From an uncultured Phycisphaerales bacterium (GTDB taxonomy: Bacteria > Planctomycetota > Phycisphaerae > Tepidisphaerales > Tepidisphaeraceae), in contig CAVWVQ010000001.1 in the NCBI GenBank assembly GCA_963758525.1, positions 32,001 to 96,000 on the forward strand: a stretch of DNA of 64,000 nt. Direction: 5' to 3'. Shown here piece by piece: positions 1-64,000 of the stretch. Under the pieces are notes generated by a model. It did not search any database. It worked only from the letters and a program-made list of their open reading frames with translations, and was not told the origin of the DNA. Both the position numbers and the translations under genes were made by a program. How positions within the stretch are numbered: the stretch's first letter is position 1; each line of letters begins with the position of its first letter.

Positions 1-14
1 CGCCGCAACTGGCG

Positions 15-2007
15 GTGCTGGCGACGCGTCCGCCAGTCGGCGCCGACTGGCTGCACGAAATCAAATTCGACGGATATCGAATTGTTGCGTTCATCAAATC
101 GGGAGAGGTCACGCTTCGCACCCGTAACGGGCTTGACTGGACCGCGAAATTCCCCGCCATCGCCAAGTCGCTCGGCAAGCTCAAAGTTGATTCCGCCATT
201 GTGGACGGCGAAGCCGTCGTTCTGGACAAGGAGGGGCGCAGCGATTTTCAGGCGCTGCAGGCGATGCTGAAGAACAAAGCTGACGTGCAGCCGGCGCTCT
301 ACGCCTTTGATCTTCCATTCTGCAACGGCTCGGATTTGCGCGAAACTCCGTTGATCGAGCGGAAGAAACTGCTCGAGCAGATTCTAACCAAGAGCAACCT
401 GGCGCCACGAGTGCTCTACAGCGACCATGTTCTGGGTGACGGGTCGGCGGTGATCGAAAAAGCCTGCCACATGTCGCTGGAGGGAATCGTCTCCAAGCGG
501 GTGGATTCGTCTTACGTCTCGCGCCGCGTTCCGAGCTGGCTCAAGAGCAAATGCGATCATCGCCAGGAATTCGTCATCGTCGGGTACACCGATCCGCAGG
601 GAGGCCGGCAGAATTTTGGTGCGCTGCTGATCGGGTATCACGGCGAGAAGGGGGAGCTCGTCTATGCCGGTCGCGTGGGGACCGGCTTTGACGACCGATT
701 GCTCCGCGACATGCATCGCCAGCTCACTTCGCTGGAGCAGAAGGAGCCGCCGCTGAAGATTCCCGCCGGCGCCCGCAAGGGCGGAATCCATTGGGTGAAG
801 CCAACGCTGGTGGGTGAAGTGCGGTTCACCGGCTGGACCCGCGACGGCGTGCTCCGCCATCCGGCGTTCATCGCATTGAGGACAGACAAGCCGGCCTCGC
901 AAATCGTCCGCGAAAACGCAGTCGAACCCCGCGCCGCCGCGCCCGCTCCGGCAAAGAGCCGCGCCGAAAAATCCGGCGCAAAGTCTGAGGCGTTAACAGC
1001 GCTCCGATCGGACGCCGAACAGCGCAGCCTCCGCACCGTCGCGGACTCCGCCGCGAAGAAAACTCGCGGTTCTCACGCCGCTTCCAAGCCGCCGCACGCC
1101 GCCGCGCAATCCTCCGATGGGCAATCCGTAGCCGGCGTCAAGCTCTCCCATCCCGATAAAATCTTCTATCCGGAAACGAAAACCACCAAGCGGCACGTCG
1201 CGGACTATTGCGAGCTCGCCGCTCCGTGGTTATTGCCGCATGTGATCAATCGCCCGCTGGCGTTGGTCCGCTGTCCCGAAGGGTACGCCGCCAAGTGCTT
1301 CTTCCAGCGGAACTGGTCATCCACGCTGCCCGCCGCCATCGATCAGGTAAACGTCGGGGAGGGAAAAAAGAAGGAAATGCACGTGGGTGTGCACGATCTG
1401 ACGGGCGTGGTCGCGCTGGTGCAAATTGGCGTGCTGGAGTTGCACACCTGGAATTGCCGATCCGGAAATATCGAGCACCCCGACCAGTTGATCTTCGATC
1501 TGGACCCTGGACCCGATTTGAAATGGGACCGCGTGATCGAGGCGGCGCGAATGCTGCGGGAGACGCTTTCCAAACTCGATCTTCCCGTCTTTCTGAAGAC
1601 CTCCGGCGGGAAAGGTTTGCATCTGACGATTCCCATTCAGCCGAACATCGGCTGGGACGAAGCAAAATCGTTTTGCGAGACGATCGCCAAAGACATGGTC
1701 CGCCAATCTGATTTATTCGTCGCGAATATGCGCAAGGATTTACGGGGGGGAAAGGTGTATGTCGATTATCATCGAAACGGCCGCGGCGCAACCGCGGTCG
1801 CGCCCTATTCAACGCGTGCCCGATCGGGCGCGCCTGTCTCCATGCCGATCTCATGGAAAGAGCTCGGGAAACTAACCTCGGCCGCACAATTCACGGTAGA
1901 GAACGCGCGCCGATATCTCGAAGAAGCGCAAAGCGGATCCCTGGGACGACTTTGAGCAATCGCGCGTCGATCTGCACAAAGCCGTCGGCCAGAAATCCGC
2001 CGCGTAG
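15..2007 (+). CDS. ligD: NHEJ DNA ligase D (ligase + primase-polymerase domains); 5' end probably outside window; frameshift near 1920
   Basis: HEIKFDGYR, EGIVSKR, WLKSK and LRHPAF ligase motifs; LSHPDK, FDLDPG, KTSGGKGLH and APYSTRAR POL motifs; the typical DPW tail (KKRKADPWDDFE...) continues in another frame to TAG at 2007; adjacent to ku. Confidence 0.93.
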
Positions 2008-2088
2008 CAGTTCCTGAATCGGGTCACCGGCGTCGTTGTCAAGCGACCCACTGGCGATCCCTGCTGCGAACTGCGAAGGAGCATCGTC

Positions 2089-2922
2089 ATGGCACGCCCC
2101 GTCTGGAAGGGCTCGATTAACTTCGGGCTGGTCAACATTCCCATTCAGCTCGAGACCGCCGTTCGTGAGAAAAATGTAAGCTTCCATATGCTCTCGAAAG
2201 ACGGCACGTGCCGTCTGCGGCGCAAGCTTGTCTGCCCCGACACGGGAAAGGAAGTCGATTTCAACGACACCGCCCGAGGCATCGAGGTTGGCAAGGATGA
2301 GTACGTTCTCATCGACGACAAAGAGATCGATCGCATCAAGCCGGAGAAGGGAAGATCCATTGCCATCGAGCAATTCGTCGACCTCAACGAGATCGATCCA
2401 ATCTATTTCGACCGCATTTATTTCGTCACCCCCGCTGAAGGCAGCACGCGGCCGTACCGGCTGCTGTTTGAGGCCATGAAGGAGAGCGGCAAGCTCGGCC
2501 TGGCCCGGTTCGTGATGCGCGGCCGGCAGTACCTCGCCGCTCTCCGCGTCATGGGCGAAGGCATCGTGCTCCACACGATGCACTACGCCGACGAAGTTCT
2601 TTCCCTGGACGACGCCTTGCCCGGCACGCTCGCCAAGGCCAAGCCCCCGGAGAAGGAAGTGAAAATCGCCCAGCAGCTCATCGAGGCCATGACCCATCCG
2701 CTCGATCTGACCGCTTTCAAGGATGATTACCGCGAGCAGGTGGAGCGCCTGATCGAGCAGAAGCGCAACGGCCGAAAGACCGTCACCGCCGCCGACGATC
2801 ACGAAGAGGAACCGCCGCCGCCGACGATCAACCTGATGGACGCCTTGAAGCGGTCGCTCAGCGCCAAACCTCCGCGCGGCGCTGTCGCCGCCGCCCGCCA
2901 TCCGCGTCGAAAGAGCGCGTGA
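2089..2922 (+). CDS. ku: Ku protein (NHEJ)
   Basis: MARPVWKGSINFGLVNIP N-terminus, IDPIYFDRIY, FKDDYRE, INLMDALKRS; AAGGAG RBS. Confidence 0.95.
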   Translation: MARPVWKGSINFGLVNIPIQLETAVREKNVSFHMLSKDGTCRLRRKLVCPDTGKEVDFNDTARGIEVGKDEYVLIDDKEIDRIKPEKGRSIAIEQFVDLNEIDPIYFDRIYFVTPAEGSTRPYRLLFEAMKESGKLGLARFVMRGRQYLAALRVMGEGIVLHTMHYADEVLSLDDALPGTLAKAKPPEKEVKIAQQLIEAMTHPLDLTAFKDDYREQVERLIEQKRNGRKTVTAADDHEEEPPPPTINLMDALKRSLSAKPPRGAVAAARHPRRKSA

Positions 2923-2924
2923 CA

Positions 2925-3048
2925 GTGCCACGGGTTTTCAGCCCGTGCGAACGGCATGGTGCGAAAGAAAGACTTTGAATGCAGGTGATGCATTATTGGA
3001 CTCAATCTACCTTTCACGCACCTTGCACGGGTTGGAAACCCGTGGTAC
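2925..3048. repeat. REP-like inverted pair
   Basis: gtgccacgggttttcagcccgtgc (2925-2948) and inverted gcacgggttggaaacccgtggtac (3025-3048) between convergent genes. Confidence 0.6.
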
Positions 3049-4033
3049 TCGCGAGGATCTGAGCCCACTCGTCGGCGGCACGCTCCAGGGTGTACCGGCT
3101 CGTCGCCAGTTCACGGGCGGCGGCGCCCATCGAGGCGCGCAACGGGGCGTCGCGCGCCAGCGTCACAATCGCTTCGGGCCAATCTGCAGCTCTTGCCGGC
3201 AGAAACCCCGTGATTCCCTCGGCCACCAGCTCCGCATTTGCCCCCACTGGCGAAGCAATCACCGGCAGCCCGCTGGCCAGATACTGCAGAATCTTGAACC
3301 CGCACTTTCCCATCGTCCAGTCGTCCCGCGGAGTCGGCGCGATCCCAATATCGCCTTGGCAAAGCGCCGCGGCCTCCCCCGCCTCGGTCCATTCGACGTG
3401 CTCAATCTGCAGGATATCGCTTTTCACGCTCGCGTTGGCGATGGTCACCAGCCGCAGCCCCGGCAACTGGCGCACGGCTTCCTCAAACGCTGGCAGAAAT
3501 TCCTGGACGTACTGAATCGTCGATCGGGAGCCGATCCAAACCAGTCGCGGCGTCTGTGTTGCCGCGTGGGTCTTTACGAGGTACCGGCGGCTGTCCAGCA
3601 TCGTCGGGATGATCGTCACCTCCCGCCCGCGCGCACGGAAGATCCCGGCCAGGTATTCGTTGCCCGCAACGACGTGATCGACGACGTTCGCGGTCGCCTC
3701 AAAATTTCGCCCCGTTCGCCAGCGCGACAGCCGGCCCACCTCGCGGTTGTGATGCATCAGGGCATCGTCAATATCGTAAAGAATTCGCCGGGCGTGACGC
3801 CGAAGGACCCTGGCTTCCGCCGGTGCAAGAAATTTGCGCTGGATCAGGACAGCATGAAAGTCACCGGCGCGGGCGAGTTTCGCCCGCAGCGTCGGCCCCG
3901 CCCGCCAGCCGCGCGGCCGCACGTATATTTCCAGCTCATATCCGCGTTCGGCAAGCAAGGGGGCCAGCGCGGCGATCCTGAGCCGAAACGACGCCTGGGC
4001 AAGATTTGTCGCGAGAACCAGAACACGCTGCAT
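3014..4033 (-). CDS. GT4 family glycosyltransferase
   Basis: YDIDDA, VAGNEYLA, WIGS, GKCGFKILQYLASGLPVIASPVG. Confidence 0.88.
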   Translation of the reverse strand: MQRVLVLATNLAQASFRLRIAALAPLLAERGYELEIYVRPRGWRAGPTLRAKLARAGDFHAVLIQRKFLAPAEARVLRRHARRILYDIDDALMHHNREVGRLSRWRTGRNFEATANVVDHVVAGNEYLAGIFRARGREVTIIPTMLDSRRYLVKTHAATQTPRLVWIGSRSTIQYVQEFLPAFEEAVRQLPGLRLVTIANASVKSDILQIEHVEWTEAGEAAALCQGDIGIAPTPRDDWTMGKCGFKILQYLASGLPVIASPVGANAELVAEGITGFLPARAADWPEAIVTLARDAPLRASMGAAARELATSRYTLERAADEWAQILASTTGFQPVQGA

Positions 4034-4042
4034 CCAGCGCGA

Positions 4043-4645
4043 TTATAGCCGGAACATCAACCCCAGATACGCTTCGGGCCCATTGAGGCTCGGATTGTGC
4101 GCCGGGCCTTCCAGGCGGGCGTTGGAGAGATGGAAGTAACGCACCCCGACGATCAGATCGACGTTGTCGGCAATCGGATGATCGACGCCGATTCCGCAGT
4201 GGAACGTTAAATTGAAGTATGTCCCATTCTGCGGCACCCGCCGGCCGGCTTCGAAGATGCCAAATCCGACGTCATTGAAGATCGAGGAATTGCCAAAGTG
4301 ATAGAAATCATGGCGCAAACCGAAGCTCCCCTGCACCGCCGCCGCGTCCGCGGCTTCGGTGCTGACGCCATATGCGGTGAACTCCGATCGCAGGCAGAAA
4401 TTCGTGTCGGTGTAGTAATCAAATGCGATCCGCGCACCGCCCATCGCGACGTGCCGGTTGGTGACATCCGCCATCCCCGTGCCGAGGACCTCCAGGCGCC
4501 AGCGGTGCGGATCGAGCATCGGATTCCTCGGCTGCGTCGCTGCCACGTCGAGCGTCAGCGGACTCGTATCCGCCGCCGCCTTCGCGGGTTCCGCGGCCAG
4601 GAGAATCGTGGTGACAACGCAAATCAGGGAAAGTTTCGCAAACAT
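4043..4645 (-). CDS. Acyloxyacyl hydrolase / PagL-like outer-membrane beta-barrel protein
   Basis: Signal peptide, VPQNGTYFNLTF, RYFHLSNA and NPSLNG motifs, C-terminal beta-strand. Confidence 0.7.
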   Translation of the reverse strand: MFAKLSLICVVTTILLAAEPAKAAADTSPLTLDVAATQPRNPMLDPHRWRLEVLGTGMADVTNRHVAMGGARIAFDYYTDTNFCLRSEFTAYGVSTEAADAAAVQGSFGLRHDFYHFGNSSIFNDVGFGIFEAGRRVPQNGTYFNLTFHCGIGVDHPIADNVDLIVGVRYFHLSNARLEGPAHNPSLNGPEAYLGLMFRL

Positions 4646-4758
4646 TGTCCGCTGAATTTGGCGAAAAGATGCCGGCCGTCAAATGCGCCGACCGAATTTA
4701 ACGCGAGCCGTGGTGCGACGTTCAGCAATTGCGATTTCACCGCGCGTGCGGAAGTCTG

Positions 4759-6236
4759 TCACTTCTTCTGATGCACGACCGGCTCAAACCCCGGCTCGAT
4801 GCAGCCAAGGATATCCCGCGATCGCAACGGCCTGTCGACGCGCCCCGTCATTGACAGGAGAAACGTCGCGCTGTCGAGCTGGTTTAAGCCGCCGTGGGTG
4901 GATTCCATGGTGATGTATTTTTCGTACTCCTCGAGGCCGGCGCAATACCCGTCCCGCGTGGTGAACATCACGCGAGGCGGATTGACCACCGTCGCGTGAA
5001 ACGCGTCCCACAAGCGACGGGGCGCGTCGGGAAACTTCGTGTCGAGCGTCGCCCGAAACCATTCGTCATCGGATGCGTAACCGTTGGCGTCCGTCTTGAG
5101 CGACTTTGTGATTTGTTCGTAGCCCAGCACATCGTGGTCGATGGGGACGTATCGCAATTGCTGATGATCGCATTCGACGGCGGCCGACCCCGTTGCGTCG
5201 CGGACGATGACGCGGTTCCCGTCCAGATACATCGCCAGCTCGATTTCCCGATGACCGACCAGTGCGCTGGCGACGCGCCGCGGCTGCAGCGTGTCGATCG
5301 CGGCATACGTCACCAGTCCGTTGATTTCGAGGAAGACGTCATTTGAGCCAGCAATGGTTTCAGCCGGATGGAAGCCCGCGTCAATCATGTATTGAGCGAT
5401 CGGCAGATTCTTCGAGCGCATCAGGTTGTGCCCGTGATCGGCCATCAGTGAAATCTTGATTGCCCCGTGGCGTTCGTAGAGCAACTGCAGACAAAGCCGA
5501 TCGGCCCCATCGAGCACTTCGTCAACCCCGGCCTTACCGTATTTGCAGACCAGGGATGCGGCGCTGATGAAGTAGACGACAGTCACGCGGTTCGGGCTGT
5601 CGTCTATGGCCATGCGGGCACGTTCCAACTCGGCGGCGTACCAGGGCGCGGGTCGAGAAATGACAAACCGCCTTCAGAATACGATGCGTGATAATCGCAT
5701 CGCTGTTCCCACGGCTCTTCATACCCCCATATTCGCGGCCAAAGCCCGCTTCGCGCCTGCCGGGTCTTGGGGTCATAACTCTGATCGATCATTCCCGTAA
5801 GCGGCGGGCAATGCAGCACGCTGGAGTAGCAGATTTCCGTCAGCGAAGGAAACGGCGGGATGATCTTTTGCGGCGGCGCGCAATAGCGAAACCCGCCGAC
5901 GTTGTAGCGGTCGACCACGCTTTGGTAAGGGATTGAATCCAAAAGCACGATCACGTGCGGGACATCGGCGTCGGCGTAGTCCGCCAGGCGGTAGGTGCGG
6001 CTGATTGTTCCGTCGTGCAGATCGTCATAGAGCAACGCGGAAACCTTGCCGTTCGCGTCGTACGCCAAACCGAAGTCTCGCGTGCGTTTCCCGGAAAGGT
6101 CATACCAGACCGCGTCGGCCGTCCGGCTCAGCGGGTGGGACGGAAATGTGAGCCGTCCGCTGGGAGCCGCGCAACCGCCCGCGCACCAAACCACCCAGAA
6201 GCAAGCCGCAGCCCGGATAGTGAGGGGAATGTTCAT
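4759..6236 (-). CDS. Secreted/lipoprotein of probable alkaline-phosphatase superfamily; frameshift near 5640 joins two ORFs
   Basis: Overlapping ORFs 5604-6236 and 4759-5628; LLDSIPY, PFPSLT, MADHGH and STHGGL metal-site-like motifs. Confidence 0.55.
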
Positions 6237-6359
6237 GCAGAGGCGGCGAGGCCGTGACTCTATCGACTCCCAATCCGCCGCTCAAGAAGGCGCGCATCCC
6301 CGTGGGCGCTCGCGCACGAATAACCTGATCGAATGTCGAAGCTAAAGCGACTGAATTAA

Positions 6360-6414
6360 GTAGCACACCCGTCTCGGCTGTGGCTCGAAATCACAGCCGA
6401 GACGGCTGTGGTAC
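6360..6414. repeat. GTAG-type REP doublet (family also at 42943-42998 and 59501-59575)
   Basis: gtagcacacccgtctcggctgtg ... cacagccgagacggctgtggtac; similar copies elsewhere in the window. Confidence 0.7.
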
Positions 6415-6471
6415 GGGGATGTGCTCCGCGCGCTTCGGAATGAATTGCGAAGGTTATTCCTGCGCGGCCTC

Positions 6472-6876
6472 TTAGCCTCGCGGTGGAGAGGACGACTCGT
6501 CCAGATACCGGGAGATGTGGGGAAGCAGCTCGGTCCAGCCGCCGCCCTTGACGACGAATTCGGCTGCGCCAAGCTTCTTTGCTTCGGCACGCACCACATC
6601 GTCGCGCACGGCGGTGTAGAGGATCACCGGTAGTCCCTTTGTGCGCGGATCGGCTCGGAGCGAGCGAAGCAGCTCCAGGCCAGTTCGATCCGGTAACATG
6701 ACGTCAAGCACGAGCAGTTGCGGCAGGTGACCGGAAAGCATTTTCACCGCTTCATTCGCGTTGAAAACACAGGTCGCCTTGTGCCCTTCAGCGCGAATGA
6801 GGCGCGCGACTGTTCGACACGTCAGGGAGTCATCATCGATCACCAGCACTTCCGCCAATTTTAATCTCGCCTCCAA
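6472..6876 (-). CDS. Single-domain response regulator (receiver)
   Basis: VLVIDDD, LLVLDVMLP, ILYTA, FVVK. Confidence 0.88.
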   Translation of the reverse strand: MEARLKLAEVLVIDDDSLTCRTVARLIRAEGHKATCVFNANEAVKMLSGHLPQLLVLDVMLPDRTGLELLRSLRADPRTKGLPVILYTAVRDDVVRAEAKKLGAAEFVVKGGGWTELLPHISRYLDESSSPPRG

Positions 6877-7188
6877 AAAACACGGGTGCAGGTCAAAGGC
6901 AATTTACCGGGAGGACCGTCGTTCGTGGAACGGCGAAAATCCCACACCTCGTCGATGCACCGCCAAGCCAAAACCCGGGCGGCCGGTCCTCGGAATCCTG
7001 GCTCAAGGCCCGTGCCGAGGTCGAGGTACGCCAGCGGCCCCTGGGGGGGCGTGAGCTTTTGAAGTCAATGTACAACGCCGGTGGCGCTTGGACGGCCAAT
7101 GCTCATTTGCCCGCGGCGCGGTGGAATATGCCCTTTTCGCCCACTAGCATTGAATATCGACAGGCATGTGTGTCTGCAGGAGGCCTCA

Positions 7189-8280
7189 ATGAATCGCTTG
7201 GTTCAACTGGCGGGGGCCGTGAGTCTTTTGGCTGCAGTGGTTTCGTTCGCGGCGGATCCCGCACCGCCGGCCCCAACCCCAGGGCCGGCGCCAGTGGCTG
7301 CGCCGGCGGCCCCGCAGTCCTACTCGTCTGTGCTCGTTCTGCCCTTTGCCCCGGTTGCGGGAGCAAGCGATTGGATCGGCAAAGGCGTGCAGGAAGATCT
7401 TGCCACCGAGCTTGTCAGGCAGAGCAAGCTTGACGTACTCACTCCGGCTGATGTGCAGGCCGTCTCCGATCCTGCGGCCGCCGCGAAGGTCGGACGCGAC
7501 AAGGGCGCGTCGTTGGTTGCCTTCGGCAGCTATCAAATCCTCGAAACAGAAGTGCGTATCAACGGCCAGCTTGTGGATGCCGCCACCGGAAAACCTCTGG
7601 CCGCCCTGAAGGCAACCGGGCAGCGCCGCGACCTGTTTCACATGGAGGACCTGCTGGCTGCACAAGCGGTGGCGTCGCTCCCGCCGAGTTCGATCAGGGT
7701 TGGTGGAGGCGCGTATGCAGCCTCGAGCGAGCCGGCTCCCGCGCCCGGCAGCACGTCGACTCAGTCCTACCAGCCGTACAATGCGCAAGGCTACTACGTC
7801 ACCCCAGGCCCGGACTATACGCCCGCCTACAACTACGCTGCCGCCGAGACGACCGCTCCCACGACGACCTATGACGGCGGATATACAACCTATCCGCAGC
7901 CGTATTACAACTACGGCTATCCGTGGTACGGCTACGATTATCCATTCTGGGGCGGCAGCGGCTTTTTCTTCATTGGCGGTGGTGGACGCCATCACGATCA
8001 CGATGGTCACTGGCACGATGGTCACTGGCAGAACGGAACCGAAGGGCACAACCTCGCCTTCAACGGCGGCCTCAACACCCGCTCGCCCGTCGTCACCGGC
8101 GGCACGCGGTCGATCAATTCCTTCGGCGGCACAGGCTTCCGCACGTCGACTCCAAGCTTCCAAGGCTCCATCGGCGCTCGGAGCGGCGCCGGCGCATTCC
8201 GTGGCGGAGGATTCAGCGGCTTCCACGGCAGCGGCGGCTTCAGTGGCGGATTCCACGGCGGCGGCGGCGGTCACCGATGA
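7189..8280 (+). CDS. Secreted protein with TolB-N/FlgO-like domain and Tyr/Gly-rich low-complexity tail
   Basis: Signal peptide after GGAGG RBS; VLVLPF...WIGKGVQEDL...GSYQI...VRINGQLVD; GGGFHG tail. Confidence 0.6.
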   Translation: MNRLVQLAGAVSLLAAVVSFAADPAPPAPTPGPAPVAAPAAPQSYSSVLVLPFAPVAGASDWIGKGVQEDLATELVRQSKLDVLTPADVQAVSDPAAAAKVGRDKGASLVAFGSYQILETEVRINGQLVDAATGKPLAALKATGQRRDLFHMEDLLAAQAVASLPPSSIRVGGGAYAASSEPAPAPGSTSTQSYQPYNAQGYYVTPGPDYTPAYNYAAAETTAPTTTYDGGYTTYPQPYYNYGYPWYGYDYPFWGGSGFFFIGGGGRHHDHDGHWHDGHWQNGTEGHNLAFNGGLNTRSPVVTGGTRSINSFGGTGFRTSTPSFQGSIGARSGAGAFRGGGFSGFHGSGGFSGGFHGGGGGHR

Positions 8281-8306
8281 CCCGTCGCTGGGCCCATTGC
8301 GGCGCT

Positions 8307-8416
8307 GCGGTTAGCCGCGACGCGCAGCGGAGCGCGTATTGGAACGATAAAAGCGCGGTTAGTACGCCCGGTCCATGTCGCAAATACGCGCTCCGCTGCG
8401 CGTCGCGGCTAACCGC
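8307..8416. repeat. 34-bp inverted repeat
   Basis: gcggttagccgcgacgcgcagcggagcgcgtatt (8307-8340) and its reverse complement (8383-8416). Confidence 0.8.
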
Positions 8417-8437
8417 GGAAGGAACATCGGACAGCCG

Positions 8438-9203
8438 CTATTTTCCAAAAATTCGTCGCAGTCCGGGCGGTGTCGTCGCAATCACCGTATGCACCACAAA
8501 AAGAAGAATGCCAGTCCCACAACCGCGCAGACGATCCCGCCGATCGCTTTCTTTTTGTCTGCGGAACTGCCCGCCTGCGACGCCTGGCGGTATCCAATGC
8601 TCCCCAGAATGATTGCGAGGAGCGCGGGCACGATGACGCAACCCATCGGCAGGCTGATGATCCCCAAAACGAGCGAAGCGGTGCAAAATCCGTTGCCGGT
8701 GCCCTGGGCCTGCGTGGTGGTTCCCTCCAGCGTGAATGGCATTCCGCAGTTTTTGCAATTATTTGCCGAGATCGGACTTTCCGCTCCGCAATGGGTGCAA
8801 CGGATGATTTGCGAGCCGTCGTCGCGCCGAAGGATCGTTGGCGCTGCGCGCCCGCGGCTGCGTACGCATGAACCGGGTGCGGGTCGGGCTTGATGATCTG
8901 CCCGCTCTTGGGATCGATCAATCGCCCGTCGCGATGCAGGATGGGGATGGTGATTTTGTTGTCGCAGGTCGGGCAGTGACCTTCCTGTCCGCTCATCGAC
9001 TCATGGGCTTCAAGTCGAGACGAGCAGTAGCCGCATTGGAACGGGAACCGCCGCCCCGATGTCTTGAGGGAAACCGGGGCAGTTGCCTGTCGCTGGGGAA
9101 CCGTGACCACCGTGAGGCAGGTGGGACAGCGCACCGACGAACCGCCCTGCGCATCGTCCGCGGAAAGCGAGCTTCGGCAAACGTGGCAAACGAAAGCGAT
9201 CAT
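8438..9203 (-). CDS. Zn-ribbon + DUF4190-like membrane protein (frameshifted)
   Basis: Several CxxC pairs (CHVC, CPTC, CGYC); the C-terminal ASLVLGIISL...LAIILGSIG...AIGGIVC segment lies in another frame. Confidence 0.6.
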
Positions 9204-9253
9204 GCCCGCATGAATCGTACTTACGGTATCGCGCAATTGGAAAGGGCGCGTGG

Positions 9254-9413
9254 AAGGCACGAAGGCACGAAGGCACGAAGGCACGAAGGCACAAAGGCAC
9301 AAAGGCACAAAGGCACGAAGGGAAGGAAGGGGATTTTAGAAGAGGTTCAGGGGAACATCACAAAAATCCCCTTCCTTCCCTCCGTGCCTTCGTGCCTCCG
9401 TGCCTTCGTGCCT
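9254..9413. repeat. Tandem 8-mer (AAGGCACR) array in a large inverted repeat
   Basis: About 8 copies at 9254-9317 followed by gggaaggaaggggatttt; inverted aaaatccccttccttccc and about 4 copies at 9363-9413. Confidence 0.8.
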
Positions 9414-9479
9414 TTCTGTCCTCATTCTCTCGCCCCCTCAAGTTGCCCGGCATCGCGTCCTCGGGAATAATCAAACCAC

Positions 9480-10952
9480 ATGTTAGAGACTCTCAGCGAC
9501 AAGTTGGGCGGCGTATTTCGGAATCTCTCGGGGCGCGGGCGCATCAGCGAGGAGAACATTCGCGAGGCCATGCGCGACGTCCGCACGGCGCTGCTCGAAG
9601 CCGACGTGAATTTTGGGGTCGTCAAGACCTTCACCGAAACGGTGGTTCAGAAAGCACTGGGCCAGGAAGTCATCAAGAGCCTGCAGCCGGGCCAGTTGAT
9701 GGTGAAGCTGGTGTACGACGAACTGGTCGCCCTGATGGGGCCGGTCGACACGCGCATCTACCTGGTGCAGCCGCCGCCGACGATCATCATGATGTGCGGA
9801 CTGCAGGGGTCAGGCAAAACCACCACCTGCGGTAAACTTGCGAAATACCTGGTTTCCAAGGGACATCATCCGCTGCTGGCGGCGGCGGACCTGCAGCGCC
9901 CGGCGGCGGTCGAGCAGTTGCGCGTGCTGGGCGAGCAGGTGGGGGTGCCGGTCTATACCGATCCCACGAAAGTTGCGCCGCACGGCGAGGTTGCGAAAGG
10001 TTCTGCCGTCGCGGTCTGCCGGGCCGCTGTCAGTCAGGCAAAGAACAACGGGCAGGACATCGTCATTCTCGATACTGCCGGGCGGCTGCACATTGACGAC
10101 GAACTGATGGGCGAGCTCCGCGATGTGCGCACGCAAGTCCGGCCGCATCAGATCTATCTCGTGCTCGACGCCATGAGCGGCCAGGACGCGGTCAACAGCG
10201 CCAAAGCTTTCAACGAGCAGCTCGAAGTCGACGGGCTGATCCTCACCAAGTTTGATTCCGACACTCGCGGCGGCGCACTCCTGTCTGCCAAGATCGTCAC
10301 GGGCAAGCCCGTCAAATTTCTCGGCGTCGGCGAGAAGCTCGACCGTCTCGAAGAATTCCGCCCCGAAGGAATGGCCCAGCGCATTCTCGGCATGGGCGAC
10401 ATCGTCGGCCTCGTCAGCGAGGCGATGGAGAAATTCGACCAGGACGAGGCCGCGCGTTTGCAGGCCAACATGGAGAAGGGCCAGTTCACGCTGGACGACT
10501 TCATGGCGCAGATGACGCAGGTGAAGAAGCTTGGGCCGATGGGGAAGGTGATGGGAATGATTCCGGGCATGAGCGACATGACCCGGAAGATGAACATGAA
10601 CGAAGGGGACATTGAGAAGCAGATGGTGCACATGCGTGCCATTTACGACTCGATGAACAAGAAAGAGCGGGCCAACACCGACCTGCTCGACGGCGCCCGC
10701 CGCCGGCGCGTCGCGCGGGGGGCCGGGGTGGAGCTGAACGAGGTCGGGCAGTTCATGAAGCAGTTCGAACAGAGCCGCGACATGATGAAAGCGGTGGGGG
10801 GCATGGGAATGATGGGCCGGATGAAGCTCATGAAGAGTCTGATGAGCGGAGATCTGGCGAGCCTCGGCATGCCCGGCGGCCCGACGCTCCGCACGAAAAA
10901 GTCGGGCTTCATGGAGAAGAAGGACCGGAATAAGAAGAAGAAACGGCGGTAA
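9480..10952 (+). CDS. ffh: Signal recognition particle protein
   Basis: ALLEADV, GLQGSGKTTT, DLQRPAA, DTAGRLH, TKFDSDTRGG, RILGMGD, Met-rich M domain. Confidence 0.97.
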   Translation: MLETLSDKLGGVFRNLSGRGRISEENIREAMRDVRTALLEADVNFGVVKTFTETVVQKALGQEVIKSLQPGQLMVKLVYDELVALMGPVDTRIYLVQPPPTIIMMCGLQGSGKTTTCGKLAKYLVSKGHHPLLAAADLQRPAAVEQLRVLGEQVGVPVYTDPTKVAPHGEVAKGSAVAVCRAAVSQAKNNGQDIVILDTAGRLHIDDELMGELRDVRTQVRPHQIYLVLDAMSGQDAVNSAKAFNEQLEVDGLILTKFDSDTRGGALLSAKIVTGKPVKFLGVGEKLDRLEEFRPEGMAQRILGMGDIVGLVSEAMEKFDQDEAARLQANMEKGQFTLDDFMAQMTQVKKLGPMGKVMGMIPGMSDMTRKMNMNEGDIEKQMVHMRAIYDSMNKKERANTDLLDGARRRRVARGAGVELNEVGQFMKQFEQSRDMMKAVGGMGMMGRMKLMKSLMSGDLASLGMPGGPTLRTKKSGFMEKKDRNKKKKRR

Positions 10953-11018
10953 CGACGGTCGAGGCGAATATCGGAGGCGCGAACCTTTTCTAAGGTTGCA
11001 CAAACTAGAACGCGCCCG

Positions 11019-11094
11019 CCACGCTGAGTCTGAGGTGCTCCGAAGGCTCAGATTTACGGCGCTCGATTCAAGGCTTCGGAGGAGTTCAGACTCA
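11019..11094. repeat. Palindromic repeat family (copies at 44140-44222 and half copy at 50800-50845)
   Basis: ccacgc(t/c)gagtctgaggt(g/a)ctccgaaggctc ... gagccttcgg..tacctcagactcggcgtgg. Confidence 0.75.
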
Positions 11095-11119
11095 ATCAAT
11101 CGCGAAAGGTTTTTTCTCA

Positions 11120-12811
11120 ATGGCCGTCACTCATCGTCCCGTTCCCGCGCTTCCTTCCTGTCCTCGCGCACCATCCGTAGCCAAAGAAATTCATCGCTCC
11201 TATCCGACCGGCCGGCTGGAATTTGCCCGGGCTTTCGCTGGGAGCGTGCTGGAGCTTGCGATCTCCACTGCCGGGCAGTTTCCCGCGAAGATTCAGGCCG
11301 CGCTGGTCACCACACTCAACGCGAGCCGCGCGGGTGAATGGAAAGACATTTCGTTTGTACGGACCGATGAAAAGACATTTACCTGCCGAATCGTCCCGGA
11401 CCGGCCGGGCCTCTACTCCTTTTGGGCGCGCTTCTCAGTCGATGGCGGTTCCACCTGGATCGCTGATCCGGTTCCCGATGCCTGGGTCCTGGTTGATCCG
11501 CCACAGGTCGACCAGATGCGGCTCTACACGTTAATTCCCAGTGTCTCGGGAACGATCGCGGACTGGTCTGCCGAGTTGAAGAGAATCAAGGATCTCGGTT
11601 TTAACACGGTTCACCTGCTTCCCCTCACGACGCTCGACAGTTCGCAGAGTCCATACTCCGCCAAGGACTTGTTCAGCGTCGATCCCAGTTATCTTGCCAG
11701 TGGCACCAAGCGCGACGGCCTCGCTCAGCTCGAAGAATTCATCGAAAATGCCAAGGCGATGGGCATCCGGCTCTGTTTTGACCTCGTGCTGAATCACGTT
11801 GGCGTCAACAGCAATATCGCGCAACAGGCTCCCGAATGGATCGTGCCCGATCATGAGAGCCCCGACGGCCTGCGGCGCGCCCGCTACTTTTCCGACAAAG
11901 GCTGGCTCCCCTGGAACGATCTGGTGCTGATCGATTATGAGCATCCGTCACAGCGGATTCGCTCCGACATCTGGGCCTACATGACCGAATACGCGCTCTT
12001 CTCGGCGCACTATGCGAACGCGACAGACGGCTTCGTGCGCTTCGACAATCTGCACAGCAGTGACAAGGGCTTCGTGGATTCAGTGACCAAGTCATTGCGC
12101 ACTGAGTACCCGAACGTGGGGATTATCGCCGAGTATTTCACCGACGCCGGCACGCTGCTGAGCACCGTTCCGAAGTGGGACCTGAATCTGATTCTGGCCA
12201 CGCCTTGGGACAATCGGTTCGTGCCGCAGCTGCGTGATTATCTCAAATGGATTCACTCCGTCTCGGAGCACGTGCGGTTCTTCATGCCGATCACTTCGCA
12301 CGATTCGGGTTCGCCGGCCCAGGAGTTCGGCGCCGTCGAATCGACAGTTCCGCGCTACATCGCCGCGGCATTGCTCGGAACCGGCACCACCGGCATCACG
12401 CAGGGTGTCGAATGGGGGATGAAGGAAAGGATCAACTTCATCGGGAAGCAACCGCGGTTGACGCACTCCGGCGAGCCGATGTTCGGCGATTTCCTTCGCA
12501 AGGTGCATGAGATCATTGCCGCCGAGCCCACCTTCCGCCGCGGCAAAAACTGCCAGTTCGTCGACGGGAACCACGAGGCGGTGATCGCCGCCTTCCGCAG
12601 AGATGCCGGGCCCGCAAAGCCCCGTTTCCTGGTCGTCTGCAACTTCGACATCCTCCACGAGCATGCCTTTGAGGCCGATCTTTCGGTCTTGCTCGGGCAC
12701 GACGGCCCTGTTCACTGCGTGGATCTGCTGACCGGCAAGGAATTCAGTTTCTCAAGTGCGCGGGTGTGTCTTGTATTGGCGGTGTGCGCGGCGCATGTTT
12801 TGAAGTTTTAG
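11120..12811 (+). CDS. GH13 alpha-amylase family glycoside hydrolase
   Basis: LGFNTVHLLP, SPYS, DLVLNH, FVRFDNLH, IAEYF, TSHDS catalytic regions. Confidence 0.85.
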   Translation: MAVTHRPVPALPSCPRAPSVAKEIHRSYPTGRLEFARAFAGSVLELAISTAGQFPAKIQAALVTTLNASRAGEWKDISFVRTDEKTFTCRIVPDRPGLYSFWARFSVDGGSTWIADPVPDAWVLVDPPQVDQMRLYTLIPSVSGTIADWSAELKRIKDLGFNTVHLLPLTTLDSSQSPYSAKDLFSVDPSYLASGTKRDGLAQLEEFIENAKAMGIRLCFDLVLNHVGVNSNIAQQAPEWIVPDHESPDGLRRARYFSDKGWLPWNDLVLIDYEHPSQRIRSDIWAYMTEYALFSAHYANATDGFVRFDNLHSSDKGFVDSVTKSLRTEYPNVGIIAEYFTDAGTLLSTVPKWDLNLILATPWDNRFVPQLRDYLKWIHSVSEHVRFFMPITSHDSGSPAQEFGAVESTVPRYIAAALLGTGTTGITQGVEWGMKERINFIGKQPRLTHSGEPMFGDFLRKVHEIIAAEPTFRRGKNCQFVDGNHEAVIAAFRRDAGPAKPRFLVVCNFDILHEHAFEADLSVLLGHDGPVHCVDLLTGKEFSFSSARVCLVLAVCAAHVLKF

Positions 12812-13412
12812 AGCGATTGATGGGGGGAAGTTTCCAATCGGTGGAACCCGCATTTTGCAAGCAAGGAGATCGCTTGAGACGGGAGGAGAGACTGCCACGC
12901 CGTCAGCGTTGCTGTCCGATCTATATCCTCTGCTGTCACGATTCTTCGGCGAGCTTGCGCTGCCAATCCTGGGCGGTGTGAAAGACGTGAAGAATGTGGA
13001 CTTATGTATCGTTGAAATTGCAGACGGCCACGTGCCCGTGTCCGCCGGCTCTCTGCCGCATGATGACATATCGCAAGTCCGGGCGCGTGCCGACTGTCTT
13101 GCCCCTGGCATAACTGACGGCCAGATCCGCGATGCACTGTTTGAGGTAATGCAGATACACATCAGCGTGGGATACTCCGTAGCGTTCGGGCATTCCATCG
13201 CCAAACTCACGGCCTGCCGTAAAAAACGGGCAACAGTCGATTGCCGAGCAATTTTCCGGTGCAAGCCGACGGATTGCCTTCCGTTGATCCCCGCTGAGGC
13301 CGGGTGAGGCGTCAGACCGATTTCGCGGACAGCAGCAATTATTCCGGAAGGGGGACATGGATAACATTGCAACGACCGGAGCGAACCGTGCCGATCCGTT
13401 CGACCGTTCGAC

Positions 13413-13554
13413 CCCCTTGCCCGCAAACGCAACCCGCGTATGATGCGAGGCTTGGGAATGAGCGGAGTCACCGACGGGAAAAGCGACGGTATTTCAGGTG
13501 ATCACCGGATCGTTGACGACACATGCGGCCGAGTACCCAAGCGGACTAAGGGGA
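13413..13554 (+). repeat. attL: putative tRNA promoter region + first 28 nt of tRNA-Cys
   Basis: 13425-13554 is identical to 28219-28348 (130 bp), extending to 13413/28207 with one mismatch. Confidence 0.93.
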
Positions 13555-13594
13555 ATCATCAAAAACACGGGGAAATAAGCAGACTTTTGCCGCC

Positions 13595-13614
13595 GGTGGA
13601 CCAAATGTGGACCA
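13595..13614 (+). promoter_or_regulatory. Putative integrase arm-type site
   Basis: ggtggaccaaatgtggacca; near-identical to 28125-28144. Confidence 0.6.
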
Positions 13615-13798
13615 CGGCTTACGGAAAGTCATCGCGGCATGGCCGACACTGCCGGCGAACGTCCGCGCGCAGATCCTTCGACTCGCGGAGCGGCAAGGGT
13701 AGAATCGAAACGAACATCGGGACGGCCGACTAATTACCGGCCAAGCGAATCGACGGCGGAGCCGTGTCCACCAGCACGACCCGCCGAAGATTCGGCCC

Positions 13799-14569
13799 GT
13801 GAAAGACTGGTGGAAAATGGAAGAATCGCAGGCACTTCGTTTTATCCGTGGACAAGGCAGTCAACCGGCACGATTTGAACGGCCCGACCGGAAGCCATCA
13901 CCGGAGGTTGAAGAATGCCGGAAGCTGCTCAGGGGCCCGGACATTCCCGTAATTCCTGCGGAGCTTCGTCGCATCGCCGACGTGCTCGACCGCGTTCCCG
14001 GGATGAACGAATTTGATGCGATGCGTACGACCGCGTCTGGCTGCCTGCATGACGCGATTAGAGCGGGCGCGTTCTCTGGAAGCCGCTGGCTCGATTTCCG
14101 TATCAAGCTCGCTGTCGGGCCCGGCATCACCACCGCGTACTTTCTGATCCTTGACAACTCGGAAGCGTGGGGCGTCACGATCGACAAAACGAAGCGATCA
14201 CCCCGTGCCGAAATTGAACTGGGTTGCCCGCTGATTGCCGCTCTGCTGAGGGAGCAAGCTCCTCAAAATTCCCTCCCGGCGCCAGCCCCAAAGGCGACTA
14301 CAGACGACGCCGCCGAGGCGGTGCGAATCATCGCCGATCGTGCAGCCACCAAGCCCAGGCTGCTCTGGCTTAAGTTCTATCTCGACCAAAATCCGAATGC
14401 GACGCTGCGCGACATTGAAACCGCCGCGAAGCTCTTACATCACTCCCTTCCAAGGGCGAGCACCAACGGCATTCTCGCGAGGGAAACATGGATAGGTCAT
14501 CAACCGCGCAGGCGATCGCACCGAGACACGTCAATTGAGCCAATCCTGCACCGTATCCCGTCCCGATAG
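13799..14569 (+). CDS. Hypothetical protein, possible C-terminal HTH regulator
   Basis: 256-aa ORF at the element's left end upstream of alpA; NPNATLRDIETAAK helix. Confidence 0.5.
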   Translation: MKDWWKMEESQALRFIRGQGSQPARFERPDRKPSPEVEECRKLLRGPDIPVIPAELRRIADVLDRVPGMNEFDAMRTTASGCLHDAIRAGAFSGSRWLDFRIKLAVGPGITTAYFLILDNSEAWGVTIDKTKRSPRAEIELGCPLIAALLREQAPQNSLPAPAPKATTDDAAEAVRIIADRAATKPRLLWLKFYLDQNPNATLRDIETAAKLLHHSLPRASTNGILARETWIGHQPRRRSHRDTSIEPILHRIPSR

Positions 14570-14753
14570 CTGTCCGAACTGTCCGGCCGCTGCATTTCTT
14601 CGGACAGCGCATTTTTCTTGCCACTAACTGACATCGCTTGAAAACAGGGTGATTCCGCGCGCCCGCTTGCACGCCGCTGTCCAGAAATCCGGACAACCCC
14701 TAGGAATGAAACGGTGCACCCACGGGGACAGGGTGCGCCATTCAGGAGGCAAT

Positions 14754-14975
14754 ATGACACACGAAAACGACACGCCGTCTCTGCTGCTGCGAGCTTCGAC
14801 CGTCGCCCGCATGTTGGAAATCGGGGAACGCACGCTCTGGCGTTGGGTCAGCGAGGGCGATTTCCCTTCACCGGACTACCGGAAAAACGAGCGGATTGTC
14901 CGCTGGAAGCGGGACACCGTAATGAACTGGGTGCACACCAACACCACCACGACGGCTGCTGCCATCACCGCTTAA
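14754..14975 (+). CDS. AlpA-family HTH regulator / excisionase
   Basis: LLRASTVARMLEIGERTLWRWVSEGDFPSP...IVRWKRDTVMNW; AGGAGG RBS. Confidence 0.85.
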   Translation: MTHENDTPSLLLRASTVARMLEIGERTLWRWVSEGDFPSPDYRKNERIVRWKRDTVMNWVHTNTTTTAAAITA

Positions 14976-15057
14976 ACCCACTTACCGCTGCGGTTGCCCG
15001 GCGCATAAAAACGCCGCGGCAGGGCTCGCAACCCGTACCGCGGCAGAAACTCGACTG

Positions 15058-16581
15058 ATGACCATCGTAGCAGAAGAAATCGAAGCCCCCAACGAAATCG
15101 AAGATTCGACGAGAATCGTCGAACAAGTTGATGTTGAGGCCATCCGCGAGACGCATGAGAACTGGCGGATCTACTGCCGGCCATCAGCGACAGACGCAGC
15201 GTTCATCGAATTGGTTACGAGCGTGATGGAAAGCGGCATCAACACGCCGCTGGAGCTGTCAGCCGATCGGTACATCATCAGCGGCCACCGGCGCATTTTT
15301 GCCGCCCGTGCTGCCAAACTCGCGACCGTTCCATGCCTCATCGACCACGACATCTACATCGGACCGATGGACGCCGCGGAGCGTATCGCGCTGCTGACGG
15401 AACGCAATCGCGGCGTCAGGGTCAAGTCAGACGCGGAGCAATACCTTGAAGCCGCTGCGAAGATCGATCCCGAGGCTGCGATCCGGGACGCACAGCAGCG
15501 CAAGGCACAACATTTCAACAAGGCAAAAGGTTCTGTCGAACTGGTGGAGACCCAGGGCAAGAGTCGTCGCACGGATCCATCAAAGGCGCGTAGCGAGCTA
15601 TTGAATGCGGTTCTGGAAGTTCTGGAGGAACTGCGCTGCAATGGTCATCTGCCGATCGGCTCCAGGCATATTCACTACAGATTGCTCCACAAGAAAGTGA
15701 GGACAAGCAGCTACGCCAACGGATTTATATACGGCACGCGCAAGGGTTCCGATGGGTTACTCAGCAAACTTCTGACCGACGCGCGCAGCAAAGGCATTGT
15801 CGATCCAGACGACATCGGCGACGACTCCCGCCCTACGCAGAAGATGGAACATGATGGCAATATTGCTCGATACGTCGGCAGGGAACTGGACGCGCTCTTC
15901 GGCAATTTTTTCTCCGACATCCATGCAGATCAACCGCATCACGTTGAACTGCTGATCGAGAAAAACACGGTCTACCCGCTGATCGCAAAGCACGTCGGAA
16001 ATAAATTCCGCGTGCCGCTCACGTCAATGCACGGCTACGGCAGCTTCCCCTCATCCCGCGACATTGCCGCCAGGTTCAAGGCGAGCGGCAAGGAAAAGTG
16101 CGTCGTGATTTATGTCTCCGACCTCGACCCTGAAGGCGTGAACATGCCAGCGGCGGTCAAGAAATACCTCCTCGAAGACTTCGGAGTGACCACCACCATT
16201 GTGCGGGCCGGCGTGACGATGGAACAGGTCAAGAGGTTCAAACTGCCGCCGGATGCCGACGTGAAGTTGTCGAGTACCCGCGCAAAAGGCTTTATTGCGA
16301 AGTACGGGCACCAATGCTGGGAACTCGACTCGATGCCCGCCGACATCCTCATCAGCGAAACCGCCGGCGCTGTGTCGAAGTTCTTAGACATCGACGCGTT
16401 CAACAGGGCATTCGATCGCGAACGAGAAGCTGATATCGAGCTGGCTAGGATGAAGGCAGCCGCGTCCGCGTTCGTTCGTGACCAGTTTCAGGAACAACTC
16501 GGCCAGGGGCGCAATGAACAAGCACCTCCAATATGCCGGCGGGTTCTTTGTAACACCGCTGAGCGGCGGCTTGCCATTTGA
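15058..16581 (+). CDS. ParB/Srx N-terminal domain fused to Topo VI-A/Spo11-like winged-helix + TOPRIM domain
   Basis: SVMESGINTPL...IISGHRR (ParB); SRHIHYRL, ELLIEK, YVSDLDPEG, WELDSM (Top6A-like). Confidence 0.75.
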   Translation: MTIVAEEIEAPNEIEDSTRIVEQVDVEAIRETHENWRIYCRPSATDAAFIELVTSVMESGINTPLELSADRYIISGHRRIFAARAAKLATVPCLIDHDIYIGPMDAAERIALLTERNRGVRVKSDAEQYLEAAAKIDPEAAIRDAQQRKAQHFNKAKGSVELVETQGKSRRTDPSKARSELLNAVLEVLEELRCNGHLPIGSRHIHYRLLHKKVRTSSYANGFIYGTRKGSDGLLSKLLTDARSKGIVDPDDIGDDSRPTQKMEHDGNIARYVGRELDALFGNFFSDIHADQPHHVELLIEKNTVYPLIAKHVGNKFRVPLTSMHGYGSFPSSRDIAARFKASGKEKCVVIYVSDLDPEGVNMPAAVKKYLLEDFGVTTTIVRAGVTMEQVKRFKLPPDADVKLSSTRAKGFIAKYGHQCWELDSMPADILISETAGAVSKFLDIDAFNRAFDREREADIELARMKAAASAFVRDQFQEQLGQGRNEQAPPICRRVLCNTAERRLAI

Positions 16582-17089
16582 TGAGGGGTTGCACTTCGCC
16601 CGCATCGAACTGCAGCGCGTTTCGGCATCGCTGGAACTGATCGGGAGTTGCTGGCAGGAACCGGTTGAAGCCGTGCGGATCTGCGCCGAAGAGGGCATCA
16701 ATTCATCTGCCTTTGACGACGACAGCCGGATTCTGTTTTTGGTTCTGGAGCTTGCCGCCAAATATCCAGACGCAGACCGACGCAGACTTGCGCGGCGGTG
16801 TCTCAGAGCAAATCACCATTGGGACGATGCGGCGCCGCCGATTGAATTCGGCCGGCTCGGCTGGTCTGACAAAACGCTCGCGGTCCTGGCCGAGAGCTGG
16901 TTTCACTCGCCGCTGTTGATCCGTCTCAACGCTCGAAACTTACTCCGGATTCTCGTTTCACGGCGCGATGCGGCTCACCACCTCCGTGAGGCCCGCCGCC
17001 TTCTCGCGGATCCCGCACATTCTGAAACCCACAAACGCCCCGTGCACGTCATCAACCGCCCGGCACAGAATCGGAGGCGATCCGCATGA
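16514..17089 (+). CDS. Hypothetical protein, weak DnaB N-terminal-like pattern
   Basis: Stop overlaps the next start (ATGA); ELIGSCWQEP...GINSSAFDDDSRILF. Confidence 0.45.
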   Translation: MNKHLQYAGGFFVTPLSGGLPFDEGLHFARIELQRVSASLELIGSCWQEPVEAVRICAEEGINSSAFDDDSRILFLVLELAAKYPDADRRRLARRCLRANHHWDDAAPPIEFGRLGWSDKTLAVLAESWFHSPLLIRLNARNLLRILVSRRDAAHHLREARRLLADPAHSETHKRPVHVINRPAQNRRRSA

Positions 17090-18876
17090 TTGCACTCGAA
17101 TACGACAACGAGATTCTCAACGGCGATTACCTCGCGACCGTGCGAGCTGTAGACACCGAGCGGGAGACAACCATCCACGAGCGGCGGATAAGCCTTCTGG
17201 ACGTGACACAGCGCCAGAACTTCGCGGACGCCGTGGCGAAAAGCATCGGCGATCGCGGCGCGGCGGAAGCAATCCAATTCAAGCTCCAGGAAAAAGCCAA
17301 CGAATGGAAGCCGGAAGGACACGGCACGCTGAAACTCACGACCCACGAGGAAGAGCCGGAAGCGCAGACAACCAGTGAGGGTTACAACCTCGTGCCCGGC
17401 GACTACACCGACGACGCCGGCAACAGCATCGAACGCGGCACCGACGACTTCACAGACGAAGTAATCGGCAATCTGCCCACCGGCACGATTTACTCGCGCG
17501 GCGGTGTTGCTGGTCAAGTTGAGGGCGAGCCAGGGGCGCGGTTCTTCTCTGATCTCGCACCGGACGGCATGCGCATCATCGTCGACTCCTGCATGAAGCT
17601 CGGGAAGTGGCGCACCCGTGGAGCCGGGAAGAACACCTATCAAGAAATCGGCTATGTGTCCTGCACGCGCGACCATGCCGGGCTCGTGTTATCTCGGGCA
17701 CCCGCCGATCGGCGCGTTCCGGTTCTCAAGTTCCTCACGTCGTACCCAATCTTTCTTCCCGGCTTTCGACTCTCAGAGCCGGGTTTTCACGATGGCGTTT
17801 TCTATGATGAGCCAGAAGCAATCCGGCAGATTAAAAGCGAGACCGATGCGGAAATTATCCGCGACACACTCTATGACCTCGTCATCGATTTCCCGTTCAA
17901 GGATGAAGCCAGCCGGCACAACTATTTCGGGCTGCTGATCACGCCGCTGATCCGTCCGGCGATCGCCGGCAACGTCCCCGGGCATCTCATCGGCGCGCCG
18001 CTGGAACGAACCGGCAAGACACTTCTCGCGGAGATTGTCGGCGCCATCGTTAACGGGATGCGGACGCCCGCCATGCAAATCTGTGAATCGAATGAGGAAA
18101 TGGACAAACGGCTCCTCGCGATTTTGCTTCGCGGGGAAACCCTGCTCCACCTGGATAATATCCGCGACACAATCGACCTCCCGTGTCTCGCCTCACTCTT
18201 GACCGCTAGCGTTTACAAAAGCCGTTTGCTCGGCGCGTCCAAGATGCTGGCGATTGAGAACAACGTGACGCTGATCGCCACGGGCAACAACCCCCGGGCA
18301 ACTGGTGAACTGGCAAAGCGGTTTGTTCCCATCACGCTCCAACCCACTACCGACGCGCCAGAACTGCGGAAGGATTTTCGACACCCCGATCTATGGGGTT
18401 ACGTCACGGAGCATCGCCGTCAAATCCTCGGCTGCCTGTTGGGCGCGGTGCGGATCTGGACCGACGCCGGCTCACCCCGCGGCGAACAACCGATGGGCGG
18501 GTTCGATGAGTGGGCAGCCGTCATCGGCGGCATCATGAAGGTGCTGGGTTTCGATGACTGGATGGGGAATGCCGGCGAATGGCGCGACTCGGCAGACTGG
18601 CGCCGATCCGACCTGCGGGCACTGGTGAAGTGCTGGCACGAACGGCACGGCAGCGGGCCCGTCACGGTTCGAGAAGCCCTGGCGATCGCGGAGGAGTTGG
18701 AACTATTCGGCGACGTGCTCATCGGCAAGGAAGGCAAGGCGCTGCTCACCAGCTTCGGAATGAAGGTGCTGGGGCGCAACACCGACACGCCGGTCGAAGG
18801 CTTCATCATCCGCAAGAACAGCCTCAGCCGTCCGGCAATCTACTCACTTCAGCCGCTGGAAGGGGTGACAGCGTGA
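17086..18876 (+). CDS. Replicative P-loop NTPase/helicase of phage primase-helicase type
   Basis: Walker A APLERTGKT, Walker B LLHLDNI, IATGNN, ELAKRF; iterons directly downstream. Confidence 0.75.
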   Translation: MIALEYDNEILNGDYLATVRAVDTERETTIHERRISLLDVTQRQNFADAVAKSIGDRGAAEAIQFKLQEKANEWKPEGHGTLKLTTHEEEPEAQTTSEGYNLVPGDYTDDAGNSIERGTDDFTDEVIGNLPTGTIYSRGGVAGQVEGEPGARFFSDLAPDGMRIIVDSCMKLGKWRTRGAGKNTYQEIGYVSCTRDHAGLVLSRAPADRRVPVLKFLTSYPIFLPGFRLSEPGFHDGVFYDEPEAIRQIKSETDAEIIRDTLYDLVIDFPFKDEASRHNYFGLLITPLIRPAIAGNVPGHLIGAPLERTGKTLLAEIVGAIVNGMRTPAMQICESNEEMDKRLLAILLRGETLLHLDNIRDTIDLPCLASLLTASVYKSRLLGASKMLAIENNVTLIATGNNPRATGELAKRFVPITLQPTTDAPELRKDFRHPDLWGYVTEHRRQILGCLLGAVRIWTDAGSPRGEQPMGGFDEWAAVIGGIMKVLGFDDWMGNAGEWRDSADWRRSDLRALVKCWHERHGSGPVTVREALAIAEELELFGDVLIGKEGKALLTSFGMKVLGRNTDTPVEGFIIRKNSLSRPAIYSLQPLEGVTA

Positions 18877-18880
18877 GAAA

Positions 18881-19070
18881 TTCAACACCTTTCAACACCT
18901 TTCAACACCTTTTCAAAAAAGGTGTTGAGCGCAACCAACGCGGTGATAAGAGTATACGCAACAACCAACACCTTCAACACCTTTCCAGTACCCCCCCACA
19001 TGCGCAGGCGCGCGCCTGAACCACGAACGGGTGGGCTGGAAAAGGTGTTAAAGGTGTCTGAAGGTGTTGA
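18881..19070. repeat. Iteron cluster, putative replication origin
   Basis: (ttcaacacct)x3 at 18881-18910, inverted aggtgttga at 18920, two more direct copies at 18966-18982, three inverted copies at 19043-19070. Confidence 0.8.
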
Positions 19071-19287
19071 TTTGGTCCTGCACATCACCATTCGGCCGCA
19101 CGAAATCCCGTGGGACGTTCGGCTTGCCGGCGAGATCAAGCGGATGGGGCGTCATCCGCTTATCCAGTTCGACGTGACGCATTACGCGATGGCTGGCACC
19201 GCCAACGCGTCCGCGAGCACCGCGCCCACGTCCGCATCGCACGAACCAGCAACGCGGGAAACAGGCTGCAAACGCAAAGGGAACCAA

Positions 19288-19517
19288 TGAGCGACGAACT
19301 GGCAACCATCACCATCTTTGAACCGCGCCCGGCGCTCCCGGACCTGCTGGCGGCACTGCGCAGCCGCGGATTGAAACTCAGAGCCGGCAGAGACATCGAC
19401 CAGCCGCACTACCGATGGCTGGACGTGATGCCAGCCGAGCGAGTCGGGAACTTGTGGCCGGCGATCGAAGCGAACTTCAGCGCGTTGCACACACTGGCAG
19501 AGCAGGTGGCACCATGA
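19288..19517 (+). CDS. Small hypothetical protein
   Basis: MSDELATITIFEPRP...; coupled to neighbouring ORFs. Confidence 0.4.
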
Positions 19518-19765
19518 GCACGGATGAACAGCAGACAGACAGCAGCAGTGCCGACGCCACGATTACGCGTTCGATGGGCGACTATGAGGTCGAAACTGCC
19601 AAGGTGGCACCCCCCCATGAGGTTCTTTTTTGGGGCCGGTGGCATCTCACGGGTTCGCCGCAGAGCCAGCGAATGACCACCTACGCCGCACTGTAGCAGG
19701 AATGAAAACACGACTTGACGGTACGACACAATGCCGAATGTTAAGATAGTTAAGGTGGGTATACT

Positions 19766-19805
19766 GGGTCCTCTCCGGGCCGCACGCCCTTTACGCGGGT
19801 TTGCG
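19766..19805 (+). other. Lambda-cos-like packaging site candidate
   Basis: GGGTCCTCTCCGG...CGCGGGTTT resembles lambda cosQ GGGTCCTTTCCGG and the CGCGGGTTT following cosN; lies just upstream of terS. Confidence 0.55.
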
Positions 19806-19863
19806 ACTGCCTTATTCCCAGAGATTGTTGCCTTGAACGTGATGAGTTAACGCTTTCCACGCA

Positions 19864-20391
19864 ATGAAAAAGCACCGCAAACAACCTCTGCCGCCGATCA
19901 CCAGCGCCCGGAAACTTGCCACGCTGATGCAGCGGAGTCACGTCGCCGTCAGCAAATGGCTGAAGCGTGCCGACTGGCCGTTCGGTACGCCGCCGTGGCT
20001 CGCGTCACAGCTTCCATCGATCGCAAAATGGTCTGATGAAACGCTGCGCCCATCAGTCGACGCCGGCAACGAAGACGCTGCCGCGGTTGATCTGCGCCGT
20101 CAGAAGCTACGGCAGGAAATCCGCCGTCTGAACGCCCAGGCTGACGCTTCTGAGTGCGCCCTTGCCAAAGAGCGTGGCTCCCTGATGGACGCGGGGGAAG
20201 TTGTCCGGGAGTGGCAGTCAATCACAGCGGCGCTGACGGCTGGCGTGGGCTCGCTGCCAGAGTCGGCTGCAATGCTGGCGCTGTCGCATGGGATGCCGCA
20301 CGAAGCGCGGGGAACGTTCAAGCAACAGGTACGGGAAGCGATCGACGCCATTCTGCAGCGGATGAACGCGCGGAGCGTGGTGGAACAATGA
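19864..20391 (+). CDS. Terminase small subunit (Nu1-like)
   Basis: N-terminal HTH (SARKLATLMQRSHVAVSKW), coiled coil RLNAQADASECALAKERGSLMDAGEVVREW...SLP. Confidence 0.72.
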   Translation: MKKHRKQPLPPITSARKLATLMQRSHVAVSKWLKRADWPFGTPPWLASQLPSIAKWSDETLRPSVDAGNEDAAAVDLRRQKLRQEIRRLNAQADASECALAKERGSLMDAGEVVREWQSITAALTAGVGSLPESAAMLALSHGMPHEARGTFKQQVREAIDAILQRMNARSVVEQ

Positions 20392-20477
20392 GGCTGTCTT
20401 AGGGCTGCCGGGTGTTCCGGCCGCCCCAGAGTTTTTGAAAACAAACAGCCGGCGAACTGTCGGCGGAAAGATGAGCG

Positions 20478-21014
20478 ATGAACGCATCAGAAACATGGCA
20501 GGATCACACGGAGGCGATCGCCGCCAATCGGTGCGCCGAAGCAGGTGCCAGATACCAAGGGTATCGCCAGCTCCTGCGCGAGATTGCATCCGATGGCAAC
20601 CTGTCCGACGGTCGCAAGGATCAGCTTGAAACCCTCGGTCAATCGCTCGCGATACCCGCCGATGAGATTCGCCGGGATCTGGCGACGATGACGGCCGCGG
20701 TGGCGCGGGAGAAACTCGCTGGCGGTTCCGACGCCGCAAGGGTCGCGGCGCAGGCGGCGCGTGAGGCGGTTGACGCTCACGTTACCGAAACCGATCGGCT
20801 GGTGTCCGCGCGGGAAGAGGAAACTTGGCATCTTCGGCATGATCGCAAGGTGACTGAGAACGAGCTTCGCGCCGCGCACGAGACGGCAGAGCGAGGCGTA
20901 TCGACGACAGCCGAAGCGCAGGCGGAGCTTGACCAACTCCGAATCGACCACGCGCAACTTTTGAATCATCCCACGACGGCCCCGGTGTCCCCGGCGGCTC
21001 ATATCGTGGCGTGA
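20478..21014 (+). CDS. Coiled-coil hypothetical protein (paralog A)
   Basis: 178-aa ORF; N-terminal half resembles the next ORF. Confidence 0.6.
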   Translation: MNASETWQDHTEAIAANRCAEAGARYQGYRQLLREIASDGNLSDGRKDQLETLGQSLAIPADEIRRDLATMTAAVAREKLAGGSDAARVAAQAAREAVDAHVTETDRLVSAREEETWHLRHDRKVTENELRAAHETAERGVSTTAEAQAELDQLRIDHAQLLNHPTTAPVSPAAHIVA

Positions 21015-21050
21015 CTATTAGCCGGCAAGTTCCGGCGGAAAGAAGAAGCA

Positions 21051-21728
21051 ATGGATTTTCTGAAACGACTGAAGGCGCGGCGAGCCGAAAAGCACGCCAC
21101 CGTGATTGAGAAATATGCGGCACTGATCCGACGAGCAGCGAATGGAGGCGAGCTCTCTGAAGCGGATACGGCGCGGCTTGATGCTCTTGCTGCGGAACTG
21201 AAGTTCGAACCGGAGCGCATTGAAGCGGACGTTGAGACGATCAAGCGCGTTGTAGCGCTCGAGGAAATCGCCCCGACGCTGGACGCAAAGAAGGTGGAAC
21301 ACAAGGCGTTGACCGTCGAACTTGGCGCGGCTCACGATGAACTGAAGACGATTCTCGCGAGGTTCAATGAGCGCATCACGTCGATCGAAGGACGCAAGGG
21401 ACAGGCGGGCGTTGCAATGACGGAGGCGAGCCAGGCGGTCGATGAACTTGCCGATCTGCGTTCCCGTCACTGGCGTTTGCTCGGCTTCCCCGAACCACCC
21501 AAACGCGAAGTGCCGGAAACGATCATCGATCCGATCAGCGATGGGCATCGGATCTACCAGGATTCCTACGCGGAGGTCTACGGCGGCGAGAGTAAGACGC
21601 CGAAGCCGCTCCCTGAAGTGATGGCGCCGTTGCCGGGTCCGCCAGCACGGGTTCACGTCACAGCATCGGCGGAAGAGACGGGCGTTAAAGGACGGATCCG
21701 CGGGACGATCAGTGTGCAGCCAGCTTAA
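21051..21728 (+). CDS. Coiled-coil hypothetical protein (paralog B)
   Basis: 225-aa ORF, heptad-rich. Confidence 0.65.
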   Translation: MDFLKRLKARRAEKHATVIEKYAALIRRAANGGELSEADTARLDALAAELKFEPERIEADVETIKRVVALEEIAPTLDAKKVEHKALTVELGAAHDELKTILARFNERITSIEGRKGQAGVAMTEASQAVDELADLRSRHWRLLGFPEPPKREVPETIIDPISDGHRIYQDSYAEVYGGESKTPKPLPEVMAPLPGPPARVHVTASAEETGVKGRIRGTISVQPA

Positions 21729-21740
21729 ACCCGCCGGCCA

Positions 21741-21960
21741 GGGTGTGCGGGGCCGCTCACGGCACCCCGCGTTACGAAGACCGTGAGCGGGTGAATCGTT
21801 TCGAGCCCGGCCAGCGGTGGATTTTCGTTCGTTTGTCCACCGCGAGAGACTTAACCCCGAAGGTCCGGCGGGATGCGAAAATCGACGACGGACCAACCCC
21901 GGCAGCGGTGAAAGCTGATGTCGGGATTTGAAAGAACAACTTAACCGCGGCGAATGCCGC
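21741..21960 (+). ncRNA. Candidate structured RNA / leader
   Basis: Five hairpins plus a 10-bp loop-to-downstream complementarity. Confidence 0.4.
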
Positions 21961-23072
21961 AAGGAATTTCAAATGACCAAGTCTTCAACACTTCAGCGGC
22001 GGCGCAGCATCCGGGTCGTCATCTCGGGCGACCTTGGGCAATTGCACCGCGCGACTTCGAGCCAATCCTTCAGAGTGTCTCAACCCTGAATTTCAACAAT
22101 GTGCCGGCACCGTCGGATGATGACGCCGCGCCTTATCGAGTGGTCAACGGACTGGCGATTGTCAGCGTCGGCGGCCCGTTGGTTTCGAGCGCCGATTGGA
22201 TCGATGAATACCTCGGCTTTGTGGGGCTCGACGACATTGAAAACGCCGTGAATCAGGCAGCAGGCGATCCGCGGATCAATGGCATCATGCTCGCGGTTGA
22301 CAGCCCGGGCGGCACGGTTGCAGGAACAAGCTCCGCTGCGGCCGCCATTGCCAGAGCAGCAAGGATCAAGCCTGTACACGGTTACTCGGCAAACTGCGCG
22401 TGCTCGGGCGCTTACTGGCTCGTCTCGCAATGCAACCGCTTCACTTCCGGCGATACTGCCGCCGTCGGCAACGTCGGAGTGTACGCGGTTCTCTGCGACA
22501 GCACCGGCATGCAGCAACAGCTTGGATTGCGGCTTAGTCTCGTCTCGACTGCGCCGTACAAAGGATTGGGCGCTGACGGCGCGGTGAGTGATGCGTTGAT
22601 CGCGGACGTGCAGCGCGAGATCGCCGATATCAATCAAGTCTTTCTTGCGGCGGTTTCCCGCGGGCGGTCGCTCGATTCTACGAAGGTTCTGTCGGTCGCC
22701 GACGGACGCGCCCATATCGGGCAGGCTGCGGTTTCGCTCGGACTGTCCGATGGCATCTGCAGCTTTGAGGACGCGTGCCTCGCGCTGCTGAAGGAAACAG
22801 GCGATGCCGGTTCACCGCTAGGGCCCGCGTCGGCGGCGCCGGTGAAGTTCGCTCCCGACGATGACGCCAGCGAACCCATGCCCGATATCGATCCGCTGTC
22901 TCGTCGATCGACACAATCACCCGAGGCTGCCGCGCTCGCGGAATGGCAGAGCGATCCGAGTCTCCGTGAGACGTGGAAGACGCAAGAGCGGTTCACGAAA
23001 TGGCGCACCAGCACTGCCGGGATTGCGCATGCCCAACGATCGCAGAGCCGCATCGCGGGGACGTTCCGATGA
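21954..23072 (+). CDS. S49 (SppA/lambda gpC-like) serine peptidase, putative prohead protease; start uncertain
   Basis: PWAI, VDSPGG, KPV, ACSGAYWL, VGNVGV, ADGRAHIG. Confidence 0.85.
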   Translation: MPQGISNDQVFNTSAAAQHPGRHLGRPWAIAPRDFEPILQSVSTLNFNNVPAPSDDDAAPYRVVNGLAIVSVGGPLVSSADWIDEYLGFVGLDDIENAVNQAAGDPRINGIMLAVDSPGGTVAGTSSAAAAIARAARIKPVHGYSANCACSGAYWLVSQCNRFTSGDTAAVGNVGVYAVLCDSTGMQQQLGLRLSLVSTAPYKGLGADGAVSDALIADVQREIADINQVFLAAVSRGRSLDSTKVLSVADGRAHIGQAAVSLGLSDGICSFEDACLALLKETGDAGSPLGPASAAPVKFAPDDDASEPMPDIDPLSRRSTQSPEAAALAEWQSDPSLRETWKTQERFTKWRTSTAGIAHAQRSQSRIAGTFR

Positions 23073-23407
23073 ACGCCACCTATCAAACGATGATCGACCT
23101 TGTTCTCTGCTATCGCAGCTCCGCGCAGATTGGCGCGATGGCACGGCTGAACTGCGGACAGATCTGCGCGATGTTCCGGCGCTCGCTGGCGGCTGGCGTC
23201 GGCGATGCACTCTCAGGACGTTTCTACCGCAAACACGCGGCGCTCGGACGGAGCTGCCGTGCCGACATCGCCGATCTGTTCAAGCGTGAAGCTGATCGGT
23301 GGGCGCTTGCGCTGAGTGGATATGCGAAGCGCCGCAACTTGTTCGGCGCGGTCGAAGATGACCTCCGCGTTGAATCTGAACGTCTAGGCGGAACCACCCG
23401 CATTTAA
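23069..23407 (+). CDS. Hypothetical protein
   Basis: ATGA coupling with the S49 stop; MNATYQTMIDLV... Confidence 0.45.
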   Translation: MNATYQTMIDLVLCYRSSAQIGAMARLNCGQICAMFRRSLAAGVGDALSGRFYRKHAALGRSCRADIADLFKREADRWALALSGYAKRRNLFGAVEDDLRVESERLGGTTRI

Positions 23408-23422
23408 TCGAGGTAACCAGCA

Positions 23423-24916
23423 ATGGCCAAAAGTGAACGACAAGTCGATATTGCAATCACGGCCCGCGACGAAGCGTCAAGCGTTTTCAAGAGCGTTGCG
23501 GCGCAGGCGCGTGAGTTCAATATGGAGGCGAAGCGCAGTGGCGAGGGCGCAGTCGAGCGGCTGCTAAAAGGCGGCGGTGCCCTTGGTCTCGCGACATTCG
23601 CGCTTGAGGGCGCGGGACATGCTGCCAAGGCGTTCAGCGAATCGCTTGCGGAAGTTGCCAACGGTGAGCGGTCTGTCCAGGAAGGCTTCGGACACATGCT
23701 GGAGGGGGTCTCCGGCGCGGTGCCCGTGCTGGGGACGTGGGTCACGGCGTTCCGTGAAATCGAAAATGCAGGATTCGACGCCGCAGCTTCCATCGCCGCC
23801 GCCTTCGGCGCAGACAAGGCAACGCAAGAGGCCATTGAAAGTTCCGACACCCTCAAGGCGCATTATGAGGCGCTCTCCAAGGCGATCTACGAAGGCGAAA
23901 AGCTGGCGATGGCGGGCAAGGCAAAAGCCACGATCGCCGGATTGACGGGCATAGAGAGAGAGCGGGCCGAGGCCAACAAGGCATACCAAGAGGAGCTCGA
24001 CCATATCGAGCAGCTGCGCAAAGAAAAAGAGAAGGGGTTGGACGCCGACGGGAAACGCGCCGCCGACAAAGGATTCAATCAGGCGCGTATCGAAGCTGAG
24101 AACGCGCTCAATCAGAAGCTCGCCGAACTATCCCGCGAGGCGGCAGACCAAAAGGAAGAAAACCAACTCAAGCACCTCGAGCGCGTCAAGTCCCAAGAAG
24201 ACTTGGCCGACGAAGTTCGGCTTCGTGAACGCGGCCGCGATCTTGAGGCTGATCTGGTCGCATTGACGGCGGCGCATGAAAAGGAGCTCGCGGAAATTGA
24301 CCGGCTGCATCAGAAACAAAAACTCAGTGACCAACAGGCAAAAGAGGAGCGTGCCGCTGCTGATGAAGCGTTCGAGGCGCGATCCGGCGAGGCACGGGAG
24401 AAGGATGCCGCGGCCAAGCTCGAACGGAACGATTCGATCAATCAGACGCTCAACGCCGCCAAGCTCGCTGCGCTGAAGGAACAGGCCGCGATGGGCGATC
24501 AGGGGGCAGCCGCGGAGGCCAGGAAGTGGGAAATCTCCCTGAAGTACACCGCCGAAAAAGAGAAGCTCATCCGACTCCTGCGCGATGAGAAGGGGTTGAC
24601 TGATGCCCAGCACGCGGCGGCAATTCAGGCGCTGGGGGATCTTGAGAAAGCCAGAAACAAGGAACTGGAAAGCAGCAAAGTTGAACCGCAGGAGAACCGC
24701 AAGGCGGCCCTCGAGGAATCATCACAACTGGCTGGCGTGTCGGCATCACAGGACATCGCAAAAGAACATCTTCAAACCGCGAAGGATTTACTTGACGAGG
24801 CCAAGAAGAATAACGACACGCTGACCCAGGCGGCCGCCGACATCGCAACGATGGTGGGATATCTGGACCCGAGCAACGCCACGTCGGCGAACAGCGTTTT
24901 TGGAGACAGCCAATGA
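23423..24916 (+). CDS. Tape-measure-like helical protein (497 aa)
   Basis: VDIAITARDEASSVFKSV N-terminus typical of tape measures; Ala/Gly-rich hydrophobic segment followed by a long coiled coil; GAGG RBS. Confidence 0.55.
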   Translation: MAKSERQVDIAITARDEASSVFKSVAAQAREFNMEAKRSGEGAVERLLKGGGALGLATFALEGAGHAAKAFSESLAEVANGERSVQEGFGHMLEGVSGAVPVLGTWVTAFREIENAGFDAAASIAAAFGADKATQEAIESSDTLKAHYEALSKAIYEGEKLAMAGKAKATIAGLTGIERERAEANKAYQEELDHIEQLRKEKEKGLDADGKRAADKGFNQARIEAENALNQKLAELSREAADQKEENQLKHLERVKSQEDLADEVRLRERGRDLEADLVALTAAHEKELAEIDRLHQKQKLSDQQAKEERAAADEAFEARSGEAREKDAAAKLERNDSINQTLNAAKLAALKEQAAMGDQGAAAEARKWEISLKYTAEKEKLIRLLRDEKGLTDAQHAAAIQALGDLEKARNKELESSKVEPQENRKAALEESSQLAGVSASQDIAKEHLQTAKDLLDEAKKNNDTLTQAAADIATMVGYLDPSNATSANSVFGDSQ

Positions 24917-25155
24917 CCGATCCACGCGTTATCGACATGATCGAGGCGACCCGGCGGAGCTTCATCGGGCTTGAGGAAAGCTACGCCAAGCACTCTGAAG
25001 TCATGGACCGGCATGTCGAGTACATCGGCGATCCGGATGTTTCGACGCGCGAGGACTGGAAAGCGCTCCTGCCAGAACTAGCGAATCTGCGTCGCCGGTT
25101 GGCGGTGTTTCACTCGGCGCTGGGACGGCTGGAAAAGCATATCAAGAGGGAGTGA
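24913..25155 (+). CDS. Hypothetical protein
   Basis: ATGA-coupled 80-aa ORF. Confidence 0.5.
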   Translation: MTDPRVIDMIEATRRSFIGLEESYAKHSEVMDRHVEYIGDPDVSTREDWKALLPELANLRRRLAVFHSALGRLEKHIKRE

Positions 25156-25189
25156 GGCGCGCCGGTGCGGAACTATAGGAATTTAGTTC

Positions 25190-25231
25190 TTGACTATGAT
25201 TCGGTACGCCTCTATATTTATTCCATAGTCA
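25190..25231 (+). promoter_or_regulatory. Sigma70-like promoter with overlapping inverted operator
   Basis: TTGACT-17-TATATT (25190-25218); tgactatg (25191) and catagtca (25224) inverted repeat. Confidence 0.6.
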
Positions 25232-25248
25232 TCAACCAAGGAGCAGCC

Positions 25249-25440
25249 ATGACAACCGGGACGCGCCCGACCGCAACCCTGAAGAGAATGATTACCGCGG
25301 CAGCCGCCGATCGCGATGCCATGCTCCGCGAGGCCGGCGACTATGCCGGAAAGCAACGCTCGGATCGGTATTGTGAAGCTGATCGGCTCGACGGTGTTCT
25401 CAACGCACTGAAGGCGGAGCTGATCGAAGCGGAGGGGTGA
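25249..25440 (+). CDS. Small hypothetical protein
   Basis: AAGGAG RBS, promoter upstream. Confidence 0.55.
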   Translation: MTTGTRPTATLKRMITAAAADRDAMLREAGDYAGKQRSDRYCEADRLDGVLNALKAELIEAEG

Positions 25441-25527
25441 ATCGGGGGCGCCCGTGTCACAATTGACGAACCTCTGCGAAAAGTGGGCTCTCAGACTCCG
25501 CCTGCATAAACGCCACGGTAAACCTTT

Positions 25528-25719
25528 TCACAGCTTCCCCTTCGCCAGCTTTCCCTTCGGGCGCCCAGGCTTGCGGACACGCACGTCGGCAAGGCTTTTC
25601 TCTTCGATCATATAGACATTGCCGAACTTGGAGGCGCGAAGCCGGCCGGCGGTGATAAGGGCAATCACGCGGCGGCGGGTGACTTTGAGCTTCGCGGCGG
25701 CGGCGGTCGTGGTCAACAT
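25528..25719 (-). CDS. Excisionase-like HTH protein
   Basis: MLTTTAAAAKLKVTRRRVIALITAGRLRASKFGNVYMI...KPGRP. Confidence 0.8.
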   Translation of the reverse strand: MLTTTAAAAKLKVTRRRVIALITAGRLRASKFGNVYMIEEKSLADVRVRKPGRPKGKLAKGKL

Positions 25720-25877
25720 TGCCGCCAGAGTCTACAGACTGACAAGAAAATATCTATGCACCCTTGCGAACAGTTCCCCGCGTTGTATAGTTTCTCGTAG
25801 CTTGCCGAGTGGCGAGCATTCAAAGTGCCCCCGCGACGTGTCACCGTCCGGGGGCCGGTCAAAGCTTTTAAGGAGCA

Positions 25878-26339
25878 ATGACGATGGAAAATGTACTGCA
25901 TACCGCGCCGCGTTTGAATCTTGCGGGTGTTCCCAAACATGCCCGCACGATCATCCGCAAGGCACCGGCGACCTGGCACCGCTGGCTCGCGTTCCTGAAT
26001 GCCGCCGACGATCCCGACTTCGAGCTGGTAGCCGAAGAAGCGGCGCCCATGTTTGAACTGGTGGCAAAGCTGACACGGCTGGGCGTCCCGTTCGATGAAA
26101 GCTTCCTGCAGCGCGTCGCGGAACTGCGGGAGGAAATGAAGTGGACGGATGCCGACAGTGACGGCGATGTGAGTGTGGACGATGGGAAGGAAGAACCACC
26201 CGATGAGCGGTTCGGACCCTGCGACAACGACGATCCGGCTTGCCGGGAGGACCTGCAACCAACTATCCGCCGGGACTTTGACGGCACCACAAGCCAGCAC
26301 AAGCCTTTGCTCAGCGAATGGGCGGGGGTGCCGCGATGA
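25878..26339 (+). CDS. Hypothetical protein
   Basis: AAGGAG RBS; TTGCGA-16-TATAGT upstream (25764-25791). Confidence 0.55.
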   Translation: MTMENVLHTAPRLNLAGVPKHARTIIRKAPATWHRWLAFLNAADDPDFELVAEEAAPMFELVAKLTRLGVPFDESFLQRVAELREEMKWTDADSDGDVSVDDGKEEPPDERFGPCDNDDPACREDLQPTIRRDFDGTTSQHKPLLSEWAGVPR

Positions 26340-26896
26340 AAACCACCAATGATGAGAAATCGTTGCTCCTGCTCAAATCGCTCTACGATCTGACGGACGA
26401 TCAATTCCAGATGTTCCTTCTCGACCATCAAGTTTACGATCTGGACCCCGCCCACCGCCTCATCGTTCCGCTGAGAAACCGCGACGGGTCGAAGACGAAT
26501 TTCTTGACCCTCGCCGCGAGAAGGCTCAGCGCCTTCCGGACAGGGGAATACGTCGGTCGCGAAGGCCCCTTCTGGTGCGATGCTGAGGGCAAGTGGTCCG
26601 ACGTGTGGCTGAGCGACGAGCCGCCCGCCGTCGCGAAAGTTGGCATCCGTCGCAAGGGGTTTCCCGAGCCGGCGTGGGGACAAGTCACGTGGAACGAGTA
26701 TGCCCGCTGGAAGAAGGGGAAAGGCGGCGCCCGTATCTATACGCGGTTTTGGCGATTGATGCCGTCGCACATGCTCGCGGTTGCCGCGGAACGGAAGGCG
26801 TACAGCATCGCCTTCCCCGATCTGATGGTTGGACGGGCGCTCAAGGAAGAATCAGTAATTGCACCCGGCGAGCTTCGATTGGCGGCGGAAGTATAA
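26336..26896 (+). CDS. Bet/RecT-family single-strand annealing protein
   Basis: LDP, RTGEYVG, GPFWC..GKWSDVWL.DEPP..AKV, WNEY, FWRLMPSHMLAVAAERKA..IAFP. Confidence 0.85.
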   Translation: MKTTNDEKSLLLLKSLYDLTDDQFQMFLLDHQVYDLDPAHRLIVPLRNRDGSKTNFLTLAARRLSAFRTGEYVGREGPFWCDAEGKWSDVWLSDEPPAVAKVGIRRKGFPEPAWGQVTWNEYARWKKGKGGARIYTRFWRLMPSHMLAVAAERKAYSIAFPDLMVGRALKEESVIAPGELRLAAEV

Positions 26897-27004
26897 CTTC
26901 TGATCGGTTGTGGCAAGATTTCCACAACCGATTCTTTGATCGAAAACTGACACGGGCCGTCCGCTGGCTAACGCTGGCGGAGGCGATTGAAAGGAACGTG
27001 AACC

Positions 27005-28295
27005 ATGGCTGACGTATTCAAGCGAAAGAGCAGTACGGGCGAGGCGCTGAGCATTTACTACGGCAAGTTGAAGGTCGTGCCCGGGACGTGGAAGCGCGTC
27101 AGCCTGTACACCGACAAGGAATCGAGCCGCCGGCGACTGCGCGAATTGCAGACCGAAGCAGACCAGCGCCGCGCAGGTATTCTCACCCCCGATACCGACC
27201 GGCTGGCGTTGCCGATTACCACGCTGGCGGAGCAGTACGGCGAATCGTTGCGCACCCAGGGGCGCGACGGGGATCACCTGCGCATCGTGAAATGGATGAA
27301 CGAGCAGCTTATCGAGCTTGGCGGCTGGAAGTTCTACCGGGACATCACCCGCGATTCGATGGGGAAGATTCTCGCCACGCTGGAGGGGCGGGGCGCCACC
27401 GCATCGTACCGCAACAAGTATCTGGCGCGGTGAAAGCGCTGGTGAACTGGCTTCTGCCTGATGGCGCAGCGTCTCCGCTGGCCAAGGTGAAAAGGATCCG
27501 GGAGAAGGGCGCAAAAAGACACGCGATCGGCGAGCCGCGACGGCGGATGAGCTGGCAGCGCTGATCGCGCTGGACATGCCCGACGATCGACGCCTCGCGT
27601 ATGCCCTGGCGGCATTCAACGGGCTTCGCAGGAATGAAGCCGCGCGGCTCAAGTGGAAGAGCCTGGCACTCGCCGCGGTCATTCCGTTCCTGGCGGTTCG
27701 CAGGAAGCAGGGACAGACCGACGAGCCGGATTACATTCCGGTGCATCCCTACGTTGCGAAACTCCTGGCCGGGCGGTTGGCCATGCCAGCGGCGACGGTA
27801 TTGCCCAACGTCCCCGACGTGGCCACGCTGGAAAAGGAATGGACCAAGGCGGGCGTGGCGTTCGCTGATGAGAAGGGGCGCAGGCTCGACTATCACGCCC
27901 TTCGTCACACCTTCCAGACCACGTTGGACCGCACGGGCTGCAGCCGGGCAACGAAGAAGAAACTGATGAGGCACGCGAATGAGGACGTGACAGACGGATA
28001 TGCGCATGCCGAGCTTTCGGAAATGCTGGAGGCGATCCTGCGCGTGCCGTCGCCGATGGAATGGCAGACGTTGACCGCAGCGGCAACCGGCACCGATCCG
28101 GCGGATATCACAATCTTGCGGGTTGGTGGACCAAATATGGACCAAGCCGCGACCCTTGAGCGGCAACGAGCGGCAACAACCCAGACCGCCGATGGGTTGA
28201 TTTTGACCCCTTGCCCGGAAACGCAACCCGCGTATGATGCGAGGCTTGGGAATGAGCGGAGTCACCGACGGGAAAAGCGACGGTATTTCAGGTGA
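27005..28295 (+). CDS. Tyrosine integrase, split by two apparent frameshifts (~27430 and ~27530)
   Basis: GLRRNE, DYHALRHTF, LMRHA, TDGYAH catalytic residues; the 3' end runs into attR. Confidence 0.88.
28125..28144 (+). promoter_or_regulatory. Putative integrase arm-type site
   Basis: ggtggaccaaatatggacca; matches 13595-13614. Confidence 0.6.
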
Positions 28296-28348
28296 TCACC
28301 GGATCGTTGACGACACATGCGGCCGAGTACCCAAGCGGACTAAGGGGA
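28207..28348 (+). repeat. attR including putative promoter TTGCCC-16-TATGAT (28211-28238)
   Basis: Direct repeat of 13413-13554. Confidence 0.93.
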
Positions 28349-28394
28349 CGGATTGCAAATCCGTTATTCGTCGGTTCGAATCCGACCTCGGCCT
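28321..28394 (+). tRNA. tRNA-Cys(GCA)
   Basis: Acceptor ggccgag/ctcggcc, anticodon arm acgga-ttgcaaa-tccgt, T-arm gtcgg-ttcgaat-ccgac; CCA not encoded. Confidence 0.96.
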
Positions 28395-28480
28395 TCTTCG
28401 CCGGAATGTTTTGTCATCCTCCATGTCAACTCGTTGCTGAGCGGTCTTTGGAGGGGTGCTGGCGGACTTGAGGGCAGATC

Positions 28481-29992
28481 TTGGAAGCACTGTTACGGCT
28501 GAATGCCATCACGAAAAGCTTTGGCGGCGTGCGAGCGCTCAAGGGCGTTTCGTTTGAGCTTCGCCAGGGTGAAGTGCATGCGATCGTCGGCGAAAACGGA
28601 GCGGGCAAATCGACTCTCATCAAGATTATTACGGGGGCTCACCAGCGCGATTCGGGAACCATTGAAATACGCGGTCGGAAAATAGACGCGAATGATCCCA
28701 GCGCCGCCAGGGCGATGGGCGTTGCCGTGATCTATCAACAGCCGGCCCTCTTTCCCGATCTGACGGTGGCGGAAAATATCGCCCTGCGGCTGGAGCAGGG
28801 CGGGGCGTGGCGAGTGCTCAAATGGGGTGAGCGGCGCAGCCGGGCCAAGCAATTGCTGGAGCGGGTCGGCGCCGGAATTTCGGCTGATGCGCTGGTCCGG
28901 CACCTGACCATGCCGGAGCAGCAGTTGGTCGAGATCGCCAGCGCCCTGGGCGGCGACGCGAAGATTCTCATTCTCGATGAGCCGACGGCTTCCTTGAGCG
29001 ACCGCGAGGTGGATAATCTCTTCCGGGTCATTCGTGAGCTGCGGACGCAAGGCGTCGGGATGATTTACATTTCTCACCGGCTCGACGAATTGCCGAAGAT
29101 CGCCGACCGCGTCACGGTTTTGCGCGATGGAACCTACATTGATACGCGCGCGGTCGCGGAGGTGGATCGGGCTGAAATGATCCGGCTGATGGTCGGCCGA
29201 TCGCTCGATGCGGTCTTTCCGAAAGTCGAAGTGGCACCCGGTGCGGTCGTTCTCGAGACGATCCGGGTCGGCCGGCCCGAATCGGGGGTGCAGAATGTAA
29301 GCCTGACGGTTCGCGCGGGAGAGATCCTGGGTCTTGCCGGCCTCGTCGGGGCGGGGCGGACGGAATTGGCGCGGATTCTGTTCGGCCTGACTCCGGCGAC
29401 CGAGGGGGAGATTCTTCTCAGAGGTGAGCGGATCATTATCGACAGTCCGGCGTACGCAATCGAGCGTGGGATCGCTTATGTTCCCGAGGACCGCCGCCGT
29501 CATGGTGTCATTCTGGAGATGCCCGTCGATGCAAACACAACGCTCGCGATTCTCAGTCGGATAGCCCGATTCGGGTTGATAGACGTTGGCGAAGAAAGAA
29601 GCGTGGCGTCGGATTACGTGACGCGATTCGGAATCAAAACACCCTCGCTCGACGTGCCGGTGGGCAACCTGTCGGGCGGGAATCAGCAGAAGGTTTCGCT
29701 GGCGCGCTGGCTGGCGACGAAGCCGTCAGTGATCGTGCTGGACGAGCCGACGCAGGGAGTGGACGTTGGTGCGAAAGCGGAAATCCATCGTCTGATGGGA
29801 GAACTTGCCAGGCAGGGGCTCGCCATCATCATGATCTCCTCGGAACTTCCCGAAGTGCTCGGGATGAGTGACCGCATCGCCGTCATGCATGGCGGCAGGA
29901 TTGTGGGAGTCCTCGCGCGCGGTGAGGCAACTCAGGAAAAAGTGCTCGAACTGGCGCTGGGGCATGTGCCGGGAGAAGCGACCGCCGCATGA
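28481..29992 (+). CDS. Sugar ABC transporter ATP-binding protein (RbsA/RhaT-like)
   Basis: GENGAGKST, LDEPT twice, LSGGNQQK. Confidence 0.93.
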   Translation: MEALLRLNAITKSFGGVRALKGVSFELRQGEVHAIVGENGAGKSTLIKIITGAHQRDSGTIEIRGRKIDANDPSAARAMGVAVIYQQPALFPDLTVAENIALRLEQGGAWRVLKWGERRSRAKQLLERVGAGISADALVRHLTMPEQQLVEIASALGGDAKILILDEPTASLSDREVDNLFRVIRELRTQGVGMIYISHRLDELPKIADRVTVLRDGTYIDTRAVAEVDRAEMIRLMVGRSLDAVFPKVEVAPGAVVLETIRVGRPESGVQNVSLTVRAGEILGLAGLVGAGRTELARILFGLTPATEGEILLRGERIIIDSPAYAIERGIAYVPEDRRRHGVILEMPVDANTTLAILSRIARFGLIDVGEERSVASDYVTRFGIKTPSLDVPVGNLSGGNQQKVSLARWLATKPSVIVLDEPTQGVDVGAKAEIHRLMGELARQGLAIIMISSELPEVLGMSDRIAVMHGGRIVGVLARGEATQEKVLELALGHVPGEATAA

Positions 29993-30990
29993 GCAGCATC
30001 GCCCATTCAGCCATCGGAGCGCCGCCGCCCAAAGCGTTGTCGGCGCTGGCACGATATCTCCGCGAGATATCGGTCGGTCTGGCCTACGCGGTTCTGTTGG
30101 TGATCCTTGGAATCACGCAGCCGGGATTTTTCCACGCGAAACCGGGCGAGAATCAAAGCGAATTCTTTTCGATCTGCGTCAACATGGCGCCGATCCTCAT
30201 CGCCGCAATCGGAATGACGATCGTCATTGTCGCCCGGCACATTGATATCTCCATCGGGTCGCAACTGGCGGTCTGCTCGGTGCTGGCCGGACTCACGGCC
30301 AAAGCCGGCTATCCGATGCCGGTGGTCGCGCTTGTCAGTGTGATTGCGGGGGCCCTGATGGGCATGCTCAATGGGGCGCTGGTCGCGGGATCGGGCCTGC
30401 CGAGCATTGTCGTGACGCTCGCAACGATGGTGATCTTCCGCGAATCGTTGCGTTGGCTGCGCCAGGGCCAGTTCGTCAGCGATCTGCCAGACGGATTCCA
30501 GTGGTTCGGATTGTCGCAGACCGCCGGGCAGTTCCTGCTGCTGGGCGTCGCGGCTGCGGTTCTCCTGCTGTTCGGCTTTGCCCTGCGATGGACGGCCGCG
30601 GGACGCACCATCTATGCCGTCGGATCTGACCTTGAAGCAGCGCGCCTGGCGGGTATTCGGCCGCGCCGGGTGATCTTCCTGGTCTTCATGCTGATGGGCG
30701 GACTCGTCGGGCTTGCCGCACTCCTCAGCGCCGTGCGTTCTCCCGACGTCGATCCAAGCGTCGGCACCGGATGGGAGCTGACGGTGATTGCGGCGGTCGT
30801 GGTCGGCGGAGCCGCCATCTCCGGCGGCCGCGGAACCCTGGCGGGAACTTTGATCGGGGTGGCTCTCCTGGCGACCGTCGGCCCGGCGCTGGAATTTCTC
30901 GGCGTCCCGTCGCAATGGGAGAAGGCTGTCCGCGGGTTGATCATCCTCATCGCCGTCGCGTCCGACGGCATCTTCCGGAGGTCGGACTAA
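29989..30990 (+). CDS. Sugar ABC permease
   Basis: IDISIGS, LPSIVVTLA, GRTIYAVG, ELTVIAAVVVGG. Confidence 0.92.
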   Translation: MSSIAHSAIGAPPPKALSALARYLREISVGLAYAVLLVILGITQPGFFHAKPGENQSEFFSICVNMAPILIAAIGMTIVIVARHIDISIGSQLAVCSVLAGLTAKAGYPMPVVALVSVIAGALMGMLNGALVAGSGLPSIVVTLATMVIFRESLRWLRQGQFVSDLPDGFQWFGLSQTAGQFLLLGVAAAVLLLFGFALRWTAAGRTIYAVGSDLEAARLAGIRPRRVIFLVFMLMGGLVGLAALLSAVRSPDVDPSVGTGWELTVIAAVVVGGAAISGGRGTLAGTLIGVALLATVGPALEFLGVPSQWEKAVRGLIILIAVASDGIFRRSD

Positions 30991-30993
30991 CCC

Positions 30994-33123
30994 ATGTCGA
31001 TTTCCGCCCCAGCGCCATCGAGCCTCCCCGCGCCGCAACCCGCGCTGCGATCTGCGTCGCGGCCGCGCCTGCTCAAGCCGCAGCAATTGGTCCTCGCGCT
31101 GCTTCTCGCCGGCGAGGTTGTGGCCTTTGCGACCACCGGTAGCAACTTTCTCTCCTGGAACAATCTCTTTGAGATCACGCGCAACAGCGTCGAACTGGGG
31201 CTCCTCGCGCTGGCGATGACGCCGGTCATTATCACCGGCGGGATCGATCTTTCCGTCGGCTCATTGATGTCGCTCTCCGCGGTGCTGCTGGGCAAAATGT
31301 GGCACGATGCGGGAGTGCCGATCTGGCCGGCGGTTGGATTGACGCTGGTGTTCGCAACGTTCGCCGGCGGCCTCAATGCGATGCTGATCACACGACTGCG
31401 CATTCCACCATTGATCGTCACGCTCGGAACCTATTCGCTGTTCAGCGGATTAGCCGAGGGCGTGGCGCACGGCCGGGACAATCCGTCCAACTTTCCCGCG
31501 CCCTTCGTTTCCCTGGGCAACGGGTACATCGGTCCGGTTCCCGTGCAGGTGATTCTGCTGCTGCTCGGCATCGCCTTCTTCGGCGTCCTCGTGCATCGCG
31601 CCGCCATCGGCCGGGCAATTTCCGCGATCGGTTTCTCTCCCGAAGGAGCGCGGTATGCGGGAATCGCGGTTGAGCGAAAAGTCGCTCTCACCTATGTGCT
31701 GGCCGGCCTGTGCGCGGGGTTGGCGGCGATCGTTGCCGTCGCCCGCGTCAACACGGCAAAGGCCGACACCGGGGCGGGCTACGAGCTGTGGGCGATTACC
31801 GCCGTCGTGCTCGGCGGAACGTCGATCTTCGGCGGCCGCGGCAACGTTGTCGGGACCGTCATGGGGCTCTTTGCCATTGTCATTTTGCAGAACGGTCTGA
31901 GAATGGCGGACCGTCCCACCTGGCTGACGAGCCATCTGGGAGGTGAGCTGGCGGGAATCCTCACCGGCCTTCTGCTGCTGTTTTCCATTGGTCTGGATTG
32001 GCGTCCATCGGCGTCTGCCGCGGCAGGCGCATCGCAACCGAACGCCCAGGAGTTTCACATGAAGAATTCGCAAGTCGCGGTGCTGTCCATCGTCATTCTC
32101 GCAGCCGCCATGATCGTCAGCGGCGGCAACTTCCTGCTGGTTAAGCTCCTGTCGCAGAACAACTGCTCCATCGTTCCCGGCGGAGCGACAGCCGGCCCCG
32201 CGACTGCGGAGCCGGCGAGGCGCGTGAAAATCGCGATGATGCCCAAGAGCAAAGGCAACGCCTATTTCGTCGCAGCCCAGAAAGGCGCCCAAGACGCCGC
32301 CAACCAGCTTGGCGTGGATCTCATCTGGGATGGCCCGACCAACACCAACCCCGCCGAGCAGAGCCGGATCATCGATACGTGGATCAACCGCGGCGTTGAC
32401 GTGATTGCCGTCGCCTGCGAAGACGGCAAGAGTCTGGCGACTTCTCTCCGCAAAGCCCGCGCAAAGGGGATCAAGGTGCTTACGTTCGATTCCGACAGCG
32501 AACCAGATGCGCGCGATTTCTTCGTCAATCAGGCGACTCCCCAAGGCATCGGCTCAACGCTCATGGACAACGCCGCCAAGGCGATGGACAACAAGGGCGA
32601 GTTCGCGATCATCACCGCCTCGCTCAATTCGACAAACATGAACGAGTGGGTGAAGAACATCAAAAAACGACTGGCCGAGAAGTATCCCGACATCACCCTG
32701 GCCGACATTCGGCCCTGCGATGATCAGCAAGACAAGGCATTCGACGAAGCCAACACGCTGCTCAATTCGCGAAAAAATCTGAAGCTGATCATGGCCATCT
32801 GCTCGCCGGCGGTTCCCGGCGCTGCCGAGGCGGTGAAGCAGTCCGGACGCAAAGACGTGAAGGTGATGGGGCTTGGGCTTCCCAACGATAACAAGCGTTA
32901 CGTTCACGAGGGAGTGACCGACGACATCGTGCTGTGGAACACCGTCGACCTGGGATACCTGACGGTGCTGGCCGGCGATGATCTCGCAACCGGCAAGCTC
33001 AAGCCCGGCGACGTGTCGATGGACGGAGGCCGCCTGGGCAAGATAGAAATTCAGGGGAGCGACATCCTGCTCGGCAAACCGTTCACGTTTAATAAGGAAA
33101 ATATTGATCAGTTCGATTTCTGA
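30994..33123 (+). CDS. Fused sugar ABC permease + periplasmic binding protein (rhamnose/AI-2 type)
   Basis: GGIDLSVGS and ELWAITAVVLGG permease, then PKSKGNAYF...WDGP...LTFDSD...LWN binding domain in one ORF. Confidence 0.88.
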   Translation: MSISAPAPSSLPAPQPALRSASRPRLLKPQQLVLALLLAGEVVAFATTGSNFLSWNNLFEITRNSVELGLLALAMTPVIITGGIDLSVGSLMSLSAVLLGKMWHDAGVPIWPAVGLTLVFATFAGGLNAMLITRLRIPPLIVTLGTYSLFSGLAEGVAHGRDNPSNFPAPFVSLGNGYIGPVPVQVILLLLGIAFFGVLVHRAAIGRAISAIGFSPEGARYAGIAVERKVALTYVLAGLCAGLAAIVAVARVNTAKADTGAGYELWAITAVVLGGTSIFGGRGNVVGTVMGLFAIVILQNGLRMADRPTWLTSHLGGELAGILTGLLLLFSIGLDWRPSASAAAGASQPNAQEFHMKNSQVAVLSIVILAAAMIVSGGNFLLVKLLSQNNCSIVPGGATAGPATAEPARRVKIAMMPKSKGNAYFVAAQKGAQDAANQLGVDLIWDGPTNTNPAEQSRIIDTWINRGVDVIAVACEDGKSLATSLRKARAKGIKVLTFDSDSEPDARDFFVNQATPQGIGSTLMDNAAKAMDNKGEFAIITASLNSTNMNEWVKNIKKRLAEKYPDITLADIRPCDDQQDKAFDEANTLLNSRKNLKLIMAICSPAVPGAAEAVKQSGRKDVKVMGLGLPNDNKRYVHEGVTDDIVLWNTVDLGYLTVLAGDDLATGKLKPGDVSMDGGRLGKIEIQGSDILLGKPFTFNKENIDQFDF

Positions 33124-33249
33124 TCTCTTTTGTCCGAGGCTGGCGGTTGGCAAAGAAGTCGCTGAGAAACGCACACCGGACGTTCCCAACTTTCATAAAT
33201 GCCAACGGCCTGCTTCGATAACTGCCGGCGCGATATAGAATGCGATGAC

Positions 33250-34086
33250 ATGGTCGTCGCGCCGCACCATCGACACTCTGATCATCCGCCGATCTCGGTT
33301 GGGAGCGTCAGTTTTCTCAACGCCAAGCCGTTGATTTACGGGCTGGAGTCCGATCCTGACATCGCACTATCGCTCGCAGTTCCGTCTCGCCTGCTGGACG
33401 GACTCATGAGCGGTGCGATGGATGTCGCGCTGTTGCCGGTAATCGACTACCAACGAATGGATGGCCTGCGCGTGTTGACCAGCGGAGGGATTGGGTGCGA
33501 GGGGCCGACGCTGACCGTTCGACTTTTCAGTCCGATGCCGCTGGAGCGCGCGGAAGTGGTCGCGTGCGATGCTGACAGCCACACCTCCGTCGCGCTGGCG
33601 CGGGTAATCTTCGCCGAGCGATATCACACCAGACCGAGGTTCATCGACCTGGGCCCTGGCGTGGATCTGCCGCCTGGCGCCGCCCGCCTGCTCATCGGGG
33701 ACAAAGTCGTCTGCGACGAGCCGAAGGAACTGCCCTATCAACTCGACCTCGGGGACGCCTGGAAGCAGTTAACGGGCGAGCCGTTCGTCTTCGCCTGCTG
33801 GATGGCTCGGCCTGGTGTAAATCTGGGGGATTTACCTGATCGGCTGATTCGGGCCAAGCAGCGCGGCCTCAAACACGTCGAATCCATCATTGCAGAGCAC
33901 GCTGTCCCGCGCGGTTGGCCTGCCAGCACGGCACGCCGTTACCTTCTGCAGCACCTCAAGTTCGATATCGGGGGGAGGGAGTTGGCGGCAATCAGCAGCT
34001 TCCACCAATTGGCTTTCAAGCACGGTGCGCTGGAGCAGGAACCCCACCCGTTGCATATCATAGGGGCTTCGACGCCTGCAACTTGA
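33250..34086 (+). CDS. mqnA: Chorismate dehydratase (futalosine pathway)
   Basis: VSFLNAKPLIYGL, SHTSVAL, LLIGDK, DLGDAWKQLTGEPFVFACW. Confidence 0.88.
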   Translation: MVVAPHHRHSDHPPISVGSVSFLNAKPLIYGLESDPDIALSLAVPSRLLDGLMSGAMDVALLPVIDYQRMDGLRVLTSGGIGCEGPTLTVRLFSPMPLERAEVVACDADSHTSVALARVIFAERYHTRPRFIDLGPGVDLPPGAARLLIGDKVVCDEPKELPYQLDLGDAWKQLTGEPFVFACWMARPGVNLGDLPDRLIRAKQRGLKHVESIIAEHAVPRGWPASTARRYLLQHLKFDIGGRELAAISSFHQLAFKHGALEQEPHPLHIIGASTPAT

Positions 34087-34249
34087 CCCAAGCGTTCGAG
34101 TAACTACTGATAATTGCCTAAAGAACCGATCCAAACAGGAGGCGTATTTCCGCACGTTGCGGAACGGATCGGTCGCCGTTCGGCGGCATTCCCCTGGAGG
34201 CCTGGCGTGAAGTCCGAGCCATCGCAATGGCGGTCTGTCAGTCTTGTCC

Positions 34250-34357
34250 GTGCAATAAAGCCCGGGCAAGACGATCTCGCTGCGCACGATATTCGACTGG
34301 CGATGTGGTCCGAGACTCTGAGTGCAATAAAGCCCGGGCAAGACGATCTCGCCGCGC
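34250..34357. CRISPR. Orphan CRISPR-like unit: two 36-bp repeats and one 36-bp spacer
   Basis: gtgcaataaagcccgggcaagacgatctcgc(t/c)gcgc at 34250-34285 and 34322-34357; no cas genes in the window. Confidence 0.4.
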
Positions 34358-34456
34358 CGTCAACCTCCCCGTCTTCCGCACGTTTCCCGCGCATACCCGC
34401 CGAGCAAGCGCAGGGCGCGACATACCGGGCAGCGCGGCTGTGTAAATGACCTCAAC

Positions 34457-34526
34457 GTAGGGCGGGATTCATCCCGCCGCGCCTTCCGCAAGACGGCAGA
34501 CCATGGCGGGATAAATCCCGCCCTAC
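34457..34526. repeat. GTAG-type REP doublet (also 49644-49711)
   Basis: gtagggcgggatt(c/t)atcccgcc ... ggcgggataaatcccgccctac. Confidence 0.8.
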
Positions 34527-34543
34527 ACCAGACAGACCCGCAA

Positions 34544-37500
34544 ATGCCGGTGGAATGTACTGCTATCCCTCCCCCGGATTACCAGGGGAAGGGACAACGC
34601 TTTGCGCGAAGGGGAGTAGCCGCCCGATTTGCCCCCGGACTATCCGTCCACCTCGCGTTCGGTCTGTTCCTGATCCTGTCATTTCCACCGGCGCTTGTGC
34701 TGGCAGATCGCCCCGTTTCCGTCGACACGCCTGTCGCGGCTCCGCAGGCAGTCGACCCTGCCGCCAAGAAACTCGTGGCAGCCGACGGGCTATTGCAGCG
34801 GAATCTCTTCAAGCTCGCGGCTGACGAGTACGAGCAATTTCTCCACGATTATCCGCAGGACGCGCAAATCACCGCCGGCCGCTACGGCCTGGCGATCTGC
34901 CGATATCGGCTCAGCCAGTTTGATCTGGCGGCGCCGCTGCTGCGGCAGGTTCTTTCCGATCAGCAGTTCGGCCAGACCGACCAGGTGCTGGCATTGCTCG
35001 GATATTGCGAAATGTCCGGCAGGGATTACGACGATGCGATCCAGCACTTCGATCAGCTCATCGCTAAATACCCGCAGAGCCCCCAGACCGATCCTGCCCG
35101 GCTTTATCGCGCCAATCGCTCTATCTGTCAGGCAAACCCAAAGAGTCGGCTGACGCATGCCAGGAATTTCTGCAAACGCATTCCAAGGGCGCCGACGCCG
35201 CCACGGCGATCTATTTTCTCGCCCTCTCGAATAAATCGCTCGGCCAGAACGATCAGGCTCTCTCACAACTCGATCGGTTGACGCGCGACTTTCCCGATTC
35301 GCCATACCGATTCGATGCCATGCTCCTCAGCGGCCAGGTCATGGAAGCACAAGGCAAGACCGAGCCGGCCCTCGACCGCTATCGTAGCCTTTTGGCGATC
35401 GCGCCGGCGGCGCGCAAAGCCAACGCGCATTACACGCTGGGCCTGGCGCTCTTCAAAGCGCAAAAGCTGGAAGAATCGGCGAAGGAGCTTTCCGCTGCCG
35501 CCAACGACCCGACCAACACCACCTACGCGACCTCTGCCAAGCTGCAATTGGGCCTGGTCGATCTTGCCCTGGGGCGCGTGCCTGACGCTCGCGACATCTT
35601 TACGACACTGGTCGCCGATCCATCGCACGCCACGGAGGCCAAATATGGAATCGCCCAATGCGATCTGGCCGAGAAGAAATTCACCTCCGCCGAGGCCGGT
35701 CTCCAGGAATTGCTGGACCAGCAGCCTGCGCCGCCCAATCGACCGCAAATCGCGCTCTATCACGCCATTTGCCTGATGGAGCTGACGAAATACGCCGAGG
35801 CGTCCAAAGAGCTCGATGCGCTGGCGGATGCATCACCCGCCGGTCCGATCGCCGCCGAGGCGTTGTATCGCTCCGCATATTCGCTCCACAAGCTCGGCAA
35901 CTACGACGCCAGCCACGACCGATGCCAGCGGGTTCTCAAGTTGCCGCCGTCGGCGATGACCGCTCCCTCAGCCGAGCTCGACGCGGAAAATCAGTTTCTG
36001 CTCGGCAGCTACGCCGATGCGCACCACGCGTTCGACGCGCTCATTCCGCAAACGAGGGACGAACAGCGGCAATTGCTCTTCCGCCTCCGAAGCGCGCAAT
36101 GCGACTATTACGCCGGCAAGTTTGCCGCGGCAGTCGAAGAACTCGCGCCGCTGGCTGATGATCCGCGCGTCGCGCAGTCGCCCGATTTGCAGCAGGCGAT
36201 CTTTCTGCTCGGAGACGCTCAGTTGCAGCTCGGCAAAAATGCCGAGGCCGAAGCTGCTCTCAAAAAATTCGCGACGCTGGGAGCGGGTGACACGCGGGAG
36301 GCGCAATACAAGCTGTCAGTGGCCGAGTTGCGTGACGGACACACCGCCGCGGCGACTGCACTTCTCGAGACGCTGGCAAACGGTCCCGCCGACTCCCCGT
36401 GGGTTCAGCGCAGCCTGCTGGCGCTCGGGCAGATTCGCTGCAAAGCCGGGCAGTCCGAGACGGCCTCTGAGGTGTTGAACAAACTGCTCGACGCGAAGCC
36501 TCCGGCCGACCTGGCGGCCTCCGCTGAATATCTGCTCGCCTGGATCGACTTCGATGCCAGGCGATTCGCACAAGCCGCCGACAGGTGGAGCGCGGTGCAC
36601 GAAAAGTCACCCGATCCTGCGCTGGCATCTGATGCCGCATTCCAGCGCGCCATCGCGTTGCAGCAGGCGAATCAGAACGACGATGCCGCTGCCGCGTTCA
36701 TCGCGTTTGCTGATGCCTATCCGAAATCGCCCGACGCGACGCGCGCGCGCCAATCCGCCGCGGCGATTTTGTCCGCGAAAGGAAAGAACCGGGAAGCGCT
36801 GCGCATCCTCGCCGGGCTTGGCAAGGAACCTTCCGCATCCGACAGTGTTCTCTACGACCTCGCCTGGGCGCAGCGCAAGGCATCGGACGTGCCCGCTGCT
36901 GAAGAAACGTATCGCCGGATTGTGTCGCAATATCCGGAGGGCGCGATCGCGCCGCTGGCGCGCACGGAAATCGCGGAGTTGCTCTACAACGATAAGAATT
37001 ACACGCAGGCGGCCGCCATGCTCTGGCCGGTGGTGGACGGCCGAAAAGGTGACCCCAAGGTGCTTGCCGCCGCCGGGTATCGGCTGGGCTGGTGCTATCA
37101 GAAGCTGGGCGATTTCGATAAAGCCGCCACTTGCTTCCGCGATTTTGCGGCGAGCTTCCCCCAGGATGAGATGGCGCCGTCAGCGATGCTGCAATCGGCG
37201 ATGGCTGACGCCGACGCCGGCCGGGACGATCAGGCGCAGGCAGAACTCGTCGCCATGCTGAAAGCGTATCCGCATCATAAAGATGCCCCGGTAGCGATTC
37301 TGAAGCTCGCCGACGTGCAGGCGGCGCAGGGCGACTTTGCCGCGTCATTGCAGACGGCGCAGGCTTTTCTGACGAAGTATCCCGGCCATGCGCTCTCGTA
37401 TCGAGCGCAGTTTTGCGCCGGCTGGGCGCTGGAAAATCAAAAGAAATACGCGCCGGCCAGGGCCGCATACCAATTGGTCATTGCCGCGAGCAATGGGGAA

Positions 37501-37770
37501 ACCGCCGCCCGCGCCCAGTTTCAAACCGGCGAGACGTTTCTGGCCGAGCAGAAATTCGAACAGGCGATCCCCGCGTTTCTCGCCGTCGAGGATGTCTATG
37601 CCTATCCGAAGTGGTCCGCGAGGGCATTATTCGAGGCCGGCCGGACATTCGAGCAACTCAAGCAACCCGATCAGGCGAGGTCGCAATACAGCCAGGTGGT
37701 CACCAAGTATAAAAGCGCGCCGGAAGCGGAGCTTGCCGCGGGGCGGCTCAAGTCGATCAGCGGCTCATAG
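34544..37770 (+). CDS. Large secreted TPR protein (frameshift near 35110)
   Basis: ORFs 34544-35281 and 35278-37770 both consist of TPR repeats. Confidence 0.8.
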
Positions 37771-37794
37771 CCGGCGCTTTCGTATTGAAATCAA

Positions 37795-38583
37795 ATGGGA
37801 AGGATGAACGTGAGACGGCAATCAATCTTCGCAGGATGCGCGGCAATCTTGTCAGCCTCGACGGCCTTCGCCCAAGAGGTCGGGGCGCAAGCCGCTACCG
37901 CTACGACCCAGCCCGCGACCAACACGAGCATGCCCCTGATCGAGCTGTTTATCAAAGGCGGGATCTTCATGTACCCGCTGGCGGCATGCAGCATCATCGC
38001 GGTGGCGATTATCTTCGAACGCATGCTCTCCCTTCGCCGCAGCCAGGTGATTCCCAAAAATTTCATGAAGGGCCTGCGCGGCGTGACGCGCGATCTGCGC
38101 GAAGACCGCCAGCGCGCGCTCGATTATTGCCGGCAGAAGGATTCGCCGATCGCGCGGATGATCGCCGCCGGGATCAAGCGCATCCCCCGCGGCTTCGCCG
38201 CCGCCGAGAAAGCGATCGAAGATGCCGGCGCCAATGAAGCGCTGAAGCTTCGTCGCAACATGCGATTTCTCTACGCCATCGGCAGCGTCGCCACGCTGCT
38301 GGGTCTGATCGGCACCATTTACGGCATGATCAAAGCATTTCAGGCTGCCGCCGCGGCCGGCGTCGGACGCATCAACGAACTCTCAACCGGGATTTACCTG
38401 GCGATGGTCAACACTTTCTCCGGCCTGGCTGTCGCGATCGTGGTGACGATCTTCTACTACTTCTTCGTGGGACGCATCGAACGTCTCATTTCAGAGCTCA
38501 ACGACGAGTTGACCGATTTCTCCGATCAGTTCGGCTTCAACGCCGAATCCGACCGGCAGTTGCGGACGACGTCCACGTTGTGA
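37795..38583 (+). CDS. MotA/TolQ/ExbB proton channel protein
   Basis: KGGIFMYPL, LLGLIGTIYGMIKAF, GIYLAMVNT..GLAVAI. Confidence 0.9.
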   Translation: MGRMNVRRQSIFAGCAAILSASTAFAQEVGAQAATATTQPATNTSMPLIELFIKGGIFMYPLAACSIIAVAIIFERMLSLRRSQVIPKNFMKGLRGVTRDLREDRQRALDYCRQKDSPIARMIAAGIKRIPRGFAAAEKAIEDAGANEALKLRRNMRFLYAIGSVATLLGLIGTIYGMIKAFQAAAAAGVGRINELSTGIYLAMVNTFSGLAVAIVVTIFYYFFVGRIERLISELNDELTDFSDQFGFNAESDRQLRTTSTL

Positions 38584-38606
38584 CGTGAGATCGTTTAGTG
38601 AACTGG

Positions 38607-38663
38607 GAAATCTGAGATTGAAATTTGAACTGTGAAATCTGAGATTTGAAATTTGAAATCTCA
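38607..38663. repeat. AT-rich short tandem motif (gaaatctgagatt/tgaaatt)
   Basis: Visible repeats between exbB and exbD. Confidence 0.55.
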
Positions 38664-38681
38664 AAACAGCGAGTGTTCCCC

Positions 38682-39110
38682 ATGAGGATTCGAGATCCAC
38701 TGCACGAGGCCGAAGAACCCTACAACCTGGTTCCATTGACGGACATGGTCTTCAACCTGCTGATTTTTTTCATGGCCGCCACAACGTTTACCCAGGTCGA
38801 AAAGGAGCTCGGCATCGAGCTGCCGCACGTGTCGACGCTGACGCCGCTCTCGGCACCGCCGAAGCAGTTGATCATCAACATCAAGCAGGACGGAACGACG
38901 GTCGTGGCGGGAAGAACGTACTCGCCGATGGAACTGATCCCGCTGGTGCAGGCGCTGATGCGAAAAGATCCCGAGGGCGCCGTAATCATTCGAACTGATG
39001 AGCGAACGGTCATGCGTCACTTTGCGGACGTGACGCGCATCTGCAAGCAGCAGGGCGTGCAGGAAGCGAAGATCGTGTATCTCGAGGATCAGCCCAAAGC
39101 GCAGCAATGA
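38682..39110 (+). CDS. ExbD/TolR biopolymer transporter
   Basis: NLVPLTDMVFNLLIFFM, VIIRTD. Confidence 0.9.
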   Translation: MRIRDPLHEAEEPYNLVPLTDMVFNLLIFFMAATTFTQVEKELGIELPHVSTLTPLSAPPKQLIINIKQDGTTVVAGRTYSPMELIPLVQALMRKDPEGAVIIRTDERTVMRHFADVTRICKQQGVQEAKIVYLEDQPKAQQ

Positions 39111-39133
39111 TTGCGAAAGGTTGAAGCTGAATC

Positions 39134-41574
39134 GTGGCCGTCGTTACTCCCAGATTTCGCCCCATCCCCAAGCCTGCCAGGCCGCGCTGGCGCTTCATCC
39201 GCGTCTTCGTGTATCTGATGGCACTGTCCGCGGCTGGCGCCGTCTCACTCTGCTGGTTCGTCGGCCTGCCGCAATCCTGGGCGGATGTCATCGCCGCGCA
39301 CCTGCAGGGACCCGCTGCTCAACTGCAGCGTCTGATGCCGTTGCTCAGTCACGGCCATCCGCTGCCCAAGCTTGGATGGAGCGGCTGGGCGATGGTGGCG
39401 TCGATGGCCGTGATCATCCCGCTGGTGCTTTTTCTCCGTGGGAACAACCGCCGCAACAATATGCTGCAGCGGTGCCTGGTGCTCTCGCTGCTGATTCATG
39501 CGCTGATCTCGTTTGGGTTGAGTTCGATTGTCGTCACCCAGCACGTGAGCCATTACGTGAAGCAGGAAACCGGCGTCGATCTGTCGCTCACCTTGCCCAG
39601 GAGCGTCGAGCTGGCCTTGTCGCTGCGCAATCCGCGCAGCAGTGAAGGTCCGCAGGCAACCGCCCCGCGCGATCTGAATCCATCGCTCAATCCGCTGCAG
39701 CAGCCGCATGCGCCGGCTGCGGTGCCGGTGGACGTGCCGCTGAACACCGCCGTGAGCGGTCGCGGCTCGGCAGCGTCGCTCATTGCTCCGCCATTGGTGG
39801 TCCCCGCGCCACCGCCATCGATAACGGCAGGCCCCACGGCCTTGGTGCCGCTCGCCGCGCCCCCGATGGCGTCGTTGACCGACATCCCGCTGCCTTCGCC
39901 TGTGAGTCAGCAGGAGCTTCAGCCAACCGTGACAACCCCGGGGCCGGAACTGCTGACCAAATCCGGGATCAGTTCGGCGCCGTTTCCCCCACCCAGCGCG
40001 CACGGCGTGACGCTGGAAGCTGGAGGGGAGAGCGCCGCGGATCATGTCGAATCCCTGGCCGCGCCAGCGCCAATCCAGTCGCCGCAGATCAAAGCTCCGC
40101 TCATTACCGGCGGGCCCTCGGCGCTGGCGCAAGTGACAGCGGGCCCGCAGGTCAGCGCACCGCCGACACCGCTTCCCAAAGTCAGCGCCGCGCCGACGCC
40201 CGATCTGCTCGCGTCCGCCGATCCGGGAGCCGGCGACGATGCGGAGTTGGGGCGATCCGCGGAAATCGGCGCCGGCGCCGCCGGTGTGCGCTTCGCGCCG
40301 ATCAAATCCGGTCCGCGCGAGCTTCCCGGCAGCATCGGAACTGGCGCAGACCCCGGACCGGCCGTCGTGATGCCTCCAGTGCCAGGCAATCTCGCTCCCG
40401 CTTTGCCGGTGCAGATCGTAAAGCTGAACACCGACGATCTGGTCGTTCCCAACGTGCCGCTGATTCCCGCGCCGCCGGTCGCGCCGACCATGCATCGCGC
40501 GATGGTGGCCGTCACTCCGTTTCAGCGCGCCCCCGAGCAGCGCAAGGGTCGCATCGCCAAGCTCGGCGGCACCCCCCAGTCGGAAGAGGCGGTCGATCAC
40601 GCGCTCAAATTCCTCGCCCGCCAGCAGGAGCCCGACGGCCGGTGGACCGTGGTGCACGATGAGAGCGCGCCCGGAAAACGCGCATACACGCCGCACGACA
40701 TGGCATTCACGGGTCTGGCCCTGCTGACCTTCCTCGCCCGCGACAATTCTCCCTTCGAGCCCGGACCTTATCGCGAAACGCTGCGGAAGGGTTTGAACTA
40801 TCTCCTGATCAATCAGTCTGCAGATGGCGATCTTCGCGGGCCTCCTGAGTTTCGCGGCGCAGCATCGCAGCAGGCAAACCTGTACGACCACGCCATCGCG
40901 ATGCTCGCCATCGCCGAATGTGCACTACTCACGGGCGATGCCCGCCTCGCCTCAAGCGCACGTGCCGGCGCGCGGTTCATCGTCAGCGCCCAGGACACCG
41001 ACGGCGGAGGATGGCGCTACGCCCCGGCGCAACCGGCGACACCAGCGTCTTCGGCTGGGAGATCATGGCCCTCCACACCGCCGAGTTGCTCGGCTTCGAA
41101 ATCCCTCCTAATTCACGCGGGCTGGCACATCACTACATCGCCAATGCCTCCGCGGGCCCGGGCAACGTCTTCGCAAGTTATCAACCCGGCCTCGATCCCA
41201 CCCAGACCATGACTTCCGAGATGATCTTCGCCAGAATCCTTCTCGGCGACCACTTCTCCGACTCGCAGGTGCAGGACGCTTCCGACTTTCTCGCCCGCTA
41301 CGCTCCGGACGCCGCGCATCCCGACCTCTATTGCTGGTATTACGCGTCCCTCTGCATGTTGCAGATGAACAGCCCCGCCTGGAGCGACTGGAATGCTCGC
41401 ACCCGCGATACCCTGATCCAACTGCAAACCCGAGGCGGCTTCGCCGACGGATGCTGGGAGATCGACGCCAAGGGAATTGACCGCGCCGGCTATATCTTCA
41501 CCACCGCAATCGCGACGCTCACGCTCGAGGTGTATTACCGATACGCCCCAGGACTCGCCGAAGCGCCGCGCTGA
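39134..41574 (+). CDS. Membrane-anchored Pro-rich protein with prenyltransferase/squalene-oxidase-repeat domain (frameshift near 41030)
   Basis: GGTPQSEEAVDHALKFLARQQEPDGRW, YDHAIA, GGWRY, GDTSV.GW, YCWYY, LTLEVYYRY. Confidence 0.8.
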
Positions 41575-41588
41575 ATTCTGCTTGAAAG

Positions 41589-42896
41589 TCAATTCTCCTT
41601 TGCCAGCCTCGTGAACAACTCTCCCCGTTCCTCAAAGTTCACGAACTGATCCTGGCTGGCGCACCCGGTGCTGAGCAGAATGACATCATCTGGCGCGGCG
41701 ATCTGCCCGGCGATCTTCATGGCAGTGGGCAGATCGCCGCATTCATAAACGTTTGCCGCGCCTTGATGCGTCGGCGAACTGGCCATCAGCGATGCGATCT
41801 GACTGCCCGTGGCACCGATGCACAGCGCCGCCTTGGCACGCTCGACCAGCGCGTTGCACATCGCGGTCAGCGCCAGGCCCTTGTCCTTCCCGCCGACGAT
41901 CTGGATCACGCGCTTCGGAGCAAACGCCTCGAGCGCGGCAATGGCTGCTTCGGGAATCGTCGCGATCGAATCATTGAAGTACCTCACGCCGTTGGATTCA
42001 TGCACCAGTTGCAGGCGGTGGGGCAGTCCGGCAAACGCACGGACGGCTTCCTGCGCGTCAGCTTGCGTGATGCCCAGAAGCGAGGCCGCGGCAAACGCGG
42101 CCTGCGCGTTGGACTGGTTGTGCCGCCCGGGAATGATCAATTCAAAGGGCTCGCGGTTCTCGGTCGTGAAATAAATCACCCGGCCCGCCGTCGCTTTCGC
42201 CCAACCGACGGATGCCGCGTCCTCCGCGTTGAGCACCGCGAAATCATCCGGCCGCTGAAAGCGGAGGATATTTTTCTTCGCCTCCAGATACGCCCGCGCC
42301 GAGCCGTGCCAGTCGAGATGATCACTGGCGAGCATCGTCACCACGCTCACATGCGGTGACCACCGCATCGGCGCGAGATATTCCAGCATGAAGCTGGAAA
42401 GCTCCAGCACCACCAGATGCGTCTTATCGATCTGATGCAGTTCATTGAGCAATGGCCGACCGATATTGCCGCCCACCCATGTCGTGAACCGCTTCTTGAG
42501 CATCTCCCCAAGCAGGGCGGCAGTGGTCGATTTTCCCTTGCTCCCGGTGACGCCCAGTATCGTCGCCGGGCAACGCTCGATGAACAGACGGATCTCGGTA
42601 GTGACTTCCACTCCCGCTTCCGTCGCGGCCCGAAGGTATTCGTTGCTCGGCGCAAAAGCGGGAGACGCGATGACCAGATCCGCCTCCGCAAAGTCCTCGG
42701 TGCGATGCCCTCCCAGATGAAACTCGATCGGCAACCCCGCGAGCTGCTCCATCGAGCTGGCGAGCTTTTCCGGCTGGGCCTGATCGGTGACGATCACCCG
42801 CGCCCCGTGCTGCACAAGCCATCGCGCCGCGGCGATCTGCCCGCCGAAGCGGCCAAGGCCCGCCACGGTCACCCGCTTGTTCTCAATGTCCTGCAT
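41589..42896 (-). CDS. murD: UDP-MurNAc-L-Ala:D-Glu ligase
   Basis: GLGRFGG, GVTGSKGKSTT, GGNIG, ELSSF, DHLDWH, LPHRL, NDSIAT, NFEERG. Confidence 0.93.
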   Translation of the reverse strand: MQDIENKRVTVAGLGRFGGQIAAARWLVQHGARVIVTDQAQPEKLASSMEQLAGLPIEFHLGGHRTEDFAEADLVIASPAFAPSNEYLRAATEAGVEVTTEIRLFIERCPATILGVTGSKGKSTTAALLGEMLKKRFTTWVGGNIGRPLLNELHQIDKTHLVVLELSSFMLEYLAPMRWSPHVSVVTMLASDHLDWHGSARAYLEAKKNILRFQRPDDFAVLNAEDAASVGWAKATAGRVIYFTTENREPFELIIPGRHNQSNAQAAFAAASLLGITQADAQEAVRAFAGLPHRLQLVHESNGVRYFNDSIATIPEAAIAALEAFAPKRVIQIVGGKDKGLALTAMCNALVERAKAALCIGATGSQIASLMASSPTHQGAANVYECGDLPTAMKIAGQIAAPDDVILLSTGCASQDQFVNFEERGELFTRLAKEN

Positions 42897-43093
42897 AACG
42901 CTGAGTCTCAATCATTCGACGTCGGCGGAGGGCGGCTCCCCTGTAGCACGGCCGTCCCGGCTGTGATTCCAACGCCCCAGCCGAGACGGCTGTGCTCCAG
43001 GATTGCGTCATTCATCCTTACGGAATTGATCAAGTTATTCACACGCGAGCACTCGGCGAGGCAATCGTTCGACACGCTTTCGTGGAAACGCCT

Positions 43094-44045
43094 TTACGGT
43101 TTCAACACACCGGCAATATCCGACTTCATGTCCAGCACCGCCGCCTCGACGCACATCTCCCAATTGCTCCCGAAGCGATCGGCATATTTCTTCTCGCGAT
43201 GTGCATAGAGGATGCTGCGGCTGGCCGACACCAGCGCACCGCGCCCATCGATAAATGCTGCGCGGGTCATTTCGCCTGTCGCGCCCTGCGCCGTAGCCCG
43301 GCAGCAGAAACATCGACTGCGGCAGCCGTGCCCGCAAGCTCTGCATCGTCTGCGGCTGCGTCGCTCCGACGACCGCGCCCACCGAGCTGAATCCCTTCGA
43401 TCCGACTAATCCATCTGCAGCCGCGATCAGCTTCAATCGATCGGCCAGCATCTCCGACCACGTGCGGCCGTCCTCCAGCCGGGCGTCCTGCAACTCGCCG
43501 GAGCCGGGGTTGCTTGTTCGCACCAGGACGAACAACCCCTTGTCGAAGTCGCGGGCGGTTTTGACGAATGGGGCGATCGTGTCCAACCCGCAGAACGGAT
43601 TGATCGTGATCGCATCCGGCATGAAAACATCTTCCGACGGACCGGCCCCGCGAATCCCCGGATCGACCAGATGCCCGACGGCGTACGCCGCCGCGGTGCT
43701 GCCGATGTCTCCCCGCTTCACGTCCCCGATCACCAGCAGCCCCTGTTCCGAGGCTTCGCCGATCAGGCTGAAGTACGACTCCACGCCGTCCCATTGCCAT
43801 TGCTCGAAGTATGCGGACTGAAACTTCACGCACGGAACATGCGGCGAGACGATCTGCAACACGCGCGTGGTAAACGCAAAGACCGCGTCGATCACCGCCT
43901 CGTGATCGTTGGCATCGCGCTTTGCGGCATCGCCCGCGATCGCCTCCGGCAACATCTCGTAGATCGGATCGATCCCCACGCAGATCGGACAGCCCTTGGC
44001 CTCAATCGCGTCGAGCAAACGGTCGGCAAAATTCTCAGACATCAA
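43094..44045 (-). CDS. pyrF: Orotidine-5'-phosphate decarboxylase (frameshift near 43290)
   Basis: CVGIDP, DVKRGDIGST, RTSNPGS, GAVVGAT, LPGYGA; the SASRSILYA tail is in another frame ending at 43094. Confidence 0.92.
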
Positions 44046-44261
44046 TATTCCATAGAATTAATGTGAACGGGTCCGATCCATGCAGCCGTCGAGCAAGCCC
44101 GGCGGCTAAAGCGCGGTTTCACGACCCGGGATTCGCCCACCACGCCGAGTCTGAGGTACTCCGAAGGCTCGGATTTCCGGGCGTTCGATCCGAGCCTTCG
44201 GGGTACCTCAGACTCGGCGTGGGGTTGTGAAACGGGCTCCAAACGGAGCCCGGGGCCGCAA

Positions 44262-44726
44262 TCAGTCTTCCGGCTGCCTCGCCCGTTCGTCGAGCACGCT
44301 TTGCAGACGTTCCACGTCCGCGCCGCACGTCCGCAGCGCTGCGCGGATTTCCGATTCGGGATCCTCCAGCAACGCCCGCAGCAGCAGCCGGGTGGAGACG
44401 CGCGGCTCGCGCGCGGCTTGTGCGCCGGTCAATGCCGCGTTCACCGCCTGCTTGGCATTGGGAGACAGCGGCAGATTCCCCGTTACCACCGGCGGCTCGG
44501 CGCAGTGAGGCAGCGCGTCGACGAGGCTGCCGCGCAGCTCATCGATATTCACTTCGCTGCCGCGCAGGGCGTGCACCGCCTCTGATTGATGATCCAAGGC
44601 ATGGTCCGTCCCGAGGATCCCCAGCAGCAGGTGCTCGGTTCCCACGAAGTCCTGGTTGAGCTGCCGGGCTTGCGCCTCGGCTGACTCCAGTGCCAGACGA
44701 AGCTGCTCGGTCATTGCTTCACGCAT
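44262..44726 (-). CDS. Stand-alone Clp N-terminal domain protein
   Basis: ARQLNQDFVGTEHLLLGIL plus a second degenerate repeat. Confidence 0.85.
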   Translation of the reverse strand: MREAMTEQLRLALESAEAQARQLNQDFVGTEHLLLGILGTDHALDHQSEAVHALRGSEVNIDELRGSLVDALPHCAEPPVVTGNLPLSPNAKQAVNAALTGAQAAREPRVSTRLLLRALLEDPESEIRAALRTCGADVERLQSVLDERARQPED

Positions 44727-44922
44727 GGCCAATGCTCCAACTTTTCCGGGGCGATTCTAACAACCCCCGCGCGGCGCGTCATTGTGAAAATGGGCAACGC
44801 GCGGGGGTCAGAGAACGAGCGCGAGTACGCGCATCCACTCGACTTTTAGCCGCTGCCCACGGGCAGCATCTCATTTGCACAGCCGCGTACTCGCGGCCGT
44901 TCATCCGATTGATTGGAATGAC

Positions 44923-44997
44923 TTATCGCTTACGGCGATCGCGGCGGGCCTTGCGCTTCTTGCTGCCGATTTTACGGCGGCGGCGGGGCTTGGACAT
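44923..44997 (-). CDS. 24-aa highly basic peptide MSKPRRRRKIGSKKRKARRDRRKR
   Basis: Strong AAAGGAG RBS; composition like small ribosome-associated proteins. Confidence 0.6.
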   Translation of the reverse strand: MSKPRRRRKIGSKKRKARRDRRKR

Positions 44998-45108
44998 TGC
45001 GGGAGCTCCTTTCCTTGATGCTTCCACTGATTGAATTTTCAGACCGAACCTCAAACGTAGCGGGGTAAAATAGCGTGCCACGCGCCCTCCGTCCACTGAC
45101 GCAGCCGT

Positions 45109-45276
45109 GTGCGCGGGTTCCGGCGCGTTCCGGGGGCGCAGCCGAATTCCCTGCAGCACGTTGTGGTGCGGCCTTCCAGGCTGCAATTGCGCCCCTTCTG
45201 AACCGCAGTCTGCTCCTTCTCGGAAGGAATTCCCGGACACCCGTTCCGGGGCGGGAACTCTGGTGCCGGTTCGCAC
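45109..45276. ncRNA. Candidate structured ncRNA
   Basis: Nested long-range stems plus a crossing pairing. Confidence 0.45.
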
Positions 45277-45367
45277 CACGCGACCCCTGCAAAGTGCAAA
45301 CGCATTCCTTCACCCACCCCGGAAGTTTGTGCACGTTTACTGCGCGTTATGGGGCGTAGCTCAAGTC

Positions 45368-45383
45368 AGGCACGAGAGTTGCT
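45368..45383 (+). promoter_or_regulatory. Sigma54 (-24/-12) promoter candidate
   Basis: aGGcacgagagttGCt = GG-N10-GC with GGCAC and TTGC. Confidence 0.6.
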
Positions 45384-45422
45384 AAACGCTCTTTGGAATC
45401 AACCGGGCCAGGAGACTGCCCA

Positions 45423-45716
45423 ATGATTAAGCTTGAACCGGGGAATGTGCTTCTCAAGCCCTCACAACGCAGGCAGGTAATGACCGGCCTTCGCCGATCT
45501 TCCCGCCTTGGCGATCGCCTTGGCAATTTCGATCTGACGATTTCAATGCAGCGCAGCGGCAGGTTCTACGAACTGCGCGCCGATGTGCATGCCGCCGCTT
45601 CCGACTTCGGATGCCGGTCCCGTCGTCACGATTGGCAAACCGCCCTGCGTGAGTTGTCGGCTGACATCACCCGGCAGTTGCACGACCTCTGCGTCCACGG
45701 CCCCGCTCTGGCATAG
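45423..45716 (+). CDS. HPF/RaiA-like small protein (divergent)
   Basis: 97 aa with an HPF-like alternation of strands and helices ending DWQTALRELSADITRQL; AGGAG RBS. Confidence 0.45.
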   Translation: MIKLEPGNVLLKPSQRRQVMTGLRRSSRLGDRLGNFDLTISMQRSGRFYELRADVHAAASDFGCRSRRHDWQTALRELSADITRQLHDLCVHGPALA

Positions 45717-45949
45717 AGCCGAGGCCGACAAACCGGAAGTTGTGTACGACCCAAAGCGTTGCAAGGATGCGGCGCCGATGGTGCTGCTCCCTCCGAGTTT
45801 TTGGTCGTCACTGTTGCGAAGCCACAAGGGCGCTCTGTCCCGAATAAAGCGACCAGAGGCAGTCGGAGCGACGACCAGACGCCGGTTCAACCCGCGAGTC
45901 GGCCCGTCTTGCAAACCCCCGTGCTGTGCGCTATTCTTCGGCATCAGCC

Positions 45950-46021
45950 GCCGAAGTAGCTCAACGGCAGAGCACCGCTTTCGTAAAGCGGGGGTTAAGG
46001 GTTCAAATCCCTTCTTCGGCT
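45950..46021 (+). tRNA. tRNA-Thr(CGT)
   Basis: gccgaag/cttcggc acceptor, ccgct-ttcgtaa-agcgg anticodon arm, aaggg-ttcaaat-ccctt T-arm. Confidence 0.95.
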
Positions 46022-46357
46022 TGTTCGACTTATCGCAGAAGGGCTCGTGATAGGCGATATCGTTTCCCAAACGAGTCCCTCCGCGGGATACGACCTTAAG
46101 CGATCCGGCCTCCCGATCGCAGGCATTGCTCTTCCTCAAGCAAGCCCACAAAGACTGCGTTACGACGCGTTTTGGGTAATTGCAGCCCTCAAGGCGATCC
46201 TACGCGCCCGCGGCCGCGACTGCGTCTGGGCTTCTGGCTTCGGACTCCTCCACTATTGAACGCGGTTGAACGCGGAAAGGCTTGTTCGCGTGAGCGTTCT
46301 ATGGTCAAAACGCCTTGTCCAGCGGACAATGGGTTTGGCGGAGGGAAGACCGAAGCG

Positions 46358-47458
46358 ATGCTTGATCCTATCCATGCACGCGCTCGCCAGCAGCGCCTCC
46401 TTGCCGCGATGCAGACGCGCCGGCTGGATGCCGCTGTCATCGGGTGGCGCTCCCATGTTTCCTATCTCACGACGCACATTCCGTTCTGGCTGCATGAGTC
46501 GGCGCTTGTACTGTTCGCGGATGGGCGTTCGCTGCTGATTGCGGCCAAGGACTCGGCAATTCGGTTTGCCACAAACGATGTGCTGTTCTATGACGCCAAT
46601 TGGCTGGGGACGCAACGGGAGAATCAGGCGGGGCTTGTTGCAGAACAAGTGACCGCTCAGCTTCGCCGGCGCGGGGTGCGAATTGTGGGGATCGACGCGT
46701 CGGGCGTGAGTGCGGCGGTCGCGCAGCGGATGGATGGCACATGCGCCGCAATTGATGACGAACTGCTGCGGATGCGCCGGCGCAAAGACACCGACGAGCT
46801 TGCGCTGATGCGCAAGGCGATCTCCTGCTGCGGCTCGATGTATGCTCACGCCCGGCGGCTGATCGAGCCGGGGGTTCCGGAGCTGCGCGTTTTTGGCGAG
46901 CTTCACACGGTTGCAGTGGACATCGCGGGCGAGCCGCTCTCGGCATACCTGGGCAATGACTTTGCGAGCGGCGCGATGGGCGGGCCTCCGCGCAAGGCGC
47001 ACGCGGCGGAGGCGGGCCAGATCTATATTCTCGATCTGGGCCCGGCGTATCGCGGTTATTTCTCGGACACCGCGCGATGCGTCTGCGTCGATCGCAAGCC
47101 GACGGATGCTCAACTTCGCGCCTGGGAAGTCATGCTTGGAGTGTTTCCGATCATCGAGCGGATGGCTCGTCCGGGAGTTCGTTGCCGCGATCTGTTCGAT
47201 GCGGCCGAGGCTCATCTGCGCGAGGAGCATGGGTCGTCGATGGTGCATCACCTGGGTCACGGCGTGGGACTTTCGCCGCACGAATTTCCGCATCTGAATC
47301 CGCGTTATGATGACGTGCTGTCGGAAGGGGAAGTGTTCACGTGCGAGCCGGGGATTTACAATGACACGCTGAATGCCGGGCTGCGGCTGGAGAATATGTA
47401 TCTTGTGACGGCAGACGGCGTGGAGAACATGACGCCGTTTCCGATGGAACTGGCTTAA
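46358..47458 (+). CDS. M24 (Xaa-Pro) aminopeptidase family
   Basis: LDLG...GYFSDTAR, HHLGHGVGL..HE, EPGIY, LRLEN. Confidence 0.9.
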   Translation: MLDPIHARARQQRLLAAMQTRRLDAAVIGWRSHVSYLTTHIPFWLHESALVLFADGRSLLIAAKDSAIRFATNDVLFYDANWLGTQRENQAGLVAEQVTAQLRRRGVRIVGIDASGVSAAVAQRMDGTCAAIDDELLRMRRRKDTDELALMRKAISCCGSMYAHARRLIEPGVPELRVFGELHTVAVDIAGEPLSAYLGNDFASGAMGGPPRKAHAAEAGQIYILDLGPAYRGYFSDTARCVCVDRKPTDAQLRAWEVMLGVFPIIERMARPGVRCRDLFDAAEAHLREEHGSSMVHHLGHGVGLSPHEFPHLNPRYDDVLSEGEVFTCEPGIYNDTLNAGLRLENMYLVTADGVENMTPFPMELA

Positions 47459-48612
47459 TGACGGTCTCTCGCGACACATTTGAACGATATCGGCAGAAGG
47501 GGCTGGACGCCCGCCGCGCGGGGCAGTGGGATACTGCCCGCATCTATCTTCTGGAAGCCGCCCGCGCGATGGCCGCTTTGAGCAAAACTGCGCAGGGAGA
47601 AGACCTGCGCGAGGCGCGCCGGCAAACCGCGCAGCGGCTGCTCGATTTGGCGCACGACTGCGACACCGCGGCGAAGGAAGGACGCAGAACCTCCACCTTG
47701 CCGCGCCGTGTGCCTGGGAAAGCCGCGCCGGACGCGGTGGGGGAGTCGGACGGCGAGACTTCGGCCCAGCAATGGATCGTAAAGGAAAAACCGGCGCTGC
47801 GATTCAGCGACGTGGCCGGGCTTGAGGATGTGAAGGAAGACATCCGGCTGAAGATGATCTACCCGTTCGAGCATCCGGAGCTGGCGGAGAAATTCGGAAT
47901 CCGCGCGGGGGGCGGCGTGCTGTTATACGGGCCTCCGGGCACCGGCAAGACGCTGTTAGCCAAGGCCACCGCCGGCGAGATTGACGCCACGTTCTTCCGC
48001 ATTTCGCCGGCGGATGTGCTGAGCAAGTGGGTGGGTGAAGCCGAGCAGAACATCAAGAAGCTGTTCGACGCCGCGGCCGCCGAGCCGCGCAGCATCATCT
48101 TTATCGATGAGATCGAGGCGCTGGTTCCCGCGCGGCGGGATGAGGGTTCGAGCGTGATGCAGCGGGTGGTGCCGCAGATTCTGCAGGGGGTCGAAGGGTT
48201 CGACAAAAAGGCGAACCGCTCGCTGCTGCTGATGGGCGCGACTAATGTCCCCTGGCAACTCGACCCGGCGATGCTGCGACCGGGGCGATTTGATGAAAAG
48301 GTGTATATCCCGCTGCCGGACGTTACCGCCCGGCGGAAGATGCTCGACATGTATCTGTCGCACCGCCCGGTTGACGCGGCGGTGAATCTCGATGAACTGG
48401 CCCAGCAGCTTGAAGGTTTCAGCGGAGCAGACGTGAAGTACATCTGCGACCGCGCCGCGACGATCCCGTTTCTCCAGAGTGTCGCGACCGGCCGGGAAGG
48501 CGCCATTACACGCGAGATTCTTTCAGATGTTGTTAAGGACGCGACGCCGTCGGTGACGCCCGATATGCTCGGTCGGTTCCATCAATGGTCGCAGACCGCT
48601 GCGACCGAGTGA
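47458..48612 (+). CDS. AAA+ ATPase with N-terminal MIT-like helical domain (Vps4-like architecture)
   Basis: EKP..RFSDVAGLE, GPPGTGKT, SKWVGE, FIDE, GATNVPW, C-terminal PSVT..L..F..W helix. Confidence 0.85.
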   Translation: MTVSRDTFERYRQKGLDARRAGQWDTARIYLLEAARAMAALSKTAQGEDLREARRQTAQRLLDLAHDCDTAAKEGRRTSTLPRRVPGKAAPDAVGESDGETSAQQWIVKEKPALRFSDVAGLEDVKEDIRLKMIYPFEHPELAEKFGIRAGGGVLLYGPPGTGKTLLAKATAGEIDATFFRISPADVLSKWVGEAEQNIKKLFDAAAAEPRSIIFIDEIEALVPARRDEGSSVMQRVVPQILQGVEGFDKKANRSLLLMGATNVPWQLDPAMLRPGRFDEKVYIPLPDVTARRKMLDMYLSHRPVDAAVNLDELAQQLEGFSGADVKYICDRAATIPFLQSVATGREGAITREILSDVVKDATPSVTPDMLGRFHQWSQTAATE

Positions 48613-48670
48613 AGCGCTGATCGTTGCACACGAAAGATTGCGCCATTTCATTCAAACGGAGGTTTCTTCC

Positions 48671-49369
48671 ATGCACATCCGCCGAGTCCTTCCGATTCTT
48701 GCGATCGTGTTTGCGTTTTCGGCCATCGTCCGCGCCGACGCGAAGTATCTGACGCCGGATGACATCACCGCGACGATTGCGCTTCTCTCTCCGCCGCCGG
48801 AAGACGGATCGCCCGAGCAGAAAGCGGAGATTCAGACGCTGCTGGATTTTCAGCAAAAGCGCACGCCCGAGGACGTCGCGCGGGCGGAGAAGAATTCCCA
48901 TTTAAGCGGCTTCATGTTTGCAGATGTGCTCGGCGAGTGGTTCAACGCGAAGGAACTTCCCGTGACGGCCAAGTTCCTGTCGTCCGTCGCCCCCGAGAGC
49001 AAAGCGGTGGTCGTGGCGGCCAAGCCGAAGTTCCATCGCGTTCGACCGTACGTGACGGATCCGCGCATTCAGCCATCGTTGGAAAAGGAAACGGGCTTCT
49101 GTTATCCGAGCGGCCACGCGACCGGCGGAATGACCTATGCCCTGATTCTGGCGGAGATGTTTCCCGATCAGAAGGACGCGCTGATCGCCCGCGGCAAACA
49201 GATCGGCGAAGACCGCGAAGTTGGCGGCATGCACTACCCCAGCGACGTGGCGGCCGGGCAGACCATCGCCGCGGAGATCGTCAAGCGGCTCCTGGCAAAT
49301 CCGGAATTTCACGCGGCGCTGGAGAAGGCGGTCGAGGAATGTCACGCGGATGCGCATGCGGGAAAGTAG
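48671..49369 (+). CDS. Class A acid phosphatase (PAP2 family)
   Basis: KPKFHRVRP, YPSGHA, REVGGMHYPSDV; signal peptide. Confidence 0.88.
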   Translation: MHIRRVLPILAIVFAFSAIVRADAKYLTPDDITATIALLSPPPEDGSPEQKAEIQTLLDFQQKRTPEDVARAEKNSHLSGFMFADVLGEWFNAKELPVTAKFLSSVAPESKAVVVAAKPKFHRVRPYVTDPRIQPSLEKETGFCYPSGHATGGMTYALILAEMFPDQKDALIARGKQIGEDREVGGMHYPSDVAAGQTIAAEIVKRLLANPEFHAALEKAVEECHADAHAGK

Positions 49370-49477
49370 GGATGCGCAGGGAGAGAACGCTTCGCGCCGC
49401 TTGGCGCCGTGAATAGAAAGCGCTTTCAGAACCTGCTTAGCCGGGCCTCGCAGTTAGGGCCCAGTTTTGCTGCGGTC

Positions 49478-49858
49478 CCTTCTCCCGGTACGCCGGGAGA
49501 AGGTTAGGATGGGGGTGATTTCGAGCACCAAATGCTCTCGAATTCCAAATCACCCTCACCCCCAGCCCTCTCCCGGAGTACCGGGAGAGGGGGTAAAGAA
49601 ACGAGCTCTAAGTACACATCCCCATAAGTAAGGGACCATCAATGTAGGGCGGGATTTATCCCGCCGGATGCCTCCGCCGGAAGCGAATCGGCGGGATAAA
49701 TCCCGCCCTACATGTGGCCCTCTTTCAATGGGGAGATGTACTAAGCAGTTGACGGAGTGCCGGCGAGATTTTCCAGGGTGGGTGTACCCGCGTGTACTCG
49801 CCCCCCGGATTTTCTCGGAAAGCATGGTGGGCGAGTACACGCGGGTACAACCACCCCA
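49478..49858. repeat. Cluster of three different palindromic repeat doublets
   Basis: cccttctcccgg..ccgggagaagg / ccctctcccgg..ccgggagaggg; GTAG doublet at 49644-49711; gggtg.gtgtacccgcgtgtactcgccc inverted pair at 49776-49858. Confidence 0.75.
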
Positions 49859-49887
49859 CATTCTCAGCGAGGTCGTGAATGCACTCC

Positions 49888-50724
49888 TCAATCTGCGGGA
49901 ATAACGCCCTCAACGGTGATCTCGTCTCCGACTTGCAGGATCTTGCTCGCCTCGGAGATCGGCACGAGGGTGTTGACGGCAAGCCGGTAGTAGTGATTGA
50001 AGCGGGACTGCTCGGCCCATGGCGGAAGCGTCTGCCTGCGGCGCTCGGCGAAGGTTTTCGCGAAGTTCGGATACCCTTCGCCCGTCAACGGATCGCGCGG
50101 AGGCACGGCGCAGCGTTGACACGGGTTGTTCCCGTGAAAGAGAACGTCGCCGATGCGAAACTGGATGCGGGATCCTTTGGTTGTGTACAGCCTCTCCTCC
50201 CAGAACGGCGCGGGCGCCGAGAGTTCCAAGTTGGTCCGGAGCCGCAGGCGAAGCTGCGACACATCCAGAGGTGGAAACCAGCTCGCGACTTCGGCGAGCG
50301 TGGCGGTTGAAATGATGGTGGGGCCGGGGCAGTCCAGATCGTCGGGGAAACCGACCTCGGAATTGTGTTTCAGCGTGACGGGGAATCCGAAGAACTCGGT
50401 CAGCCATTCGTGAAGCTCCGATCGCTGCCGATCTATCTGAAATTGAGCGCAGGCCGTCGCGTCTGGTCTGCGCAGAGAGAGAACATTGGTGACCGGATCG
50501 TAGGCTGAGCGCAGAAGATGGATTTTCGCGTGCCGTTTGCCGTTGACGAATTTGTCTTCGGAGTCGAACAGGCCGAACGCGCGATCGCCGGCCAGCGCGC
50601 CGGACTTGAGCACTGATATTTGCTGAACGGAAACGGGTTCGAGGGATTTAATGGGATAGATCAGGATTCGCGACAAATGTGGCATGCCGGCCCGCGGGTT
50701 GGAAGTTGGCGGATCAACATCCAT
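49888..50724 (-). CDS. MOSC domain protein
   Basis: IYPIKSL, GDRAF, RLRTNL, PCQRCAVP. Confidence 0.85.
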   Translation of the reverse strand: MDVDPPTSNPRAGMPHLSRILIYPIKSLEPVSVQQISVLKSGALAGDRAFGLFDSEDKFVNGKRHAKIHLLRSAYDPVTNVLSLRRPDATACAQFQIDRQRSELHEWLTEFFGFPVTLKHNSEVGFPDDLDCPGPTIISTATLAEVASWFPPLDVSQLRLRLRTNLELSAPAPFWEERLYTTKGSRIQFRIGDVLFHGNNPCQRCAVPPRDPLTGEGYPNFAKTFAERRRQTLPPWAEQSRFNHYYRLAVNTLVPISEASKILQVGDEITVEGVIPAD

Positions 50725-50865
50725 GCGCGGAGAGTTTCTCCGCGCATGGATTGTTTGTCACGTCTCAAAGCGACTAAATGAGCTTGCGCGAACACGCACG
50801 TTCGATCCGAGCCTTCGGAGTACCTCAGACTCGGCGTGGGGTTGTCAAACGGGCTCGATGCGGCG

Positions 50866-52386
50866 TTATGCCATCACTACCTCGCCGCCGGCGTCGGCGA
50901 GCGGTTCGGGAGTTGGCACGGGAGCTGAGGACATTGCCTTTTCCTCCAGCACCAGCCGGACGCTTTCGATTTCGCTTGTGCTCTTGCTGCGGATGGCGAT
51001 GAGCACGACGCCGACGAGCAGATAGGTCCCGAAGATATAGGGGAACCAGTTCATCGGATAAGGAGGTTGTGGCCAGATCGTGCCGACGATCGGAACCGCC
51101 AAAAGGAGAATCGCAATGACGGCGACAATCACGTGGTACGGCTTCATTTCGCCGATCTTCTTTAGATAGAACGGCGTGGCCAAAGAGATCAGCACATACG
51201 CGCCGCAGAAGCCCATGGCGCCGAAGAGCCCGGCATAGTTAAACTCGTCAAACGGGGCTCCGATCTGCAACTGTTGCACCGCGCCGGCATAAGACGCAAG
51301 CATGAACACCGACGGGATGAGAAACTGGATGATGGCAAACGTTGTGATCGCAAAGTGAGGTGTGAGATTGCTCTTATGCGAGCTGCCCATGGAAATGTGA
51401 AAGATCCCGTAGCGGCCCATGGTAAACATGATGCGCGAGCCTGCGTTCAGGCAGGACATGGCCAAGGCGAAGAAACTGGTCATGGCGCCGATGGAAATGA
51501 TGACGCCCATCCACTTGACGCCGAGGTTTTCGCTCAGGGTGGAGAGCGGGGCAGTGAGCGCATCGAGCGTCGGGGTGTTGTTGGCCAGGGCGTGGGTTTC
51601 GACGTAGGTGATGAATACGAAAAAAGCCCCGGTGAGGAGAAGGCTGGCAATGACCGCCCGGGGGATGGTGATCAGAGGCTTCTTCGCTTCCTCGCCGAAG
51701 GCGGTGGCGCATTCGAACCCGACGAGACTGAAGATTGCCACCACGACGCCCAGGTCGAAGTCCTTCAGTCCGTGCTGGGAGATCGGGTGAAGCTGCGCGG
51801 TATCCACGGCCCCGGTCTTGGCGATGGCCAGGATCGCGAGGATCAGAATCACCGCGACCGAGACCCCTTCGAAGATCAGCATGAGGATCGTTGAAAAGGT
51901 GATGTCCTTGTAAGCCAGAAACCATGCACAGGCCACGCAGATGAGAAAGAGGGTGATGGACGGATGCGACAGATAACCCGTGGCTCCGGCCTGCGTGAGC
52001 AGGAGGGAAGCGAAGTGCGTGAAACCGGTGACCCCGGCGATTCCGATGAACATGTACGCCCAAATGAGACACCAGCCGGACATGCCGCCGATCTTCGGAC
52101 CCAGTCCCTTGACGGTGTATTCGTACATGCTCCCGGCGGAGGTGTATCGCTTGGCGAACTGATTCAGGCTGAAGGCGACGAACAGCAGCAAGATCGTGCC
52201 AAAGAGATAGCAGAGCCACCCGGCCGTTCCGGCGCTGGCGAACATGAGGGGCACGATGAGGGCGGCGGTCATGCTCGGGGAGATCAGCGCGATCGCCTGC
52301 GCGAGCACCTCCCAGAAATTCAGGGCATTGGATTTCAGTTTGGTGTGGGTGTTCTTGACTGTCGCTGCATAATCTAACGCGCTCAT
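50866..52386 (-). CDS. APC family amino-acid permease
   Basis: SAGSMY, VGFE...GEEAK.P..IPRA, about 12 TM segments. Confidence 0.9.
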   Translation of the reverse strand: MSALDYAATVKNTHTKLKSNALNFWEVLAQAIALISPSMTAALIVPLMFASAGTAGWLCYLFGTILLLFVAFSLNQFAKRYTSAGSMYEYTVKGLGPKIGGMSGWCLIWAYMFIGIAGVTGFTHFASLLLTQAGATGYLSHPSITLFLICVACAWFLAYKDITFSTILMLIFEGVSVAVILILAILAIAKTGAVDTAQLHPISQHGLKDFDLGVVVAIFSLVGFECATAFGEEAKKPLITIPRAVIASLLLTGAFFVFITYVETHALANNTPTLDALTAPLSTLSENLGVKWMGVIISIGAMTSFFALAMSCLNAGSRIMFTMGRYGIFHISMGSSHKSNLTPHFAITTFAIIQFLIPSVFMLASYAGAVQQLQIGAPFDEFNYAGLFGAMGFCGAYVLISLATPFYLKKIGEMKPYHVIVAVIAILLLAVPIVGTIWPQPPYPMNWFPYIFGTYLLVGVVLIAIRSKSTSEIESVRLVLEEKAMSSAPVPTPEPLADAGGEVVMA

Positions 52387-52527
52387 GGCAAACTCCTTAA
52401 AAGCCCTCAACCTGCATGAAGGCCGTTCCGGGGCAACGCACCGTCAGATCCGGCCTCAATGCGGGTTTCCTCTGCGCCGCAGGTTTTCGGTCGTTTCCTG
52501 TTCCGCCGTGCGAGTGATATGCCGGGC

Positions 52528-53175
52528 CTACCCTGCAAGGCCCGCGGTCAATTGGTGCGTCAGCTCGTGATTGCGGCGAGACGTGCCCGCCGCATTGAGA
52601 GAGACTGGTATCGGGCATGCAACGAGAATGATCTTTGCGTCGTTGCCGCCCAGCGCGGTGAGGCGATGGGGAAGGCGCGAGTCGAAATGCGCCGAATCGC
52701 CAGGTTGGAGAACATGGTGCGCGCCGTCGACGGAAACCCGCAGGCTTCCGGCGAGGACGTGCAGCCACTCTTCGCCGTCGTGCTGATAGGTTTCGTCTCC
52801 CGGCCGGTCAGCGGGAATGGTGACGGCAAGCGGTTGGATGTTGAACGGTTTGGTTGAGCCGCTCAAGGGAACAAACTGGAGGTTGTTGATGGATTTCGGA
52901 ATGGCATTTTCGCCGCGAACGATAATGCAGTCGGACGAGCGGTCGGGCTGCTCGAACAAGGCGGCAACCGATACGTCAAAAGCGTTGGCGATCGAGCACA
53001 ACGCGACGAGAGACGGCTGCCGTTCGCCAGCTTCGAGCCGGCTCAAGTAAGGGCGCGACAGCCCCGTTCGCCCGGCGAGTTCTTCCAGCGTCCAGGTTCG
53101 CGACTCCCGCATCGAGTGAAGACGCGCTCCCAGCGACTGCATGGTTTGCCGAGCATGGTCGTGGATCGTTGCCAT
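52528..53175 (-). CDS. XRE-cupin transcriptional regulator
   Basis: TLEELAGRTGLSRPYLSRLEAG HTH; HDGEEW, GDSAHFDSRLPH cupin. Confidence 0.9.
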   Translation of the reverse strand: MATIHDHARQTMQSLGARLHSMRESRTWTLEELAGRTGLSRPYLSRLEAGERQPSLVALCSIANAFDVSVAALFEQPDRSSDCIIVRGENAIPKSINNLQFVPLSGSTKPFNIQPLAVTIPADRPGDETYQHDGEEWLHVLAGSLRVSVDGAHHVLQPGDSAHFDSRLPHRLTALGGNDAKIILVACPIPVSLNAAGTSRRNHELTHQLTAGLAG

Positions 53176-53329
53176 TCAGGTGGCGCATTTTAACGGGAGT
53201 TGCCTGTGTGTCAACAAAAATCGCCAAAGACGCGTAAAGTTATCGCTATGGCAACTTGCGGCGGTTCGGAAGCGGTCGGGGGTTTCGGTTTGCGCTGCTT
53301 TACGGTTGCGGTATAGTCGGGTGCTACGA

Positions 53330-55238
53330 ATGAGCGATTTACGGGAGCAGTTGCAAAACCTCTTCGGGCTGGACGACTTTCGTCCCGCGCAGCGCGAGGT
53401 GATTGAAGATGTGATTGGTGGCAAAGACGTGATGTGCGTCATGCCGACCGGATCGGGGAAGAGCCTCTGTTATCAGCTTCCGGCGGCGGTGCAGCAGGGG
53501 CTGTGCGTGGTCGTTTCCCCGTTGATTTCGCTCATGGAGGATCAGGTTCAGCAACTGCGGGACGAGGGGATCCCCGCGGCGATGCTCAACAGCAGCTTGA
53601 GCCCCGCAATGCGGCGCGAGGTCGTGCGCGAGCTGGAAGCCGGGTTCCAGGGATTGCTGTACGTCGCCCCCGAGCGGTTCTTTACCCCCGATTTCCAGGA
53701 GCTTGCCTCTCAACTGCGCCCGATCCTTTTTGCGGTCGACGAAGCACACTGCGTCAGCCAGTGGGGCCACGATTTTCGACCTGAATATCTAAAGCTCGGC
53801 GAGGTGCGGCGTCAGCTCGGCTCTCCGCCGTGCATCGCGGTGACGGCAACGGCCACGCATGACGTGCGCCTCGACATCATCCGCCAGCTCGGGCTGCGGG
53901 AGCCCAATGTCGTCATCACCGGCTTCGATCGGCCGAATCTCAGCTATCAGGTGCGCCGGACCGCGAAAAATGCAGAGCGCGATTACGAGTTGCTTTCGCT
54001 GCTCAAGGCGGAGCCCGGGAGCATCATCATCTATTGCTCGACGCGCAAAGCCGTCGACGCGGTTTCGCTTCTGGCGGCGGAGTCGATGCGCGACCGGGTG
54101 GTCTGCAGCTATCACGCGGGCATGGAGATGGGGGATCGAACCGCCAGCCAGGAGCGGTTCATGCAGACGCCCGGCGCCATCGCGGTCGCCACCAATGCGT
54201 TTGGCATGGGGATCAACAAGCCGGACGTTCGGCTGATTATTCATTACAACCTGCCGGGCACCCTCGAAGCCTATTACCAGGAAGCCGGCCGCGGCGGGCG
54301 CGACGGCCTGCCCGCGCAGTGCGTCCTTCTATTTGGCTATCAGGACCGCTACACGCAGGAATATTTCATCGATCGGATTGGAGAAGACCATCCCGGCGAT
54401 CCGCGACGCATCGCGCAACTCAAGGCACATGCGACGCAAAAGCTCGATCTGATGATCGGCTACGCCCAGACGCATCGCTGCCGACGGCAGATGATCCTCG
54501 ACTATTTCGGTGATGAGACAAAAGCCGTCGCATGTCACTGCGACGTTTGCGGCGTCGGTGATCTCTCGATGCCCGCGGCACCGATCGCGATCGTTTCCGA
54601 CGAGGCGATTCTCCTGGTGCGTCAGCTTCTCTCCGGGATCGCCCGTCTGCGCGGAAACTTCGGTGTCGGCGTTGTTGCCGAGGTGCTCGCGGGGGCGGAC
54701 AACGAAAAAACACAGCGATGGGGTTTCGACAAGTTGACGGTCTTCGGTCTGCTGCGTGCGTACCCGGTCAAGCGAATCATTGCAATGCTGCACCGCCTGA
54801 TGGATGCGGGCCTGGCGCGACAGCGCGATCCTGATGGGGTGAAATTCCGACCGGTGATCGAGTTGACGCCGGTCGGCATTCGGGTGATGAAAGCCGAGCA
54901 ACCGCCCCCCGTGAGCCTCGCCGATCTGGCGCCGCGCGCCGCGGCAGGGTGGATCGTGAATCGTCGTCGTCTCGAATGATCCCCGGCGCGCGGAAGCTCG
55001 AGCGGTCGAGTCGTTGGATCCGGACGCCGAGCAGCGATTCGAACGGCTGCGATCGTTGCGTCTGCAACTGGCAAAGTCGCGCCAGGTGCCGCCTTATTGC
55101 ATCTGTCACGACAGCACGCTGAAGGAAATTGCCGTCGCCGCGCCAAATGATCTGTCGGGATTGGAGCAAGTGAAGGGAATGGGGCCGTACAAAGTAAAGA
55201 CGTACGGCCCCGCGTTTCTGGAGGCGGTGCGGGGTTGA
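53330..55238 (+). CDS. recQ: RecQ helicase; HRDC domain split off by a frameshift near 54950
   Basis: MPTGSGKSLCYQ, VDEAHCVSQWGHDFRP, ATNAFGMGI, YYQEAGR, CRR..CHCDVC; HRDC VPPYCICHDSTL in 55014-55238. Confidence 0.93.
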
Positions 55239-55265
55239 AGTCCCCAATTCTGAGGTGAGAAGACC

Positions 55266-56623
55266 ATGGCTGCAGGAGACGACACCATCGCGGGCTTGCG
55301 CGACGCATTGCGGGTTTCCCCCAACAATCTGCCGCTGCGCCAGCATCTGGCGGACACGCTCTGCGGCCTTGGGAGATATGACGAGGCGGAGGCGGAATAC
55401 AAGGCCGCCATCAGCCTCTCGCCGGAGAATCCAAAGATCAAGCTTGGGCTGGCCCGCGCGTTTTACCTGCAGGGGAAAAACTCGGCCGCCCTGGTGATCG
55501 TGGAGGAAATGCTCAAAAGCCCTTCTCCGCCGGGCGCGGCGCTGGTGCTGCATGCAAGGCTGCTCGAGCGGACGGGGGAAATCGAGCGCGCGGTTCGGCA
55601 GTACAAGCGAGGCGTGAGCGACGATCCTTCGGCCGGCGATCCCGAATTTGCCGCGCGTCTGGGCATCCGAGCAAGCTCTGATGCCGGCGACGACGAGAGT
55701 GGCGAGGTCGTCGATGGCCGCGTCCGCGCCTCCCGCGAGCATGCGGCAACGCCGGGTGACGCCGAAGTGGAACGGCCGAAGATCAAGTTCAAGGACGTCG
55801 GCGGGATGGATGCGGTCAAGGACGACATCCGCATGAAGATCATCCACCCGATGAGTCATCCCGAACTCTACAAAGCCTACGGCAAAGCGATCGGCGGGGG
55901 GATTTTGATGTACGGGCCGCCGGGCTGCGGCAAGACCCATCTGGCCCGTGCCACCGCGGGGGAGATCGAGGCCAATTTCATTTCCGTCGGCATCAGCGAT
56001 GTTCTGGACATGTGGATCGGCTCGAGCGAGCGCAATCTCCATCAACTTTTTGCGCAGGCGCGCCGCAATCAACCGTGCGTGCTGTTCTTCGATGAGGTCG
56101 ACGCGCTGGCGGCGAGCCGTGCCGACATGCGCGCAGCGCCGGGCGGCACATGATCAACCAGTTTCTCGCCGAAATGGACGGCATCGGCGCATCCAACGAG
56201 GGCGTGCTGACTCTCGCGGCGACCAATGCTCCCTGGCACGTCGATGCCGCGTTTCGCAGGCCCGGGCGATTCGATCGCATCCTGTTTGTGCCGCCGCCCG
56301 ACGCGGCGGCGCGGGCGGCGATTCTGAGAATCCATCTGGCCGGCAAACCCGTCGATGCGATCGATCACGAGCATCTGGCGAAAAAGACCGAGGGGTTTTC
56401 CGGCGCCGACCTCAAGGCGGTGATCGACGCGGCCGTGGACGAAAAGCTTCGGCAGGCGATGAAGATCGGGCGGCCCGAGCCGATGACAACGCGCGATCTC
56501 GTCGCGGCGGCGGCGGGGATCAAGCCGTCGACGAAGGAATGGTTTGCGACGGCCAGAAATTATGCGCTCTATTCCAACCAGGGCGGGACGTACGACGACA
56601 TTCTCAAATATCTGAAGATGTGA
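55266..56623 (+). CDS. TPR-AAA+ ATPase (frameshift near 56145)
   Basis: N-terminal TPRs, FKDVGGM, GPPGCGKT, FFDEVD, AATNAPW..RPGRFD. Confidence 0.88.
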
Positions 56624-56630
56624 CTGCTTC

Positions 56631-57914
56631 ATGAGCAATGAGCGCGGCTCCATTTTGTATCAGACCGGCCGGCACGAGGCGGCGGAACAGGAATTCCGCG
56701 CCGCGTTGGCGCAGGACTCATCCAATGCGCTGTCGCACGCGATGCTCGGGCTCTGCCTCGCCCGGCGCGAGGCCTACGACGAGGCGACCGCCGAAGCGCA
56801 AGAGGCGATCCGGCTGCGTCCGGACTGGCATTTCGGATATTCAACCCTGGCTCACGTTCTGCTCGATCGCGAGCGCCTCAAGCCAGCCGCCGAGGCGATC
56901 GTCAAGGCCATCGAGATCGATTCGTTCAATGCCGGCTATCACGGATTGCTGGCGACGATTCGCCTGCAGCAGCGGCTGTGGCTGGCGGCGCTGGCGGCCG
57001 CCGACGCGGGGTTGCAGATCGATCCGGAAAACCAGTTCTGCCTGAACGCGCGGGCGCAGGCCCTGGTGAAGCTGGGTCGCAGCGACGAAGCGAGCCTGAC
57101 GATTGACGGCGCATTGCGGAAGGATCCCGAAAACGCCGTGACGCATGCCAACCAGGGGTGGGCGCTGCTGCATGCCGGCAAACACCGCGAAGCGATCGTT
57201 CACTTTCGCGAGGCGTTGCGGCTCAAGCCGGAAATGGAGTGGGCCAAGGCCGGGCTGGTCGAGTCTCTCAAGGCGCGCAATATCATTTACCGGCTGATGC
57301 TCAAGTATTTCCTTTTCATGTCGCGCCTGCGCGGAAGAGCGCAATGGGCGATCATCGTCGGCGGATACGTCGGCTATCAGATCCTGGTGGCGGTCAAAGA
57401 CGCGCATCCGGAACTGAGAGTGCTGCTTCTGCCGCTGATCATCGCCTACGCGGTCTTTGCGATCATGACCTGGATTGCCCGGCCGTTGTTTGATCTGATG
57501 CTGCGCCTCCACCCCTACGGACGCTATGCACTCTCGCGCGATCAGACGATGGGCGCCAATTTGGTCGGCGGAACAATCGCTGTCGCTCTGGCGATCGCGA
57601 CCGCGGGGTTGGCGCGGCACGACAGCAATCTGCTCACCTCGGCGGTGCTTTGCGGAATGTTGCTGCTGCCGATCTCCACCATTTACTCCAGGCCCTCCGG
57701 CTGGCCGAGGCAGGCGATGACGCTCTACTGCGGCGCCCTCGCGTTCGTCGGCGTCGCGATAGCCGTCGCCGGTTGGCGCCTCCATCGCGCGGGGCTCCCC
57801 GCCAGCGATTTTCTGTTCAACATGCGCCAGCAACTGATCACGCTGTTTCTGTTCGGCGTTTTCCTCAACGGGTGGGTCGCCAACGCGCTGACGGCCGTTC
57901 GCGTGAAGAAGTAG
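56631..57914 (+). CDS. TPR protein with C-terminal transmembrane domain
   Basis: About six TPRs followed by about six hydrophobic helices. Confidence 0.8.
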   Translation: MSNERGSILYQTGRHEAAEQEFRAALAQDSSNALSHAMLGLCLARREAYDEATAEAQEAIRLRPDWHFGYSTLAHVLLDRERLKPAAEAIVKAIEIDSFNAGYHGLLATIRLQQRLWLAALAAADAGLQIDPENQFCLNARAQALVKLGRSDEASLTIDGALRKDPENAVTHANQGWALLHAGKHREAIVHFREALRLKPEMEWAKAGLVESLKARNIIYRLMLKYFLFMSRLRGRAQWAIIVGGYVGYQILVAVKDAHPELRVLLLPLIIAYAVFAIMTWIARPLFDLMLRLHPYGRYALSRDQTMGANLVGGTIAVALAIATAGLARHDSNLLTSAVLCGMLLLPISTIYSRPSGWPRQAMTLYCGALAFVGVAIAVAGWRLHRAGLPASDFLFNMRQQLITLFLFGVFLNGWVANALTAVRVKK

Positions 57915-57959
57915 TTCGATGATTCCGTGTTCGCACCGGCAGCTCGATGATCCTATTAT

Positions 57960-59435
57960 TTGGCGGCAGTGACTCCGGATTTCTTTGAATTTCGAGAGAA
58001 GATGACGGCGCGGAAGCGCGTCGTCGACAAGCCCTCGGGCGCGTCTGACGCCGGGGCGGCAGGCGCGATGAGCGTCAGCGAGCTGACCGCCCGGATCGAC
58101 CGCGTGCTGAGGGAGGGATTTGCTGATGTACTGCTGGTGCGGGGGGAGATCAGTAACTTTTCGCGGAACGCCACTTCGGGGCATCTGTATTTCACGCTGA
58201 AGGATGCTCAATCCTGCCTCGACTGCGTGATGTGGAAATCGGACGCGGCGCGGATGAAATTCGCGCCTGCGGAGGGGATGGAATTGGTTGCGACCGGCCG
58301 GCTGGGAGTGTTCGGGAAGCGGGGCCGCTATCAACTCTACGTGACGTCACTGCGCCCGGTCGGGCAGGGAGCGCTGGAACTGGCGTTTCAACAGATGCGC
58401 GCCAAGCTGGCGGCAGAGGGTCTCTTCGATGCGGATCGCAAGCGCAGCATTCCCGCATATCCGCTGAGCATCGTGCTGGTCACCAGCCGCGAAGGCGCGG
58501 CCCTGGCGGACATCCTGAAAGTCCTCAGACGATTTCCCTGGGTTCGGCTCCGGCTGTACGCGGTGCCGGTGCAGGGAGACGGGGCGGCGGCGCGGATCGC
58601 GGCCGCGCTGCATCACCTGAGCAGGACGCTTGAGCGAGGTGGCGGCGACGTGGTGCTGCTGGCACGGGGCGGAGGATCCCTGGAAGACCTGTGGGCGTTC
58701 AACGAAGAGGCGGTCGCGCGAGCGATTGCCGCCTGCCCGGTGCCGGTCATTACCGGGATCGGGCACGAGGTGGACGTTTCCATTGCGGATCTGGTCGCGG
58801 ACTATCATGCGCACACGCCGACCGAGGCCGCCCAGGTCATCTCGACCAAATGGCGCGACGTCCACGAGGTTCTGGATACGGATGCGCTGCGGCTCAATCG
58901 CGCGCTGAAGATGCGAGTGCAGGAGGCGCGGCAGTTCCTTGCCGGGGTGGAGCGCCATGAATTTTTCCGCCGGCCGTTTGAGCAGATCAATTTCCGACGG
59001 CAGCTTCTCGATGACCGCCAGCGGGGGGTGACGATTGCGCTGCAAAATCGGCTGCGTCTGGCGGAACAGCGACTCGGCGCGGCTGCGGCGCGTCTTTCCG
59101 CGCGACATCCGCGCGTTGTGCTGGAGCTTGGGCAGCAGCGCGCCAATGGGCTGTCAGCGCGGCTGGCGCGGAGCCAGGGATCGCTGTTCGCGCACTGGAA
59201 GGAGCGAATCAGCGCGACCGCAGCGCGATTGAATGCACTGAGCCCCCGCGCCGTTCTGGCGCGCGGCTACTCGATGACAACCCGCGCGGATGGAACCTTG
59301 ATTCGTTCGACCTCAGAAGTGCGGCAGGGGGATCGGCTGCTGACCCGGCTGGTGGACGGGGTCGTCAAATCGGTTGCGCAGAATTCAGCTCAGATGGAAC
59401 TGTTTGAGCCGACGGCGGGCGGAGAATCTCGGTAG
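57960..59435 (+). CDS. xseA: Exodeoxyribonuclease VII large subunit
   Basis: VRGEISN, SGHLYFTLKD, ARGGGSLEDLWAFNEE, GIGHEVD, TPTEAA, LARGYS. Confidence 0.95.
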   Translation: MAAVTPDFFEFREKMTARKRVVDKPSGASDAGAAGAMSVSELTARIDRVLREGFADVLLVRGEISNFSRNATSGHLYFTLKDAQSCLDCVMWKSDAARMKFAPAEGMELVATGRLGVFGKRGRYQLYVTSLRPVGQGALELAFQQMRAKLAAEGLFDADRKRSIPAYPLSIVLVTSREGAALADILKVLRRFPWVRLRLYAVPVQGDGAAARIAAALHHLSRTLERGGGDVVLLARGGGSLEDLWAFNEEAVARAIAACPVPVITGIGHEVDVSIADLVADYHAHTPTEAAQVISTKWRDVHEVLDTDALRLNRALKMRVQEARQFLAGVERHEFFRRPFEQINFRRQLLDDRQRGVTIALQNRLRLAEQRLGAAAARLSARHPRVVLELGQQRANGLSARLARSQGSLFAHWKERISATAARLNALSPRAVLARGYSMTTRADGTLIRSTSEVRQGDRLLTRLVDGVVKSVAQNSAQMELFEPTAGGESR

Positions 59436-59640
59436 TAGGGGGCCGCACATGGATCACTTGCTCCAATAAGTGCGAAGCCAGCGGAGAGCAATTCTCCCTT
59501 GCAGCCCGGCCGTCCCGGCTGTGTTTCCGGGCCAGATGGCTATGAATTGGGCCACAGCCGAGACGGCTGTGCCACGTAATGCGTTACTTGTGACTTTGAA
59601 ATTGATCGAGCTGTTCGTGCGCGAGCATGAAGCTGGCGCT

Positions 59641-60624
59641 TTAGACGAACGCGCAAGCGCGGTCGCCGTCCTGTTCAGAAGAGTGCTGACCGCCGGGAAG
59701 AGAGCTTGCTCCGCCGCCCACGCCTCCCGCAGGTTCGCGGCTGGCTTCGCGGCGAATCTGCTTCTGGATGTGCTCGAGCTTGCGGCCGACCATTCCCATC
59801 GAATCGGGACGCTTCATCGGCGCGGTCCGAACGCAGTTCATGACCAGATCCGAAAGCGACACCGGCACACCTGGGTTCAGTTCCCGCGGCGATGGGATTG
59901 CCTCGTCCAGGAGAAAGCTGTTCTCCTTTTTGCCAACCCGAAAGAGCGTTGGAATATTCTTGCCGGTCAGCGCCCAGTAAAGCGTCGCTCCGAAGTTGAA
60001 GACGTCGGTTCGATTCGTGACAGGCCCGCGCTCGACCTGCTCGGGAGCGATGTAATCGGGCGTTCCCTGCACGCGCTCTTTAACGAGCCCGATTTTACAG
60101 GTCTGGCCCAGATCGATCACTTTCACATTGCCCTCGGCCGAGCGGAGAATATTGTTGGGCTTCAGATCGCAGTGAACGTAGCCGGCGGCGTTGAGCGCCT
60201 CCATGGCATGCGCGACTTTGATGAAGCAGTCGAGCGTCGAGTCCAGCGAGGAGGTCGGGCGCATTTCCAGCGATTGACCGTCAAACAGCTCCAGGATGAG
60301 AGCCGCTTCGGTCGGTTTGCGAAAAAGCGTGCGGTTGCTCATTAATTCGATCGAGCGGCGCAGTCCGGGATGCACCACGGCCCGCCCGATTTCGAATTCC
60401 GCGTCGAGCTGGGCGAAAAAGCGATCAGACTTGTCATTTGTCCGCACGACATGCTTCAGAGCGTAGATCTGGCGCGTCTTGGGATCACTGACGGCGTAGA
60501 TCTCGCTTGCGGCGCCGGTCCCCAGGTGCGCAAGAACCTCATATCCAAATAAGACAGCCGGCAATGGCGGCTGTGTCAGCGTCGTCTTAACGGCGGAGTA
60601 GCCCATTTTCCTTCCCACATCCAT
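59641..60624 (-). CDS. Hanks-type Ser/Thr protein kinase
   Basis: LGTGAAS, ALK, HCDLKPNN, IDLG, GTPDYIAPE. Confidence 0.9.
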   Translation of the reverse strand: MDVGRKMGYSAVKTTLTQPPLPAVLFGYEVLAHLGTGAASEIYAVSDPKTRQIYALKHVVRTNDKSDRFFAQLDAEFEIGRAVVHPGLRRSIELMSNRTLFRKPTEAALILELFDGQSLEMRPTSSLDSTLDCFIKVAHAMEALNAAGYVHCDLKPNNILRSAEGNVKVIDLGQTCKIGLVKERVQGTPDYIAPEQVERGPVTNRTDVFNFGATLYWALTGKNIPTLFRVGKKENSFLLDEAIPSPRELNPGVPVSLSDLVMNCVRTAPMKRPDSMGMVGRKLEHIQKQIRREASREPAGGVGGGASSLPGGQHSSEQDGDRACAFV

Positions 60625-60728
60625 TCAGAGCGGAACCAGCCGAATACACAGACCGAAGCACGCTCTGCCATACATACGCACGGACGGGGCAAATATTCGC
60701 GTAACAAGTCAAAATTTGAGGTGACAAC

Positions 60729-60765
60729 AAAAAATGGCGGGGCCAATGGCATCCATTGGCCCCGC
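60729..60765 (-). terminator. Rho-independent terminator after atpA
   Basis: 13-bp stem gcggggccaatgg/ccattggccccgc followed by a T-run on the minus strand. Confidence 0.75.
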
Positions 60766-60802
60766 GCAAACAGCTATAAATTCCGACGTTGGAAGCGGGT
60801 GA

Positions 60803-62312
<1,510 letters not shown>

Positions 62313-62364
62313 TCAATTCTCCGGACGTTGAAAGTTGCTTCTGTGTAATTCCGTAACAAGACGC

Positions 62365-62922
62365 CTACCTGGGAGCGGCGGCGAACAGTTTCTCCTCGAT
62401 TGCCTTGAGCTGATAACGGACGCTCGCGTCGATCATCTGGTCCTTCACCCGCAGAATCATTCCGCCGATGATCGCGTCGTCGACCTTCTGATGGACGAAG
62501 GCGTATTTCCCCATCGCGCTTCCGATCTGCTGACGGACGCGTTCGAGATCTTCATCGCTCAGACGCTGCGCCACGGTCAATTCGACCTCGACGTTCCCGA
62601 TTTTCTCATCCAGCAGGTCGCGATATGCCGCGGCAATCTCCGCGAGATGGCTCAATCGCCCGTGCCGGTCGAGCACGCGCAGGAAGTCCATCACCAGCGG
62701 GGACGCGGTACTGGCAAAAATATGTTCCAGCGTCGCGGTCCGCTGCGAACGCTTGATCGCCGGGTCGGAGAGGAACGCGCCGAAAGCGGGGTCGGAATCG
62801 AGCACCTGCCGGATCGCGGCCAATTCGTCGCCGACGGGCTGCGCCACGTTCTGCTCGGCGGCAAGTTCCATCATCGCCCGCGCGTAGGAGATCGAGATGG
62901 CAGTGGGCTGACTGAGTGCCAT
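62365..62922 (-). CDS. atpH: F1 delta subunit
   Basis: YARAM, VDDAIIGGMILRVKDQMIDASVRYQL; operon position. Confidence 0.93.
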   Translation of the reverse strand: MALSQPTAISISYARAMMELAAEQNVAQPVGDELAAIRQVLDSDPAFGAFLSDPAIKRSQRTATLEHIFASTASPLVMDFLRVLDRHGRLSHLAEIAAAYRDLLDEKIGNVEVELTVAQRLSDEDLERVRQQIGSAMGKYAFVHQKVDDAIIGGMILRVKDQMIDASVRYQLKAIEEKLFAAAPR

Positions 62923-63506
62923 CAGTTCTTCCCTACTTTCGCGAACTGCTCGATGCTCTGATTGACCAGATCACGCTGATCGTCGGGATTCAGATTCCGC
63001 CGGAGAATTTTCTCGGCGACGCTTGTCGCAAGCTGCGCTGCCTGCTGGTAGATGTCCGAAAGCGCCTGCGTACGGGCGGCCTCGATATCCCGCAGGGCGC
63101 GTTCCTTGATTTCTTCGCCTTCCTGCTGGGCGTTCGTGCGGATCTGCGCCGCCAGACGTTCGCCGTCGGCGGTGGCTTTGGCGAGCACCTCGCGCACCTG
63201 CTCAGCGGCAGTTGCAAGCTGCCCGTTGTAGTCCTTGAGCGTCTGTTCCGCCTTGAGGCGGGCGGTTTCGGCATCGGCAATGTCCTTGCGGATGCGCGAC
63301 TCGCGCACTTTGAGACCGGCCAGCACGTTTTTCCATGCGGTGCTGTAGAGGAAGATCGCCAGCACGATGAAAATGAACATGACCCACAGCCCGCCGACAA
63401 CATTGAGGTCGAGCAGCTCGGCTTTGGGCTCTGCCGTCTCGGCAGCATGCAGGGGGATGGCCAATGCCATCAGCACCGCGTTCATTGCAAAAAACTTCTT
63501 GAGCAT
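62922..63506 (-). CDS. atpF: F0 b subunit
   Basis: TM segment + AWK..L..RE.RI, coiled coil, VAEKIL. Confidence 0.92.
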   Translation of the reverse strand: MLKKFFAMNAVLMALAIPLHAAETAEPKAELLDLNVVGGLWVMFIFIVLAIFLYSTAWKNVLAGLKVRESRIRKDIADAETARLKAEQTLKDYNGQLATAAEQVREVLAKATADGERLAAQIRTNAQQEGEEIKERALRDIEAARTQALSDIYQQAAQLATSVAEKILRRNLNPDDQRDLVNQSIEQFAKVGKN

Positions 63507-63586
63507 CTTGCCACCTCGTCAGGGACCAGAACGTATCTCACGAATGCGTCCGCCGGGGTTTTATCCCGGCGGACGCGCAATGGTGC

Positions 63587-63856
63587 TTAGACCGCGTGTG
63601 CGAGCACGAACGCGAGAATGATCGCGGTGAAGGTGAAACCTTCAATGAGAGCCGCTGCGATGATCATCTGGGTGCCGATGCGACCCCCGGCTTCGGGCTG
63701 GCGTGCGATGCCTTCCATCGCGGAGCCACCAATTTGGCCGATGCCGCGACCGCCGCCGACAACTGCGATACCCATGCCGATGCCGGCGCCGGCGATGGCA
63801 AGGCCCTTGTCCGAGATCAGAGCGTCGGCCAGGGGGAGTAGGACTGTGGAAACCAT
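63587..63856 (-). CDS. atpE: F0 c subunit
   Basis: GIGQIG..MEGIARQPEA, IAAALIEG. Confidence 0.95.
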   Translation of the reverse strand: MVSTVLLPLADALISDKGLAIAGAGIGMGIAVVGGGRGIGQIGGSAMEGIARQPEAGGRIGTQMIIAAALIEGFTFTAIILAFVLAHAV

Positions 63857-64000
63857 GATGCTTCTCCTGCGGGCAAAAGCCCGTGAAATTTCGCGTCGTT
63901 GGGGCCGGATGAAAGTTGCCCTGCGACGCGACATGAATAATGCCGAGCTTGGTGTTTGGGACGCCTGGAGTCGGCTTTCCTGGCGAGGCTCGTTATGTGC

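Follow-up and report, generated by a model that had tools for sequence, protein, structure and literature searches.

An initial annotation of a 64,000-nt stretch of DNA from a Phycisphaerae bacterium (the window) proposed that it carries a new kind of phage satellite, with packaging and remodelling genes and no capsid, portal or large terminase (TerL). We asked what this element is and how it might spread. From sequence comparison, we consider it likely to be a satellite of a lambda-like siphophage. It would be packaged by the helper TerL, and it is predicted to supply a tape measure of its own and to shrink the helper heads. The unit was found to be bounded as proposed, by 142-nt repeats at a tRNA-Cys gene:

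13413..13554, plus strand: left attachment repeat, 114 nt from upstream of the tRNA followed by a duplicate of tRNA nt 1-28
13595..13614, plus strand: predicted arm-type integrase site pair, with a twin at 28125-28144
28207..28348, plus strand: right attachment repeat, last 28 nt within tRNA-Cys
28321..28394, plus strand: tRNA-Cys(GCA), the integration target, intact

The repeat copies are 99% identical (1/142 nt mismatched) and are spaced 14,794 bp apart, which is the length of the unit. Because the right repeat runs 28 nt into tRNA-Cys, the element lies on the 5' side of the tRNA. GGACCA arm-type repeats are paired inside each end (13598/13609 and 28128/28139), and the G+C content of the element (57-63%) equals that of the host. 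We called 20 genes, 19 of which are on the plus strand; the near-uniform orientation and gene order first described both hold, with a single HTH gene as the exception. Relatives in synteny with the element occur in many genera. Another genome of the genus (G002) carries an element of a different kind at this tRNA-Cys 5' site, with a 29-nt att, a gene for the helical protein that we treat below as the family hallmark and an integrase 64% identical to that of the 14.8-kb element. No empty attB was seen among five relatives examined, two of which have differing host genes before tRNA-Cys.

27005..28295, plus strand: tyrosine integrase (phrog_1), three reading frames with two 1-nt shifts

The integrase gene had been recognised, and its interruption had been missed. 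The shifts, near 27433 and 27520, both fall within short single-base runs. The first is absent from G002 and the second is present there at the same A run, which prompted the idea of a programmed frameshift. We set this aside because the integrase of L220/L207, a short-read relative, is in frame throughout (450 aa), while G002, like the source, is a few-contig assembly. In twelve further integrase matches the frame is open over 446-521 aa, and 6/32 conserved genes are frameshifted in the source assembly, housekeeping genes among them. It may be that the family is one of satellites and the present copy is grounded by a truly broken integrase: there are two shifts, the first is not shared by G002, and two per 1.3 kb exceed the expectation from the 6/32 rate. 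We think this unlikely given the single-base runs, the recurrence of the second shift in a few-contig assembly, the intact integrases elsewhere, the frameshifted housekeeping genes and the near-identity of the att copies. The integrase frameshifts are probably assembly errors.

The genes for regulation, replication and recombination, with the small ORFs among them, are as follows:

13799..14569, plus strand: 256-aa ORF, likely regulator (from position only)
14754..14975, plus strand: AlpA/excisionase-like HTH (HTH_17 1e-6, phrog_66 3e-8)
15058..16581, plus strand: ParB-N and topoisomerase/TOPRIM-like fusion, 507 aa (phrog_6247 1.9e-35, ParB phrogs)
16514..17089, plus strand: ORF before the helicase gene, conserved in two relatives (L107, L201)
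17086..18876, plus strand: replicative helicase-like P-loop protein, 596 aa (phrog_10537 9e-50, phrog_19930 9e-25)
18879..19073, strandless: iteron cluster, likely origin
19287..19696, plus strand: pair of short unassigned ORFs (76 aa, 60 aa)
24913..25440, plus strand: pair of short unassigned ORFs (80 aa, 63 aa)
25528..25719, minus strand: excisionase-like HTH (HTH_17 8.5e-8, phrog_2907), same slot in L092 and L123
25878..26339, plus strand: acidic ORF, 153 aa, homologs in satellites L092, L108 and L123
26318..26896, plus strand: RecT/Bet-like annealing protein, short (phrog_2780 2.2e-18; profile positions 51-212 of 369)

Pfam and PHROG families agree with the annotated alpA, ParB/TOPRIM, helicase, xis, bet and int genes, as they do for terS and the S49 protease below. 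The 256-aa ORF matched no Pfam or PHROG family and nothing among the fetched loci. The ParB-N/TOPRIM-like fusion has a homolog in relative L189. The helicase-like protein is 40% identical to the product of a gene in the host's other prophage, which is rearranged and without recognisable head genes, and a search of viral contigs with the helicase matched two ordinary phage contigs. No primase domain was detected in the element ORFs with Pfam or PHROG. The iterons are borne out as six copies of a 9-mer after the helicase gene (within 18882-19070), four direct and two inverted.

19766..19797, plus strand: cosQ-like packaging-site motif, about 100 nt 5' of terS, the sole bipartite match in the element
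19864..20391, plus strand: small terminase (TerS) or Rpp-like protein, 175 aa (phrog_57 1.7e-9)

Where a cos-like site had been suspected, we found a cosQ-like motif common to satellites and to prophages of the host family. The heptamer GG[GT][TA]C[CT]T lies 88-130 nt 5' of terS in 9/10 satellites and 3/7 further loci (background 1.4% per 61-nt band), occurs in 2/2 complete prophages at -100 and -71 from terS, and is also present at the right end of lambda. The HTH region of the element TerS is 37-40% identical to that of prophages L053 and L025, which, like L021, are complete prophages of the host family with the order terS-TerL (phrog_15)-portal (phrog_21)-S49-capsid (phrog_1005). These lambda-like prophages are the likely helper type, and they back the earlier guess of a lambda-like cos helper. 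The source genome (91% complete) yielded no helper head or terminase genes and one weak phrog_2 match.

21729..21953, plus strand: non-coding spacer, weakly structured
21954..23072, plus strand: S49 head protease (phrog_53 4.9e-55), catalytic Ser151 and Lys203 kept

The structure of the leader proposed upstream of the protease gene is marginal (z -1.94; 7/200 shuffles as good), and no Rfam family matched. The S49 protein retains its terminal helix on a scaffold tail of only 99 aa. Tails of three satellite enzymes measured 99, 130 and 99 aa, versus 290, 206, 205, 215, 258, 211 and 199 aa in seven phage enzymes, with counter-examples in the phage S49 of L146 (35 aa) and lambda gpC (158 aa); in the S49 of L024 the terminal helix is missing, rather than the middle of the tail. 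The three satellite enzymes group at three separate places among the phage enzymes. S49 occurs in only 2/45 relatives, and a search of viral contigs gave no confirmed relative.

23069..23407, plus strand: 112-aa ORF in the tail chaperone slot
23423..24916, plus strand: tape measure protein, 497 aa

The tape-measure-like gene was confirmed as such, on homology and gene position: homologs of the 497-aa protein hold the tape-measure slot in siphophage tail operons. The protein has no PHROG or Pfam match of its own. Its profile (A8) matches the gene between a tail tube/chaperone and a baseplate gene in the viral contigs L131 (1.3e-17), L133 (5e-13) and L129 (1.7e-5), and also the N-terminus of L219, with the proviso that helical proteins can match through composition. 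The scan of viral contigs with this profile gave no confirmed relative. The 112-aa ORF showed no homology and no match with four helper chaperone queries. A baseplate-side tail neighbour gene is kept in relatives L092, L108, L123 and L189, and stands alone in L094; its protein has a poor predicted fold (pLDDT 45), and we put no weight on its weak matches to baseplate proteins. No baseplate-hub gene was found in the window.

The reported absence of capsid, portal and TerL holds. The element ORFs gave no PHROG or Pfam match to any of the three, seven helper capsids gave no tblastn match, and ORFs of at least 280 aa are all otherwise assigned. With 26 same-lineage helper-phage structural proteins as queries, no remnants of TerL, portal, capsid, decoration, tube or chaperone genes were found in the window, and the same 26 proteins left no remnant in 30 satellite stretches save one head protease. 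Although no capsid, portal or packaging motor can be recognised in the element, it has a packaging motif, TerS, protease, tape measure and a hallmark family, and it is therefore likely to be a parasite of a lambda-like phage. The outcomes named at the start as speaking against a satellite (a lack of syntenic relatives, remnants of terL, portal or capsid, or identity with a known cf-PICI) were looked for, and none was obtained.

20478..21014, plus strand: hallmark helical protein copy 1, 178 aa
21051..21728, plus strand: hallmark helical protein copy 2, 225 aa, a small helical head followed by an 86-residue helix

BLAST misses the kinship of these two genes, which had been called paralogs, but both match one family profile built without either (1e-29 and 3e-50). 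The hallmark family comprises 271 clusters and occurs in 50/401 genomes of the host class, where weak matches that align to the long helix alone may be false. It was found only in small satellite-like elements; it is absent from the viral loci fetched, and on the screened set the profile matched 0/29 phage or prophage loci and both satellite loci. The sole phylum-level match outside the class sample (G407, L109) proved to be a host gene of TerB-like type and was excluded. No Pfam or PHROG family is common to more than 2/143 members, a PDB sequence search returned generic coiled coils only, and nothing in the fold searches reached E<=0.001 (best Z 6.6), with Psu and Sid not listed. Nor was there a match to known capsid remodellers, of which Psu and Sid alone were compared directly; a lead to Psu at 0.85 found no support from hhalign, where the probability was 0.2-2% for Psu, for Sid and for a narrow profile of Psu.

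We read 45 hallmark loci, which contained a tape measure in 17, TerS in about 14, a head protease in four, a capsid-like gene in three (L182, L188 and L192), TerL in one and a portal in none. TerS, hallmark and tape measure occur together in L046, L047, L092, L024, L123 and L181, and L024, from another family, has S49 besides. Att-bounded relatives measure 12.8, 14.2, 14.5, 15.7 and about 16 kb, and a minimal class of 5.8-8.2 kb has an integrase, a replication gene and the hallmark only. Cargo is patchy and swapped (S49, another protease class, a capsid-like gene, an M41-like peptidase), and the same layout recurs across genera and families with unrelated integrases, replication genes and tape measures. 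The constant gene of this modular family is the helical hallmark, and the protease and tape-measure set is one variant.

Known satellites share parts of this plan. Gram-negative PICIs (EcCICFT073; Rpp) are described with an integrase, AlpA, a replication gene, a cosQ-bearing cos before a TerS-like gene, a size of about 10-16 kb and a lambda-like helper, which is predicted here (PMC6739421, PMC9026076); the cos-rpp layout is that given for E. coli PICIs (PMC9026076). The 14.8-kb element differs in adding a tape measure, an S49 protease and the hallmark, in its Phycisphaerae host, and in the position of its integrase, at the end that adjoins the 5' side of the tRNA. The PICI model of SatelliteFinder, as described in PMC10085698, forbids tail genes. 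The element has the integrase, AlpA-type regulator and small terminase of that model, and its tape measure breaks it; for the primase-replicase module it has a helicase-like gene and iterons, with no primase domain detected, and for capsid morphogenesis, with no capsid homolog in the window, S49 and the hallmark are candidates. cf-PICIs share TerS, a head protease and sometimes a tape measure (tmp is predicted in some; PMC12987554) but encode the capsid, portal and TerL that were not found here. As first proposed, the element fits neither group. PLEs of Vibrio cholerae (TMP, TAC and BhuB) are likewise capsid-less with their own tape measure (PMC12987554). Their helper is the lytic myophage ICP1, whereas the predicted helper here is a temperate lambda-like siphophage, and the present family has a PICI-like or Mu-like chassis, no TAC homolog that we could find, and its own TerS and protease. 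The P4-like Delta, epsilon (Ash) and alpha primase-helicase were not among the element ORFs by Pfam or PHROG.

The claim of a new satellite family is supported, with the qualification that tape measures were already known in PLEs and predicted in some cf-PICIs. We would classify it as a new family of PICI-like satellites whose tail module resembles that of PLEs; a search of open papers on phage satellites of planctomycetes or Phycisphaerae, judged in part by title, gave none on such a family. It adds many independent tape-measure captures in a distant phylum, a marker gene for satellites that PICI models reject or miss, a named helper type (lambda-like phage) and two testable mechanisms, namely heads shrunk by a truncated protease-scaffold and the action of an uncharacterised hallmark protein.

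In the proposed cycle, a lambda-like siphophage infects the host and the element would excise and replicate, presumably under AlpA/HTH control and with the integrase. Helper TerL would then package it from its own cos-like site under the element TerS, which quite probably acts like Rpp or SaPI TerS. By analogy with PLEs, there is a reasonably good chance that the element tape measure builds chimeric tails; in the account of PMC12987554 such piracy is shown for PLEs only, and the selective step is unknown. SaPI CpmAB/Rcm/Ccm, P4 Sid and PLE TcaP, which shrink heads by scaffold competition or capsid mimicry (PMC12409344), offer a precedent on which both the short-tailed S49 and the capsid-like genes of three relatives (L182, L188 and L192) can be modelled, with the difference that the candidate here is a captured protease-scaffold, its scaffold cut short. 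By analogy with CpmB, this protein might compete with the helper's and give smaller heads, at somewhat under even chances; no such route was found in the literature searched. With a lower probability still, the hallmark might be the core interference factor, in that case most likely working as Sid or TcaP do, as an outer scaffold or a switch of assembly. On this reading the element is predicted to remodel both head and tail.

An alternative is an interference island, whose captured TerS, short scaffold and tape measure serve as dominant-negative decoys while the element travels in helper particles of the ordinary kind and builds neither chimeric tails nor small heads. The patchy cargo, the window without chaperone or hub and the minimal members of 6-8 kb would suit such an island, and interference with tail assembly is a described defence theme (PMC11364771, PMC10884400). 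We nevertheless consider it improbable, as the conserved cos-like motif 5' of terS and the att-bounded sizes of 13-16 kb fit packaging of the element, the S49 catalytic residues are kept, and PLE tape measures are reported to be incorporated into particles (PMC12987554). Decay of a lambda-like prophage, with loss of TerL, portal, capsid and tube, is very improbable. In its favour, TerS, S49 and TMP are homologous to prophage genes and keep their order, the integrase carries frameshifts, the RecT protein is short and the host's other prophage is rearranged too. Against it, the helper proteins left no remnant in the satellite stretches beyond one head protease, the genes abut without pseudogene debris, the hallmark occupies the TerL-portal place, and the layout recurs with unrelated parts.

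Within the preferred reading, that of a satellite, a wider and more speculative proposal is a class-wide satellite lineage of Phycisphaerae that is defined by a hijacking protein of a new helical type, travels on an integrase or a Mu-transposase chassis and has captured helper morphogenesis genes many times over. This member may reprogram packaging (cos and TerS), head size (cut-short protease-scaffold) and the tail core (its tape measure) of a temperate lambda-like phage at once. A Mu-like transposase is present in 6/45 hallmark loci, which suggests that the Mu-like members are transposable satellites.

The element measures 14,794 bp, as the initial annotation had proposed for an att-bounded unit, and is bounded by direct repeats of 142 nt that are 99% identical. 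The right repeat covers the first 28 nt of a tRNA-Cys, which places the element on its 5' side; the att identity extends 114 nt upstream of the tRNA. Family searches recovered the predicted AlpA, ParB/TOPRIM (ParB/topoisomerase), helicase, TerS, S49 protease, RecT (bet) and integrase genes, together with an excisionase-like HTH gene. The element also contains arm-type repeats, and the iterons and cos-like site expected from the first reading were present as six iterons after the helicase gene and a single bipartite motif ahead of terS. The features used below are as follows.

13413-13554, left att repeat
19864-20391, terS
20478-21014, first "paralog" (178 aa)
21051-21728, second "paralog" (225 aa)
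21954-23072, S49 head protease
23423-24916, 497-aa tape-measure-like protein
28207-28348, right att repeat, overlapping tRNA-Cys

In the clade of this integrase, 10 of 12 loci have a tRNA-Cys or tRNA-Arg after the integrase gene, and the clade (the window and L207-L216) targets the 5' side (D-arm) of these tRNAs. The nearest named integrase records came from Tepidisphaeraceae and Phycisphaerales MAGs (64 and 73%), which makes a phycisphaeran planctomycete the most probable host. At the same tRNA-Cys site, a genome of this genus, G002, carries another element, whose att is 29 nt long. The integrase of our element is read in three frames, and it is possible, if unlikely, that it is genuinely broken and this copy dead. 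Two shifts in a single gene exceed the frame-change rate of the assembly, in which 6 of 32 conserved genes change frame, a rate that points to uncorrected indels. However, both shifts fall within short single-base runs, a relative assembled from short reads has a 450-aa frame continuous across the second position, and 12 further matches have open frames of 446-521 aa. The G002 integrase lacks the first shift and has the second. Assembly error is the likelier cause.

We searched 301 genomes with the element's TerS and obtained matches in 12. In three loci reached in this way (L046, L047 and L048), a homolog of the 225-aa "paralog" follows terS. We refer to the family of the two "paralogs", which is also duplicated in L102 and L190, as the hallmark. 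A five-row hallmark profile gathered 271 clusters at 50% identity. Of 141 host-family genomes, 21 had a match to this profile; a 143-row profile matched 50 of 401 from the class, some of these matches being weak and possibly generic helices. In a phylum-wide sample of 401, the five-row profile matched only the element's own genome and one false positive, and the hallmark profile had no match in 29 phage and prophage loci.

Besides the window, we read 45 hallmark loci (L046-L048, L090-L108, L024, L123, L175-L194 and L201), which were the best-scoring or best-placed matches, some on short contigs. They include 10 tape measures by PHROG (E≤0.001), 7 more by weaker PHROG matches or homology to other tape measures, about 14 TerS-like genes, and head proteases of the S49 class (L093, L024) or another class (L090, L095). 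TerL was found in L107. No portal was detected in the 45 loci, for which PHROG scans took in selected ORFs (21, 125 of 176, 23 and 37 of 134) and 26 helper proteins were run against every ORF or the whole stretch (for L201, called ORFs, separately). This includes L182, L188 and L192, each with only one capsid-like gene (phrog_4523/133); L188 carries a tape measure as well. Att-bounded elements measure 12.8-16 kb, with a second, minimal class of 5.8-8.2 kb (L175, L176, L179, L187, L191) that consists of an integrase, a replication or HTH gene and the hallmark. MuA/MuB-type genes replace the integrase module in six loci (L099, L100, L177, L180, L185 and L190, the last by a MuB-like match only); most of these have a tape measure, no capsid was found in them, and they are candidate transposable satellites. 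Integrases, replication genes and tape measures that are unrelated between loci accompany the same hallmark layout, and this recurrence makes it very improbable that the element is a decayed prophage.

The hallmark is constant, lies beside terS and head genes and is kept in minimal elements, and we therefore suggest that this predicted satellite protein could be the core interference factor. Its model (pLDDT 85) consists of a pair of short helices and a long one of 86 residues, and fold and family searches gave no match. A lead to Psu homology failed profile tests. RHS-type large proteins adjoin the hallmark or terS in two elements (L102:10411-14460 and L056:10050-18383). The position of S49, after the hallmark or head gene, is often taken by an M41-like HEAGH metallopeptidase gene (in the loci below and in L098, L181, L191 and L201).

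L046:10021-10641, M41-like metallopeptidase
L108:8074-9279, M41-like metallopeptidase
L090:5037-6317, M41-like metallopeptidase

The 497-aa protein had no library match, and its nearest named Atlas records were viral hypotheticals and tape-measure clusters. A profile built from it and two relatives (52-64%) bore out the proposed tape-measure-like gene, matching the gene between the tail tube/chaperones and a baseplate-side gene in viral contigs L131 (808 aa), L133 (648 aa) and L129 (619 aa). In L219, the same slot holds a 472-aa gene matched by the N-terminus of the protein. A complete lambda-like prophage of G004, an unpublished genome, encodes a homolog of 505 aa (42% over 146 aa); this single point suggests that the satellite protein need not be shorter than that of the helper. 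We found neither the baseplate-side gene nor a recognisable chaperone in the window. Five hallmark relatives have the baseplate-side gene, much as PLEs carry BhuB (PMC12987554).

Three host-family prophages (L053, L025 and L021) represent the likely helper type. They have terS, lambda-type TerL and portal genes and S49; decoration and capsid genes were seen in L053 and L025. Their TerS proteins are 37-40% identical to that of the element over the DNA-binding part. A heptamer, GG[GT][TA]C[CT]T, with a GCGG-type block after it, is present some 100 nt ahead of terS in 9 of 10 satellites and in each of the two complete prophages examined, as well as in 4 of 6 other terS loci and 3 of 7 further rows (a fourth at -177); some start codons behind these distances were set by eye. 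The background is 1.4% per 61 nt, and the right end of lambda carries an identical heptamer. E. coli PICIs are described with a cos-rpp layout of this kind (PMC9026076, PMC6739421). No helper of this type was found in the element's own genome, G000 (91% complete).

Ser151 and Lys203 of the S49 protease are the same in every aligned sequence. The stretch behind the protease domain is 99, 130 and 99 residues long in three satellite enzymes, compared with 199-290 in seven from phages; L146 (35) and lambda gpC (158) are outliers. The window and L093 proteins lack the scaffold middle and keep the terminal helix. In that of L024, the middle is present and the end is missing. Among the phage enzymes, the three occupy three different places, without starred support. 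CpmB, and probably Rcm, shrink heads by competing with helper scaffold (PMC12409344). By analogy, the short-tailed satellite proteases (three cases) may do likewise.

As initially claimed, the element fits neither the PICI nor the cf-PICI model (PMC10085698): it departs from the first in its tail genes and from the second in capsid, portal and TerL. It is predicted to operate as a cos PICI that has a tail module resembling that of PLEs. Our search of openly available articles returned none that deals with satellites from this lineage.

A 40-kb prophage of G000 at tRNA-Gln (C3:4693012-4733000, L018-L020) contains inverted blocks and carries tail-like genes as well as a related helicase, with no recognised terminase, portal or capsid/head gene. 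The same genome has tRNA-linked integrative elements at tRNA-Ser (C3:2616167-2627400, L027; helicase and polymerase-like gene) and tRNA-Gly (C3:1468000-1477830, L028; AlpA and integrase), and the following tRNA features.

G000:C3:3600074-3600529, 5-tRNA array
G000:C3:3764011-3766477, 15-tRNA array
G000:C3:4444824-4445528, run of five tandem tRNA-Ser-like repeats

Follow-up and report, generated by a model that had tools for sequence, protein, structure and literature searches.

Myxococcus phage Mx8 uses a tRNA-Asp gene as its site and enters it from the 3′ side. Both Mx8 and Mx9 carry attP inside the integrase gene, int (PMC6070905, PMC4701971), and in Mx8 integration swaps 112 C-terminal integrase residues for 13, with lower activity (PMC4701971). 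The att site is also translated within the integrase in the archaeal split ("suicidal") integrases of SSV1, pTN3, and pT26-2; there, a tRNA promoter could drive the displaced part of the gene, and D-loop cleavage is extrapolated for one enzyme (PMC8371274). The SNJ2 site lies at the 3′ region of a tRNA (PMC5861418).

Integration at the other end of tRNA genes is on record as well. Islander holds 159 islands with a 5′ tRNA fragment among 3,919 tDNA islands, and the crossover subsites given in the consulted sections are the anticodon loop, the T loop, and the T/acceptor junction only (PMC4383910). The Klebsiella arg2 islands of clade I.d, assigned a "D-loop" sublocation, integrate upstream of the tRNA (10.1101/2020.11.02.365908). 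Integration leaves a bacterial tRNA under its own promoter "with very few exceptions" (PMC8371274, citing Williams 2002).

Here, we analyze a window of 64,000 nucleotides from an uncultured Phycisphaerales bacterium (contig CAVWVQ010000001.1, positions 32,001 to 96,000), in which two copies of a direct repeat enclose 14.8 kb. On balance, we favor the view that this is an integrative element whose integrase likely recombines within the D arm of a tRNA-Cys gene (nucleotides [nt] 12 to 18), so landing upstream of it; that the tRNA 5′ end and its predicted promoter are rebuilt from the last ~190 bases of int; and that a further 114 bp of identity were probably left by a related element that came before, as a secondary scar.

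Structure of the locus

The 142-bp direct repeat lies at 13413 to 13554 and 28207 to 28348, both copies on the + strand, and is 99% identical, the single mismatch at repeat position 12 (13424 versus 28218) leaving 130 bp perfect. A whole-genome search found it in these two places only in the 6.47-Mb genome, which is assembled into 6 contigs, the longest of 5.0 Mb. ARAGORN and Rfam both place an intact tRNA-Cys(GCA) gene at 28321 to 28394 (+), and the repeat therefore consists of 114 nt of upstream DNA followed by nt 1 to 28 of the tRNA. The left copy, attL, thus carries promoter-arm-type DNA and a tRNA fragment (13527 to 13554), and the right copy is attR. A sequence-only reading of the window had described a repeat of this extent, including the motif TTGCCC-16-TATGAT, together with an intact tRNA at its right end and an integrase open reading frame (ORF) ending inside it; all of these features were re-found, and the C-terminal integrase ORF (27576 to 28295) stops within the right copy.

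The tRNA fragment and the intact gene are 14,794 bp apart and share an orientation, with the 5′ fragment upstream, a spacing inside the 2- to 200-kb range of Islander. An Rfam scan of 12800 to 28700 matched the tRNA alone, so the 114-nt tract is not a known RNA family. We found no empty-site relative with the same flanks, the genes from ffh to tRNA-Cys being different in genomes G001 and G002.

The genome has two further tRNA-Cys genes. One of these (G000:C3:890237-890307) shares its first 15 nt with that of the window and differs in its body, making it a possible secondary integration site. Nine other tRNA genes have a 3′ fragment 1 to 54 kb downstream and are candidates for classical islands; among plausible tRNA genes, an upstream 5′ fragment occurs only at the tRNA-Cys of the window. 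At G000:C3:4444800-4445900, ARAGORN calls five overlapping tRNA-Ser genes in a tandem array of ~38-nt units, and these are probably not real tRNAs. Other repeats in the window include an array of 8-nt units at 9245 to 9439, forming a 77-nt inverted repeat directly upstream of ffh (SRP54), and dispersed intergenic palindromes of ~35 to 65 nt that are REP-like (10994 to 11059, 44115 to 44246, and 50799 to 50863).

Gene content of the element

Phage satellites of the PICI type are ~15 kb long and carry integrase, AlpA/excisionase, primase-like, and small terminase-like genes. The window element is similar in size and in this gene set. Besides a tyrosine integrase (PF00589 above cutoff), it has profile matches to an AlpA/excisionase-like helix-turn-helix (HTH) gene (14649 to 14975, +), a primase/polymerase-associated domain protein (17086 to 18876, +; phrog_19930 and phrog 10537), a terminase small subunit-like gene (19864 to 20391, +; phrog_57), and a second excisionase-like HTH gene on the − strand (25528 to 25719). 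No capsid, portal, or large terminase match was found among the 20 element ORFs scanned (17 in one of the scans), so that int, xis/alpA, primase-like, and terS genes are present and a full morphogenesis set is absent; several of the 20 ORFs had no match at all. The element departs from the PICI type in also carrying an S49 peptidase/head maturation protease-like gene (21954 to 23072, +), a gene for a RecT/Bet-like single-strand annealing protein (26318 to 26896, +), and a ParB-N domain fused to one matching PHROG 6247 ("DNA topoisomerase"; 15058 to 16581, +; E value of 1.9e-35). Contigs of sequencing run X1 are ~90% identical to the window at 18822 to 19234 and 98 to 100% identical at most of the other places compared, which suggests that a variant of the element may be present in that run.

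A group of integrases inserting from the 5′ side

Loci were collected from genomes, metagenomes, and viral contigs with an alignment of 49 integrase homologues, two of which carry the source name Tepidisphaeraceae. After removal of 4 duplicates, 212 loci had a usable integrase ORF: 95 with a tRNA or tmRNA on the opposite strand (the classical arrangement), 36 with a downstream tRNA on the same strand, and 81 with no tRNA in reach. The last class was excluded from the phylogeny, which comprises 131 labeled rows (FastTree and a quick IQ-TREE run). Viral contigs yielded no relative when searched with the integrase of the window alone and only distant relatives (23 to 43% identity) when searched with the alignment.

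In this tree, the window falls within a 19-row group in which every row has a same-strand tRNA-Cys or tRNA-Arg (support of 99 to 100). The enclosing group has 26 rows, the additions being three further same-strand Cys/Arg rows and, facing an opposite-strand tRNA-Gly or tRNA-Glu, four others; support for one shared origin of the 22 D-arm rows is 28. By its sequence, the window element is a member of a planctomycete group of tyrosine integrases (22 loci, at tRNA-Cys or tRNA-Arg) that insert from the 5′ side of the tRNA, and the 5′-side integration first proposed for this one locus holds for all 22 of them. A DNA search of 41 related genomes likewise placed 5′ fragments of tRNA-Cys on the upstream side of the gene (G014, G032, and G013). 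Over the whole tree there are 10 orientation changes, at least 8 of which are forced by well-supported branches; with that many flips, the wider family offers a clean test of how an integrase changes the orientation of its target.

Several loci add variations. L023 (G032:C44:5683-10355) and L172 show 5′-side integration with the tRNA in common up to the anticodon arm (to nt 44 of tRNA-Cys and to about nt 39 of tRNA-Leu, respectively), have promoter-like sites and the same integrase tail as the group, and look like independent orientation flips. The tRNA-Cys gene at L027-L028 (G024:C26:346055-372310) also has, at a distance of 26 kb on its downstream side, a 3′ fragment of the classical kind (51 bp), and both ends of that tRNA therefore serve as sites. 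At L024 (G013:C2:33157-33493), a scaffold gap lies between a 5′ fragment of tRNA-Cys and a right end of the arm type, and the locus is probably a collapsed element of the window's family.

Crossover and arm-type sites

Nine other elements, of 2.4 to 22.8 kb, could be delimited on the left and on the right; they are located at tRNA-Cys (G002, G014, G462, G442a, and L170, a remnant outside the tree) or at tRNA-Arg (G019, G363, L038, and G460). Identity between left and right ends stops at tRNA nt 18 in five of the nine, at nt 20 in three, and at nt 22 in one; it never ends sooner, although G442a and L038 each have one internal mismatch (nt 7 and nt 11, respectively). The left ends of G002 and G462 have a perfect 5-bp inverted repeat around nt 12 to 18, and the inverted-repeat score, calculated for the window and eight others (G442a not included), is best for an overlap at those same positions (29 of 54, with a runner-up of 21). 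Overlaps of 7 bp are typical of tyrosine recombinases (PMC8371274). We infer that the crossover occupies nt 12 to 18, in the D arm, corresponding to 13538 to 13544 in attL (+) and 28332 to 28338 in the intact tRNA. Given an exchange there, the window's longer match, to nt 28, would be core-site resemblance. Because identity stops at nt 18 in five relatives, we reject an exchange at nt 28 as well as one in the anticodon loop.

Two pairs of GGACCA direct repeats, both on the + strand, are predicted to be arm-type integrase sites. The inner left pair (13598 to 13614) lies 71 to 72 nt from tRNA nt 1 in all seven pattern-matched elements among nine scanned. The inner right pair (28128 to 28144) starts 193 nt upstream of the tRNA, an offset that is 191 to 194 in seven Cys-type relatives and 173 in G002, the pair being unmatched in two. 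This prediction draws on the structural model of a relative's integrase, which has a small N-terminal domain of three strands plus a helix and counts lambda integrase and other tyrosine recombinases among its top structural matches.

attP within the integrase gene

The sequence-only reading had not mentioned that the integrase gene of the window (27005 to 28295, +) is frameshifted twice, near 27430 and 27512, and so occupies three frames in the assembly; it ends early, at a TGA at 28293 to 28295. As a background rate for the assembly, frameshifts were seen in 2 of 34 conserved genes. Run X1 has a contig (151 nt, depth 2) that lacks the second frame break and is otherwise identical, but it is not independent support because X1 may be the source sample.

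Also missing from that reading was the position of attP. Except in the window and G466, the int frame runs through the arm to a TAA or TAG at tRNA nt 21 to 23, in the D-loop (20 of 22 loci); in the window, the equivalent TAA, which is the family's integrase stop in the integrated state, is at 28341 to 28343. Among the 49 homologous proteins, 28 terminate in the hexapeptide that the tRNA encodes, 4 extend into non-tRNA sequence, as is expected of the excised form, and 1 reads on across the tRNA. At the attL of relatives, the frame resumes and leads into a W-x-x-L-P motif. The 33-residue tail with this motif is predicted to form two helices (pLDDT of 92) and has no sequence match in Pfam or PDB. 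In the window, the stranded tail frame spans 13550 to 13702 (+), with the motif at 13601 to 13699, and is preceded by an in-frame TAA (13547 to 13549) where G002, G014, and G462 have TAC, such that the int frame of this copy is stopped on both sides of the att site.

From the reading frames, then, attP lies inside int, the D-loop of the tRNA provides the stop codon, and the tail is stranded at attL; upon excision, the tail would be rejoined to the integrase, and joined forms do exist among database proteins (L114, L127, L082, and P0003). In the opposite-strand loci of the wider family, 90 of 95 integrase frames also read into the tRNA, and it is on account of these and the joined forms that we regard an att site inside int as ancestral to the wider family. 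The predicted model of a relative's integrase places all folded domains before residue ~350 and the att site at ~445 to 450, and pLDDT is under 50 over most of the intervening linker (residues 369 to 450).

A predicted replacement promoter

TTGCCC-16-TATGAT occurs in both repeat copies, at 13417 to 13444 and 28211 to 28238 (+). The left copy is a predicted sigma-70-type promoter (−35 box at 13417 to 13422, −10 box at 13439 to 13444) that points into the element, and the right copy is a predicted promoter for the tRNA, placed 110 nt ahead of tRNA nt 1 and within the int reading frame. A simple promoter scan, which gave 5 sites where shuffled sequence gave 3.5 ± 2.3, was no better than chance. 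A matrix seeded with the sigma-70 consensus and trained on the upstream regions of 54 other tRNAs in the window's genome assigns the site 14.2 bits, compared with a median of 12.7 in the training set.

Applying a threshold of 8 bits, a promoter is predicted in all 22 element-side regions of the Cys/Arg group, compared with 22 of 93 equivalent regions of opposite-strand elements, where no promoter is needed, and 84 of 1,000 random windows, although these locus counts overstate independence because the loci are related. Thirteen of 14 unrelated same-strand elements also reach this score. Offsets within the group fall near −40 in 14 loci, at −107 to −110 in 6 (including the window), and at −89/−90 in 2. 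These data support the idea that the element provides a replacement promoter for the tRNA. The promoter-like site sits in the part of int predicted to be disordered and could therefore evolve under both constraints.

No terminator-like site was found on the + strand at 13555 to 14000, and a truncated tRNA transcript with read-through from the left copy into the first genes is possible. First genes that read in the direction of this promoter are not a conserved trait: among the eight other elements checked, the first long ORF is antisense in five.

Origin of the 114-bp duplication

The earlier proposal tied the replacement promoter to the duplication. An element-supplied, promoter-like site is general in the group; duplication as the family mechanism is not, as eight of the nine other complete elements have only 0 to 6 nt in common upstream of the tRNA. 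The exception is the tRNA-Arg element of G019, which has a 137-nt upstream pair that is about 79% identical. We therefore view the 114-bp duplication as a local by-product and not as part of the family's design. The 130-bp perfect repeat could permit loss of the element by homologous recombination, independently of the integrase.

In length, and in the offset of its promoter, the 114-nt tract matches the arms of Cys-type elements. It is collinear with the promoter arm of locus L035 (z = 5.2; equal length, with four compensating single-base indels), the 74 nt below the −10 box giving a z of 4.9; the other 24 pairwise arm comparisons have z values of 2.2 or less, the signal coming from L035 alone. 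A profile of seven arms gave the tract −0.8 bits, recovered the right arm of the window at 27.0 bits, and found no match in the left 230 nt, at the left end of the element (G004 enters these comparisons and the profile scan as a negative row only). The four indels fall within about 65 nt and put two stops into the int frame of the tract; ahead of it, int is open over 630 nt, and its arm sites are spaced as in relatives. On the host side, the flank at 13253 to 13412 (+) is weakly similar to the element's right arm and is a candidate for an older relic, with a z of 3.95 over 160 nt and 1.1 to 2.0 over 60 to 130 nt, significant only at 160 to 200 nt. A profile search of 10900 to 13600 found no integrase relic.

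Arm relics do occur elsewhere. On the host side of other elements, the profile scores 34.5 bits at G442a, which sits downstream of another family member's arm, and 10.8 bits at G002; upstream of tRNA-Cys genes, it scores 28.8 in G019, 16.3 in G012, and 16.0 in G021, and these three have no upstream integrase match within 1.5 kb. The best of 81 control upstream regions reached 2.5 bits. Relics are absent from 10 of 13 other tRNA-Cys upstream regions and from 4 of 6 Cys-type attL host sides, including that of the window. This distribution points to element promoters that may outlive their elements and become promoters of host tRNA genes.

The history that we favor would begin with a tRNA-Cys gene already standing on the promoter arm of an older family member, into which the current element then integrated. 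Exchange within the D arm (nt 12 to 18) would place the element upstream of the tRNA, whose 5′ end and predicted promoter would be rebuilt by int's own last ~190 bases. The identity of the two copies over 114 nt, from the −35 box onward, could then have arisen when these similar promoters recombined from the conserved −35 block, with the element's RecT as a possible agent. Of the two copies, the older one, with its decayed frame, would be the likelier donor of the 114 nt.

The same mechanism may have run with the opposite history, in which a copy of this element was deleted between the host and element −35 boxes, leaving the 114-nt arm, and re-integration followed (or the right copy overwrote the left). 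The repeat begins 4 nt upstream of the −35 box, a boundary to be expected if selection maintained expression of the tRNA; the tRNA-Cys relic of G019 likewise starts just upstream of its −35 box; and 99% identity implies a recent common source. Even so, we consider this course of events, the main rival to the favored one, unlikely, in that the damage is confined mostly to the duplicated tract while the int sequence above it is open, which an old, noncoding donor fits better, and weak homology extends into the left flank.

There is very little probability that the ends of the element are real and the 114-nt near-identity is an assembly or polishing artifact that merged two similar promoter arms. 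The frameshifts of the assembly and the X1 short-read contig lacking one integrase break would suit an artifact, and the contigs of runs X1 to X3, which cover neither repeat copy nor an excision joint, speak neither way, but in an assembly this contiguous a 142-bp repeat should be spanned, one mismatch survives between the copies, and the two ends of relatives are too dissimilar for polishing to merge. A strict version of the earlier proposal, in which attP is designed to hold a duplicate of the tRNA promoter native to the host, is largely refuted by the relatives and, to us, highly improbable: the block is long, is near-perfect, and covers the promoter exactly, with G019 as a partial parallel, but the other eight complete elements lack such a block, all have a promoter-like site of their own, and the tract resembles an element arm (L035), unlike the host upstream regions tested.

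Returning to the favored history of an older arm and a secondary scar, one could extend it to a single ~190-nt stretch that serves as integrase linker, arm-binding DNA, and tRNA promoter at once, with integration swapping promoters and the D-loop cutting off the enzyme's tail. The host promoter at attL would then express the two-helix tail as a separate small protein, from a GTG or TTG within the arm site, to tune excision in trans, and repeated visits would leave tRNA genes on int-derived promoters for good. We regard this extension as speculative and improbable as a whole.

Comparison with known systems

The Cys/Arg group forms a mapped exception to the rule that a bacterial tRNA keeps its own promoter, and it yields both a putative D-arm crossover at base resolution and the location of the predicted replacement promoter, inside the integrase gene. 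Each ingredient is published (5′-fragment islands, D-loop sites, and attP inside int); in a limited full-text literature search, we found neither their combination nor a paper that deals with these planctomycete integrases or with an integrase gene that contains a tRNA promoter.

As in the 5′-fragment islands of Islander, the tRNA and its displaced fragment are co-oriented, the fragment is upstream, and a tyrosine integrase is aboard; the inferred D-arm site sets the present group apart, and the sections of the Islander paper available to us do not discuss promoters inside int (PMC4383910). The Klebsiella arg2 islands share the upstream position and a repeat that spans the acceptor 5′ half, D-stem, and D-loop. 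Their clade I.d integrases are described as P4-like and enterobacterial, and attP inside int, a replacement promoter, and a tRNA-supplied stop go unmentioned in the available portions of that report (10.1101/2020.11.02.365908).

The likeness to Mx8 is at the level of the family: the int frame crosses the att site and the C terminus differs between states, the integrated form stopping in the D-loop in 20 of 22 loci. What is displaced differs, being here a 33-residue, two-helix motif without a Pfam or PDB sequence match rather than the swapped C terminus of Mx8. A tblastn search with P0024 against 50,697 phage records gave no match at an E value of 1e-5, in a collection from which Mx8 may be absent. 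With SSV-type elements, the contrast lies in where the gene is cut: there, it is split into int(N) and int(C) and the catalytic part is separated (PMC8371274), whereas in the window's family the catalytic domain stays whole, uncut from the N-terminal part, and only the distal tail is lost.
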